Shown: piece by piece, positions 1-64,000 of the stretch
Layout: each line of letters opens with the position of its first letter
Numbering within the stretch: the stretch's first letter is position 1
Assembly: GCA_043228905.1 (NCBI GenBank)
Contig: JBHGNT010000005.1
Span: 3,658,001-3,722,000, forward strand
DNA: 64,000 bases
Source: Azolla caroliniana
Taxonomy: Eukaryota > Plantae > Polypodiophyta
Direction: 5' to 3'
Notes under the pieces: generated by a model
Database searches by the model: none
Seen by the model: only the letters and a program-made list of their open reading frames with translations
What the model was told of the DNA's origin: nothing
Translations under genes and position numbers: made by a program

Positions 1-3000
1 AACCAATACAGCAGATTTCTCACATATGACTTCCCAATCAAGTTTGTGAGATCCAAGGCTCATAAAAGGTTTCCCTTTTGAACAAATTCTGAGATAAATT
101 TAAGAGAGAACCGATTGTTTTTAGAGTTTTGAAGAGCAAATGCTGATTAGTAAAGTAAGAAAATTTTATATTTTTATCTTTTTGAAAGGATGCTTCTTTT
201 AACAGACATGTCGAAGAGGATATACTTGAGTAGATGCATTGAGAACAAATAGAAGAAATGGAGAGCTCCAATGGGTGATCTTGAATTTTGGTTACAGATA
301 AAAGATTGTAGGACCTAGGTTCACCAATGATGTAAATGGTGAAACTAACAATGGCAAACATTGTGTGTCTACCAACCATGTTTCATGTTGGATATCTTTA
401 TCATTCAAATGTTTTTATTTTAAAATAGCAACCATCATAACGGGATGCTGTTTTAACTCTTTTATGACAATTATATATTAACCATTTTCTTCTTTCCTTT
501 ATTACTAGCTCCGCAGAATTCTTGATAACATTTCATGACCAGTGTGAAACAACAGAAGACCAACTGTCCTGAGAGCAGATGAGGTTAAGAAAGCTAGAAA
601 TAAATTCCTGTGTACTAAAGCTCTAAACTCAAAAGTTACTTTAGAGTTAGCAGTTAGACCCCACATATAGTCAGTTAAAGGCTATAAACACTAAGATTTG
701 TTTTTTACAAGGTGATAACATGAACAACACTTGCCTTATTCAGAAAACCCTCTTTTAATGAAGAACTGGACATTCAACTGTGGGGCTAATTTAGAGTTAG
801 TTTTAGTGTGTTGAAATTTGTAGGTCTAAATAGATAGTTGAAATTTATAGATCTACTGGCTTATTAGTTCTCTTTGCCTACTATACTGCGTGAAGAATAC
901 CTTGGAGGCTCTACAGGTGGATTTCCAATTATTCCCTCGATATGTAAAATAAAGGTCTTAATAAAGGAGTTGAATTTATTTCAGTAACAGGGTTCCAACC
1001 ACTTGTTTCTCTGAATTCTGCTATACTCTTCACATCCCAGTTACTTTGGTGGTGGTTCAGCACAAGAGGCTATGGCTGGAATTCCTATAGGCCAAGGAAG
1101 TATTTGGGACAATGCAAAACGGCTTGGTCAATCCTATATACAAAACTATTGGCCTGCAATCTGATTTGCAAGGGCCTCTTGTAGATATTGGACACTCTAA
1201 TATGGCTGGAAGAACAATTTTTGGAAGGCTCTTGTGGAAATATTGGAGCTCTTCAACCATATGTGGGACTTTGGTGGTGGTTCAGCACGAGAGGCTATGG
1301 CTGGAATTCCTATAGGCCAAGGAAGTATTTGGAACAATGCAAAACGGCTTGGTCAATCCTATATACAAAACTATTAGCCTGCAATCTGGTTTGCAAGGGC
1401 CTCTTGTAGATATTGGACACTCTAATATGGCTGGAAGAACAATTTTTGGAAGGCTCTTGTGGAAATATTGGAGTTCTAATATGACTGGAAGATTATATGA
1501 CCACTTGATACATTTAGGAAAAGTAAAGGATTATGAGGAAGGTGGGGCAGGGTTTCAGGTTTAGGAAGTTTGAAACTCTTAGCATTACAAGATAAACTAA
1601 AGGCTCTAGCTTTACACAATCTGATGAGGAATATAACGAAAGAAAACTTCACAGAATCCTCAAACGTGCTGAACAGTAACGTGTCATTGGGGTGGACCCA
1701 CATTGTTGATTCAGTATCAATCACTTCATGTGTTCAAATCAACATGCTTTCTTGTTAACATTGGCCTGGCACAAGTTGGATGCATGCAATCATCAAAATT
1801 CTCGAATAGGATATAAAAGAAAGTCCAATGGAAAGATGCACAGAATCCTCAAAAGTGTCGAAGGGCAATGTGTCATAGGAGTCATAGGGGTGGACCCACA
1901 GATTTGATTCAATCAATTGCTTCAAGGGTTGAATTCAACATGCTTTCTCGTTGACATTGGCCTGGCACAAGTTGGATCCATGCAATCATCAAAATTCTCG
2001 AATAGAATCAAAAAGAAAGTCCAATGGAAAGATGCACAGAATCCTGAAAAGTGCCGAAGGGCAATGTATCATAGGGTTGGACCCACAGTGTTGATTCAAT
2101 ATCAATCGCTTCATGGGTTGAATTCAGAACTGAAATAACTATGTTCTTTAAGAAAAAGGAACAACCTTCTTCAAAAAACCGATAGAAAAGTTGTGCTATC
2201 TCATAAAACCAAAAAAGAATATGAAAAGTTCTGCCAGAGATAATCCATAGGGATCTCTCCTGGGGTTCAAAAAATGATTTCGAGAATACTGGTATCAGAA
2301 TATATGCATTTGTGCATAAGACTTTGCTTGAAAGCACCGTCACTGGTGTTGGTTCCCAGCATCTCACAAACGATTCCAACAATCGGATGTCAAGATGGGC
2401 TTAGATAGAATGGAACATGCAAATAAAAGCAATCACCAAGTACAACATCTCAAAAAGCCACAGAATACCCATCCCCATAGCCCAAACGATGATACATGTT
2501 CTTGTCTCTACCTACACTCACTTCTTGCTGTGTTTAGACATGTTTTGGCTTTTTGACCTTTATCATCTTATTGTTGTGCCTACTTAGATTCATGTAGAGC
2601 ATATAATTATATATCGATGTATGACACGTCTATATGTATGTACATGTGTGTATGAATGCATACATACATATATGTATGTCTGCATGCATGCACAGATGGA
2701 TAAATGCATGAATGTATGTATATATGTGAGTTTTCAATATGTTGTTTCCAACTTAACTCCATCTCCATTTCTTTTGAAATGACAATTACTCATGCATTTT
2801 CCATTCATTCTCTAACTTTCTTCCATAATAGAAGCGGTGACAAGCTCAAGCTGTTATATAGGCCATCCCTAAGCCAAAGTATCCTCTTCACATCCTTAGG
2901 AAAGAGAATGTCGAACAAAACAACATAAAGTAGGCCAATGACCTCAAGCAAGGATGGCACAACCTCAGCAAAATCCACCATCATCAGGTGAAGAAATGTA

Positions 3001-5426
3001 TTTATTCAATACCAATTTAACCAACACAACAGATTTAGACCTTTCATGGTACCTAGATATCAGCGCTACTCATCACATGGCATTCGACAAAATGTACCTA
3101 ACACAATACAAAGAGCTTACCACACCCCTAGATGTCCACCTTGGAGATAACAGCATCAGACATGCCCAAGGATATGGCACCCTCACCTTTAGTCTATTCA
3201 ACAACAATCATCTTCACATTCATAGAGTTTACTTTGTACCAGGACTCACAAAGAAACTCTTATCAGTAAGTCAAGCAACAGAATGAAACTCACACTCACC
3301 TTCAAAGGTAATTCTTGTCTCTTCCAATCTCAACTCTCAAATGGCACATCATATACAATTCCTTGTTTCAAAACACAAAACCTATGCCCAATTCACATCA
3401 CACCCATCAACATATCAAATGCCTCTCGTCAAATCAATGACACTGGAATTCAAAACACCCTCAAATGGCATCTTAGGTTAGGTCAACCACATCTTCAAGC
3501 CCTTCATAAGATCCGAACACGCAACCTTGCCAGAGGAATAATAGGTCCTCTCACCCAACTATCCTTTTGTGAAGGTTGCCTCTTCGGAAAAATGACCTCC
3601 AATCCATATCCTCGTTCAACCCAATACACAACAAATCCCCTCCAACTCATCCACACAGATCTATGTGGACCAATGCCGACTCCTTCCCTCACCGGAGATC
3701 TTTACTTTCTCACATTTATCAATGACTACACCATCATCACTTTCCTCAAAAAGAAATCTGATGCCCTATCCCATTTCTTAGCCTACAAAAATCTTGTTGA
3801 AAACCAATTAAATCAAAAAATCAAAATCCTACCAAGTGATAATGGAGGCGAATTCACTTCGAACGAATTCGATAACATACTACAATCACAAGGAATCCTT
3901 CATCAGACAACCATACCACATCATCCTCAACAAAATAGAAAAGCCAAGAGAGAGAATAGAACACTCATGGATGCTGCTGGATTAATGCTAAAAACTGCAA
4001 ACCTCCCAAACTCTTTTTGAGAAGAAGCCGTGGCAACAGCCTACTATTTACAAAATAGATTGCCTACGACAACACTCAGCTCTCAAACACCATTCGAAAA
4101 ATGGTCAGGTATCAAACCCGATCTCCCTCACCTAAAGATCTTTGGCAGTACAGCATACTCATATGTACCCAATGCAACCAAAAATAAACTAGAAGATCAG
4201 GCAACCAAACAAATTTTCATCGGCTATGGTGACTCTTTCGGCAAGAAAGGATATCACCTTTACAATCCAATCACATGTAAGTTCCAATTTAGTAGAAGTT
4301 GCATCTTTGATGAAACTTCTATCTTGTCACCACCACCCCGAGTCACTTCTCTTGAACCACCTAATCATAACTCAGAAAACCTAACCCTTGATGAATATGA
4401 ATCTTTAGATGATATATTAGACATAATGAGTCACATAACTAATACTAATAACAAACAACCCAGACCACATTTACCTTCTCTACAACCCTTTCAAGAACCT
4501 ACTCCAATGCTTACTCCTCAAATACCCATCCCCCCACAACTTTCCTCCAAACCCATTCCAACTCACACACCACCAAGCTCCTCAATACAAAGCTATCAAA
4601 ATTCTCCACCCAAACACAAATCTGTTCCACGCACTTCAGCAAGGCTAAATGAACCAAAGAAGATCAACCAATCCTCGTCATCAATTATACTCCTACAAAT
4701 CAACAAGTTGCTGATTTTCTCACAAAAGCAACAATGGAATCATGACAATAATATAAGGTTTATGTTCTAGAATTTCCTAGAAATTCACATAAAAGCAACA
4801 ATAGTAAAAGGTACCATGATTTATTTCAATAGAAATTAGCAAGTTTTACCTTTGTACCAAGTGCAGATCCAGGAAACGTCATGGATGATGCAAATTCATT
4901 AGGACCTGTAAGGTTTTCAACCATAAAAAAGGAAACGGCTTAAACCTAAGAACTATGAGGAAGATATGTATGATATTATAACACCTCATGAAACTAGTAT
5001 GCATGGAGTGCACCATAAATATGCATTATAACAAAGTTAATTTCATCATATCATATGATGACATCAATGTATGTGCATATTTCCACCTGCGCATGGCAAG
5101 GAAGATAAATATTCTTCAGTAGATGTGAACCTGTCAGGATCGGCATTCAGATCAGAGTCCGTTGCGAGGACACAGAGAGAAAGAGTAGATGATGTGAAGG
5201 AGGTAGGAAGACATGTGTTAGCACGGTGCAGCTGTGGTGCAGGCAGGCATGGAGAAGTAGACGCAGCACAACGGCACAACAACCAACGATGTCTCATAGT
5301 CGTCGTCATGAGACGTGCTCTAATGTCAGCATCTTTCAAGGGGTAAGGTTTGATGGCAGCGGCGCCAACCATGAGGCAGGGGTAGACAGCAGCAGCAGCA
5401 GCAGCAGCCAGGGAGAATGGATGCAT
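1..5426 (-). CDS. Spliced gene of unknown product with an organellar transit-peptide-like N-terminus; continues off the left window edge
   Basis: Phase-compatible exons 5426-5087 ([10 protein letters not shown]...LSSLPCA, phase 1), 4905-4850 ([19 protein letters not shown], phase 0), 935-901 ([11 protein letters not shown], phase 2) and 88-<1 ([30 protein letters not shown]), all with GT donors and AG acceptors. The N-terminus is Ala/Ser/Thr/Arg-rich. No family recognised, and extra exons (e.g. about 483-568) are possible. Confidence 0.55.
1043..1478 (+). repeat. Near-perfect 225-bp tandem duplication of a LINE-like fragment
   Basis: ctttggtggtggttcagcac...gtggaaatattggag occurs at about 1043 and 1268, and ORFs 1112 and 1337 encode almost identical peptides. 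One frame reads ...[11 protein letters not shown]...[14 protein letters not shown], reminiscent of the post-RT region of plant LINE ORF2. Confidence 0.8.
1648..2127 (+). repeat. About 190-195-bp tandem repeat, about 2.5 copies
   Basis: cacagaatcct(c/g)aaa...ggacccaca...gattcaatc...caacatgcttt...cattggcctggcacaagttgga recurs at about 1649, 1839 and 2035. Confidence 0.85.
2954..4770 (+). mobile_element. Degenerate Ty1/copia LTR-retrotransposon fragment (protease, GAG-pre-integrase, integrase; RT/RNaseH missing)
   Basis: Protease motif [11 protein letters not shown]...VHLGDNS...[20 protein letters not shown] zinc finger WHLRLGQP...CEGCLFGK. Integrase IHTDLCGP / YFLTFIND / SDNGGEF / [11 protein letters not shown], then [10 protein letters not shown]...FIGY...KGYHLYNP. 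Frameshift at about 3283 and TGG>TGA stop at 4018-4020. Confidence 0.95.
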
Positions 5427-5429
5427 TCT

Positions 5430-5918
5430 GTTTCTCTCTCCCTTTCTGTCTCTGTCTCTGTCTCTGTCTCTGTTTCTCTATGTCTATGTCTATGTATATG
5501 TATATGTATATGTATATGTCTATGTCTATGTATATGTCTGTGTCTCTGTGTCTCTGTCTCTGTCTGTATCTGTGTCTGTCTGTGCGTTGCCTCCACAGCC
5601 TCTCTGTCTCTTTGCAGTGAGTTGCCAGTGAAAACAGCAGCTGCTGGCCGGGTAATTGCTGATATACATACATATATATATATACATACATATATATATG
5701 GGTAATTGCTGATATACATACATATATATATATACATACATATATATATATACATACATATATATATATACATACATATATATATATACATACATATATA
5801 TATATACATATACATACATATATATATACATATATATATACATACACATATATATATATACATACATATATATATATACATACATATATATATACATACA
5901 TACATATATATATATATA
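5430..5918. repeat. Compound microsatellite (TCTCTG)n / (TATG)n / (TA-TACA)n
   Basis: Directly visible low-complexity tracts. ggtaattgctgatatacatac is duplicated at about 5650 and 5701. Confidence 0.95.
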
Positions 5919-6109
5919 CTCATGTTGTATGTCCCACCAACAAAAGAGCATGTCCGTGTTCGTGTCCATGTGATAAGGAGAGACTCCACTCATTAGAGCT
6001 CCTTCATGCACCTTCAACTCGTACCCCTCGACCCTAGCTTTATCAGCTTATCAATTCGATTCAAAAATAATCAATCACACGTCTTGCTTTGCTTTGATCC
6101 CAAATGTAA

Positions 6110-6695
6110 GCTTACGGCTTCGTTTCTTTTCAAATATCATTAAACAGTTTGGTTTCAATTCCATTTGGTTCAAAATGTGGAGTTTAATTGCTCCAAGTGA
6201 CTCGGTTAATTGGTTGGTTGTTTTTTCGGTTCACTAATGGTTTTTTCTTTTGTTTAATATTTTAATTGATTTCACTTTAATCATTTGGTTTAGATTTGTG
6301 ATTAAACGATTCAGGTTGGTTTCAAGTTTTCCTTTTGTTGGTTTGTTGGTTTAATCACTCCAAGTGACTCGGTTTGCTGGTTTGTTGGTTTTCCACTTCA
6401 CTAATGGTTTAATTAGTTTAACTTAGATGCTTTCCAGTTTAATGGTTTTTTCTTTTGTTTAATATTTTAATTAATTTGAATTAAATCGTTTGGTTTAGAT
6501 TTGTGATTAAACTGTTCTGCTTGGTTTCAAGTTTTTCTTTTATGGTTTGGTTTCACCTTTTCCTTACATGGTTTGGTTTAAATGGCTAGGATCCAAATAT
6601 TTGATGTAAACAGCTTGTAGTTCTCATACAGTTTGATTTTTTTCATATATAAATTGTTCCGTTTCGTTTCAGGCCAAGAAACCAAACCGACCTCA
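6110..6695. repeat. T/G-rich (GGTTT/AAACC-rich) non-autonomous-element-like repeat with an internal duplication
   Basis: ctccaagtgactcggtt...ttcactaatggttt...tttggtttagatttgtgattaaac...ttggtttcaagtttt appears twice (about 6191-6330 and 6358-6537) and the region ends in aaaccaaaccgacc. Confidence 0.6.
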
Positions 6696-7914
6696 ACCCT
6701 TACCTACTTCCCGAGATCCCCTACCCTAATCGATTGATCACAAGCAATCCAAACGGGAGTACATCAACATGTAACCCTTCTCTTATTGAAAACATGTGAG
6801 ACTTTATTGCACTCCAACACTCAATAGAAGAGCCACACAATGAGAAATCACCAACACAACTTCACTTCCATTAATCCAGGCTTAAAATTTTTGAAGTGAT
6901 GAGGATACAGTGTTACACTCTTAACTTATAGTTAATAAGATAATTAAGGGGACGGAGAATGTGTACCCTTATAAAAAGGTTTATAATTTCACATTTATAC
7001 TTCATCCTTATTCAACCAATTTATATTTACGTCATTTTCACACCAGCTGTATGATTGTCATCATTACAGTAGCTCAAGGGAATCTACATAGTCTGTACTC
7101 CAGAGAAGTGCACAATTTTTCCTTACCATTCATAAACCCTGTACAAATTCCACAACATTCCTAAGAATCTGCCAACAATCTCAGAATGCCTGTTCTGTAC
7201 ATGCGTCTAAAGTTTGCCTATAAGCCTTTGAGCATGCTGGTGATAACCTCACCAATGATCCTAGAGACCCAAACTTGCATACAGATGGACTTGCCCAATG
7301 CCAATTTGGAGCATCTGCACCTATGACTAACTGTAAAAAAATATCTACCTTGCTTACCTGCATAACTAACTATAAGACCCCTAGCCATACATAACAGTAT
7401 GTAGCATCCCACTACTGTCTCTGATGCGCCATCATGAAGTTGTATACCTTCTTCCCGCTGATCCTATGACCTCTACAGTTTCTTTAAACATCATAACTTT
7501 TGATAATCAACAATTTTGTGGTATAGTTACAATTTCCTGAAAAAATCTAGATTCCAAGTTATGGGGGATAAATAATCATCCATGAACGTTATCTCAATAT
7601 AGTTTTGCAAAATATATATTTGATATGGATTTCATTCTCAGGAAATGCACAATAATACTTCAAATTTTTGCACTCAACATACCCCACCAAACATTCAATC
7701 AATAGTCCAGTTATCCATTATTACAAAAGTTTTCCTGATGCTGATGGAGATTTCTTGTATGGGCATCGGCTTCTTATTCAGAATGTCAATATGTCCTAAC
7801 TTTTTACATGGAAGTGTACATTTTCTCTGCCATTATAATCGGAAACAAGCGGTCGGAAAACTTTTCATTGATTAATGCATATTGACTCTGCTGAAGTATG
7901 ACGTAAAAACATAC

Positions 7915-8222
7915 CTCTTCGTGTGAGGCCCGTAGTGATGTTGGGGTTAATTTCCTTCCCGGCCACGTGCCTATTTTCGGCCCTTATCAAGGAGTGATGA
8001 AGCATTCCACGCAGTTTTCTCCCAACGCTGCTTCTTTCCTACCAAGATGCAAAGAAAATGGTGGAGACGCGACACCAGCATGAGCCACGTAAAGCCAAAC
8101 GAACAGCTCAGGCACAACAAAGTTGGGGTACTTACAGAAGGGTATGAAGACGAAGAAGAAGAAGAAGAAGACGGTGTGGGAGGGAAGAAGACAGAACGAC
8201 TCAGCAGAGCTTGAGTTGCCAT
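7915..8222 (-). CDS. 5' exons of a putative plastid-targeted protein gene (3' exons unresolved)
   Basis: ATG at 8222 gives MATQALLSRSVFFPPTPSSSSSSSSSYPS, then a GTAAGT...TTGGTAG intron, then ERSSVGRKLRGMLHHSLIRAENRHVAGKEINPNITTGLTRR followed by an AG|GTATGT donor at about 7914. Typical Ser-rich transit peptide. Confidence 0.5.
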
Positions 8223-9828
8223 GCTTGCTCACGATTGAAGGCAGCAGGAGGTCAGGAGAGATACCATGTACATATATATATGTACATATGCAGGAAAGAA
8301 CGGATTTTGAGCGGCAGTGCAGAGGATGGAAGGACCTGCAGGGGGGGGGTGTGAAGAGAAGGGGGGGGGGTTTATCCGTCGATCAGAGATTGTTTCTCCA
8401 AATTACATATATAACCCTCTCTTTCTCGCGAATTAAAAAGACAAAAAACTGATGTACATAGAAAGCATACACACTCTCGTGCCATGAAAACTGAGACAGA
8501 TAGAAAGCTATTCAACCTCTCATGCCATTGGCATCGGGGCAGAGCATCTACTCACCTTATGCTCGTCTAGCTATGTGTAGGAGTGTCCTTTTCATATGTA
8601 TACATAGTTGAACTCCCATATGTTGTCCACCAGAGACAAGGACTCCGATTGGGGGGGGGGGGGGGGGGGGCGGGGGATGGACCTCCTCCGGAAAGGGGAT
8701 GAGAGTTGGGTATATATATGCCGGATTCTTGTTCGTTATCTGTCGCCCCACGAGTTCAAAAGACTCCTTTCAATATGAATGGGCCCCCTTTGAAGTCTCC
8801 ATGCTTCATTTGAGCATTATCCCATGTGGGTGTCTCAAATGCTCCCTCTCTCTACAAAGTTGTCTAGAAACAATTGTTTGCAAATCAAACTACACATTGT
8901 TCCTCGAACCTTCTTTATAGGGATTGGGCTACATATGTTAACTTGACATCCACCACTAGAATAATAACATATACATGATCGATTGATATCAATGGTTAAA
9001 TATCTTGACTATGATGAGCTAAAAGTACATATCGTTAATGTGGTGGCTTTTAGACAAATGGATCTATATGTTATGAATGTTGACATGGTTATATGTTGTC
9101 CTTGAGTTGCATTGACAATAATAAACTAAAGTTCTAGCATGACAATGGATACATCATATCAAAAGGACTATGTATACATGTGTTTTGTGTTTGCATGTTG
9201 AGTTATAGGGTCACGTCCAAGAATCTTGTCCTTCTTATTAGAGTGGGATTTTTTTTCTCGTGTCGTGTGTTTTTAATTACATGTTCACGTGTGCATGTAC
9301 GACATACATCCATGTCTAGATGCGTTTATTTGTGAATGCTTTCATGTGTGTGCTTAATGAGCGTGTGTATGTGTGAGGGATGGTGTTATAAGTAATGCTC
9401 AATCTTTAAAGGTTAGCAAAATCTATAAACATATAGAATGGCTACAACCGATTGGGAGCAAGGAAATAAACTAAGGTTAGAGATAGGACAAAGGAAGATG
9501 GAACAAAAGTAAGAACAATGTCATGTATAAGACGCAAAATGTTGTCATCATAATCATCACCTATAATAATATATCCCTATCTTGACTTCAATGGTCACCT
9601 TAGTTTCTTGTTATTAAGCGTTGATTACTTTACAGCAACAAAACAAATACTTGTATACACGTTGAGCTCAACGAGAAGGCCATATGCTTTAATCTTGTTT
9701 GGTCGTCTATGTCCTGAATGTGATTATTCATCGTACATCTCAAATGTCTATTGTGTGCTAACTTTTACCACCAACCAAGTTCAATTGAAAATCAACTTAT
9801 GATACATGTTGTTATCGAGCACCATGAC

Positions 9829-9865
<37 letters not shown>

Positions 9866-10799
9866 CCCCCCCCTTCCACGCCACGTAAATATAATATCAC
9901 CCTTTCGCCATTTTCCACAAGGCCATATGCGCTTAGAACCAAAAAAGGTGTTTGGTTTCACACACTAAGGCATGAAAAGGGTTCCCAATATTGTGAAATG
10001 GTAGTAGAAGGTGTCATGCATACTAGTAGAGTCCCCGAGATAAAACTTATTATAGGATGGTTTCATTTACTTCTCATAAATAAATATAACATTTGATTAC
10101 ATTTGTAGAAGCTATCCAAAACTCTCGGTGGAAGAGTTATGGAGCATCAATAGGAAACTTAACATGGAGAGAGAGTGAGAGTCTGTGTGTGTGCGCGCGC
10201 ACGTGGATGTGTATGATAAAAGGAGGGGCTTGTTTCTGACTCCTGCGTTTCATGAGGGATGTTGTGGGTCTCCACCCCCCCCCCCCCCCCGCAAAAATAG
10301 TTTATAGCTATTTATTGCACGTGCTAATGAGTGTGTTAGTAAGTCATGAGCAAAAGCAACACAATGACCCCACAATGTGAGTTTATGTGTTCATTCCGTA
10401 GCAACAACCTCGAAAGTTGTGAGAAGGCTTATGTGCTATTTTTCTAAAACATGGCCTACTCATTATGTGCTCATTATAATGAAACATGTTGGGCTATTGT
10501 ATTTGGACGTCGTTATTGGCGAAAGGAAAAATGTGTCGTGCATGAAAGAGATTGCTCCCTTATTGTTTTTTTCCCCACCTAAAGTACCGCCTCTTGTACA
10601 TGAAGACAATAAAATAATAATTCATTTTCTTTCCTATTGTTGTTGTTCTTGTTAGGTTTGAGTACCCATAAAATAGTAATCGCCAAATGTGTTGTGTTTT
10701 ATAAAATTATATAATATTCATGACTAATAATTGATTGTCATGCAACGCTAATTGTCACTGCAAGACGAGGTAGTTTTGAATGTTCCATTTAATGTTGTT

Positions 10800-11130
10800 T
10801 TCTTCTTCTTCTTCGTCTTACATCAAACAATCCACATATGCAAATCAAGGGTGCAAGACCACGTGAATTTCTTAACTCTAATTGACAGATATTACAACAA
10901 ATGTTTTTGAGTGGCATAATAATTGCCAGAAGGTAAGGCCGAGTTGACAAAGATGGATGGACCCATTTCAAGGATAATGTTGGGAAAAGATAACTCTTTA
11001 TGCTCACATGAAACCGAAGATAAAGGGGTTTTGCAGCAAAAGTGAAGCTCTCATTGCATGTGCATAAACCGTACATGTAGAAAGCTACTAGCATGTTGCT
11101 CAACACAAATCAAAGGGTGCAACCATTGTT
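10800..11130 (+). mobile_element. Highly decayed copia integrase relic
   Basis: Stop-riddled frame FLTLIDRYYNKCF*V...GKDNSFMLT*NRR*RGF resembles the copia FLTFIDDYSRKTWV...GKKIKxLRTDNGGEF stretch. Confidence 0.35.
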
Positions 11131-12556
11131 CCTAAACTACATACCAATAAGTGTATTGGACTCATGGCATCACAATCTCCAAACAATTGACATAAACCAC
11201 CTCAACCATGGTTTGGCCTAATCAGTATAATCTTTCTCTCTCTTTGTGTGGAATTCAAGATGTTAAATAGACATATTTTTAGTATCCACAAGAGACTTGA
11301 TTGCGATATATGGGGATATATAGGATTCTTTTTAATATCCACAAAGATTGATTGCCATTTAATATCCACAAAGATTGATTGCCATGTGTAATGGGGGGGG
11401 GGGGGGGGAGAGAGAGAAACTTGCGAGATGCCGAAATTGCCCTACGAGATAAATCATGACTACAAATATGTGTTGCTTTTATCGTCTACCAGTGGCTGAA
11501 ATTTGCCCATGAGATAAATCATGATCACAATATATGAGTTGCTATAGTTTACTTGTACGGCTTGGAAAATATCAATATTTCGTAAAGATTCATGGTGATG
11601 ATCTTAATGCTTGAGGTGGCTTTACAAACAATACCCGGTCATTGGGATGGTTTTGCAAGTCTCGTGGATGTGAAATAACTCTTTTGTATGGGTACACGAC
11701 GTCCAATGTTGATCGGTATGGTGGAATGAGAGTATGACAAAGTTAAGGTTATCAACCTACATACATCTCGATGCTTTTTTAGCAACTCGAGCACAATGAT
11801 CAATGTTTTTTCACGATTCCATGAGGGTAAGACCCATGAGCCTCGCGTCCCGGAACATGCATTTTGCCCAAGGAAAACGTCGATTTTGCAGTTAGCCTAA
11901 GAAAATAAAAACAAAGCAAGCCGGCAACAAAGCGCACGTTCGTTTTCATACACATAGCATAGCGGCATATATAAAGATGATGTGTGTAGTAGCCTAGTAG
12001 GCATATGGGACGATGCAAAATCCATGGATTTCGGAGGATGAAACAACACGGAAGAAAAGAAGGTGCGACGGAGCGCACGCGATATACGTAACTTTTACGA
12101 GGAGGAGTTGTGGGTGTACGTACTATGCGAGGTCAGTGTCCATAATGTGGAAGGGAGGGGACCTATCCATTCCACATAAACATAAACATCTACATATTAA
12201 GTACATATACATATTGTTATAATACACGTTCGTCAATGGACGCAACGTGGAACCCATTCTTTTCTATACACACAGAACACACACACACACACACACACAC
12301 AGAGGGAGGGAGGGAGCTTGTCTTCCCTAGAGTGGAGCAGAAGCAGTATAAATTCAATGGACCATGATATGCCCCCACCCAAGGCAAAACAAAACAGAAA
12401 GAAACAAAGACAGAGAAGAGAGACAGAAACCCTTAGCTTTCTGGTTCACCTAAAAAGCAAGATTGCTTTCTTGCTCACATTACAATTGCCCTGTCAGGAT
12501 TAAAAAGAACCACGAGAGCAGGTGTGCAGGAGTGCAGTAGCGGTAAGAGGAGGACC

Positions 12557-12594
<38 letters not shown>

Positions 12595-12595
12595 C

Positions 12596-14038
12596 ATGGC
12601 ACCAGCAAGAAGAGAGGTGGAGAGGAATGAGGCGGAGCTGGAGCAGCATTATTGCGGCGGCGGCGGCGGCGGCGAGGATGATGAGCAGCGGCGGGCCATC
12701 ACGATGTATCAAGTGGCGGTGGTGGGCCTGGGGATGATAGGCTCGGCGGCGGCGCGCCATCTGTCAGCAATGGCCGGCGGCTCCTCCTCCTCTGTGGTGG
12801 CCATCGGCCCAGCCGAGCCGGAGACGGCCAATTGGGCGGAGCACCGCGGCCCATTCGCTTCCCACTACGACCAAGGCCGCCTCACCCGAATCTCTGACCC
12901 CGACCCCGTGTGGGCGAGGCTGGCCACCAACTCCATAGCTCGCTACCGCGGCCTGCAGGAGTCGACGGGCATCCGCTTCCACTACCCCGTCGGCTGCCTG
13001 CGCATCGAGCATGCGCGCAGCGATGGCCTCCTTTCATCCTTCCACATTGGCAGGCAGTGCGGCGCTGCGCAGTCCAAGCTCCTGCAAGACGCGGCCGCCA
13101 TGAACCGATCCTTCCCTTTCTTCTCCTTCCGGGAGGGCGACGCCGCCATCATGGAGGGCGGCGACGCAGGCTACATCAACCCGCGGAGCATGGTGGCGGC
13201 GCAGCTCAAGGCGGCGGAGGGCAATGGCGCCTTCATCCTGCGGGAGGCGGTGAAGGAGATCATCCCCATAGGGAGCGCGGTGAAGATCGTGACGGAGCAG
13301 GGGAAGGCGGTGTGGGCGAGGAGAGTGCTGGTGTGCGCCGGCTCTTATTCTACCTTCCTGCTGCCACCGGAATCGGCACCGGCACCGGCACCTGCACCGT
13401 CCAGCGGTGGTGTGAAACCGAGGCGGCTGGCTCGGGGGACATCGGTCTTGGATCTGCGGACCTATGCACGGACCGTGGTGCTCGCGGAGGTGGATGGGGA
13501 GGAGGAGGAGGAGCGGCTTGCGGGGATGCCCACCTTCATTTGCCAGCCGCGGGACAATGCGGTCCTCGATTGGGTGTACGGTTGCCCGCCCATCAAATAC
13601 CCCGACGGACGGACAATGCTCAAGATCGGCGGGACGGCATGGGCCGCCACTGAATTGGGCGGCAGCGAGTCCAAATTGGGCGCCTGGTTCCGGAAGGACG
13701 GCGGGAGCAGCGAGGAGGCGGCCGCCCTCGAGAAGATGCTGGCCCAGCTAATGCCGAAGCTCCGTGTCCGGCCTGGCGGCATCGCGACCAAGCCGTGCGC
13801 GGTGTCCTTCACGGCTCACGGCCGGCCCTACATCGATGCCGTGGATGGGGATCGGACGGCGGCCACGGCCCGCGTGTTCGTGGCAGCGGGCGGGTGCGGT
13901 GCAGCCGCCAAGTCTTCGGACGAGATCGGGAGGCTGGCAGCTCTGCTCGTGTGGAACGGCCGGTGGGGTTGCTCGGATTTGGACCCGAAGCTTTTCCGGG
14001 CAGTATTCAAGGCAGCAGTGGGTAGTGGGGAGTTATGA
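12596..14038 (+). CDS. Intronless FAD-dependent oxidoreductase of the sarcosine oxidase / DAO superfamily (480 aa from the ATG at 12596)
   Basis: Rossmann motif VAVVGLGMIGSAAARHL, FASHYDQGRLTR, GYINPRSMVAAQ, VLVCAGSYS, YPDGRTMLKIGG, PCAVSFTAHGRPYID and GGCGAAAKSSDEIGRLAA. Uninterrupted GC-rich ORF with good start context (gccATGG) after a (GA)n leader. Confidence 0.93.
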   Translation: MAPARREVERNEAELEQHYCGGGGGGEDDEQRRAITMYQVAVVGLGMIGSAAARHLSAMAGGSSSSVVAIGPAEPETANWAEHRGPFASHYDQGRLTRISDPDPVWARLATNSIARYRGLQESTGIRFHYPVGCLRIEHARSDGLLSSFHIGRQCGAAQSKLLQDAAAMNRSFPFFSFREGDAAIMEGGDAGYINPRSMVAAQLKAAEGNGAFILREAVKEIIPIGSAVKIVTEQGKAVWARRVLVCAGSYSTFLLPPESAPAPAPAPSSGGVKPRRLARGTSVLDLRTYARTVVLAEVDGEEEEERLAGMPTFICQPRDNAVLDWVYGCPPIKYPDGRTMLKIGGTAWAATELGGSESKLGAWFRKDGGSSEEAAALEKMLAQLMPKLRVRPGGIATKPCAVSFTAHGRPYIDAVDGDRTAATARVFVAAGGCGAAAKSSDEIGRLAALLVWNGRWGCSDLDPKLFRAVFKAAVGSGEL

Positions 14039-15699
14039 GGAGAGAGGCCAGCTATGGCTTCATCTCTTCTAAGAGCTGAAGTCTGCACTAGTAACAAAAA
14101 CAAAACAAAAAGAAGACACTGCAAGACCAGGACCAAGACCAAGACCAAGACCAAATGGCATTCAAACTAATTACACTAAACTATGGTAGTAGAGTTATGT
14201 AGTTAGTATAGTGGTGGTGGAGTCCTTTCTTTGTGATGTTTTTTTCTTTCTTTTGTTCCTTTTGGATTGGAAGGGCAGGGGAGGGGGGTTAATTATGCTT
14301 CTCGAGTTCTTTCAACCATTGCCTTGGTCTCTAGTTTTTTTCATGGCACTCCACCTCAAGCATTTAACCAACCAATTCTCCCTCATGCAATTCATTCATT
14401 CCTCTTTGTGGAAGCCAATCTCTTCTTCTTTGGTATAGATAGATACCGAAGATCCTCCTACATTTGGCACCCGCTGCCATGTTACCAATGCTTCATCCCC
14501 CGCCTTTTTCCTCAACACCTCGTTTCCATCTCCATTTTCTCAATTGTTCCGAATATATACATGAAAGTTTTAACATTACACACAAACACCGCATTGTTGG
14601 TCTCTGCTATAAATTTCTACACCCTTTACCAATGCGAAAAACAATGGGATTTGCTTTGGGCCTTGTTTGTTTGCTTGCTTGCTTCTTAGCTCGTTGACAT
14701 TGTGGTATTTAATTGCAATGTAAACACACTCGATTGTAATTCATAGATGATTTTGTCAATAGAGAAGCTTTTATTTTAGATGAGGTTTTAGTTTGGTTTG
14801 TTTCTTGGTTGACCATCTCGCTTCCTCTTCTTGTGTGCATGGAGTGTTTTGACCCTTACAAATAACATTCTTAGGAGTGGGGAGTGTTTTATCATCTGAA
14901 GAAGCAAGTCTCTAAGTAGAGAGGGAGGGGTTTGACCCATCAAAAAGCAAATCTTATTGTATCCCATTGTGCGAGATTGCGAGGGATTTTGACAAAAAAA
15001 TACAAATAGCAACCCATCACAAAGTCGTGTAAATGGAAAGATCGAGAAGGGCATGAGTTCCTCGTGTTTTGCAATCTTCCTTTTTCTTTTCTTTGGTTCC
15101 TCCTCGCTCAAAGTTGTAACGAATGGCTCTATAATGTTGAAACATATTATCTTCTTATAAAGGTGTTGTAGTAGTCTCATCTTACAGACACTATTCTACC
15201 ATTCTAATAGTTACAAGTTGTAATGCAAGTAACCAACCAGTCTTTGTGGAAGTATGATTTGATTGGACCCATTTCCTGTGGTTTGGGAAGGAAGTAACTA
15301 AATGATACAAATTTTTTATCTACAATAAATAAGCATTTCTCCATCAAAGTGCGGAACTACTTATGAAGAACCCATTATATGATGGCTCTTTCATTGTGTT
15401 CCACCCATACATGCTCTAAATCACACACACATTCTATTCAAGAACATTCAAAGAAATATGTATAATGAAGATGTTGCTTTTTTACAAGTTAGTTGTGTCC
15501 CAATATGTTTCGACATGTAAACACCCATGGATGGCCACCTTTCCTCTATTATGCATGTGTGTTGATGTTCTACCACCGCTACAAGCTCCTAAAGTACCTT
15601 TTATGTACTGAGTCCTCTTTCGATTATGATCTATAATACCTCGTGTATGTACAAGACCTATTGTTATTTTAATTTACCTATAGTTTTTGCCTTCAATGT

Positions 15700-17065
15700 T
15701 TTCCAAGAAACCATATATTTTTATGGCCAATGTTAACGACCATGAGGCCAAAATATCATATAAAGCTCTCTAATAATATATTTTACATACTAGAATCGAG
15801 GAAGAATCAAAATAAAGCATATGGAACCAACTAAGCATAATCAAGTTCCAATGATGCCTTTAATATTATTCCCTATTAGTGATTTTAAATCAAAAGTAGC
15901 TTAATGCATGAAACAATAAACAAGACACCTAAATTGTAAGATCTCCATAATTGTGCATAATATCAACCGCCCAAGTTCTAACCATAATCGATCCACTTTT
16001 ATTGGGTTGTGACACGCCCAACTGGAATGACTATGTTAGCTTCATGCATTTATAGTTTTATTTACTATAGTATATTTGTGTTTTCTAATTAAAGTGGTAA
16101 AGCGTCCACCCTATATACAAGATCTCTCTTGAAGTGTAGGTAGCTATTTCTTGTAATCCTTGGTATTGTAAGTAATAGGTGGCTCCTCCTCTTAATATGC
16201 TCTTTCATTATTAAATTTAAACCCCACCTAGTAGCATTATCGGTTTACAAGAAATGTGCCATTTCAACAAGCTTAAACCTAGAAGCATGACTTTTTTCAC
16301 TTGTTGCATTAAATTATACTAGCAATGTGTTTTCTTTGAAAGGTTGCATGTCAAATTTTCAATTTGTCTCCTAGTTAAAGACTAACTAGCCACATAGCTC
16401 TTTGGATGCAATCTAGGCGGCCCAATCAATGAAATTCATTACATCTCTCCCAAAAGTCGTGTTGTTGATTATTGATACATTCACTTGTGATGGGTTCTAA
16501 GTTCCAGCATGAGAATGTGAGCTATTGATTGATTGATGATGTCTAAATTGTTCACAAACATTTGGACAATGCTTAACTACTTTTATCTACCTTCAAGCAT
16601 GAATACACTTGCATCGTTTCTTATGATGAAACCACTAAAGTTCGAGAAAAAGGCTTCTCTATACATTTTGACACGTCAAAACCTTTTCAAGAATATATTT
16701 GTGGTTGTTGAAGCTCCAACGAAAAAAGCTTGTGTCGGCTCATTAGTTAGCACCTTTAAATTTGGTCTCTTAATAACCATTGTCCCACTGGAAAAGCTGG
16801 TCGCAACATGATTGGGATCTACAAAGTTAATGATTGTTTGACAACGAACTTCCTTTAAAAATAAAATAAAATGGAGGATTATTTCTAGATATCGAATTAG
16901 CTGCATTTCCTTGACAATATGTAGCAAATGTGGTTTTCTGTATGAAAACGAGTAAATGTTGTTTCCCGGTCAAGATTTGCGATAGTTGCTTAAGTTGGTC
17001 GAGTTCATTACCATTATTAGTAAATATGAACACATGTTTTGAGAAAAAACTTGACCATTTCAAAT
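15700..17065 (-). mobile_element. Decayed hAT-family transposase relic
   Basis: KHVFIFTNNG...LTGKQHLLVFIQKTTFATYC resembles the hAT FIYNH...TxGKELLRPAxTRFATNF stretch. Many stops and frameshifts. Confidence 0.35.
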
Positions 17066-19890
17066 AAACATATGTAACTAAAAATTATCATTATTAATAT
17101 ATAATCACATGATAATGCAAAACATTACATTCATATGTAAAACATAATCTATATTACGAAGGAGAGTGGTGAAGCGATTACATGAGTTTGCTCGTGGAGA
17201 ATGAAATGTTACCATGAGTTACAAAAAACATTTAACCATCGACCATAGAGAGAGATTCTTAAAGATATTGGACAACTACAAGGAACCAAAGAAGGCCTAA
17301 ATGTAATTGTCGGTGTAATGTTGATGAGTAAAATGTAATGACTAATAATGGAACATTGATTCTTTACCCTCGGCGTAATTGTAAAGGTAAAAAGCGAGTA
17401 CGAATAACCGTTGTAAACAAAAGAGGTGGCCTCGCAGTTATCAATGAGCTGTCAAGGTTATTGCAAAGAGCCCAAAAGGGTCAAGAAAGACCGGGCTGAA
17501 AAGAACTATGAAGGTAGCTACAATGTTGAAGGTTTCTTCTTTTCCCTGAGCCAAGTAGTGCAATCCATGATAGGATACTCGAGCTTTTCTAGTTCTTCGA
17601 GGGGGGGGGGGGGGGGGGGGTGTATGGTGAATCTGTGGCATAGCTGTCTCGAGGTGTCTAGCAAGGGATTTCGAAAGGGGAGAATTCGATATCTTGGGTA
17701 AGATGAAATAATTAAGAAAAGAAAAGGAAAAGAAATGTAGGAGACATATATATATGTACAAAATATATGTATATGGAGGCGAGGTAGGGGGGGCCACGCA
17801 TACTTTCCGATCTCTCTCTTTGTGTGTCTTTTTATTTTAATTTATTTACACATATGTCCACGTTCATGGTGATAGTTCCATTATCATCATCATCATCATC
17901 ATCATCATTACATCATCATCATTATGATGATGATGATGATGATCATCATCATCATCTCACTAGCCAAGGGAAGCAAGCGATGGATAAATTTGATTGATGG
18001 TCCATTCCTTCCATCTAACTACATATATATTATATGTACTATAATTTATTATGGATGGTCTTTCAGATTTCTTCTTTCCTCCCAAAACAAAAAGAAAAGA
18101 GAAGTGAATGAGAGAGAGAGAGAGAGAGAGAGAGTGTGTGTGTGTGTGTGCGTGCGTGTGGGGGGCAGTGAGCAGTATGCAGGCAACACGTCCCACCCTG
18201 ACGCGCTCCACACGCAGGAGCACCACGACGACCCGCCAGCCACCATTTTCCTCTTTTCTTCTTCAGATACCTCACAGTCACCATCCAAAATTCAAATCCA
18301 TCTCATTCGGAATTCCCCTTCAGGAAGAAATGGATGGATACCTGCATTATTTATCCACGTGCATCATCGTCATCTTCTTCTTCTTCTTCCTAATCCTCTC
18401 CTAGGGCGTGGGGATCGGATCGGATCCAGTCAGTTAGCCCCCCCCCCCTCCCTGTTCTCTGTATGTCTTGTCTAATATATGTAATCAATGCGCCTGCCTG
18501 CAGGCAAAACACACTCCAGGCGAGCGCGCGGCACACGACGCAGGAGGGAGGGAGTCCCAAGTCAAATTTCTCCCAAACCGCATATTCCTTCCTGCAAATA
18601 CATATTCCTCTCCTCTCCTCTCCTTCTCGGTCTTCGTCTCTCTGTCTGCCTTCATCACCACGTAAACTCTACTACATTCTTTAATGTGCTTTTGGCAGCT
18701 CCTTAACCAACACCCCATTTTTACAAATACAAATACAATATAATATACACCACCATTTGACACAATTCCCCTTTCTTTCCCATTCCCTATGTCCACATGT
18801 CCACACAATCACACACACATGCATATTATTCTATAGTTCCTCTTCATAGATCTTCTTCCGCACACCGCATCTTCCAAGGACACGTCCAACTTCTCACCCG
18901 TAGCCTCCTCATTTAATATCGACACTTCTCTTCTACTTTTGAAACGCTCTCTTCCCTGTGTGTGTTGCTATACGAGGAGGAGCCATCAATGTACCCAACC
19001 ATCAATTCCACTTTTTGGCTCCATTTTGAACTAATGCCAATGCTTTGAACGATTCCTTTTGCATTTCTGCCAATATATAATGATTCCTTGCCCATATGTA
19101 ACCCTTGTGCTCACAACATCTTCACCCTATTCAAAACTAGGTTCACATTGACATTGTATTTATGTTGCCTCATGTGTATGTCTACTCTATGTCCCTTTCC
19201 TCTCATTCTCATTTTCAGCCCCCCCCCCCCCCCCTTCCCTTTCTTTTATGTGAATGACAAATTATATTAGGAAATTAACTACTCATATTGGCACCATGGT
19301 TGACAAAGCACCATGTTGAACTCATTATTTATGTTCAACTATATTGCACTCTATATGTAAATACTTAAATACCATTACTTTGTAAAAATAGTTCAATAGA
19401 AGCACTTGGCTGAGGAACACCATTATAGCTTCCCCTAAAAAGGTCCCCTTCCCAAGTGAAGTTCAATTAGAATGCACATATCCTCCATAGATTTCTAGAA
19501 TGTTGTAAATTATTTGGACATGCGACAACCATATGAGAACTAAGAATTCTTTGGACAAGCTTTTATTCCAATAGCATATGGACTAATTTTTATACTCCAG
19601 ACTAACTTTACGCTATTGGACATCTAAAATCTCGTAAAAAAATTCTTTGAACATGCAATGATCATCTGCTGCTTTGAAGATGGATATCTCCAGCCAGCAG
19701 AATTTTCATTAACTTGCACAAAGTCTGACTTGAGAGACTTAATTGATCAAATGTTTATGGAAGATACAAAGATATTTAATTGTAAACGTTCACATATATT
19801 TCAAGTTAACAGTCATAAACTGATTCAAACTTTAAATCGAATATTCATATGCAGGTGAAAACTTTCTCTGCCTTGAAGAAAATATCAATC

Positions 19891-22800
19891 TCATGCATAG
19901 AATTCTACAGGGTTCTGATTAGTAGAGACTCTTCTTAACAACCTTTTGTCTACATCTGGGCGTTTATCTATATGTTCAGCTTGGTGTTCCATCCAATACT
20001 TGTGTGTCGTAAGAACACGATCCAATAAATCTTGTGGAACTGACTCTCCTCTGCGTTGCTGAGGTGCTATCTGGGCTGTGCGAACAAGAGTCTTCCATTT
20101 GTCCTGGAAACCCAATCAAACACATTAACAAATTACATGGGTTAGTCCAAACAATGCTGCCTCATAAAATGTTTGGAACGTTTTTAAATTGGAACAGTAT
20201 AAACACTTCCATCAAACAAAACAATGCCTTATTGTAGGATAGGAGCGTTTTTCTTTTAATGGAACAGTATACAAAACATTTCTATTCAATCAAAACAATG
20301 CCTTAGTGTAGACTTGCAGTTTTTTTCATAACACTTTTCATTCAATCAAAACAATGCTTCAATATACATTTGAACTGTTTCTTTACTGGAGCAGTAAATA
20401 CAAAACTACAATTCAGCCCAACAATGCTGTCTTACAATACATTTTAAGCGTGTTTCTAATAGAATAGTATATAACCTTAAGATCCGTGTATGTCCTGCAG
20501 CTACCTTGTTCAAATGCCAACTGCTTTATTTCTCGCCACCTGTAAAAATTTAGCAATGCAAAATGAGCATAAATTACAGATTATAAAGTAATTCAAGCAT
20601 GATCCAATGCCTTTGTCTTCACCTGCCAGTTCCAAGTGTTTCAACAGCATTTACCAACGCCTCCACTTCGATGACCGTGAATGGTCTGCGGATTCTGCGT
20701 TTTCCACTGGCTATATTTTGTTGACTGTTTATCATTCCTGCAATCTTAGTATCTTTCTTTCCAGTGTGTAAAACGAATGCACTAACTGATTCAGCAACTA
20801 TACCACGATCTTCTCCTGTTTCTGTAAATTATATTATGAGCAGTTCTACGCTCTCTAATTCTCCACAGGACAATTATTAAAACCTACCTTGTTCACTTCG
20901 TAATGGATGTGTCCCTGCTTGCTGTAAGCATTCTCTACCATTGCGTATACTTTTGGTATTTGCTTGAGTATGCTTCCTCAGAGACAAAAATGGATACCTG
21001 TGCATGTTTATCTAAATGGAAAAATGGATACCTGTGCATTGCCTAAACTAAAGTGATCATCCAACGCATAATAAATATTAATTCAAAATACAAACACCAA
21101 AGCACGTGATATTGATATATATGGCAACAATGTTTAAATGCAGTAGCAGCACTTCAAGATGAACTCACTGTTGTGTGCTTTTGGGTAGATCTATGACTTT
21201 CCTTCTAGCTCCTGTGTCACCTGATGTCTAATAAGAACAATTTTGGGCATCACTGATCCTCATCTTACATTACGTCTCGGTGTGAAAAGGTCTAGGAAAC
21301 CATTCAAAGAGGGAATATTGTGCAATGCACACATAAATCTCATTTAATTAGAACATCCCTTCATGACATGGCTAGGTAAACCATAAATGGCTACAAGCTA
21401 GTTCCTCTAAAGCTCTATGTGTAACAGCCTATCCTTATCCCAGCTAATGCAAAGGAATCCTTATCTTTACCATTGCTAAAAGGGATACCCATAGGTGGGT
21501 CAATGTTGATTAATCTCAAATCCTGGCTGCATAGCTACATCTCCGACAGCTCTAATCATACAAACAGCCTATCCATAACCCATCACCATGAGGATAATCT
21601 AAGAGGTTAGCCCATTATTGATTCATATTTTTAGGAGGCTAGGTTCCCTGAATGGAATGACTAATAGTGAGCCATCAGAGTAGTACTCTTGATTTGATCC
21701 ATGTCTTGCTTGATGATATCTGCCCTAACCACTCTATTCTGTGTTTCTGTCTTATCTAGATTGGGGCAATCTAGGCTGTGCTGCAATGGAGCATTGAATC
21801 TATAATCAATGTCATGTCATGTCTATGGAAACCAACATGATGGAAAGTGGACTCATTGCACATAGATTAACAATGGATTGTCTGTTGCTTGATGCTATTC
21901 CATGCTAAACCTCTATCTTTAAAGATAAGATATCCTGTACGATGACTGAATCATATTTTGTCATAATTCAATAGTATAGGATTTTTCTGTCCTTCTATTT
22001 GGAGATTTTATAACTCCAGTTTTAGGTAATTCATTTGGTTGTATCCAGCAGTGAGACACTGATATCACTCTTTCTTTGCAAAAAATAAAATCCCTATCTT
22101 TTCTAAGCTTGAGAAACCACAATCCACATGAGAAGTTGTAGAAGGAATACAAAAACTTACCGTGTTCTGTGTTGGTTTCCTACATTGGAAAGACAAAGAC
22201 GGGGTACAGTACTTTCGGCATTTGAACTCTGATTTGGTTTCAGCATGAAAGCCAACGAATTTAAATCTTCATTACATGCTATACCCATTTCAAGTAGTTT
22301 TCTACTCTCATCAGAAACGTGTCTTCCTTCATGGAGAACATGAATGTGCAAACCTCCCCCAAGAAGTCTAACAGTTGCATCCATCACAGCTTTCTAGACT
22401 AGGAAAAAGAACAGGGTTATTCTAATACTAATAATAAACTTAAAATATGCCTTCTATTGGCAAAATACATGTAGATGGCATGCCTTCAAATTTGCAACAG
22501 TTGCAGTTTCTGGAAGATCTATTGAGAGTTCTGGAACAATGAAAGATGTGATGTTGACCTTGAATTTCGGAGAATCTAAATCCACAATGAGTATGGGGAA
22601 AAGTTAAAGATTGTATATGGAAAATGAAAATTTGATTCAATTGATTAACCGCTGATTTAGTTAAATCAAATGTAAATAATTTAAAAGGTTGTAAATGGTA
22701 AAGGGACAACCTTGTGGTTCATTGAATTTCTTTGCATTCCACTTTAATTTTGTAGTTGCAAGGGCAGCAGCATGACTTGAATCCATTTCTGGATAAGAAT

Positions 22801-25800
22801 AAGTATTAAACGGTATTGCATTTACTGGCTTATTTGTTTTAGAAAACGTTATTTTTCGAAAAGATTTCACATTAGAAACAGAACTCACCCAACCCCCAAT
22901 ATTCCTGTTAGCAGACACGCTTGACTATGATCTTCCATCCATCTTTCTAGAAGATGCCAAATTTTATCAGTACACAATTACATCATGTGTATAAAAGTTG
23001 GTGCCCATTTGCCTGTTTAAGACATGTCGTCCTTCACATTACTACATTTCAGGGAGGATTGTTTATCCACTCTTTTTACTGGTGCTCAGTGTAAACGTTA
23101 TTTATACATCTGAAGGCTTGGGGGATGTATCGAGATATTCTCCAGTCCCTCAATTTAGATCATAAAAGAGGAGAGAATAGATTAAAGCAGATGTCTAGGA
23201 AACCCTGGGACACAGCAAGGACTCAGACAGCCTGGACATGGAGAGAGCAACAACTTAACATTTGTCATAGGAAATTTATCACCAAGGTGCTACGAAGGCA
23301 ATGGCTATAACTCATTGAAGCAGCAAACTGACATGGTTGAAACTTGATGTTTTCTACTTACCAAGTGTTTGCTTGTGTTTTTTATCTACCTGTTTATTTT
23401 ATGTGTTCCTGCAGTATTTTGACCTCAGTGCTCACGATTTGACTTCCCGAATCATGTTTCAAAACAGCGAAAAAGAGCAACCCTCATGCTTCTCAACGTT
23501 TTGAAGCTCTACAATTCCAATCCTCTATGTTCCATTTATTAAGTTTAAATTGTAATGAGTGTCATTTTTAAAAATCTCACGAGATCACATTTCCCAGTCC
23601 ACATCCTGTCTCTGTCCCTATCCCCATCCCCCATTCCATGTGACTCTGGATTATAGTACATACAGTTTATGGATTCCAGCATCTGCTGAGAGATGTAAAC
23701 TCTTCCTCATTATAAAGCTGACTGGAAAGTCTCAGTCCCTTTGTAACCCGGCCAGCCAATCGGCACATGATGTAATAATTTTTCGGTCAAAATGCAGTGT
23801 ACAAACAGAGTGATAATATCTGATTCACATCGCCGCTATAAGAGTGCAGCACATTTCATGGTTCAGAAGCATGGAAGCATCACATTAACAAGCAAAACAA
23901 GGTAAAGGCTCTTCAACCTGTATGTCCTATGTGCCCTCCATAAACCCTCGTAAGATGATCCTCCCCCAATGGATCATATAAAGATCTTTCCATCTATGTG
24001 AGATCCTCTCTACGAACACTGAGCTTGTTGAGTTGCTAGTAAGGCAACATTCAAGCCCCCTGGCACCAACCATATGAATGAATATAAATGGCACTACCCA
24101 TGATGCATCCAAAGCATGCTTGAACCAATAGCTAAAAGTTTATATATATGACAACCAAATTTAACAAGTTGAATACCAATCTGCTTCCATTGTTTCATCT
24201 TATATCCTAAATAAATGACAAATGCAAAATGCCCACATCCATTAACATGGGGACTTCAGACTAGGTAATGTGTAAATGTGTGTATCTTGGAAGATAGTAT
24301 CATAGTGTCTAATGGATTTCTAAAGCAAAATACAAGTGTTTCTCAACATTGGAAACAAAAATTGTTAGTTGGAGTTGCAGACTAGAGATTTCTCCTATCA
24401 TGTGAATCTTGAAATAAACCGACTTGGTTTCATTTATCTACAATGTTGTTTCAGCTATTACAGTACAAAAAATGCTAGGTCATAACCGAGACACTGTTTT
24501 CTGCTGAAATGGGTATTAAACATCAAATAATTAGATCCTAAAATGACATGTAGCAAAGATTCACTCTGAGTATAAAGAAGCTACTATGAAACTAACCATC
24601 TGAATCTGACGATTTGAGGCCAGTAGACTGGTTGCACCTGCCACATACCAAAGAGGACCTGCAGAACTTTGTGTGTTGTCGTATATGGTTACACATACAA
24701 TCACCACCTTTATCATGAGAATCTATGAAGAAACACAATATCAGGATTTATCTGTGCTTGATGATTGCCTACATATCTATCAATCCATGTTACGTACCAC
24801 AATTTTGAAAGAGTTTACTTTTGGATCCAGTGAAAGGTGGTTGAATTGGATGTAAAGCTTCTCCAAACAATAGTGTTGAAGTTGCTTCCAGTGGGACTGA
24901 TACATTATCGTCATCATCTCTCGCTTCCAATGAGCGAACTACTTCTTGTGTGAACTCTGACTTCCCTACCACATACCTAAATTCCCCGGATATCCGCGCA
25001 TGTAAACTAACTGGTAATTCTTTGCTACTTTCAGAACTTGGGGATGTCAGATTTTCATTTATGAGGTGTGAGGTCTGTGCAATCATGCTACAAACTTCAT
25101 CTCTTACATTTTGAACCAAACTATGACTGCAGTTTGCTTCGTGGTCCTTTGGATGTATCTTCTGGCCAGGATTTCTCTTATGTAGCAATCGTCTTCCTGT
25201 CTTCAAAACATCAGCATAACTTAATCCATTAATACTAGAGGACTCGTTTTGCAGATTTGCTATATTGCATGCAGATCATATTTTCATGGCAGATAATTGA
25301 CTTCACGAAGTTTTCACCTGATATGCTACCATTGGCTGGTTCCTCGGCCAATATCCTTACTTTTCTCGTAATCATGCTCTGGTATGTACATGAATGCTGA
25401 ATTTCCTCTATCTTTACGTCCTTAGCTTTGATGATGTTGCAGTTATCAATCGGTATTTGGGCCATATCTATACAATCAGCAATTGGAACGTCATTCTGTT
25501 TCATTGAATATACCTTTCCAACCTGCAACAGAAGTTAGCTGCCCAAGAACATCAAGTTACGTGGCACTTTCTCTACTTCAAGTCAATGCTCAGTTCACCC
25601 GTGAAAACATCCTCTTTAAGGGTCTTAAAGATTATATTGTCACATATGTTCGCAACTTTACACGATCAGTTAAGTGAGATAACTAGACTGGCACAAATCT
25701 TTGTAAATTAGAGATTCTATAGGCATAATTTCACAAGCATGGCACGAATTTATGGCTCCATTTTTACCATTGATCATACGCATGGTCACAAATTTCCCTC

Positions 25801-27266
25801 AGGAAGAATATTTACTGGTTGCAATACTTTTCAGGTCCATACTGAAAGCAATTAGTTTGAAGTAAATCCCATATGAAAAGGTTAACACTTTCACCAAGAA
25901 AAAGCGGTTGAGATTGTATCAGCTATATATTGAGTTTGAGAGGCAACAATGTTTTTTGATATTTCAGCGTATGGAACCCTCAGAAAGCCCATTGGATTCT
26001 TGAAGATGCATGTTAAACTTTTTTCTTGATACTATGCTTCTAACAGTATTCATGATTCCGGAACTTTCACTTTCCTTGTGCTACAGCGTATCTCCATATA
26101 GATACCCATGTCTGATTATCATTAGCATATATAATTATAGACATCCATATCAGTCTTATTAAGACTGGATATTTACTTGAAATTCTACAGTTGCCATGGA
26201 TGTGATAATTTGGTTCTGATCATGCAAAATACTACTAGATGAACATCATCTACATTCCTTTTCCACTACAAATTTTTGGCTCACCTAGTACAATAGTGTA
26301 GTTTTGGGCCAGTTTCCATAATAATCAAGAAATCAGAACCCTTTCGTCTGATTCTCATCCACAATCTATTGACTTAGTCCTCTTATTTGCCCAATTTGTA
26401 CAGCTAATAATATCCCATTAACTCCGAGATCAGCCAAAGCACGAGCAACCAGATCACATGCTGTCAGAAAGGTATGGTAATCATGCAATGAACACGGATT
26501 TCCTACCTAGCATATACAGATAAAACACGCAGAATCAAAGACACGATAAATGGTATTCATGCAATATTCAAGGATTTCCAACGCAATATACACTGATAAA
26601 ACGTGCAGACTTAGAGAAGCAAGGATTTAGCTGCTTGTAGACACAATTACATGACTTTTTCCTGCAAAACATAGCTATGCAGAATCATTGAAGTACAAAA
26701 TTGTATGAAACTTGAGCACAAATTACTGACCTGACTATGGGTGTACAAAGATAAAACATGCGAACTAAATACAAAATACAGCCAGAATTACCAGATATTG
26801 CACACAACTTCCATGACTATTTACAGAATATGCAGAATGGAAACGGCAAGTATTCAAAGATTTGGACACAATCTCTGGAATTCTTCTTACAGAAAATACG
26901 AGCATTTAACATATAGAAAAGGAACACCTTGGACACGAGCCTATGAATTTCTCTCAAAAAATATAAAGAAAGAGAAAACCATTCAGAAACAGAAAGAAAG
27001 GATTAGCATCTACACTTCGACACAATTTGACTACTTTTGCCTTCCAGAAAATGCACAGATAGGACATAGAGAATTGGAAAAGCAAAAAGTCAGCTTATGA
27101 TTCTGGAAAACATTCCCTGAGGAATTCAAAGACGATAAGCTTCAAAGGGAGCGTTTCCATTTGGACGGTGGAGAGACTACAAGACTGAGGAGGAGGCGCC
27201 TACCTCTTCGTCAATTGGAATGCTGAAGAATCCTCGAAAGGAATCAAATATGTACTCGTTCTCCAT
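19891..27266 (-). CDS. Telomere repeat-binding protein (TRFL/TRP family: ubiquitin-like domain plus C-terminal telobox Myb with Myb extension)
   Basis: Exons include 27266-27204 (MENEYIFDSF...), about 25522-25318, 25259-about 24794 (family motif RDDDDN), 22575-22484 (KVNITSFIVPELSIDLPETATVANLK), 22393-22161 (KAVMDATVRLLGGGLHIHVLHEG), 20997-20888, 20821-20623 (KRRIRRPFTVIEVEALVNAVETLGTG), 20539-20476 (RWREIKQLAF...RTYTDLK) and 20103-19891 (DKWKTLVRTAQIAPQQRRGESVPQDLLDRVL). Middle exons are approximate. Confidence 0.92.
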
Positions 27267-27473
27267 GGCGAAGGAGGCTTAACAGGAGCATCTGAATTCA
27301 ACCAAATTTGCACGGAAAGGCCGGGAGAGCAGAAGAAGAAGAAGCGGAGAAGAAAACCCCAGCTAAAACCTTGGCTTGGCCGGGGAGACTGGACTCTTCC
27401 GGTCACGGGCCAGTAAGATGACCGGCTCATCCAGTCGCCCTTAAATTTGGAGGCTTTAGGTTTCACGTGTGGG

Positions 27474-27533
<60 letters not shown>

Positions 27534-30299
27534 ATATACATATGTCACTATGTGTTATGGGGTGTGGATTCCTTCTTACTCCCTTCCATAAATTTTGTAG
27601 GACATTCCTAGATTGTGAGCTGCGTTGTAAGTCGCCTTTTTTGCACTGTTTGAGCTGCGTTTTATGTCACCTTTACGTACCTTTATCAATGTAGATCCTC
27701 TGTTGCTCGAACCCAATACACTTTTCTACCCTCCACCCCACCTCACTTCTTGCGCATCGAACGATTCAATTTCAAGTGACGAGTATGTGCCCGTTAATCA
27801 ATAAAAATAACAGTATTGAGGTACTTGCATATCATCGAAACTACCTATCAATTGATTTATGTTCCCCACTCACCCAACTTATGAAATTGATCAATTCCAA
27901 AGAACAATGAAGCTATTTAAAATAAATGCCCGTCGCTTTTTCCTCTTTTTACGACCTCTTTCTTTCTTTGCAATTTGTTCTGTGTCATTATAAATTGGCA
28001 CCTCTTTCTTGCTTTGCACATTGCTTTTCTAGACTAACATTATAAGATGACAACTTGACCTATCTCTAATTGAGCTTATTAATCATAATTATGCTCAATG
28101 TTTTGAGCATCTCACATTTTTTTTGGACAAATATAAGCATTATCCCTCACATATTAATATTATTATCCATTCTAAGTTCTAACCTTGGTTGGCATTATTA
28201 ACAATATCATCATTCGTCTTTGTTAAAGCAAGAGTAATGTCATTAATGTGAAAATGCAAGGAGACTAGGTGAAGCATGTGAGTCGAAGACAAAGGAGAGA
28301 ACATTGTGATTCAATATACAAGAAGGAGTGATGTGTGATCGAGAGAAGAAGGAGACCTCAACTGACAACAACCATCAATGTCTCTAGATAAACCATTTTG
28401 GTAGCAGAAATAAATATATATAAAAAAGGTCTTTTAAAATGTTGAAATGACATGTAAAACTTGAAAAGAGCTTACATCTTGAATGTTGTAGAACTAACAA
28501 TAAGAATTATAACTAGATTAATAAAACAACCATGATGCCTTGGAAGAATGAAAACAATGGCATGATCATTGTTGTAGCACGATAGAAGTTATGAGAAAGT
28601 GACAATAGAGGATCTTTGAGACAATTTGGATTTAGAGCACCTTTTGTCTCATAAAACATTCTAAACAAGGACTCAAATTGCACAAACATTGAGATATCCT
28701 CTTAACCACAACAAAGGGCAACTTGGTGCTCTATGATTGTCCCCACTAGCGTGAAGGTTGAACTAAGACAAATGCATGCAAGGTAGAATATAAGTGTACA
28801 ATGTAATGACTAACTAGCTACTCTCAAGGGTTCTTCTCATCATTTTCTAGTCTTTGAGCCCCCTAATTATTTGTCTTTGTCGTTGTCTCAAATGCCAAGT
28901 GCTTCACACTATTATTTTTTTAAAGACCCCAAACACCACACTTCATATATAAGTGGCTCCTCCTACTTAAGTTGCATGTGCTCATTGACATAAATGTGAA
29001 AGTTAATTGACTCCTTTGTTAACTAGGCGAGCGAGAGAAGCTCATATTGATAGCTTAATGTAATCTTTGGCAATGAGACATTATTGTAGTCTCTTACCAA
29101 GACTAATATGTTCGCTTATAAGTGTTGTGCATCTAGAGTGGACATATTTGGACGGCCATTACCTAGTAAATCATTCGTCACAACATAATGGTTTAACTAC
29201 ATATTCCATATACGGGTTAAGGCCATGTACCTACATATTCCATATAGGGGCCCCAATCATATGTTAATAAAACATTGTGTGCATATATTATTGACTGTTG
29301 TTTTTATGAATTAAATACATAATCCATAAGTATATAGTTATATTAATATATAATTGCAAGAAAGGCGTATGGGATTAATTAACCAATATAAATCATAAAA
29401 GAATGATCTTCCCAAAACAATACAATAGTATCATTGCCATTGAATTTGGACAGAATGGCATACGGTGAAATTACATATTGGGAGGACGACGGTCTTGATA
29501 AAAATAAAAATAAAAATTCTGGATTTGTTTGATCATTTTGCCACTAATCAAATTTTGTTACCGATCAAGGCAATGAAATTAACGAAACTAATGTTTCGTG
29601 GAGGTAGAAGAGCAGACGCAAGAGCCACGCGTGGCAGTTGCCATGATGGGAAGAACCAGAATGACGACGATGAGCATTCTCCTCCTGCTCCTCCTGTTTC
29701 TCGGCTATGGTGTGTAGCATGCCGCCGATGAACATGAAATCAGTGATACCCAGACTCACCAAGGAACTCATGACGCGATCAGTGTATATAACAGAGACAC
29801 AATGAGAGAGGAGCCCGATCGAACGAACTGAATCAATTTGTTTCTTTCGTTTTTAGCAATGGGTTCAAGGCACAAAATGCTGGTGAATCACACGTGTGAC
29901 ATATACGTATGTGCATATGTATATAGATATGTATGTATGTATGTACAGCTTTATACATATGCATTATTTATGTGTTTTTTGGCGTATGTACAAATTTAGC
30001 TTCTCGTATGTACATATTATCCACGCTATCATGATACATGTACATACATATATGATAGCGTGTACATATGTATTGTTTATGTGCTTTGGCGTATGTACAA
30101 ATTTAGCCTCTCATATTATCCACGCTATCGTGAAACTAATTAGACTTTTAATAAACTCAAAAGTGTGACATGAGTATTTTCTTTTGCTGAATTTGGACTC
30201 TCTCTCTTTTTTTTCAAAAACAAATATCCTTCCATTAGTTGTATAAAAAGGGTCATAACAGCCACAACATACAATGTTTGAATTTGGACTTTTTTAACA

Positions 30300-31150
30300 C
30301 GATCCATGTGTCTTTATCCCCTTCTTCTTCTCTTTTTATAGAACTCAATACCTCATGAAACAACCAACTTCATACGACTTCTCTTGTAGGAAAAATGGTT
30401 GTTTTACCCACATTGACACGAGAAAATTATGATTCCAAATAGCTTCTTCGATAAGGTCAATCTCTCTTACTCATTTTACATCAAAGAACGTGCATTATTG
30501 AAAAAGTTGAATGCCCTTCTCATCCATGAAAACATCTCTTTCTATCTCTATCTACAAATGACAACGTGTTTACCATGTTCTCATATAATTGTGAGATACT
30601 AACAATGCTAACTAAACAACCATGTATTACATTAATATAGAGTTCATTATGTTATCTTTTGCGGATGTGGAACATTCCAAACTCATAACCAAAATAAGAA
30701 AACCAATACTCTAAGGGAGACTAATATTAATACATGACCATGGGATTAGTTAGTACGATACGCATGGATGTGAGACTTGGTAGTTTTAAGGCCATGTGTA
30801 TATCCATAACATTTAAATACGTTGTTCTATGGGCGAGACAAAAAAACGATTAGATAAGTCCAAGGCATTACAAACAATGCAAACACATGCTAGTTATGGT
30901 TGAGACAAAGGTATCGTCATATTACCTCTCACATACTTTGTTGATGGAACTATGAGTGTGTAAATTTTATTGTTTTTTCTTCATTTCCATATAATTGTCT
31001 ACGACAAAGAAAATATATCTATGGTTTTAATATATACTTTTTTTTGGAATAAAATGGTGGCTCATGGGATAGATATGTCATATTAGGTTTGGAGACCCAC
31101 TATAATTTGATGTGTTTTGATTCCTGTGTGCGAATGACAACATTGGTGTA
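30300..31150 (+). mobile_element. Possible very old copia integrase-region relic
   Basis: Fragments such as NQNKKTNTLRETN (cf. NQTGKKIKTLRSDNGGE) and a GYRLWDP-like nucleotide stretch near 31080. No intact ORF. Confidence 0.25.
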
Positions 31151-32653
31151 TCATATAAACAAAAAGTATTGCATGGGAAGACAATGCACGATATGAAGCT
31201 AGATGACTTTAGTGTATCTAGCCACAACTATAATGTGTTTAAAAGTATCTAGCCACTTGATTGTGACAAAGTCTTGTTTGAATGTATCCAATTGTGAGAA
31301 AATATTGTTTACATAAGTTGTTAATTGCTACATTGGTAATAGGTTAGGGCTAGAATGTTTAAATGCCGTTGAACTTTGTTGTTGTAGGACACACCCTTTA
31401 TGCAATTTTTTTCTCCCAATAGTTAGGAGAGATTATTACTGACACCCTTTATGCATTTTGTGTGTTCTCATTACATTGTATTCATGAGTTATCCCATTTC
31501 CAAAGTAATAAGGATGAAATATTTGTGTTTATCTCATATATTGTGTTGTCAATCCATTTTGCATTTATCATTTGTAAATATGAGAGTAATTTTGTACTAG
31601 TATTAAAAATTACGTGTTTTAGGTAATATTGTATTAGTTCACCACAAAATTATGAACAACTTTACGTCAATCTAAAGCTAATGTCCTTTGTGATTTTGAA
31701 AATAGAAAAAATGTATTACATGGATATGATGAAGTGATTTATGTTGGAAAGGACCATGGGTGCACGTACTTGCACCTATTTTTTTACTCATGCCCATTCT
31801 CTACTACCGTAATTCAATATATTGCTCACAAAAGTGTGAATGCCTTGTGAGCTTTGTCAAGGATTTGACACCTTATTAAGGAGTTACCATTACTTTAGGG
31901 CAACCATGACATGCACCCAAAAAAACCGATACACTTGTTGTGATCAATTAAGTATATTGTGCATTATTTCAAATTGCATCGAACATTTTAATTAGAAGCT
32001 TCAGAATACATTGTACTGAATGTCTAAGCGAGGTAAAGATGCAATTCTACGTTCTAAGTATGTATGATCACACACTTTTTGTACGACTCATCTCTTATTT
32101 GACATGAACCAATCCATCATTTATATATTAGGTAAAGATGCAAATCTATGTTTTACGTGTATATGTCACTACTTTTGTCCTAACTCGTCTCCTTCCAATT
32201 AGATCAATACATTAGGTTATCGCATATGTCATTTAGAATATATTCTAATGATGGGCTTCACTTAAGAAACCATGGATATGCTTATCTCGTTTTATCCACG
32301 GTGTTAGCCAATAGTCAAATTTACTAAATGCCAAAATCCTTAGGATGCAAAATAAATTCAATATTAATAGTTTATTCGATACTCTCCCTTCTTCACAAAA
32401 AGTTCCAAAATTACCTCACGAGATGAAACAAACCATGAGTCTCCAAGAATTGTAGGAGACGAAACGAAATCACTTTCCTTGACTACATTCACACGACGTT
32501 GTATTAGCGTTAGTGTCCTAAGTTTGTGCATGTGTAGGTGGTGTATGGCGTGCCAAATAATATGTATGTGCAAAAATAGCGTGTTTCCGATGAAACGATT
32601 GAAGGGGGGGGGGGGGGTTAATAATACAATACATTTTTAATCGAATAATAACA

Positions 32654-33079
32654 TTGAGTATGTATGTATATACATACATAGGAAGGAAGGAAGTGATGAT
32701 GATTAGTGGAATGAAGCAGTGCGTCCAAGGAATGGAGCAGCCACGTAGACGGCGAGCTGCCCACGTGGCAGCGGAGGTGGCAGACCTGCAGCAGCGGCTA
32801 GGGCCAGCCATCGTGGGAATCATGATCGCGGGCTTCGGTGCAGTAGTAACCCTCTTCCTGCTCGCCTACCTCCTCGCACATCCTCTCCCATTCGTCTCTA
32901 CATGTCCACGTGTCCAGCTTACAACGAGATGCCGACGTGTCCACGGACCTTGCCACGTGTCAATACTTGACTCACTTCGACATCCAACTCGCTGCTCGCA
33001 ATGGTCTACTAATGGCCCGACCCGACACGCGTACATGCTCGGGCACTCGGACAGCCATGCACACCACACCCCACGATGA
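32654..33079 (+). CDS. Orphan intronless ORF encoding a small single-pass membrane protein
   Basis: GC-rich island in AT-rich DNA with a hydrophobic stretch LGPAIVGIMIAGFGAVVTLFLLAYLLA. aataaataaa immediately follows the stop. The true start may be a downstream ATG (about 32697-32733). Confidence 0.4.
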   Translation: MSMYVYTYIGRKEVMMISGMKQCVQGMEQPRRRRAAHVAAEVADLQQRLGPAIVGIMIAGFGAVVTLFLLAYLLAHPLPFVSTCPRVQLTTRCRRVHGPCHVSILDSLRHPTRCSQWSTNGPTRHAYMLGHSDSHAHHTPR

Positions 33080-35279
33080 ATAAATAAAGTTTCTTCTTGT
33101 AAGCTCATGCCATTGCTAGGGTAGCAATCTAGGTGGAAGTGGACGGGTGTGTGACAATTAGGTGCCCATAATGGACGGGGGGGGGGGGGTGGTGCTTACA
33201 CATCGTTTCCACCTTCATGTCATTTACGAAGTCTCAATACTGACCATGAACTCTTCTTCTTCTTCCCTCGTCTCCAAACATGCCATCGGCACAAACTCCC
33301 TTGCTTCTAACTCTTAGTGCCTTGTCCTTTGGTGTCTCTCAATGACCACATGCTCGACATGATGATGATTAGAGTTATTTATACGAAACAATGTTTAAGT
33401 TTTAAACCTCTTACCTTTGGGTGACATGAGAAATATCCATGTTTGTGTGTACAAGGGGTGATGCATATTCATGCACTCTCGTCTACTATAAACTCGTGCC
33501 CCTTTGTAAATAGTTGTTGTCTTTGTAAAACTATTTGAAAATTGGGCTTCTTGTTTGCATGGTGGCATGTCGAGAGGGTTGAGTACATGTGATAACTAGT
33601 GCTCGACACTTGAGATGTCTCTTTTGACCTTCCATATTTCCCATCGTATGAGAGATTAACTTGGACCTAGATTGAATCTTTTATTTTTTCATGGGCACAT
33701 TGTTGTCTCGTCCTTACTATTGGAGGCTTGCCCATGTATCCATTTTTTCTCCATAGGTGAGGACAATAAAAAATAGATATGCTTATAAATTCTACTCGAA
33801 CTTAATCCAAGCTCTAGAGACACAAAGTATCAATATGCAAGTTAAATTGTATTTGAGTTTACGTGACGGTCGAGGATAGGTACAGGCAAACTATGTTCTA
33901 AGTTAATGTATGAGGCACATTCACAATAACACGTAGTCGGGCAATGTTAAATCAACCCTCAAATCATAATAATTAATAATCAACGGGATTATAGTTTTGT
34001 GTTTACAGTTGAGTTGGGATTGAACTATGGTATCAGTTTTGTGTTTACAGTTGAGTTGATTGAACTATGGTATCAATATAAGATTAAGGTGCATGAAGAA
34101 ACAAAAAAGAAGTTGGCCATAATCGAGGAGAATGAAAGGGAACCAAAAGTTATGAGAATCATGGTAAGTTTCATGACTTGTTGTTGGTACATTCAAAGTA
34201 CACATAACATCCACCACATAATCAAGAACAATTAGCAATCTAATATTATGATAAAATACGAGGAAGTTTCCTAACATGAACTAGCTCAAATTCCATGCAT
34301 CTTTCCTATATATCCCCCATTATTATAATCTACTCATAACATTGTCATGATTTCATAATCATTTTATAACCACAATTTATTCTCGAGGTTCTTTAGCCTT
34401 GTTGGGGTATGACTTTGTGGTGGAGGTAGGGGCCATTCAACCTCTCGTACTCTCTTTTCTAATACTCTTTACTATTTGCCCTATCCTTGATGTAATAGCG
34501 AAAACAACACCCCAATATATGTAGGATGAAGATGCTCGTGGATCTCGTGTTCACCCAAGAAAATAGATACATTTTGGACAATATGGATCCAAAATTCATA
34601 GGATAGAAAAATGAGACCACCTCCATCGTTGCTTCAATATACTCACAGGTGTGATAAGCCTATCACGTTGCTAGATTGTTGGAAGTTGATCATATTGCTA
34701 ATATATATCACAAATAATTGTTATCGTGGATTGTGATATATGGTTTCATGTAGTGTGAGATGGTGAGTGCATAATGAATAATTATCGTGTAAGTACCTAT
34801 GAGAGATAATTCAACAAGCACAATGGGTGAGAGAATAATGTTAACCAAACAATAACAACAAATTAGAGCTCCAAATTGTTCTCTCTTCTTGATGTTTTAC
34901 AAGAAAGGTACATACAATGGTAGATGTATCTCAAGACTCTTTAGGCGTGTCACTAAATGCGTACTCTCGTTGAGGACATGCCGAAAATTCCTACTATGTT
35001 CTTAGTTGCCCATAATCGAGCTTCTAATCAAGATTCTATTCTAAATACTAATTATGTGGTTGAATATCCTAGGTGATTACAACAATATCCACTTGTTGGG
35101 TGAGTAGTAAACAATTAAATTTAAAGAAAGTATATAAACAGAAATCAAATTTAACTAAATGAACAAATCACCTAAAATTAAATAGTGGAGAAATGTACAA
35201 ATTAATGTAATGCTAGGAATTTGTAATTGATGGTGATATTAACTGCTATGATAAAGTTTTCTTTATGTGCTAATCACAT

Positions 35280-36130
35280 TGTAACAAGACTAATCAGGAG
35301 CCCAAAACATATCTACATTGTAACAAGACAAGATACCCGTTGCAACACCCATCCATTTTGGCTGTCTACGTGGTAATTGGTTTCATGAGTGACATCATGT
35401 GCTGTGAATGGATATGGTTTTATCATTATTGTTGGCAAGAACTTTGAATTCATCACACCAATCCTTCTTAGATCCAAAAGTTTTGCTCTCAATGTGCTAT
35501 CTTTTAATATCTTTGTCACGTAGATAAGTATATGGTTGCAACTTGCACATACTTAAAATCTCGCAAACGGTGTCTTATCCCATCATAATGCAAAATATAT
35601 TGAACTTTATGATTATTCCATGTCACAATATTCAAATAAGATCGCACACATTGCATTGAGGTGCAATCAAGGAATGCCCATTGACCTATGTTGCATGATT
35701 AAATCAACAAGAGATAACTCAAACAATGATTACACAATAAACATACGAGTACTTGATGATCATGTAGAGGTTCAACATTTTATTCTATTTTGCATATTGC
35801 TCGTACTGGACAGAAAGCCCATGATCATACCAAAAATTGATGGGCCAATCTCCTTTTAGGATGCTTGTGCGGATCCATATAGAACCAAATGTGATTTAGT
35901 GAGCAATGGCACGATAACCACATACAAATGCCCATGAAGTTTAGCTCAACGCGGTTGTGGAATTACAATATAAGGAATAATATATGGCATTAGTTGTTGG
36001 ATAGTTTGGTACACTTGGGATAAAAGAAGCATGATCGAATGTCCTGATCAAATTGGAAAACAACGAGCAACTCTCTTAATCTCGTGGGACGCATGATTGT
36101 CCCACCTTTCATCCACCCTAAGGTTTGAGA
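35280..36130 (-). mobile_element. Decayed hAT (DUF659-type) transposase relic
   Basis: Ordered fragments GGTIM..., KEIGPSIFGMI...SNMQ, LVDLIMQHR and DKTPFARF mirror the hAT motifs GCTIMxDGW / EEIGPENVVQVVTDNASN / HCxDLMLEDIG / TRFAT. Confidence 0.45.
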
Positions 36131-36410
36131 AGGGCATACCACCTTGGTGATTATATTACATACCGATTCAAGATATGTAGGAATGGAACACCATGTAACG
36201 AAAATGGTTAATGTTGGGTGATCAATTCCTTTATATATTCAAGACGATTTCCTTGGGATTTTTTCCATGTATTGAAAAACAAAACATTGATCCAGAGGCT
36301 TAACATAGATAGAGAGAGGGGTAAATCATGGTTCCGAAATGTGGGTTGGGATGAGTCGAATGAAGATGTTTGTTGATAAGAGGCTACTACCCCTTGAAAT
36401 GAAATAAACT

Positions 36411-36456
<46 letters not shown>

Positions 36457-36658
36457 TTTCTTTGGAACACTTTCAGAGGTAAGGGTTTCTTTAAGAGACA
36501 GGGGGAGGGAGAAAGAGAGATTCTAGGCTTCGGGTCCAAGATTTCCTTCTTGTCGTCTACCCCTCCTACACACACAAACACACACACACACACACACACA
36601 CACTCAAACAACGCTCTACAGAACAGTTTCTCCAGAGTTTTCTAGTCTGCAGAAAGAT

Positions 36659-39600
36659 ATGGACCAGTGGAACTATGGTCGGGCTTCTCAGCAACAGGTA
36701 TGCTTCTCTCTCCCCCCCCCCCTTTCCGTGCGCATGTCGTAAATCAAGAAACACCAAGCCTCATATGATGCCATGTTGTTATTACGAATCTGATTATCAA
36801 ATTCACACACCGTCCGCAATATATTCACCACCCGTATAAAAATCTGTATTTTGACAAGTACGACGAGATCTCATGGATTGTAGGGTTTAGAGATTAGGTT
36901 TTAGTTTTTAAGGTTTAGGGTATGCTCCATGGAATTGCTGGGCCAGAGTGCATGCTTGGAAAGAATTTTTGACTCCTTGTGTGTGCTCATAGAACCATTG
37001 TCATAGTGCGTGTTTAGTGACAGCGCATGGCCTATTACGAACAGTTGGAGTGTATACTTGGAGGGAGCTCTTTGGCCACGGTTTATACTTGGAGGTGGCC
37101 CTTGACTTGTTTTGTGCGTATCTTGTCATAGTGTATGCTTTGTGGCAGCTCGTTAAGTGTGTACTTGGCAAGAGCTGTTGCGTTATATTTTATTCTTTAA
37201 GACAGCTATTTGGCGATGATATATTAGCCAAAGTGTATAACTGGAGAGAACTCTTAGGCCATAGTATATTTCTGGAGAGGGTATGAGTCAATGGCAGTCA
37301 TTGGATTGGATATACTTAGAAATGGCACATAACTGATGAGCTATTGGGGCATTGTGTATGTGGTTGGTTATAATGTATACTTTGTGAGAGCTCTTAGAGT
37401 TGTAGTATATGCGTAGAAAGTACACACAGCTGTTGGAGCTCGTGAGCCATTGTATACACTCGGTGAGAGCTGTTTGGCGATACAGAAGAAGGCACACACA
37501 CTTATGGAAGATCGTGAGTTCTGGTGTATTTTGTGAGAGCACTTTGGCTATAGTTTATATGTGGTGGGTTACATACTTGGCGAGAGCTGTTGGGTCATTA
37601 TGTAAACTCAGAGGGCATGCATCATGGGTGTCATAGGACCATAGTGTGTGCTTCTCGAGAGCTCTTGGGTCATAGTGTATATTCTTGGTGTGGATATTGG
37701 TTGATAGTGTTTGTTCATAGGGGCATCTAACTGTGGAGCCTAGTGCCTATATATACTTAGTGGGAGCGCTTAATATATGGTGTTTACTCGGTACAAAACA
37801 TTGGACAATAATGAATGCTTGTTGACAGGGTTCAAACTTCAGGCCATATTGTATATCTGGTGAGGGAATCCACTGACTCCCAGTGTGAGCTGTTGGGTAA
37901 TACTGTACACTTAGAGCGCTCTTGGGTTATAATATATACCGGACAAGAAAGTTTGTGTCCATATTACCAACTTGGGGACAGCATGCACCCTGAGGAGCTC
38001 TTGGGTGAAACTGTATATGTGGTGAGAGATCTTGGGTCATACCGCACTCTGTACACTCAAGCTCTTGGGTCATAATTTATACATGGCGATAGCTTTTGGG
38101 CCATATTTCTTCTCGGAGAGGCATGTATATTGTACCCATGGGAGATCCTGAGTCATAATGTATACCTGGTGAGAGCTCCTAGGTCATAGCGCAACTCGGT
38201 GAGAGCTTGTGATCCATGGTCTAGTCTTGACCAGAGGTTTTCGGTTATAGTAACTAGAGTGTTTGGGCCGTATAGTGTACTTTTTGGACCCATGCAATAA
38301 TGTGTTTCATGAGAAAGCATATATATATGGGAGCAGGCCTGCACCACTGCGTCATTTTTGATTTTGTGTAGACAGTAAATTTAGTATTTCTTGCTTCCTA
38401 ATTTTCTGCAATGTTCTCAGGGTGGGTATCAATCAGGTTCATTCGGACCTCAGGCAGGGGCTGCATCTTCTGGTGCTTCTCAATATGGTTTTTCCCAGCC
38501 TAACTATGGCCAAGGTTATGGTCAGCAGGTGTGACTATGTAGTCATTCTATATATTTCAGATATTCAGAGCTTTATCTCCTGTATGTGTTTTCTTTGTGT
38601 GACACCTTCAGATAACATTAAGCTGTTATGGTTTTCTTAGATTCTTGGAAAATCTGATGATTATCAAGGATCTTCTGGGATCGGTTCCTCCATGGGAATA
38701 TATAATTTGGATTCTAAGTATTCAAGTTCAGGTTACGGTTCAGCAGCGGCATCTACCACGCCTTTTACTCAGAAGGTAGATAAACTTGGTGGAAGTCAAA
38801 ATAACACATTTTATTAGGATTTTTCTTAAAGTCTCAGTTCACTTATCTCGCTGTTGATGTGCAGAGTGATCCTTTGAAGCGTTATTCTGAATCTCAGGTA
38901 AGGAGGTTATTTTTTGTTAGTTGGTTCAGATTGGAATAGTATCAATATCTACTAATCACTGTTGCAATCTATTTGCCATGCCACTCCCTGCTTGAACAAG
39001 CTGGATCAGGTACTGGAGAAACTAGAGTGCTCTATTCATCAACTTTGTGGCTTAATTTATGATTTCTGTTCTCGTTTGATATACTGTATTGCAGCAAGCT
39101 ATCCGTCAGCAGCAGTTATTGCAATCTGCTTTACGACAAGGAGCTGCACCATCTGGACTTGATAGTGGAGTGAGGTACTAACACCAGACTCTCTTCTTAT
39201 AAACGTTGCAATGGTTGGTAATTCAGCCTACCTCAAAATCTTTCTCAGGTCTCAAGTGGACTATCTCTCAGCTGGAAGAAATTCAGCCTTACCAGCTGCT
39301 GTTGGTGGAGGCTACGGTGGAGGAAGGGAACTCTTGGGCAGTACATATAGGCCAGAGTCAGAGGTTGCGCTTTTGGGAAGCCAGTCAAGTATAGCATCTC
39401 GAGGTGTTTTGCCATTTCCCTCTCAAGCAGCTGATCCATTGGGATCTCTTACAGGGGCGAGGGGCATTTTGGGACCTATGTATCCTCCTGCGTCAGGATA
39501 TTCTTCTATGGAGATTGGATCAGCACGTAGTGGTATCAGTGCCATGTCAGATTTTGCAGGCATAGGCTCTTCACGCTATGATGATCTTCTTGAGGATCGA

Positions 39601-42600
39601 ATGGCTCTGCGTTATGATTACGAGAGGCGAGAGGACGATAGAGTAAGAGAGAGGGATCGGTCAAGAGAGCGTGATAGGTTTCGTGATCGGGAGAGAGATC
39701 GTGACAGGGAGAGATCACGTGAAAGAGAACGTGAGCGTGAGCGTGAACGTGAACGGCTGAGAGAGAAAGAACGGGCATGGGAAAGAGAGCGAGTTCGAGA
39801 AAGAGAGCGAGTTCGAGAGAAAGAGCAGCGAGATAGGGAGAGAGAGGTGCGGAGGCGAGAAAGAACACCACCGAGACCAGTTGCTCCTCCTCCTAGGCGA
39901 GATGAAAAGATTATTAGGAAAGCTTCTCCTCCACCACCAAGGTATGTGAGATGTCGGGACAACTCGTATATGTGTACATGGATGTTATTAGCAACTATTT
40001 CTGTTTCTATATTGTAGGAGTTTTGTAATTCCATTACTGTTTATATGATGTTAGCTTGGAGTTCCCGAAATGATGAATTTGTCTGTTAGCATTAGTTATC
40101 GAGGACTCAGTTCTAGTATCTCCTTCAGAGGCTTGCTTATATTGAAATTGAAGTTTTTGAGACTTCATGGATTTTCTGACACAAACGATGCATCTTCAAT
40201 CATCACAAGGAAGCATCATGTTTAGGAATTGTCAACATTTATGCATTTGGTTGTGTTCAAAACAGTTTTATGCTTGTCATTGGTTATACTTAGTTTCAGG
40301 TTTATTTGTTGTAAGTAAATATTCAATTCAAGGTTCGCTAGGAGTCCAGCATTGCGATTTGACTAGATGATGATCATGCCATTTGTTTTATGTGGTAACT
40401 GTATGTCGTAGAAAGTAGAATGAATGTGCTCAGTTATCCAGAATCACGTGTCTGGCTAATCTTGATATCATTCCTCTGGATAAATGACATGTTGGCGATA
40501 AATTCTTTGCATGTTTTCAGAAAATTTAGGTTGCTTTTAATTATACTGTCTTTCAATATGCTATTTATTGTTAATTGGTAATGGATTTATGTGTGTTAGT
40601 AGGTTTTCATCACCAATCAAACCTAGGAAGCCAGAATATTTGTGCAAGGTGAGTTGTGAGTAACTATGATTTCAAAGAGTTGGCTCCCTTTCACAAGATC
40701 TATGGAATTTACCTTTTAGTTACAATTCATGAAGGTGGAACCCTTTAGCCTAGTAGAGGCAGAGAGGGACTTGCTGTCTTTGATTCGGCGTTACCCAAAG
40801 TTGTTTGTGGCTGCTGATTTTTCAAAGGTGCGCTTCTATTCAAAGTTTGATTGTTTAATAGTCGCATCCCTCTATGATGAAACAGAGTTATCAAATAAAA
40901 TATTAAGACAAATTATAAAATAGAATTAAGATATAACGTCTTATTGTATGTTCAAAAGAGAAATTTGTTTGGTTAGTGCTCAAAGTTTGATTGTTTAACT
41001 GTTGCATCCCACTATTATGGATCGGAATTATCAAATAAATACTTAAGGAATATAATCTATAGAATAAAGGTAGAACTTTTCACTTTACGCTATAAATAGA
41101 AATTTGATGGGTTAATGCTCTTAAACTTCATAGTGCTCATAAAGTCCTATTCTTTTGAGATAATAAAATCTAAATTTTAGTGAGATTTGAAAATGTGTCA
41201 GGCAATGTTTCAAGAGATTTTAAACTTCAGGATGAATCTACTTTTAACAAGCAGTGGGGTGTGGCTTGAAGGTCTAGCATGGAAGTTAATTATCCTTCTG
41301 TCACTTGCAGGCCGTAACATGCTGGAGAGAAACAAGCTCTGAAATTTCTTTGAATCACCCTGTCAGGTATGTAGGCTCAAATACCATACATTATGAAATG
41401 TACCTACAGCAAACCGTACCTAGCTGTTTAGACATAAATAAAAGAATGCGATTCATCAGCATGGGCTTGTATGAATGGCTATTGCTCAGAAGAGCTGAGG
41501 AAGCTAGATATGGTCCCATTTTGTTATTGATATAGTATCTATGCTGACACCACTAGTCAGCATTTTAGTGTTCGTTGTCTCAATGACGAAAGATCTGGCC
41601 TGCGATGCAACAGCTTCGAGATTGATGCTGTAGAAGCAGAGGAAGAGAGCGAAGCAAAGGAGGGTGCTGTGAAGTCACCAGAAGGAGCTGACACATTGAA
41701 GGGGAGCATTACTTGGACTGTTAAGGTAACCTGTGGAGAAATGCTGATGAGCTTCGAGTGTCAGATGAGTCAACTATAGTTAGCCGAATTGCATGGAATT
41801 GGAAAAGCTTAAAAATATTCAAACTCCCACCTTCGCCTGCATGGAATCATAAAAGCATGAAAATTCCGGAATTCCCAACTTTGACTACATGGATTGAAAA
41901 ATATTGAAATCCCCAACAACCTCAACCACATGGAATTCGGAAAGCTTGGAAATTCTTCAAAGGCCAGCTTCAATGGAAGGAACAACAGCTGGCTTTTTTC
42001 ATTTTCTTGCTTATATACTGCACAATGAGTTCTTGTGCAATGCCCTTGCTTGCTGCATCCTGGCGAAATAAATAGTAGTATAGAAGGATCTCTGTGGATA
42101 CTCTCTGATCTAAAGCATTATTTTTATTGATCAGCGATGCCCAGCTTTTTGCTCGTTTGTGCTTCCTTGGTTCTGTCACACTCTAAATTATGGTTTGATG
42201 TGCACGTAGTTGATCATGGCACCCCTTGTCGATGCTCATAGAGCCTTAGCATTTTTATGATAACAATATAAACTGTTCCAATACAGAGAATAAATTATGG
42301 CCAAACAAGCTACTTTGCCTTTGAGTCCTTCAATCTTTATTCCCTGTTATATGCTGTTCAAGTATTTCTAGAGTTCTCCTATCTTTCTTATCTGCAAAAT
42401 ATACGGTCATGTGCAGATTTGGACGATTCAGTTAATTTCCTGCACTTTTGTATTTGTCCTGGGGAGCAGGTAATGCTGATGAGTGGCATGAGTGACGACA
42501 ATGTGAAGGAGTTACTTTCTGATTCTGAAGACAGACCTCTGCATATCCACAACATTTTGAAGTTTGCGGTACTAAGAAAAGAACGAAGTGCATTAATGGC

Positions 42601-45600
42601 TATAGGTGGAACTTGGGACAAACTACTTGATGGAGGAGATCCAGCAGTAGATGAACACGCTTTGATATGCACAGCTATAAGGTTTCTTATTGGAGCCTTT
42701 TGTTACATTGATTTACAATGGTGCTAAATTAAATGCACCTAATTTGCAGTTTACATGGTTTGATAAAATTCTGCTTTGCTGAGCAGATGCACAAAGGATG
42801 CTACTCACTTGGATCTCCATGGGGTTCATTCCTGGACTAGATTTATGGAGGTATGTGATGTAGCCATCACAAGAACCTACGAAATAAAAGTTTAATGGAC
42901 CTCATTATGATCTGTCTATAAATTTAAAGGGCAATTGAAGCTTAATGTACGAGCTATTTATAAAATCCAACTTCCTGTGACTATTACGTCCTGATGATCT
43001 CATTTTATTAAATCTCAAAAGTTTTTGAAAAGATTTTTTGCCGCTACAGTATAACTTAAGTAATGGTCTTGGATTCAGTTTTCTTGATATCTATATTTCT
43101 TATTGATATATGACACTCTCCAATGCAGATACATTATGACAGAGCGGGAGAGAATGATATGAATTGCAAAGAAATCTCTGTGTTTTTAATACCTGATCTA
43201 TCTGGAATCCTTCCATCCCTGGAGACTTGGAAACTAGAATGGAAACAGAGGAAGAATGAAAGTAAACATAGGCGTGAAACATCTCAGAAGCATGATAAGG
43301 TTTCGCAGACTAACCATTTTTAGCAGTTCTCATTCTTAAATTCTCTTTGTATGTTATGGATATAAAAGCCCAATGAGTTTTCTTATCTTGGAATTATGAG
43401 TAATAAACTGAGCAATCGACTTGTCATTCTCTTGTCTAGGATGCAAAAGCTGAAGAATCACACAAAGGTATTCTATTCTTAACATGAGGAAAATGACGGA
43501 AATAACTGAGGGTAATCTATTATTATGGATAATGTAAAAATGTAAAGACTTTCAGGTAATGCAAATGGAGGTATTGATGCAGCTAGTGAAGACAAGGAAG
43601 ACTCTACTGAAGAGAAGAATGCTGAGGTGGTGAAAGTGGAAGCAAAGAAGGATGAGAAATTTGAAAGGGATGGGAAGAAAGAATCAAAGAAAGACGACCC
43701 TAAAAAAGAGGACAAGAAACAGAAAGATACAAAAAAAGAGGAGAAGAAAGATCTGAAGGAGGACAAAAAAGAGAAGGATCCGAAGAAAGACGATAAGAAA
43801 CTTGATCTTAAAAAAGACAGAAAAGCAAAAACTGATAGAAAAGATAAGGAAAAGAAAGACGAGGAAAAGAAGGAAGAGAAGGATGGCAGAATCACCAAAG
43901 ACAAAACTGCAGATAAGAAGACAAAATCAAGGTCTGAAGATGAACCGCCTGCAACACCAGGGGTTTTCATCACCACTAAACGCACCAAGTCCGACAGGGT
44001 AATAATGTTTGATAAATTTCTTCTCTTCTAGATTAATTTTTTTTTTTACCTGGTCTTATTATGTTAGGGCTGTTTTTTCTGTGTACATTTTATTGCTAAA
44101 CCAATTGATGGAAAAGATGGTTTGTATGATTTTACAATCAATGTGATTGCAATTATAGGTACGGGGCATGGCAATCTCATTAGATGGATTACTTGATTAT
44201 GATGAGAGGGACAAAGAAGAATCTACGTTTGAGGTGAACATCTCTACATTAATCATCGGAAAAAATTAATTGCAACGTAACTTAATATTTTATTTTATTG
44301 TTGCAGTTATCGTTATTTGCTGAATTTTTTCAAGAAATGTTGCAATATAGATTTGGATGCCAAATTTGGGAATCTTTTGAGGTATATATTAGTTATTCTT
44401 CTCTTCGTGCATACTCACATAAATGAGGAGAATTTTAAAGCCAAGATTTGTGCAACTTTCATATTTAAATACCTTATTCATAGAGGCGTTGCTGTACTAA
44501 ATTTTTTGTTGCTATGTTAGGCGTTACATCCGCTTGTACAGGCGAGGAAAAAAGAAGACAGGAAACGTGCCAGAGAAAATGATAAAGACTCCAAGCTAGC
44601 AACGAAAAAGAAGTCGAAATTCTCTGACAAAGCTGAGAGTTCAGAAAAACCAGATAAAGATGGAGAGAATGCAAAGCTGTCTTTGGATGATGAGGCAGAG
44701 AAAAAAGGTATAGAGGCCAAAGACGATGAACAGAAAGCTGTTAAAGACATCGATGCAGCTATGCAAGAGGCATCACTAATAAACCTGGATGAGTTAGAGG
44801 TAATGTTCTATTCGTAATGTTGCTTTTTTGTATTATATGTCCTACTAATTATTGAAGACAATGGTAGAGAAGGGAGCTTTTGTATTTTCCCCACAGTGAG
44901 TGATTGAGGAGAGTACAATAATGGCAAGCAAGAGAGCGAGTTAAAATTTTCTCTTTTAAATATAAATATAATAGAAAATTGATATATTTATGTTGGATTT
45001 TTTCTCTCTCTTAGTAAATATTTTCCAAGTAAAATTCAGTGAATGGGGCATCTGTTTCCAAAAGCTCTTGGAGTACTACAAAAGTGCAATACATAATTTT
45101 AATTTCTTCCTTCATCTTCTTTCATGAGGTTTTGGCATTTTTCCCATGTGCACATCCTACATTCACATTTTCCATTTTCTAACAAAAATGTGGCTTTTAA
45201 AAGGAGGAAACGCAAGATATGCCGGATCTCGTAAACAATGCAGTTGCAGATGAGAAAACAGTCCAGGTATTTCATTATGCTATTTGGAAATCATATATAT
45301 TTTTAGACTACTCTAAATTGGCTATTTTTCAGGATGGGAGTGAACAGAAGAAAACAGGACTCAAATTTATCACTAATGAAAATCTGTTCAAGGTTTGTAT
45401 TTTGGATTTTAATTTGTTTGTGATTAGGTAACACTAGCAGTTTAATACGATGAACTGTATCTATTCCTGCAGGCTTTTCGGTACTTCGATAGGAATAAAG
45501 CTGGCTACCTCAGGGTCAGTATTTTTCTCATTTTAACATTAGTTATCCATGTTGAGAGTTACAATTTACAGTCTTATTTTTTACTTGTAGGCGGAGGATG

Positions 45601-45813
45601 TGCGGCGCTTGGTTCATGTACTAGGGAAATTTTTAACAAGGAGACGAGTAAAAGTAATCATTCTCTTTTATTCTTAATAACAGGCTGGTACTTTTAATTG
45701 CATATTCTAATTGGTGACTGTTTCAGGACGTCACTTCCTCTGCGATGATTGAGAGTAAATCAAAAGATGATTTTATCTATTACCGAAGGCTAGTGGAGAA
45801 AGAGGTGGTTTGA
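36659..45813 (+). CDS. RSA1: CCAR1/DBC1-family nuclear protein, homolog of SHORT ROOT IN SALT MEDIUM 1 / EMB1579
   Basis: Exon 1 36659-36697 (MDQWNYGRASQQQ), G/Q/Y/S-rich exon from 38421 and RE/RD repeats at about 39620-39870. Conserved blocks EYLCKVEPFSLVEAERDLLSLIRRYPKLFVAADFSK, KVMLMSG...HIHNILKFAVLRKERSALMAIGGTWDKLLDGGDP (DBC1 domain) and ISLDGLLDYDERDKEESTFELSLFAEFFQEMLQYRFG. C-terminal EF-hand AFRYFDRNKAGYLRAEDV. Stop TGA at 45811-45813. Confidence 0.93.
36925..38295 (+). repeat. Degenerate minisatellite with an about 31-bp unit in intron 1 of the RSA1 homolog
   Basis: Consensus approximately gagagctcttgggtcatagtgtatacttggt recurs throughout, e.g. at about 37248, 37657, 38025, 38060 and 38171. 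Confidence 0.85.
41785..41960 (+). repeat. Intronic tandem repeat, about 45-50-bp unit, about 4 copies
   Basis: catggaat...aaagc(t/a)t.aaa.t...ccca recurs at about 41792, 41840, 41888 and 41929. Confidence 0.65.
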
Positions 45814-48019
45814 CTTTGATGGAGAAATGTCTCTCTCTAGATGCAAACCTAGGAACATCAATGAGTTATACATACCATGACATGGAGGATTATAGTGTTG
45901 AAGACTTGATTTTGTAACTTAGAGATAGATTTGTATTTTGTAGAACTTTCATCCTGTTGAACGATTGATGATGATGGAATTGAGATTAACTGCTCTTCCT
46001 TGCACTTTTCTAAGAACGAGGTTTTTGGACAAACTGCTTTTGCCTGTGTATACTCACATTTTGTTTACATGATACTTTCTAAGGTCTTTTCTTTTTTTAA
46101 TGTGCTTATGCAATTTTATATACCCCTTGACTTCAACCCAAATGTATTCAAACACCATTATGGATATTGATAGCTATAAGATTCAAAGCTTGCTTGTAAT
46201 GAAATTGATTTTAAAGTGATCAGAGGTCTTTAAATTGACGTAACCAAAGAGAGTGATGTTGTCGTCGATGTCTTTTGACATGTGGAGTGCATATTTCTGT
46301 GCGTGCTATATAATATTGCACCCTTTGTTTTTAATTGAATACAACATGATTCATTTCACATTAGAACATAAATAAGGATAGGTTTTCTTGCCCTACTAAT
46401 TCTATCATATGCTTCTTCAACATTGGTAGGCCTTTCGCTTGTGGTACAGTGGACTGTTAGATGATTGCTTTAATAGACTAAAGGCTAGGTAGGTACATAC
46501 AGTGATTGAGTCTTTGTAATAATAATAGACTTGCTTCACCATGTGCTATGCCAACAACGTATGGAAAGATGAATGAGCTGATGTTGGCTTTTAATTTAAA
46601 CAAAACTGGTGAACTTCATGAAAATTTATAGGCAGAGTTGGTGAGACGGGTGTTTTAACGGTGAAGGTCACCTTCATTGGTCTGATTGAAAAATATCTGG
46701 TTGGTTTTAAAACCATTCAACCATTCAACATAATCCATTAGCCACTAGAGAAGAAATAGGGACATGCCTTCTTATCCTACCAAGTCCATCGTACATTCCT
46801 TCAGTAGGGAAAGGCATGTGCCCTAATCAAAGCAAATCCTCACACCCTCTTTGCGAACTGATGAGTATGGATAAGGATCAGGGTTTATGGGAAAGCAAAG
46901 AAAGTGCTAAAATGTAAGGTAGACCTATGCACATTGGGTGTCTCCGCCAATCCATGATGAAACATATTCACATTGCACCCGTTTATGATTTTTTGATGTT
47001 TTAATGATTCGTGTGTCGTGAAGGTTGGTGACAAAAAATGACGAAAAACTATACATTTTTTGAAGTAGGTTTGATCACATTTGCTGTTCATTCCACATGG
47101 GGCTTTATTACAAAGTCCCCTCCTCTAAATTTAGGTACACATCTCTCATTCAGCTCATCTTTTGTGTAGTAAGTCGAGTTTAGTTATTTATTCCAATAAA
47201 GGCGTCTTAGTCTTGAAAATAGTGTCACAATGCTTAGTTATTAAAGACAAGTCATAAGGAGAATACGAGGTTTTTCTCATATAGCATGGATAAATATGCT
47301 TGCCTATTACAATAGCATTCATCATTCATAACATGTTTGCAGGATACCTTGGGAGTGTGATGCACTTTCCAAATTTACCCTTAGAGGCACACATATATAC
47401 ACATCCATGTAGACATGGACACACACGCGCACACACACACACACACACACAATACATATGCATACATATAAGACATATATGTACATGCATAGATACATGC
47501 ATAGACTGTAGACATGTCACATATGTATATCAATATGTATGTAATTGTAAACATATATGTACATACATATAAGACATATACATGCATAGACATAGTCACA
47601 TATGTATGTATAATGTATGTATGTATGTGTGTGTATGTATATGTGCAAACATATATCAAAGAAACGATATATGTATTTTCTATGTATGCTTTTTTTGGTG
47701 TGTGACCGTATGTACTGAAGAAACGATATAAAGAAAGAAAACCAAATTATGGAGTTACAGAAGAGAAAACGCTACTTTTAGTAGGATCGTATCCCCTGCT
47801 CCCAACAACCTCGTCAATAACAGTAGCAGAGTACCACATGAAGCAGAGGAGGAATTAGATGCTTCCATAGCCTTTGCATGGAAACACTGCATTCAAGAGA
47901 AACAGGAGGGATTCTTCTTCTTCTTCTTCTTCTTCTTCACTGAACTAACTATACGTACCTTGTTACGCATAAGCACAAACCTTTCGTTTGATTAAAGAAG
48001 GGCATTTGGAGAAGAAGCT

Positions 48020-51000
48020 ATGGCAGATAGAGGAAGGACTCTTAACCGTTCCTTTTTCTCTGCTACCTCATCCGATAATGATGACGACGACGAAGGTGGT
48101 GGTGCTGGTCATGATCTCTCGGACAGAGAAGGCGCTGCTGCTCATGGCTCATCTTCATATTACGGGCTTCCTTCCTCATCTCTCTGGCCACGAAGTTATA
48201 GGTGCTAAAAAATTTACTACTAGTCGCAGTTAATGTAACGCCTGTCATGAGTAAATTACTTGTCTGCGCACATTTTTTTCTTGTATTGTTTTGGATTTTT
48301 TTTAGGAAATTTGTGTCACACACAAAAGGTGTTTGGTAGCTCTCATTCGTATGTAGCGCTATTGATTGTATCTCATGGTTCTACAATTTCAGCGTTTGGT
48401 TTTAAGATTTCTTTTTCTAGGTTCTGGGTTTATAAGAGCTTCATGTTCAGTATTGGGTCTATGCTTGGTATTGTTTCATGCATAAAACATCCCTTTCATT
48501 AATGTTTCATTTATGCCATCTGATCTTATAGTTTCTATCATCCTGAAATTTTGTATTGATAGACACTATTGTGCATGCATAAAAAGCTCTGAAGTCCATC
48601 TTGATTTTCATTAAATCCTACTTGGTTGGCTAATTTGTCGCACATGGTATGTATCATACTTTTTCTAGAACATATTATTATTATTATTATTATTGATGTG
48701 CTCTGGCTCGTACTAATTTGTACTGATTATATCATATATTGATGATTTCTTCTTGTTGATTATTCTGGTGTAGTGATTCCGTAGATGCATATAGCCTTGC
48801 CATATCACCGAAGGGTCCCTTGATAGCCGAGATCTTGAACATGTCCTCGTCATTTAATAGCAGCATCAGTCATGCAATGATGGGCAGTAGAAGGCGATCT
48901 TCAATTCTGGATTTTGATCAATATGATGTGAACGAAAAGAAATCATTGAGCAGTGCCAAGTTACTTCAGTCCAGTGATGATGACGGCCTTCAAAACAATA
49001 ATTCTGACTTGGATCATGACTATGTTAGGTTTAACTCCAGATTGAGCAATATGAATGGTGCGATTGATGTAATTACAGATTGGCAGCAGCCAGCACCACG
49101 AATCCTATCCTGGAAGGAGGATGGCTCAAGTAGTGTAATGCAAGCAATATTCAATGGTACATGAACGCTGAAGCAAATTTCTGAGCTATCTGAGAAAAGT
49201 GTGAATCAATTGATTCGGGTTTCATCAAATTGTGCACGAATCATGCTACTATTTTAGATAAAACTTAGGACTATCTGAGAACAGTATTCACTTGAATTGG
49301 TTTTCATGACAGCAAGTCTGCCAGTTTGTGGAAGTGAACTCTTAATCTTTGTTGCCTTGGATGATCTGCAGGTGCTAATGTGATGGCAGGAGTTGGTCTA
49401 CTCTCTTGTCCATATGCAGTGAAGGAAGGGGGTTGGATAGGGTTACTAGTGTTGGCTATTTTTTGTGTCTTGTGTTGCTACACATGTCATCTGCTATGCA
49501 AGTGTATGAACTTCTATACTGACACCATGTATACTCCTGATACTACAATTCATCCAGCATACCTCAGGTCATACCCAGACATTGCACAATTGGCTTTTGG
49601 GAAGATCGGACGCACCATCATCTCGGTATAGTTAGGAAGTTAATAAAATGGGTTTTGGATTCAGTTAGTGAAAATCTAGCTGAAATCAATGTTTCTCACC
49701 TTTGAATTTATTGTTTCATGATTGGCAGATTATGCTGTATGCAGAACTTTATGTAAGTTGTTGATATCCTTGTCTCAGTGTACGCCCCTTTAAGATTGTA
49801 TTCCCTCGTAATTTTGTTTTGTTTTCACTGAAGGCATATTGTGTAGAATATCTCATTCTTGAAGGAGACAATCTATCAAAGATTTTCCCTGCTTTCCAAA
49901 TCTCTTCGGCCATTAGTCCCAAGGCGTCCTTCACCATCCTTGCTACAGCAATAGTCTTGCCCACAGTATGGCTCCAAAATCTAACTTGGTTATGTGCCAT
50001 GTCATGTAAGTAGTAACAAGAAGCAAGCAATCCACAAGTTTCTTATGACGCATATTGTTACAAACTTATAACACTGGTTTGTGCAGTCATGGGCGTCATT
50101 AGTACGTCTGTGGTATTGCTGATGGTGATATGGATGGGAGCTATGGATGGCATTGGTTTTATGCACAGTGGACCCCTTGTTAAGTGGAATGAACTCCCCT
50201 TAGCCATCGGGGTCTATGGGTTTTGCTATTCAGGTCATGCAGTCTTCCCCAACATCTATGCATCCATGAGAAACAAAGACAAATACCTTATTGTGCTCCT
50301 AGCAAGGTGAATGAACATGAATCTCTCGTTTATTGAATCCATCCTCACATACTTTTTCTCTTTCTCTCTCTAAAGGCATCCCCTTTGCTGGTTCATGCTA
50401 TATTCCATAGTTTTGGCGTATGTACCATCATGTATGCAGCCATGGCAATCATTGGATTCTCCATGTTTGGCGATGAGACTCTCTCCCAAATTACTCTTAA
50501 CCTTCCAAATGGGTATAAAGCATCCTACATAGCAATGTTCACCACGGTAAGCTGACTGAATGGCTGCTTTATCCTCTTCTGCCTTTTGTATCCATCATCT
50601 AATTATCTTATTTTCCATCTGCAGATTCTGAACCCATTTACCAAATATCCTTTTATCGTGTGCCAATTCTTAATACACCAGAACAGTAATTTAAGTGCAT
50701 CACTGTAACATTTTCCTCTCATGTGTGGTTAATCACAAATTCATTCATGATCTCTGATGCTCTCTATGTTTTGCTCTCTAATAACATTGTCACCCTTAAA
50801 TCCTCTGTATACATTTGCTCTAATGTTATCTCCCATTGCCAATGGCTTGGAGGAGCTGATCCCAACCGAAAAACTTGAAAAGCATGGAAGAAGGCTCGTA
50901 ACGATAACTGTGCGCACTCTTCTCCTCCTGTCAACGTTGCTGGTGGCAACTATGGTTCCATTCTTCGGTAAGTTTGCACAGAGCTCATTACTATATGCAA

Positions 51001-51419
51001 GGCTATGAATACCATCCCCCCTTCTTATTGTGCTCATTTATTTGATCTTTTTACAGGTTATATGATGTCTCTAGTTGGATCTGTACTAAGCATGCTTGTG
51101 GTAATTTCTCACAAATGCATAAAGTTCCATCTTATTTAGTTTTTAGCTTCCCATATTTATTGACATCGATCTTTCATTTTCTCAGACTGTCATTGTGCCA
51201 TGCACTTGCTTCTTAAGCATCTACAGGCAGAGAACCACCAAATTTGAGGTCTGTCATATATCTCTTTACTATATGATTAAACTTTCAAATTGATTATATT
51301 TTAATTTTATGTATTTAATGTGCCAGGTTGCTTTTTGTACAATTAGCATAATTATTGCTACAGTTGCAGGCTCCATTGGGATGTATTCTTCAGTACTAAA
51401 GCTATCGGGTGAATTTTAA
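48020..51419 (+). CDS. AVT1: Vacuolar amino acid transporter, AVT1 subfamily (Aa_trans)
   Basis: Acidic N-terminus with WPRSY, then SSVMQAIFNGANVMAGVGLLSCPYAVKEGGWIGL, SYPDIAQLAFGKIGR, LYAELYAYCVEYLILEGDNL, GVYGFCYSGHAVFPNIYASM, NPFTKFALMLSPIANGLEELIP and VPFFGYMMSLVGS. Stop TAA at 51417-51419. Confidence 0.95.
50645..50812 (+). other. U12-type (minor spliceosome) AT-AC intron in AVT1
   Basis: 5' end ATATCCTTT, branch-like CCCTTAAAT about 12-20 nt before a terminal AC. Removal restores the in-frame conserved NPFTK|FAL. Confidence 0.9.
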
Positions 51420-52378
51420 TAAGACTCATTCTATGGACGAGATCATTAAAAAAAGATGGGGTATTAATCAAATCTTGAGATGGCATTCATCTGTGTGGAG
51501 ATCATTACCCTGTAGCTCAATCTTGTTTTAGAATTTTCTCATACCCATTCAAAAAGAAGTGAGTTATGCGACTTGTGATACAAAAATACATCTGTTATAT
51601 AAGGAGCATCTTTCTACTGCCAAAGCCAATTTGTTATTTTTATTCTTTTCAAATTCATTGATTATATTATATAGAGTATTTTGTATCTACGTTGACAATC
51701 TAAATTAAAATTCATCATTAGTAAAAATACTACTTTTTACTGCAATCACATATCATTGCTCTTTTCAATCTTCAATCTCAATGATAACATTACATAGAGA
51801 TCGTTATCTCTCTTCTGGCAATGCCCACCACTTCATGAGTTGCACAGTGCCAGATGCCATGTTAGACATCTGAACTGGTTTCAGGTGGCATTAATAAACT
51901 GGTCTCTTAGCAATTGGATCTTTTTGAGCGCACACAAAATATATATATATATATATTTAAAAATTGATGGTACATCACATGCACTTAAGTAAAATTCACT
52001 TGCACTAACTACACTGAGAATCAAAGTTTGGTATATATTGGTATATAGATTGTTTGATAAATTGGTTGTTTGACCATTATATATACAAAACAAGCCCTGA
52101 AGCAGAATCTTTATACAACAAAATTCCAGAGCTTAAGAAGTTGAATCTAGGAACTTGTTTCTCTTTTCACTCTTTACAGATGCCAAAGGAGCAGCAAAGT
52201 GCTGATCCTGTGCGAGGTTAAAGATATATATGAACTGGTCAAGAATTCCTGTTAGTCAAAAACAATAAGATCCTTTAGTATCCATCAGTTAAACAATAAG
52301 ATCCTTTAGTATCCATCACATGTCTACTTCCATTTCCTCCAAATCAGGATCATTAAGCTATTAAGTTGTTGCCATGGA

Positions 52379-54770
52379 TTAGTCAGACAGCAGTGAAAGG
52401 TTGTCTGCCTCTATACCCTCAGATTTTTCAAGTAAGTTATCTTCCTCTTGCATGTCTTCTTGTTGCATTAATGTTATATCTTCCAAATCAGGATCTGCAT
52501 CTTGGTCATCATTGTCTTCAAGTACACTTACACCTATCAGCTGTTCTTGGCTCTTTAACATCTCATCTTCTTGCAATTCCTGAATATGCAATAGTTCTTC
52601 TTCCTGCTGTTGAAGAAATTTTAGTTTCACTTTTGTTTCAGCATTCTCACAAATGCAGGCAGAGGGATTTTCGAAAAATTGCCCCCTGCCAGGCTTCATT
52701 TCATTAGGTTCACCCATGAAGCCTCTTTGGACTCTTTGCAACTTCAAAGCAAATACTTCCCAAGTCATATTAGGCTTTGCAAGGAAAAGACTCCCCAGTT
52801 TTTTTGCATTGGGCCTTATGGTGCGTTTATGGTCAAAATAGCGCCTGTAGAACCAAGTTGACACATAAGCAAACAAGGAACCAAAATCTATTCAAACCAT
52901 TACAATCTTAGCATAGATGAAAACATAAATAAACTCAGGTGGTATAGTTAAGTGAATGCAATAACAAAGAATACTACCTACGCCCTGCGAGGATACGTGC
53001 CATATTTCCATTATTATTGGCTATAAATACATTGCTTTCATCGCTCACAATAAAATCAATTGCTGCCATACGTGAGGAAAATGGAGCAAAATGCTCCAGC
53101 TCTCCTTCAAATGCTAATGTATCCTTTGTGTGATAGTTTGGAAACATTTGTTTAAGAGGCGCCAGTGTGTCTTCCCCACCATATACCTCCCCTGAAGCAA
53201 CATATAGGTGGCAATCACTTCCAAAACCTAATGCTCTGAGCATGATCCCCACTTCTTCTGGGGTCAGGGGGCATTTTCCATTTCTCCTCTCTTTTTCAGG
53301 GTTCCAATGCTGACAAAAGAATAGTCAAATAACATGGAGAAATTAAGTGCAAACTTCTGGTACACGAAATACATAGGACCCATAAAATAGTATCCTTGAT
53401 TACATGAAGGGTCTTCCACCGTTTCCGCAGCAGCCCTAACTCTCTTCTTTCCTTATCCCCACCTCCATAATAGCAACCAGAGAATGCAAGCATGTCAGAT
53501 TCAAACCTATGGTCACCCAAACACATCATCAGATGTTGAAATGCAAATTTTCAATCTTGCCATGATCTGGAAAATAAAAGAGTGCTGTACCTCAAATGAA
53601 GTGCAATATATTGATTACTTTTTTGCCTCAACCTTTCAACTAATACCTGACCCATTGTTTCCACATCTTTAGTGAACCTAAGAGCATGGTAATTCACTCG
53701 GCAGCGAAGCTTTTGTAGTTCACTTTCAAGCCTATTAGAAAGCCTGTAATCAAACTTCCCCAAGCGAAGAGCCTACATGAATTTACCCACAAATTGTTGA
53801 TTAAGAACTTCATCAAAATATATTCTAGATCATAGGGAGATATTCAAATATCCTCAAGAGTGGAAAATATGACCTATGGCTAAAGTAAGGCATTTCTACA
53901 TAGTGTTGAGTAGTAATCTCAAGGTTCCAGAATTTGACAAATGATCAATGCAATTGAATGTCATTAGAGACAGATAGAAGGATAACGTCTACGTGCCTAT
54001 GCAACAAAATAAAAGCTATATCTTTCCTAAAATCCATGTTTTTTATCTTAATATATGCACTGCAATGACTCTTGAGAGAGAGAGTTAGAAAAAATTTCAT
54101 AGTTGCAATGCACGCCAATGACGTCTGCCATACGTTGATTGAAGGTCAAGCTTGGTTAATTGTGAGGGTATCGCTTTCATGGCACGTTACCTGATGCATA
54201 CAATTGTATGCATTGAGTATTGACGCAGATTGGCACTCGCATTTTCTATTCTATGCAAAAGTTTCTTTGGCTGTCACTAATGGGCTTTAAAATGCTGACA
54301 CATTTCAAAAAGGACATTTTTCGCTGTGAAGTAGTTGACGAGGATGCCTTACATGCCCAGTTGCTATAATCATTTGAGTTGTGTTATGCCCCAAATTTGG
54401 ACATCATTAACTTGGAAACTGGTCATCTTTGTGTGGGTTTTCATTAAGGGATCCAGAGGTTTACCATCCCTATCATATAAGATTGTGTTTGACTACCTTA
54501 GACATTGGAGTTTATGGTAGAATTGGAATATGAGAAATGGGTTCTCGTTTGATTGTCTCTTGGAGTAACACAACAGATAAATATGCTTAAACCAAAATTG
54601 ATGTTGCAGTTTTCATGATTGTGCTCTGCAGGCACCTTGTCCTGAGAGGAGCTGCATTTACATCAGCTAACCTTACAGCACCAGAGGGTTTACCCCGTCA
54701 TAAAATCCTCTTTATTGTCATAGGGACAGCAAGGTTTTTTTGCATTGTCCTGTTTTAATATGCATAATGC

Positions 54771-54810
<40 letters not shown>

Positions 54811-57075
54811 AAGAAGGGAACAAAATGCTTTAATAATCTTGACCCATGAAGCCTTCTCTTATCAATACCTTTTTTTTTCGTAAAATAGGTAATATTTTGG
54901 TCCGGAAGTACTCGGGCTTACATCTTCTTGGTACACGGGTTCGATAGAACTTGCCATGAAATTTAGCTGGCAGTTCTTTCACTATCACCACATCATTTGC
55001 TAGTGAATTGATGAACCAATCGATGTCAAAAATGTCACTAAAATTACTGCAACGGGTCCAGATTCTAGAGAGTAAAAAACCAGAAATATTCCGAAGCATA
55101 AAAGATATTCATACAATCATCCTCAAATCTAGAACATTATGTACCTGCTATCCTTCCAAAAAGACTTATGATCTAACTGTGGAACTACCAAAGTAGCATT
55201 CAAGATACGGGCAACAACCACAGCATCAATAATCTGTTCATCATAGTATGAGCAAGGATAAAAGTCAAGAGAGGGTTGGTAAACATTAACATTTTCCAGC
55301 AACTCAAACAATGGCATGATGATTCAAAAAAGTGTACTCATGCATGGAACCTGAATATGAGTTTAAGGTTACAATTGCTGTTCATATAATCAAGCAGATG
55401 ATTACCCCTGTTCTTTGTTGATTCAAGCCTCCGCTTGTCTGAATCAATAAATAGCCATTAGACTGGAACCCATTTGCCTCTCCTGTATTGTCCGTTTCAA
55501 TTTTTGGCTTACAAACAACGAATATTGATACTTAACATTGATAAGGTCATTCTTTTCTATCATTTCTTCCACATAATTATTGATAACGAAAAAGAGATGG
55601 AAGTGTTACAGCTCACTTACTCAAAAAGGGAGTTCGAGGAGAGCTGCAACCGTGGAAATAAGGCGCAAATTTTGAGGCCCACATTGTGTCGGATGTTCTT
55701 GCTGCAATCTGACATTGTAACAAATATATCAAGGCAATATATAACTCACACAATTCACAAGTACATATTAATGTTATTATTTTACAGGCATAGCTGATTA
55801 GAGGCTTACTATCAGCTTCACTAAAAAATGATTCAGACATTAATTCTGATTAGCTAATTATAACTCTTAGGAGATTATATGACAAAGGTGATGTCAACAC
55901 ATAAAATAGAACTTAAAGCAACTGTAGACTAAAGATACCAGAACATTTGGGAGCTTTCATGCTGTCTTATTTAAGGAAGCATTCTGATGTAAAGGAATTA
56001 TTTAATTTGACTTTTCATCCTTGAATAAATTATGGCAAAGAATTCAGAACTGGTAACCTATTTGTAAAGACAAATCGTACATAACCAATAGCAAAAGTGC
56101 AGCACTTTCATGAAAAGTTCAATGCTGGAACAAAGGCATACTGATTTTTCCATGAGAGTTCCAAACCATAGAATAAGTATGACCTTTCCTTACACAGGAA
56201 GCACAATCATGACCTTGCTAATGCATGTCATGGTATGTGTTCTATAGATTTCACCATCCATGTACGGAGTAGATGGTTTCAAGCAAGCATAAGGAGTTAT
56301 GCTGCACTTCTTTTCATATTTAGAAAGTGACCAAAACTTTATAGGGTGAAATTCGTGCCTCTCCTCATATTTCTAAATAGGCATCGTTTAATATGTCTCT
56401 GATGCACTAAATATGAAATTGTTGTGCATTGAGCTTCAACTTGATTTAAAATCAAACCAATGCAATGTTTTGAAGGATGTGGGAAGAAATGTAAATGAAT
56501 ATGCAGAATAGTCTTGTGCCATCCTTAAGATTGGCATTTCTTTCACCTCTCCTATTCAAACTTCCTTTTTGAGTATAAAAAGGAAGTTCTGGTGGTGTGT
56601 ATGATTGGCATTTCTTTCAACTCTGCTATCTATATTATTATCTTTCATGAATACGAAAATTGAAATGGCATACCAATATGCCCGTTGGATGAAGAAGGTT
56701 CTTGGAAGAATCCACAGGAACAGACTTCTGCATTCGAAAGAAAAGATAATCATCTTAGCAAGAAAGAGAAACAAAAAAGGAAGAAAGAAAGAAAGAAAGA
56801 ACGATACATACATGCATATATATATATATAGAGAGAGAGGGTATAACCTTAGAAACAACGAGCAGGGAAGGATGTCTATCAAGATCCAGCAAAGGAACAG
56901 TGATGAGAGTAGCGAGGGCGAGCATGGCGAGGATAGATCCACATACAAGAGGCATGCGAGGCAAAGAAGGGAGGAAGGCCAAGAAGTTCTTCCCCTTCTT
57001 GTGAGCAGAAACTCTCCCTCGTCTAGGCATGGAGGCGCTAGAGGCTAAGGTTTCTCTTCCTGTTCCATCTGCCAT
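52379..57075 (-). CDS. O-fucosyltransferase-family glycosyltransferase (GT106 / DUF246), type II membrane protein
   Basis: N-terminal TM segment LVCGSILAMLALATLITVPLL. Motifs SNGYLLIQTSGGLNQQRTG, IIDAVVVARILNATLVVPQLDHKSFWKD, FSDIFDIDWFI, LQKLRCRVNYHALRF, YIALHLRFESDMLAFSGCYYGGG, GKCPLTPEEVGIMLRALGF, YVASGEVYGGE, NNNGNMARILAGRRRY and HKRTIRPN. Acidic C-terminal tail. Confidence 0.95.
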
Positions 57076-57749
57076 GGTTCCTTTAGGGTTTCGGTATCGA
57101 CAGCTCCAGTTTCCGACGGATCATCTCTCTGACTGCGTCGGGTTGCCTGTGGTGGAGCAGCTGTTTCTGTGGTGTCTGTTTCCTGGGGAGCGTTTGGTGT
57201 GAGGGTTGGGAGATTCCATGGCATGGGAAGAGAAGGTAGGGTAGGGTGTACAGAAATTTTATACATATGTATATTAAATGGGAGGGTTTCTTCTGACAAT
57301 ACTGACTCTGTTTTTCTATGTACATTATATGTACATTATATGTTAAAAAGTATAAATATGTATGTACTAATACTAATATGCTGTATGTACTAATCATAAT
57401 TATTATGTATGTATGTATGTATGTATGTATGTATGTATGTATGTATGTATGTATGTATGTACATATGTACTAATAGCCTCAACCTCACTCCTTTCTTGCT
57501 TATTATTTTTAGTGTCACCAATGAAGAAGAAGAAAGAACGAAAGAAAGAAGCTTGTTGATTTAGTGCCACTTCTCTCTCTCTTAGTGAAAACACGAAATT
57601 ATAGTAATAAATGTGTGTGAACAACACTGCTTGCACGATGGGTAGCCACAATAGAGTATGGTCACCCCACTTAACTACATGGGTAGTAGAACATGTTGAA
57701 TTGTCAATAGGCAAGACGAACATTCCACCGAGGAAAGAATTTCCACTCG

Positions 57750-58497
57750 TTCCGATAAAGAGAATTGCCACATTAGTACTCCTGTCAACTTTCGTAGATA
57801 TGCTTTCACTCCTTGCCTACCATCAAATACAAAAGCATTGCGCATGTCCCAACGATGATGCAGTCCTCAATATCCAAGAAATAGGAAAACGATCGCCATC
57901 TCTTATTTTGGTCGACGTGTATAAATTGTGCAAACACCCATTGTCTATGCATCAAATAACACCTTGATAAAACTTGCCAAATTTGAGAGATGTAACTCCA
58001 AACCAAATCTAACAAGCAATCAGACATTGTATAAAACGATGAATGTTATCTTCCATTGAACAATGCAAAAGAAGTAATTGCCCATTACTAGTCCACGACA
58101 CTTTAGAGCTAATCCCAAAGGCAATCCCCCAATCAAAACTCTCCAAATCAAGACCTTTGCTACAAGTGGCAATTTAGAATGCCAAATATGTTTTGAGATA
58201 TGCCACCACCCATGATCAGATTTGTGTATTTTTCATTCTTATTCAGTGTCTCTCTCTCTCATTACATTGGCATTGTCCCTCTCAAGGGATCTTCGGCATG
58301 GGGACAAGGTCGCATGTCGGGGCCCCTAATCATGCACTTGTCTACTCCTTACATTGGTGGGTCATTGGAGTCTAGTATTTGTCACCCACTTGCACCCCCC
58401 CCCCCCCCCAACACACTCACACACATAAAGAAAACGAGAGAAACATGAAGATTAATATAAATTATTGATAACATATACAAAAGTTAATTGCTAACGT

Positions 58498-58548
<51 letters not shown>

Positions 58549-59960
58549 ATTAAATCTTTATTTTGCGTTCTAATCAAGATCAACTAGTTTACTTCTGAAG
58601 CCTCCTCAAATACACTAATATTGTCAAATATATCCCTCATCAAAGTTTCCTTGGGGTTCATCTTTACTTTTTTTTATGTGAACATCATGGGATGAATCCT
58701 TTTATTGGACTTAATCATAGTAGACTATTACAAATGGGGACAAACAATTTCATGGAAATTACTTTGTCAACTATTTGAATTGCACATATGCAGAATGATG
58801 GAAGGATTGAGATCAACACAAATTAAGTGGGCTAAATGTTAACATCTATGTGTGTGTGGTATGGATTAATCATAACACAAATAAGATACGTATATCAATT
58901 CAAACGGCATTGCCCTCATCTAAACTAAAAAAATCATAGATATTTCTACATAAAAATCAAGATGTTTCTTTAAATATTTATATACACAAGTTCTTGCTCA
59001 AGATTATTGGTGCAAATGATCTATTCCCATTGATTATCATGAGTTGTAATCCCTAATGTATGAGGCCATGGAAGGCGTTGTCTTCTCTACGTCTCTAATC
59101 ATACAAATATTGCTATGACTTTTCTACATAGCTTTATTGTGCATGTATATATTTTGAGGGATATTATGATCAAGGCTTATTTCTCAATCCTTCTCGGGTT
59201 CTCGTGTGAACATGTTGATTAAATAATTTCACATCCAAAAAACACTTACAAGCTCAAAGAGGAACTCAAGAACCAAAACACGCATATTTTAGCAATGAAT
59301 TGCCGTTTAGTCGTGATTGTTATTAGTTGGGAAGTGGAAGAAGTTAGAGAGAGGGGGGAGGGGGAAATAGAGAGAGATGTGTCAACAACATCAACCATGT
59401 ATATCTACAATGCAATATATTTATTGAGCATGAAGGATTGGTACACAAAAAAACTAGGATTCAAATATTGTAGTGGCCATTGCTCAATGGATGCATTCCT
59501 CTTAAGGTTCAACATTCTACATGTGCCAAGCTATTGGTTAGATCTTGGAAGTTGCCCTATGTTTTTTTTGAGTTGGCACCATTGAGTAACTGAGAGCTTT
59601 GTAATTCACTACAAATTGAATTGCTTGTTTCTTTTCTATTGTTGCATTGGCATGGGAAAAGGAACTTGCGATCTCACTTAGCTCAATAATTTGTTGAGAA
59701 GATGGTTCATGCTTGTTACAAGTCACCACAATTATATTGCCTCATCATTGTCTTGGCTATCAACCAAACTAGGAAAAGGTGAGGAACGTAAGCTCGTCAA
59801 TTGTAAATGTGGTGGCAAATATTGTTGACATTCCCATTCGCCATTTTTGTGCAAAAGTTGTCGTACAGATAGTCGCAATTGTTGGGCTCTTATCAGGTTC
59901 AACCTTAAGCAGACAAGGAAGGGGGGGGTCACGAACATGCTTCTTTTGCACTATGCCATC
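57750..59960 (-). mobile_element. Decayed hAT transposase relic between the O-fucosyltransferase and MOC1 starts
   Basis: KVEPDKSPTIATICTT (cf. EVGPENVVQVVTDNA), IIELSEIASSF...TIEKKQAIQFVVNY (cf. DLILEDIG...TIEKAKKITKFIYNH) and VLSRCYLMHRQWVFAQFIH (cf. dimerisation domain VLSQxxSSSxCERNWSxFxxIH), in the expected order. Confidence 0.45.
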
Positions 59961-60248
59961 GGAAGGCGGTACACATAGCTATATAGGTTCATGAAATGAT
60001 GTATATAGATAGCTAGCTCATATAATTTGGAAGCTTCTATCTGGGAAGTGTCGCGTAGGTCATTCTATTCTACTTTCATTCATGTTGGATGATGGTAGTA
60101 GGCATGGGGTGGGGGTGAAGGAATGGAGGCTATTTTGGGTAATTGTAGAAACTGTAGGAAGGGTATTTCAAGTAATTATTCAAAAACCTCCTTTCATGTG
60201 TGTTGTTTTTTCCTTTTGCTTTTGGCCTCCTGCGACCTCCTCTGTTCT

Positions 60249-63057
60249 ATGGAAGGACTGAGCAGCAGCAGTAGCAGTAGCAGTAGCAGTAGAATGCTCT
60301 GCTCCTGCAGACGGGCAACATGGCTTCCTTTCCTCCGCAATGCTCCTGCTGCTACTTATCCATGCCATATTCGTTCTTCTTCTTCTTCCTTAGTTTGTCA
60401 AGGTATGTAGTAATTCTGCACATAGTGCATCGTTTTAACAAAACAAAATGTTCTCCTTCTTCTTCTTCTTCTCCTCCTCCTCCTCCTCCTCCTTCTTCTG
60501 AAAAAAAATTCCTTTCTTTTTCTCGCCGTGTATTCCAAAGGGACCGCTGTTAAGGTACAGAAGAAGCCCCAAGCTCCAGCCTTAACTCAGAAAGCCTCAT
60601 TAGAGATCTCCAAGAAGCGTTGGCTGAATGCACTGTCTCCCTCTGAACAAGAAAAAGGAAAAGAAGAAGGCGAAGCAGGTCTATCCATTGAAAGTGACGA
60701 TCAGATGATACCATTTTCAGCTCTTAAGGAAAGACCGAATTCCCATCGTTGTGGCTGTGTTCTCGGCATCGATCCTGATGTATCTGGTGCCTTGGCAGTG
60801 ATCCGTTGTGATGATTTAAGTACTGTCGAGGTAAGACTTCTTTATTGTGCACCTCATCAGTCAAAATGTAGTATGTTCTGAACAATTTACAACCTTCTTT
60901 CAGAACAATGACAGGAAGTTGTTAGCCTTAGAAGTAGGAAAATTGATAATTGGTCGCGAGCTATACAGTTGGATGTACATGTGAACTATTTCGTTGAAAT
61001 TGGGCCCCATGTATGTGAAAATGTGCGAAACATCATAGAAGAGATAGGGCCTCATCTCTAACTATGAGTAGAGTCGAGGAACATTTGTAATTTTAGATGG
61101 ACACAATAAGATCTAGATGCATATGAAACGATTTAGTAGTGTCTATATTTTATCATGTAGTACAATTATATGTAGTTACAGAACTTGTCAGTAAATGTCA
61201 AATAAGAAGTTTTAGAGCATCTTTTGTCAGTAGAAGAATAAGTGCATGTCATCTAGGAAGTCTTACTGAGTCTTTTGTCAATAAATGTCAAATAGGAAGT
61301 TGTATAGCATCTTTTGTATGTGTGCCAATACTTTATGACGTATGTCAAATATTTGATTGCATAATAAAATTGTCTTGAACATTATTTGTTGTCTGATAAT
61401 GCAGGTGTTTGATGTGCCAAGTGTGCATGTGGTTGTTGGGTCACAAAACAGAAGAAGGCATGATGCTAGATCCATTACAGAACTATTGAAGAAACTCAAT
61501 GCTCCTCCAGGCAAGCATGACATCCAAAAATCTTACACAATAGAATGCTATGTCACTTCTGGATTGTCGTAGTTCAATAGATAACATGCTGGCCATTTCT
61601 AATATTCTTTTATCTTCTTGAATTTCTATAGTGATGAGTTATATGAGTCTCATATAAGGTGGCTTCATCTTATAGCAGATGTTTCCTGTTATATCCCAAG
61701 TTTTGACTGACTGAATCTTCTAAGGATCCACCCTTATACTCTAATTATACGTTTCTTTGATCTTGTACATTCTTCGTCATAACCTCTTGTTGCTAGGTTT
61801 TGTATAGTTCGATCATTGACGACCCATTTCAATATCTTGATCGATTCACCCTTACGTTCTATTATATGTTTCTTTGATTTGTACCTCATCCATAACCTGT
61901 CATTGCTAGGTCATTTATAGTTTGATTATACATTTCTTGTATGACAGTTATTCTTCATACCCCAGTGTCTACGACTCCCATGTGATGACTCTATTGAAAA
62001 TGCATATCTCATACAGAATATAACAAATTTCTGAAACATATATCCTCAGTCAAATATTCAATCTGCATGTCTATATAAGCACTTCAAATCTATATTCTGG
62101 ATTCCAAGTTGCTCTAAATACATAGTTATATGTTGTAAATAATGATCTAGAGTTAGCTAGTCTTGTCAGACCCCTGACTTATAGCTACTATTATCAAGAA
62201 TAAATTTAACTATACCTAAATCCAAATCTCCACACTCTCTGAATAAATGATAATGAACAATAGTTTAGACTGTAGATCCCAATAAGAGACAAAAGACATG
62301 CCGAAACCTTGATCATTTGTAAACACGAAACCCATTTTGGCAAGCAGAATGTTCAAAAGCACTATGTATGGACTTTTTCACTACATTTCATATGGAAGTT
62401 TTAGTTATTTATTTTCAGGTAGTATTGCTTATCTGGAGCAAAGCATGCCTCTGCCAAAAGATGGAAAACAGGTAAACGAACAATATTCCTTGGATATTCC
62501 GATTCCTGACTTATATATACTGTCAATCTTATCTATAAAAATAAAGTCTTTCAGGGATGGTGGGGATCAGGTTTTGGGTTTGGAATCTGGATTGGTTCTC
62601 TTGTAGCCTCTGGGTTTACTGTTGTACCAGTGGCTCCAGCAGTTTGGAAGCGTGCTATGGAAGTTTCGGGTGACAAGGTTGAATACTTTATAGATGGTAG
62701 TAGATCTCTATTCATTTATTTATTCATGTTTAGTTGTGCTTTTTGGATTGCTGAAAAGGAAACAGGATAACTCAAGGGAATCTGCTTCATTGTTATTCCC
62801 ATCACTATCGTCACAACTTAAACGCAAGAAGGACCATGGTAAGGATTTAATTTTGGAGGTTCCTTTTTCCTTCAGGATGTGCTTCTCTATTTATGTATGG
62901 AAAGTCATGATGTGGTTTTACAACGTTTTTTCTGCATGGAGGACGTGCGGAAGCACTCCTTATAGCGGCTTATGGGAAAGGGATTTCTCCGCCAGCTAAG
63001 GACATTAAAACGATCATACCTGAGAGCGAGCTGGTAACCCTCAATAGGTTGTTCTAG
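60249..63057 (+). CDS. MOC1: Plastid Holliday junction resolvase MOC1 (RuvC-like)
   Basis: Transit peptide exon 60249-60402. Further exons 60541-60830 (VLGIDPDVSGALAV), 61405-61510, 62419-62471 (AYLEQSMPLPKDGKQ), 62555-62677 (GWWGSGFGFGIWIGSLVASGFTVVPV...WK), 62766-62838 (DNSRESASLLFPSLSSQLKRKKDHG) and 62942-63057 (RAEALLIAAYG). Confidence 0.94.
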
Positions 63058-64000
63058 CATATTGATCTCCATACAATTTACTAAACAGAAATCTTGGCTT
63101 TATAATGTAATTTCATCTCATGACATCGTTGTGTTAAATTATCATTGTAATGCGCTTTTGATTTCTTAGAGCTATACATGTTTAGTTCTCATTTTGAATA
63201 GCTGTTTATTGTGAGAGAAAACATAAATCTGTGTTAACAGTTTTGAAGTTGTATTTCCCTCGTTATGCAGTTCCAATTTTGCAATCCTCTATTTGCAATC
63301 TGATCCTTGGCCTGTTTATAGTAATAGATGGCCCTATTTAACTCACAAATCAATGCCTTAAGCCAAGCATACATCTCATTTTATCGAATCTATTCTGAGT
63401 CAATCAGCAATGGTTTTATTCTTGATGAGGGGAAGCACTTATTGGAGGAATAGGATTTCCTGGGTGCACACTTCCTTCGCGAAACAAAGCACAAAGCATT
63501 TCTTGGGGCAGTACTTCTCCGGTCATACATGTACATTAATTTTACCATAACAAACCCATCAGATGGCTAACAGTGTTGAGTCTGCCTAATATTGTGCCCC
63601 TTAATTTTGTGTATTAAGTGTTCTTAAATAAAATCTATTAAGTAATGAAGTGATCTGCACTTGACAAAGTCCAACGTACATGTTAAAGCTGCAGTTTGTT
63701 CTGACTACCTGTTGTTGACAACCATTGATGGGCGACCTCTATTGTTATATGAATCGACGCTCTATCTGCAGGGATTTAATCTACCCTGTGTTTGATCTTT
63801 GGACCTTTGCTGATTGACGACATCATTGCCGACCAAGACATCAACGGGTTATGTTTTGTCGGTACCCATTGCTAGATAGATGGTTTGGTGGTGCCATGAG
63901 TGTTCAGTGGGTGTTTCTCAGGGATTGTGTTGGAAATAGTCTTGTAATTGTCACACACAAATGATATTGAGAAGGTCAACTACAAATTTGGTACTTTGTG

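What the first reader, a model, noticed from the sequence alone, without database searches (positions are those of the whole stretch)
12596..14038. Bacterial-type, intronless, GC-rich flavin amine oxidase embedded in a plant chromosome: horizontal gene transfer candidate
Seen: a single-exon 480-aa ORF that is visibly far more GC-rich (roughly two-thirds by eye, with mostly G/C third positions) than the AT-rich, multi-intron neighbours. It has host-style flanks: a (CA)n/(GA)n leader, a gccATGG start and an AT-rich 3' region. Established knowledge: canonical plant sarcosine/pipecolate oxidases carry GSSHGxSR and a C-terminal peroxisomal PTS1. This protein instead has FASHYDQGRLTRISDPDPVWARLAxxSIARY, YPDGxxxLKIGG and AAKSSDEIGRL, and it ends in -GEL (no PTS1). 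From recall, those motifs typify a mainly alphaproteobacterial, largely uncharacterised subfamily. Inference: a laterally acquired and domesticated enzyme giving the plant a new N-methyl-amino-acid or amine oxidation activity.
Basis: partly seen in the sequence, partly recalled or inferred. Interest (0 to 1): 0.85.

Follow-up and report, generated by a model that had tools for sequence, protein, structure and literature searches.

The report
Ancient Chloroflexota-derived oxidase in a fern
This is a real, intron-free plant gene, likely from a fern, for a sarcosine-oxidase-like flavin enzyme of untested substrate; it is shared with mosses, liverworts, a clubmoss and a sister alga, and was likely taken from Chloroflexota bacteria by their common ancestor, so it is one more ancient gene transfer rather than a recent one.

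Summary
The ORF is real: 12596-14038, 480 aa, GC 0.67 (GC3 0.80) against 0.385 for the window. Contigs from independent runs join it to its 3' plant flank. It is not a recent or lineage-specific transfer. Orthologs occur in ferns, Selaginella, liverworts, a moss and the zygnematophyte Spirogloea. They form one supported clade whose branching broadly follows the species tree and which nests among Chloroflexota (nearest named: Litorilinea), not Alphaproteobacteria. Invertebrate, chlorophyte and dinoflagellate homologs form a separate clade; AU tests reject joining the two (p 0.002 and 0.010). No named seed-plant hit was seen. The fold is closest to MSOX/MTOX. The flavin-linking Cys, O2-activating Lys and carboxylate Arg/Lys pair are kept; His269, Tyr317, His345 and Tyr55 are not. 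It likely oxidatively dealkylates an N-substituted amino acid other than plain sarcosine, making H2O2 (untested). The high GC cannot be donor residue. This scan already noted the same family in a peat moss (e1-7303636), and bulk screens list about 1,800 streptophyte HGT families whose tables I could not see. Verdict: genuine ancient HGT of a known kind, enzyme uncharacterised.

The parts
12596..14038 (+). Single-exon CDS, 480 aa, MSOX-like flavin amino-acid oxidase (Pfam DAO, residues 40-449)
12725..12742 (+). FAD-binding GxGxxG (residues 44-49)
12878..12889 (+). Arg95 to Arg98, aligned to MSOX Arg49 (flavin si face) and Arg52 (substrate carboxylate)
13622..13624 (+). Lys343, aligned to MSOX Lys265 (O2 activation); invariant in 412 of 412 rows
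13796..13798 (+). Cys401, aligned to MSOX Cys315 (covalent FAD link, role recalled); invariant in 412 of 412 rows
13910..13912 (+). Lys439, aligned to MSOX Lys348 (substrate carboxylate)
13376..13441 (+). Lineage-specific Pro/Ala/Gly-rich in-frame insert (residues 261-282), low model confidence
12277..12595 (+). Host-type upstream region with (CA)n and (GA)n runs ending in gcc before the ATG; likely 5' leader
   Evidence: partial cover by two small runs
14039..14624 (+). AT-rich 3' region, likely 3' UTR; three small runs stop at 14581-14624 while a DNA run goes on (weak hint)

Best explanation
[quoted passage not shown] Shown: the ORF, its link to the 3' plant flank, the plant clade, its nesting among Chloroflexota, the fold match and the conserved catalytic positions. 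Inferred history: one transfer before the split of Spirogloea and embryophytes, vertical descent through bryophytes, lycophytes and ferns, loss in seed plants. Inferred chemistry: FAD is bound covalently through Cys401; Arg98 and Lys439 hold the substrate carboxylate; the flavin oxidises the C-N bond of a secondary amine to an imine, which hydrolyses to the free amino acid plus an aldehyde; Lys343 helps O2 reoxidise the flavin to give H2O2. Loss of the His269, Tyr317, His345 and Tyr55 side chains points to a different and probably bulkier substrate than sarcosine, used in scavenging or damage clearance. The fern copy is likely cytosolic; a few plant orthologs have gained a PTS1. Odds: ancient Chloroflexota origin about 0.85; oxidase acting on an N-substituted amino acid about 0.75; substrate other than sarcosine as the main one about 0.6.
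For: Orthologs: Adiantum (58%), Pteridium, Psilotum, Selaginella, Marchantia, Riccia, Calypogeia, Ceratodon, Ceratopteris fragment, Spirogloea. Trees: 412-row FastTree, plant clade of 41 rows at 0.98; IQ-TREE LG+G4, 41 rows: plant clade 98/95, with the Litorilinea group 99/97, inside a Chloroflexota group 99/98; mixture-model quick trees: plant clade 99, with the Litorilinea group 95. Rooted on E. coli SolA, all labelled loci in the nine smallest enclosing clades that hold any are Chloroflexota or unassigned. AU tests reject one eukaryote clade: p 0.0019, p 0.0096 with animal-clade rows added. Integration: contigs X1 12698-14148 and X2 13878-17500 cross the stop codon into AT-rich flank. All 6 CDS substitutions shown are synonymous. 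Fold: model pLDDT 85.6; top Foldseek hits MSOX, E 4e-29; VIA Z 41.5, rmsd 2.7, 366 aligned to T. roseum sarcosine oxidase and Z 41.3, rmsd 2.6, 363 aligned to MTOX. Residues: Arg95, Arg98, Tyr328, Lys343, Cys401, Gly435, Lys439 present in 40-41 of 41 plant rows. Roles of Arg52/Lys348 from PMC12582975 (passages), Arg49/Lys265 from PMC5459902 (passages), family chemistry from PMC6222107 (passages). PTS1-like ends in 4 of 44 plant rows and 5 of 9 animal-clade rows, 0 of 260 other rows, as expected of an H2O2 producer.
Against: The algal anchor is one sequence, inside a fused 1763-aa Spirogloea gene model; in one tree its position within the plant clade was unresolved. The exact sister group moves: Litorilinea group, unresolved among Chloroflexota. 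Both careful mixture-model searches did not finish; quick trees are quoted. Most close bacterial rows are unnamed metagenomic proteins. No contig bridges the 5' junction, which is broken by repeats at 12551-12694. Seed-plant absence rests on listed rows only (best 120 of 941, best 120 of 1167, all 91 short hits); proteins longer than 849 aa were not searched there. No activity data exist here; identity to MSOX is about 20%, and 22 mostly Chloroflexota neighbourhoods show no shared pathway. Only part of the variant tables was shown (40 of 214 rows).
Confidence: 0.75

Rival explanations
1. Recent transfer into this plant lineage, with the high GC left over from an alphaproteobacterial donor.
For: GC3 0.80 against 0.30-0.47 for ten other stretches; no introns; Rhizobiaceae homologs exist at 35-41% identity.
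Against: Nearest relatives are fern proteins at 58-60%; the protein sits inside a fern subclade at 100/100; bacterial DNA similarity is patchy only; bacterial homologs' GC3 ranges 0.48-0.84 in 12 loci, so GC names no donor.
Confidence: 0.02
2. Old eukaryotic gene inherited vertically, with losses; the bacterial nesting is a tree artefact.
For: Homologs in Pycnococcus, Bryopsis, a dinoflagellate, Saccoglossus and Ruditapes, and a mostly molluscan Atlas cluster show a wide eukaryotic range.
Against: Those form their own clade (100/97) on the alphaproteobacterial side; holding all eukaryote rows together is rejected, p-AU 0.0019 and 0.0096. Spirogloea's copy is 55% identical to Litorilinea's.
Confidence: 0.07
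3. Bacterial contamination or misassembly.
For: Sharp GC step; the 5' junction is not bridged by any listed contig.
Against: Contigs of two separate studies cross from CDS into the 3' flank; the protein is nested among fern orthologs; none of 3449 ORFs from the bacterial loci matched the 6.6 kb upstream or 6 kb downstream.
Confidence: 0.01
4. Same history, but the enzyme is a plain sarcosine or pipecolate oxidase, a second copy of the activity that canonical plant SOX/PIPOX provides.
For: Closest folds are MSOX; Tyr254, Arg52 and Lys348 equivalents are kept; sources label some members 'sarcosine oxidase' automatically.
Against: Far below NCBIfam cut-offs (37 of 480 bits for soxA_mon; 84 of 257 for MTOX); His269 is Thr, Tyr317 Val, His345 Ala, Tyr55 has no counterpart, and an Asp101 and Trp106 are nearly invariant instead.
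Confidence: 0.25
5. Transfer ran from an early streptophyte into Chloroflexota.
For: The nearest Chloroflexota copies have short branches and are as similar to the fern protein (46%) as liverwort copies are.
Against: With SolA as root the plant clade is the last of 19 nested clades, with Chloroflexota diversity outside it.
Confidence: 0.02

Closest known systems
Monomeric sarcosine oxidase (MSOX, Bacillus; PDB 1el5, 2gb0; Thermomicrobium 7exs)
   Same: Fold (TM 0.84 by target; Z 41.5); equivalents of Arg49, Arg52, Tyr254, Lys265, Cys315, Gly344, Lys348.
   Different: 19-25% identity; His45 is Tyr, His269 Thr, Tyr317 Val, His345 Ala, Met245 Ile, Tyr55 unmatched; below the family cut-off.
N-methyl-L-tryptophan oxidase (MTOX/SolA, PDB 2uzz) and NikD
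   Same: Fold (Z 41.3 and 39.0); best NCBIfam hit is the MTOX model.
   Different: 84 of 257 bits; SolA lies on a very long branch outside the whole subfamily.
Canonical plant sarcosine/pipecolate oxidase (SOX/PIPOX)
   Same: Same superfamily (PF01266); knowledge recalled, no sequence fetched.
Ancient bacteria-to-streptophyte transfers: GRAS and PYL (Cheng et al. 2019, as summarised in PMC12448838), fern Tma12 (PMC6786969), 1,809 HGT families of Dong et al. 2025 (PMC12513842)
   Same: GRAS and PYL map to the same node, the ancestor of Zygnematophyceae and land plants (passages). Tma12 is also closest to Chloroflexi (passages). HGT genes tend to have fewer introns (passages).
   Different: A small, apparently single- or two-copy metabolic gene, not seen in seed plants, with no known phenotype. 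Whether it is in the published lists could not be checked.
Earlier scan note e1-7303636 (peat-moss gene)
   Same: Same family, same plant range, same Chloroflexota reading.
   Different: Another genome; an unchecked AI note, seen after my own trees were built.

Membership tests
MSOX-type covalent-flavin amino-acid oxidases (MSOX, MTOX, PIPOX, NikD) | Two-domain DAO fold closest to MSOX/MTOX | tested here: met
MSOX-type covalent-flavin amino-acid oxidases (MSOX, MTOX, PIPOX, NikD) | Cys at the flavin-attachment position (MSOX Cys315; role recalled) | tested here: met
   Cys401, 412 of 412 rows; by sequence alignment
MSOX-type covalent-flavin amino-acid oxidases (MSOX, MTOX, PIPOX, NikD) | Arg49 and Lys265 equivalents (flavin si face, O2 activation) | tested here: met
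   Arg95 409 of 412, Lys343 412 of 412
MSOX-type covalent-flavin amino-acid oxidases (MSOX, MTOX, PIPOX, NikD) | Arg52 and Lys348 carboxylate pair | tested here: met
   Arg98 391 of 412, Lys439 397 of 412
MSOX-type covalent-flavin amino-acid oxidases (MSOX, MTOX, PIPOX, NikD) | Actual covalent FAD and H2O2-forming oxidation of a secondary amine | not testable with these tools
   needs recombinant protein
Monomeric sarcosine oxidase proper (TIGR01377) or MTOX proper (NF008425) | Score above the curated cut-off | tested here: not met
   36.8 of 479.65 and 84.3 of 257 bits
Monomeric sarcosine oxidase proper (TIGR01377) or MTOX proper (NF008425) | Pocket residues Tyr55, Met245, His269 (PMC12582975) and Tyr317, His345 (recalled) | tested here: not met
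   gap, Ile315, Thr347, Val403, Ala436; mapping by profile alignment, not by superposed coordinates
Canonical plant SOX/PIPOX | Orthology to the seed-plant gene in a tree | not tested
   no canonical plant sequence was fetched
Bacteria-to-plant HGT gene | Plant clade nested in a bacterial donor group with support; eukaryote monophyly rejected | tested here: met
Bacteria-to-plant HGT gene | Lies among host genes and is physically joined to host DNA | tested here: met
   3' junction bridged, 5' junction not bridged
Bacteria-to-plant HGT gene | Recent, lineage-restricted acquisition with donor-like composition | tested here: not met
Bacteria-to-plant HGT gene | Expressed as polyadenylated RNA in this host | tested here: inconclusive
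   one search gives a weak hint only; RNA labels are guesses

The most novel reading that the evidence does not exclude
An uncharacterised, covalently flavinylated amino-acid oxidase subfamily defines an unrecognised N-alkyl-amino-acid breakdown step that eukaryotes hold in two independent versions: an older one in invertebrates (often with a PTS1), chlorophytes and dinoflagellates, and a Chloroflexota-derived one that replaced it in the ancestor of Zygnematophyceae and land plants, gained peroxisome tags again in some plants, was kept across seed-free plants and was lost in seed plants.
Probability: 0.3. Interest if true: 0.55.

Novelty: new member of a known kind. Interest (0 to 1): 0.3.

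Why it matters
It adds a clean, well-supported case of a metabolic gene entering the green lineage from Chloroflexota at the same node as GRAS and PYL, just before land plants arose, and apparently dropped by seed plants. A Marchantia ortholog (Mp2g16140) makes the function directly testable, and the answer would also name the activity of a large unannotated subfamily in Rhizobiaceae, Chloroflexota and marine invertebrates. It is not surprising in kind: genome-wide screens report about 1,800 such families, this one may already be a row in them, and this scan has noted the family before in a moss.

Tried and rejected
No whole genome is held for this window, so copy number, presence of a canonical SOX/PIPOX and the genome-wide GC3 spread of intronless genes could not be examined. 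Sequencing runs: no RNA holder listed on record; this is no evidence either way. Gene neighbourhoods as a guide to substrate: 122 neighbours from 22 of the 80 loci showed no shared pathway; clustering of all 3449 ORFs found shared neighbours mainly in Rhizobiaceae, where the gene sits between a lytic transglycosylase and mraZ, which I read as synteny among kin, not function. Plasmid copies in Prescottella, Runella and Cupriavidus gave no common context. A single-sequence PDB search found only one weak hit; the profile search was needed. ESM Atlas gave only DAO clusters. Careful mixture-model trees did not finish. Literature: ten searches found no paper on this family in plants; the Marchantia and Spirogloea gene ids gave 0 papers. 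PMC9667741 lists a Chlorella 'SoxA' with a Sphaerobacter best hit (passages); whether it is this subfamily was not tested. Ma et al. 2022 is not held. The one held supplement of Dong et al. 2025 (22,685 characters) and four of PMC11135702 had no match; Dong's Supplementary Data 8-11, the HGT tables, were not available and bear directly on novelty. Rejected: GC as evidence for transfer; an alphaproteobacterial donor; residues 261-282 as an intron (in frame, 66 bases, no joint listed).

Full report
Observation. GC is 0.668 and GC3 0.80, against 0.385 for the window and GC3 0.30-0.47 in ten other stretches that I chose; it is the GC peak of the window. CpG observed/expected is 0.95 against 0.51 for the window, which suggests an unmethylated gene body (inference). 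The microsatellite leader, gccATGG and the three quoted motifs are present; GSSHGxSR and a PTS1 are absent. Pfam gives DAO over residues 40-449; NCBIfam gives only sub-threshold hits, best MTOX at 84 of 257 bits. Of 16 other window stretches scanned, 6 had Pfam hits, among them DBC1, O-FucT and three retroelement segments, so the setting is eukaryotic.

Integration. Eleven of 16 listed runs hold the stretch or part of it. Contigs from two studies cross the stop codon into AT-rich flank: X1 12698-14148 and X2 13878-17500. No listed contig bridges the 5' side, where repeats at 12551-12694 break short-read contigs. The six CDS substitutions shown (40 of 214 rows were shown) are all synonymous. 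Three small runs from three studies, two guessed to be RNA, cover only about 12270-14624 and stop at 14581, 14610 and 14624, while DNA run X3 continues; this is a weak hint of a transcript. Psilotum and Pteridium orthologs carry transcript-assembly names. Four runs also hold a second copy, about 88-91% alike, with 13 silent and 15 replaced codons among those shown: a paralog or homeolog.

Relatives. The best hits are plant proteins: Adiantum at 58%, then Psilotum, Riccia, Marchantia, Calypogeia, Selaginella and Pteridium. A plant profile adds Ceratodon, the short-protein search adds a Ceratopteris fragment, and the representative search adds a Spirogloea gene model whose last 400 or so residues match. 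The best named bacterial hit is Litorilinea aerophila at 46%. No named seed-plant protein appears in the best 120 of 941, the best 120 of 1167, or all 91 short hits; 14 of the top 22 rows are unnamed, and longer proteins were not searched there. No named hit came from Physcomitrium, hornworts, Chara or Klebsormidium either, so those are open. Of the 80 genome loci kept out of 357, 79 gave a scored ORF: 28 Chloroflexota, 40 Pseudomonadota, the rest scattered.

Phylogeny. Of 420 proteins, 412 were long enough for the first tree. The 41 plant rows form one clade (0.98) with Spirogloea first, then liverworts with mosses, Selaginella, Psilotum and ferns; this protein lies among the ferns. The clade sits inside Chloroflexota-labelled groups. 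IQ-TREE on 41 chosen rows gives plants 98/95, plants with the Litorilinea group 99/97, and the enclosing Chloroflexota group 99/98. Mixture-model quick trees on 75 and 31 rows keep the plant clade at 99; the 31-row tree keeps the Litorilinea link at 95, the 75-row tree leaves the sister open. With animal-clade rows added the plant clade is 99/97, but its sister and Spirogloea's position are open. Rooting on E. coli SolA leaves the plants deeply nested. Pycnococcus, Bryopsis and a dinoflagellate, with a clade holding Saccoglossus and Ruditapes fragments, form a second eukaryotic clade (100/97) on the alphaproteobacterial side. Holding all eukaryote rows together is rejected, p-AU 0.0019 and 0.0096 under LG+G4. 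The simplest reading is one transfer from Chloroflexota to the ancestor of Zygnematophyceae and land plants, then vertical descent and loss in seed plants. The host is read as a leptosporangiate fern from this tree alone.

GC. Since the gene has been in plants since before mosses and ferns split, donor composition would long since have been overwritten (inference). DNA similarity to the bacterial loci is limited to patches of 43-289 bases, and bacterial GC3 spans 0.48-0.84 in 12 loci. The high GC is better read as a host property of a short, intronless, probably unmethylated gene; I could not test this genome-wide.

Mechanism. The model (pLDDT 85.6) matches MSOX best, with T. roseum sarcosine oxidase and MTOX tied at Z 41 and NikD at 39. 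A profile alignment to Bacillus MSOX maps Arg49, Arg52, Tyr254, Lys265, Cys315, Gly344 and Lys348 to Arg95, Arg98, Tyr328, Lys343, Cys401, Gly435 and Lys439; Lys343 and Cys401 are invariant in 412 of 412 rows. Arg52 and Lys348 bind the substrate carboxylate (PMC12582975, passages); Arg49 and Lys265 line the oxygen site (PMC5459902, passages); the family oxidises N-methyl groups to imines that hydrolyse to amine and formaldehyde (PMC6222107, passages). The role of Cys315 as the FAD anchor is recalled. The pocket differs: His269 is Thr347, Tyr317 Val403, His345 Ala436, Met245 Ile315, Tyr55 is unmatched, and Asp101 and Trp106 are nearly invariant. I therefore predict a covalently flavinylated, H2O2-forming oxidase for an N-substituted amino acid, probably bulkier than sarcosine. 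PTS1-like ends in 4 of 44 plant rows and 5 of 9 animal-clade rows, but 0 of 260 other rows, fit an H2O2 producer; this copy has none. Bacterial neighbourhoods give no pathway, which fits a stand-alone scavenging or clean-up enzyme but names no substrate.

Comparison and novelty. It works like MSOX/MTOX by fold and catalytic residues but is not a member of MSOX proper, MTOX proper or, by motif, canonical plant SOX/PIPOX. As a transfer it matches a known class: GRAS and PYL at the same node (PMC12448838, passages), Tma12 near Chloroflexi (PMC6786969, passages), and 1,809 HGT families in 49 streptophytes (PMC12513842, passages). Ten literature searches found no account of this family in plants, but the published HGT tables were not visible, so it may already be listed.

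Verdict. Observation confirmed; interpretation partly supported. A genuine, ancient bacterial acquisition with an unknown substrate; new member of a known kind; interest 0.3.

Noticed in passing
runs X3, X6, X7, X8 laid on window 12709-14014; protein P0170: A second copy about 88-91% alike at DNA level lies in four runs, and P0170 is 90% identical over the last 121 residues: a paralog or homeolog in this or related hosts.
   Followed up: partly
window 2942-4770 (+): Copia-type retroelement remnant (Pol_BBD, gag_pre-integrase, rve, SH3 domains), broken into separate frames.
   Followed up: partly
window 39166-44031 (+) and 52379-57120 (-): Multi-exon host genes: a DBC1-domain protein with Arg/Glu- and Lys/Asp-rich exons (CCAR1-like, recalled) and an O-fucosyltransferase.
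   Followed up: partly
window 14122-14154: A short (GACCAA)n repeat in the 3' region draws very high contig depth, so it is a widespread repeat in this genome.
   Followed up: no
proteins P0194, P0205, P0231, P0243, P0252, P0263, P0278, P0345, P0395: A clade holding Saccoglossus and Ruditapes fragments, 5 of 9 rows ending SKL or AKL: an apparently unstudied peroxisomal oxidase of marine invertebrates; 7 of the 9 rows are unnamed.
   Followed up: partly
proteins P0187, P0208: Bacterial members fused to what look like a cupin and a class I aminoacyl-tRNA-synthetase-like domain (read by eye, not scanned): possibly a biosynthetic cluster that could hint at the chemistry.
   Followed up: no
protein P0241 (Bryopsis): Oxidase followed by a C-terminal domain that looks like a SAM methyltransferase (by eye); real fusion or merged gene model not tested.
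   Followed up: no
loci L008, L009, L031, L037, L050, L051, L053, L059, L068, L082: Tandem pairs of the gene in several Rhizobiaceae, just upstream of the RNase P RNA/mraZ region.
   Followed up: partly
proteins P0143 (Spirogloea) and P0335 (Ceratopteris): Gene models look faulty: Spirogloea's oxidase is fused behind an unrelated 1350-residue protein, and Ceratopteris's model holds only the last 172 residues. Such models could hide the family from automated screens.
   Followed up: no
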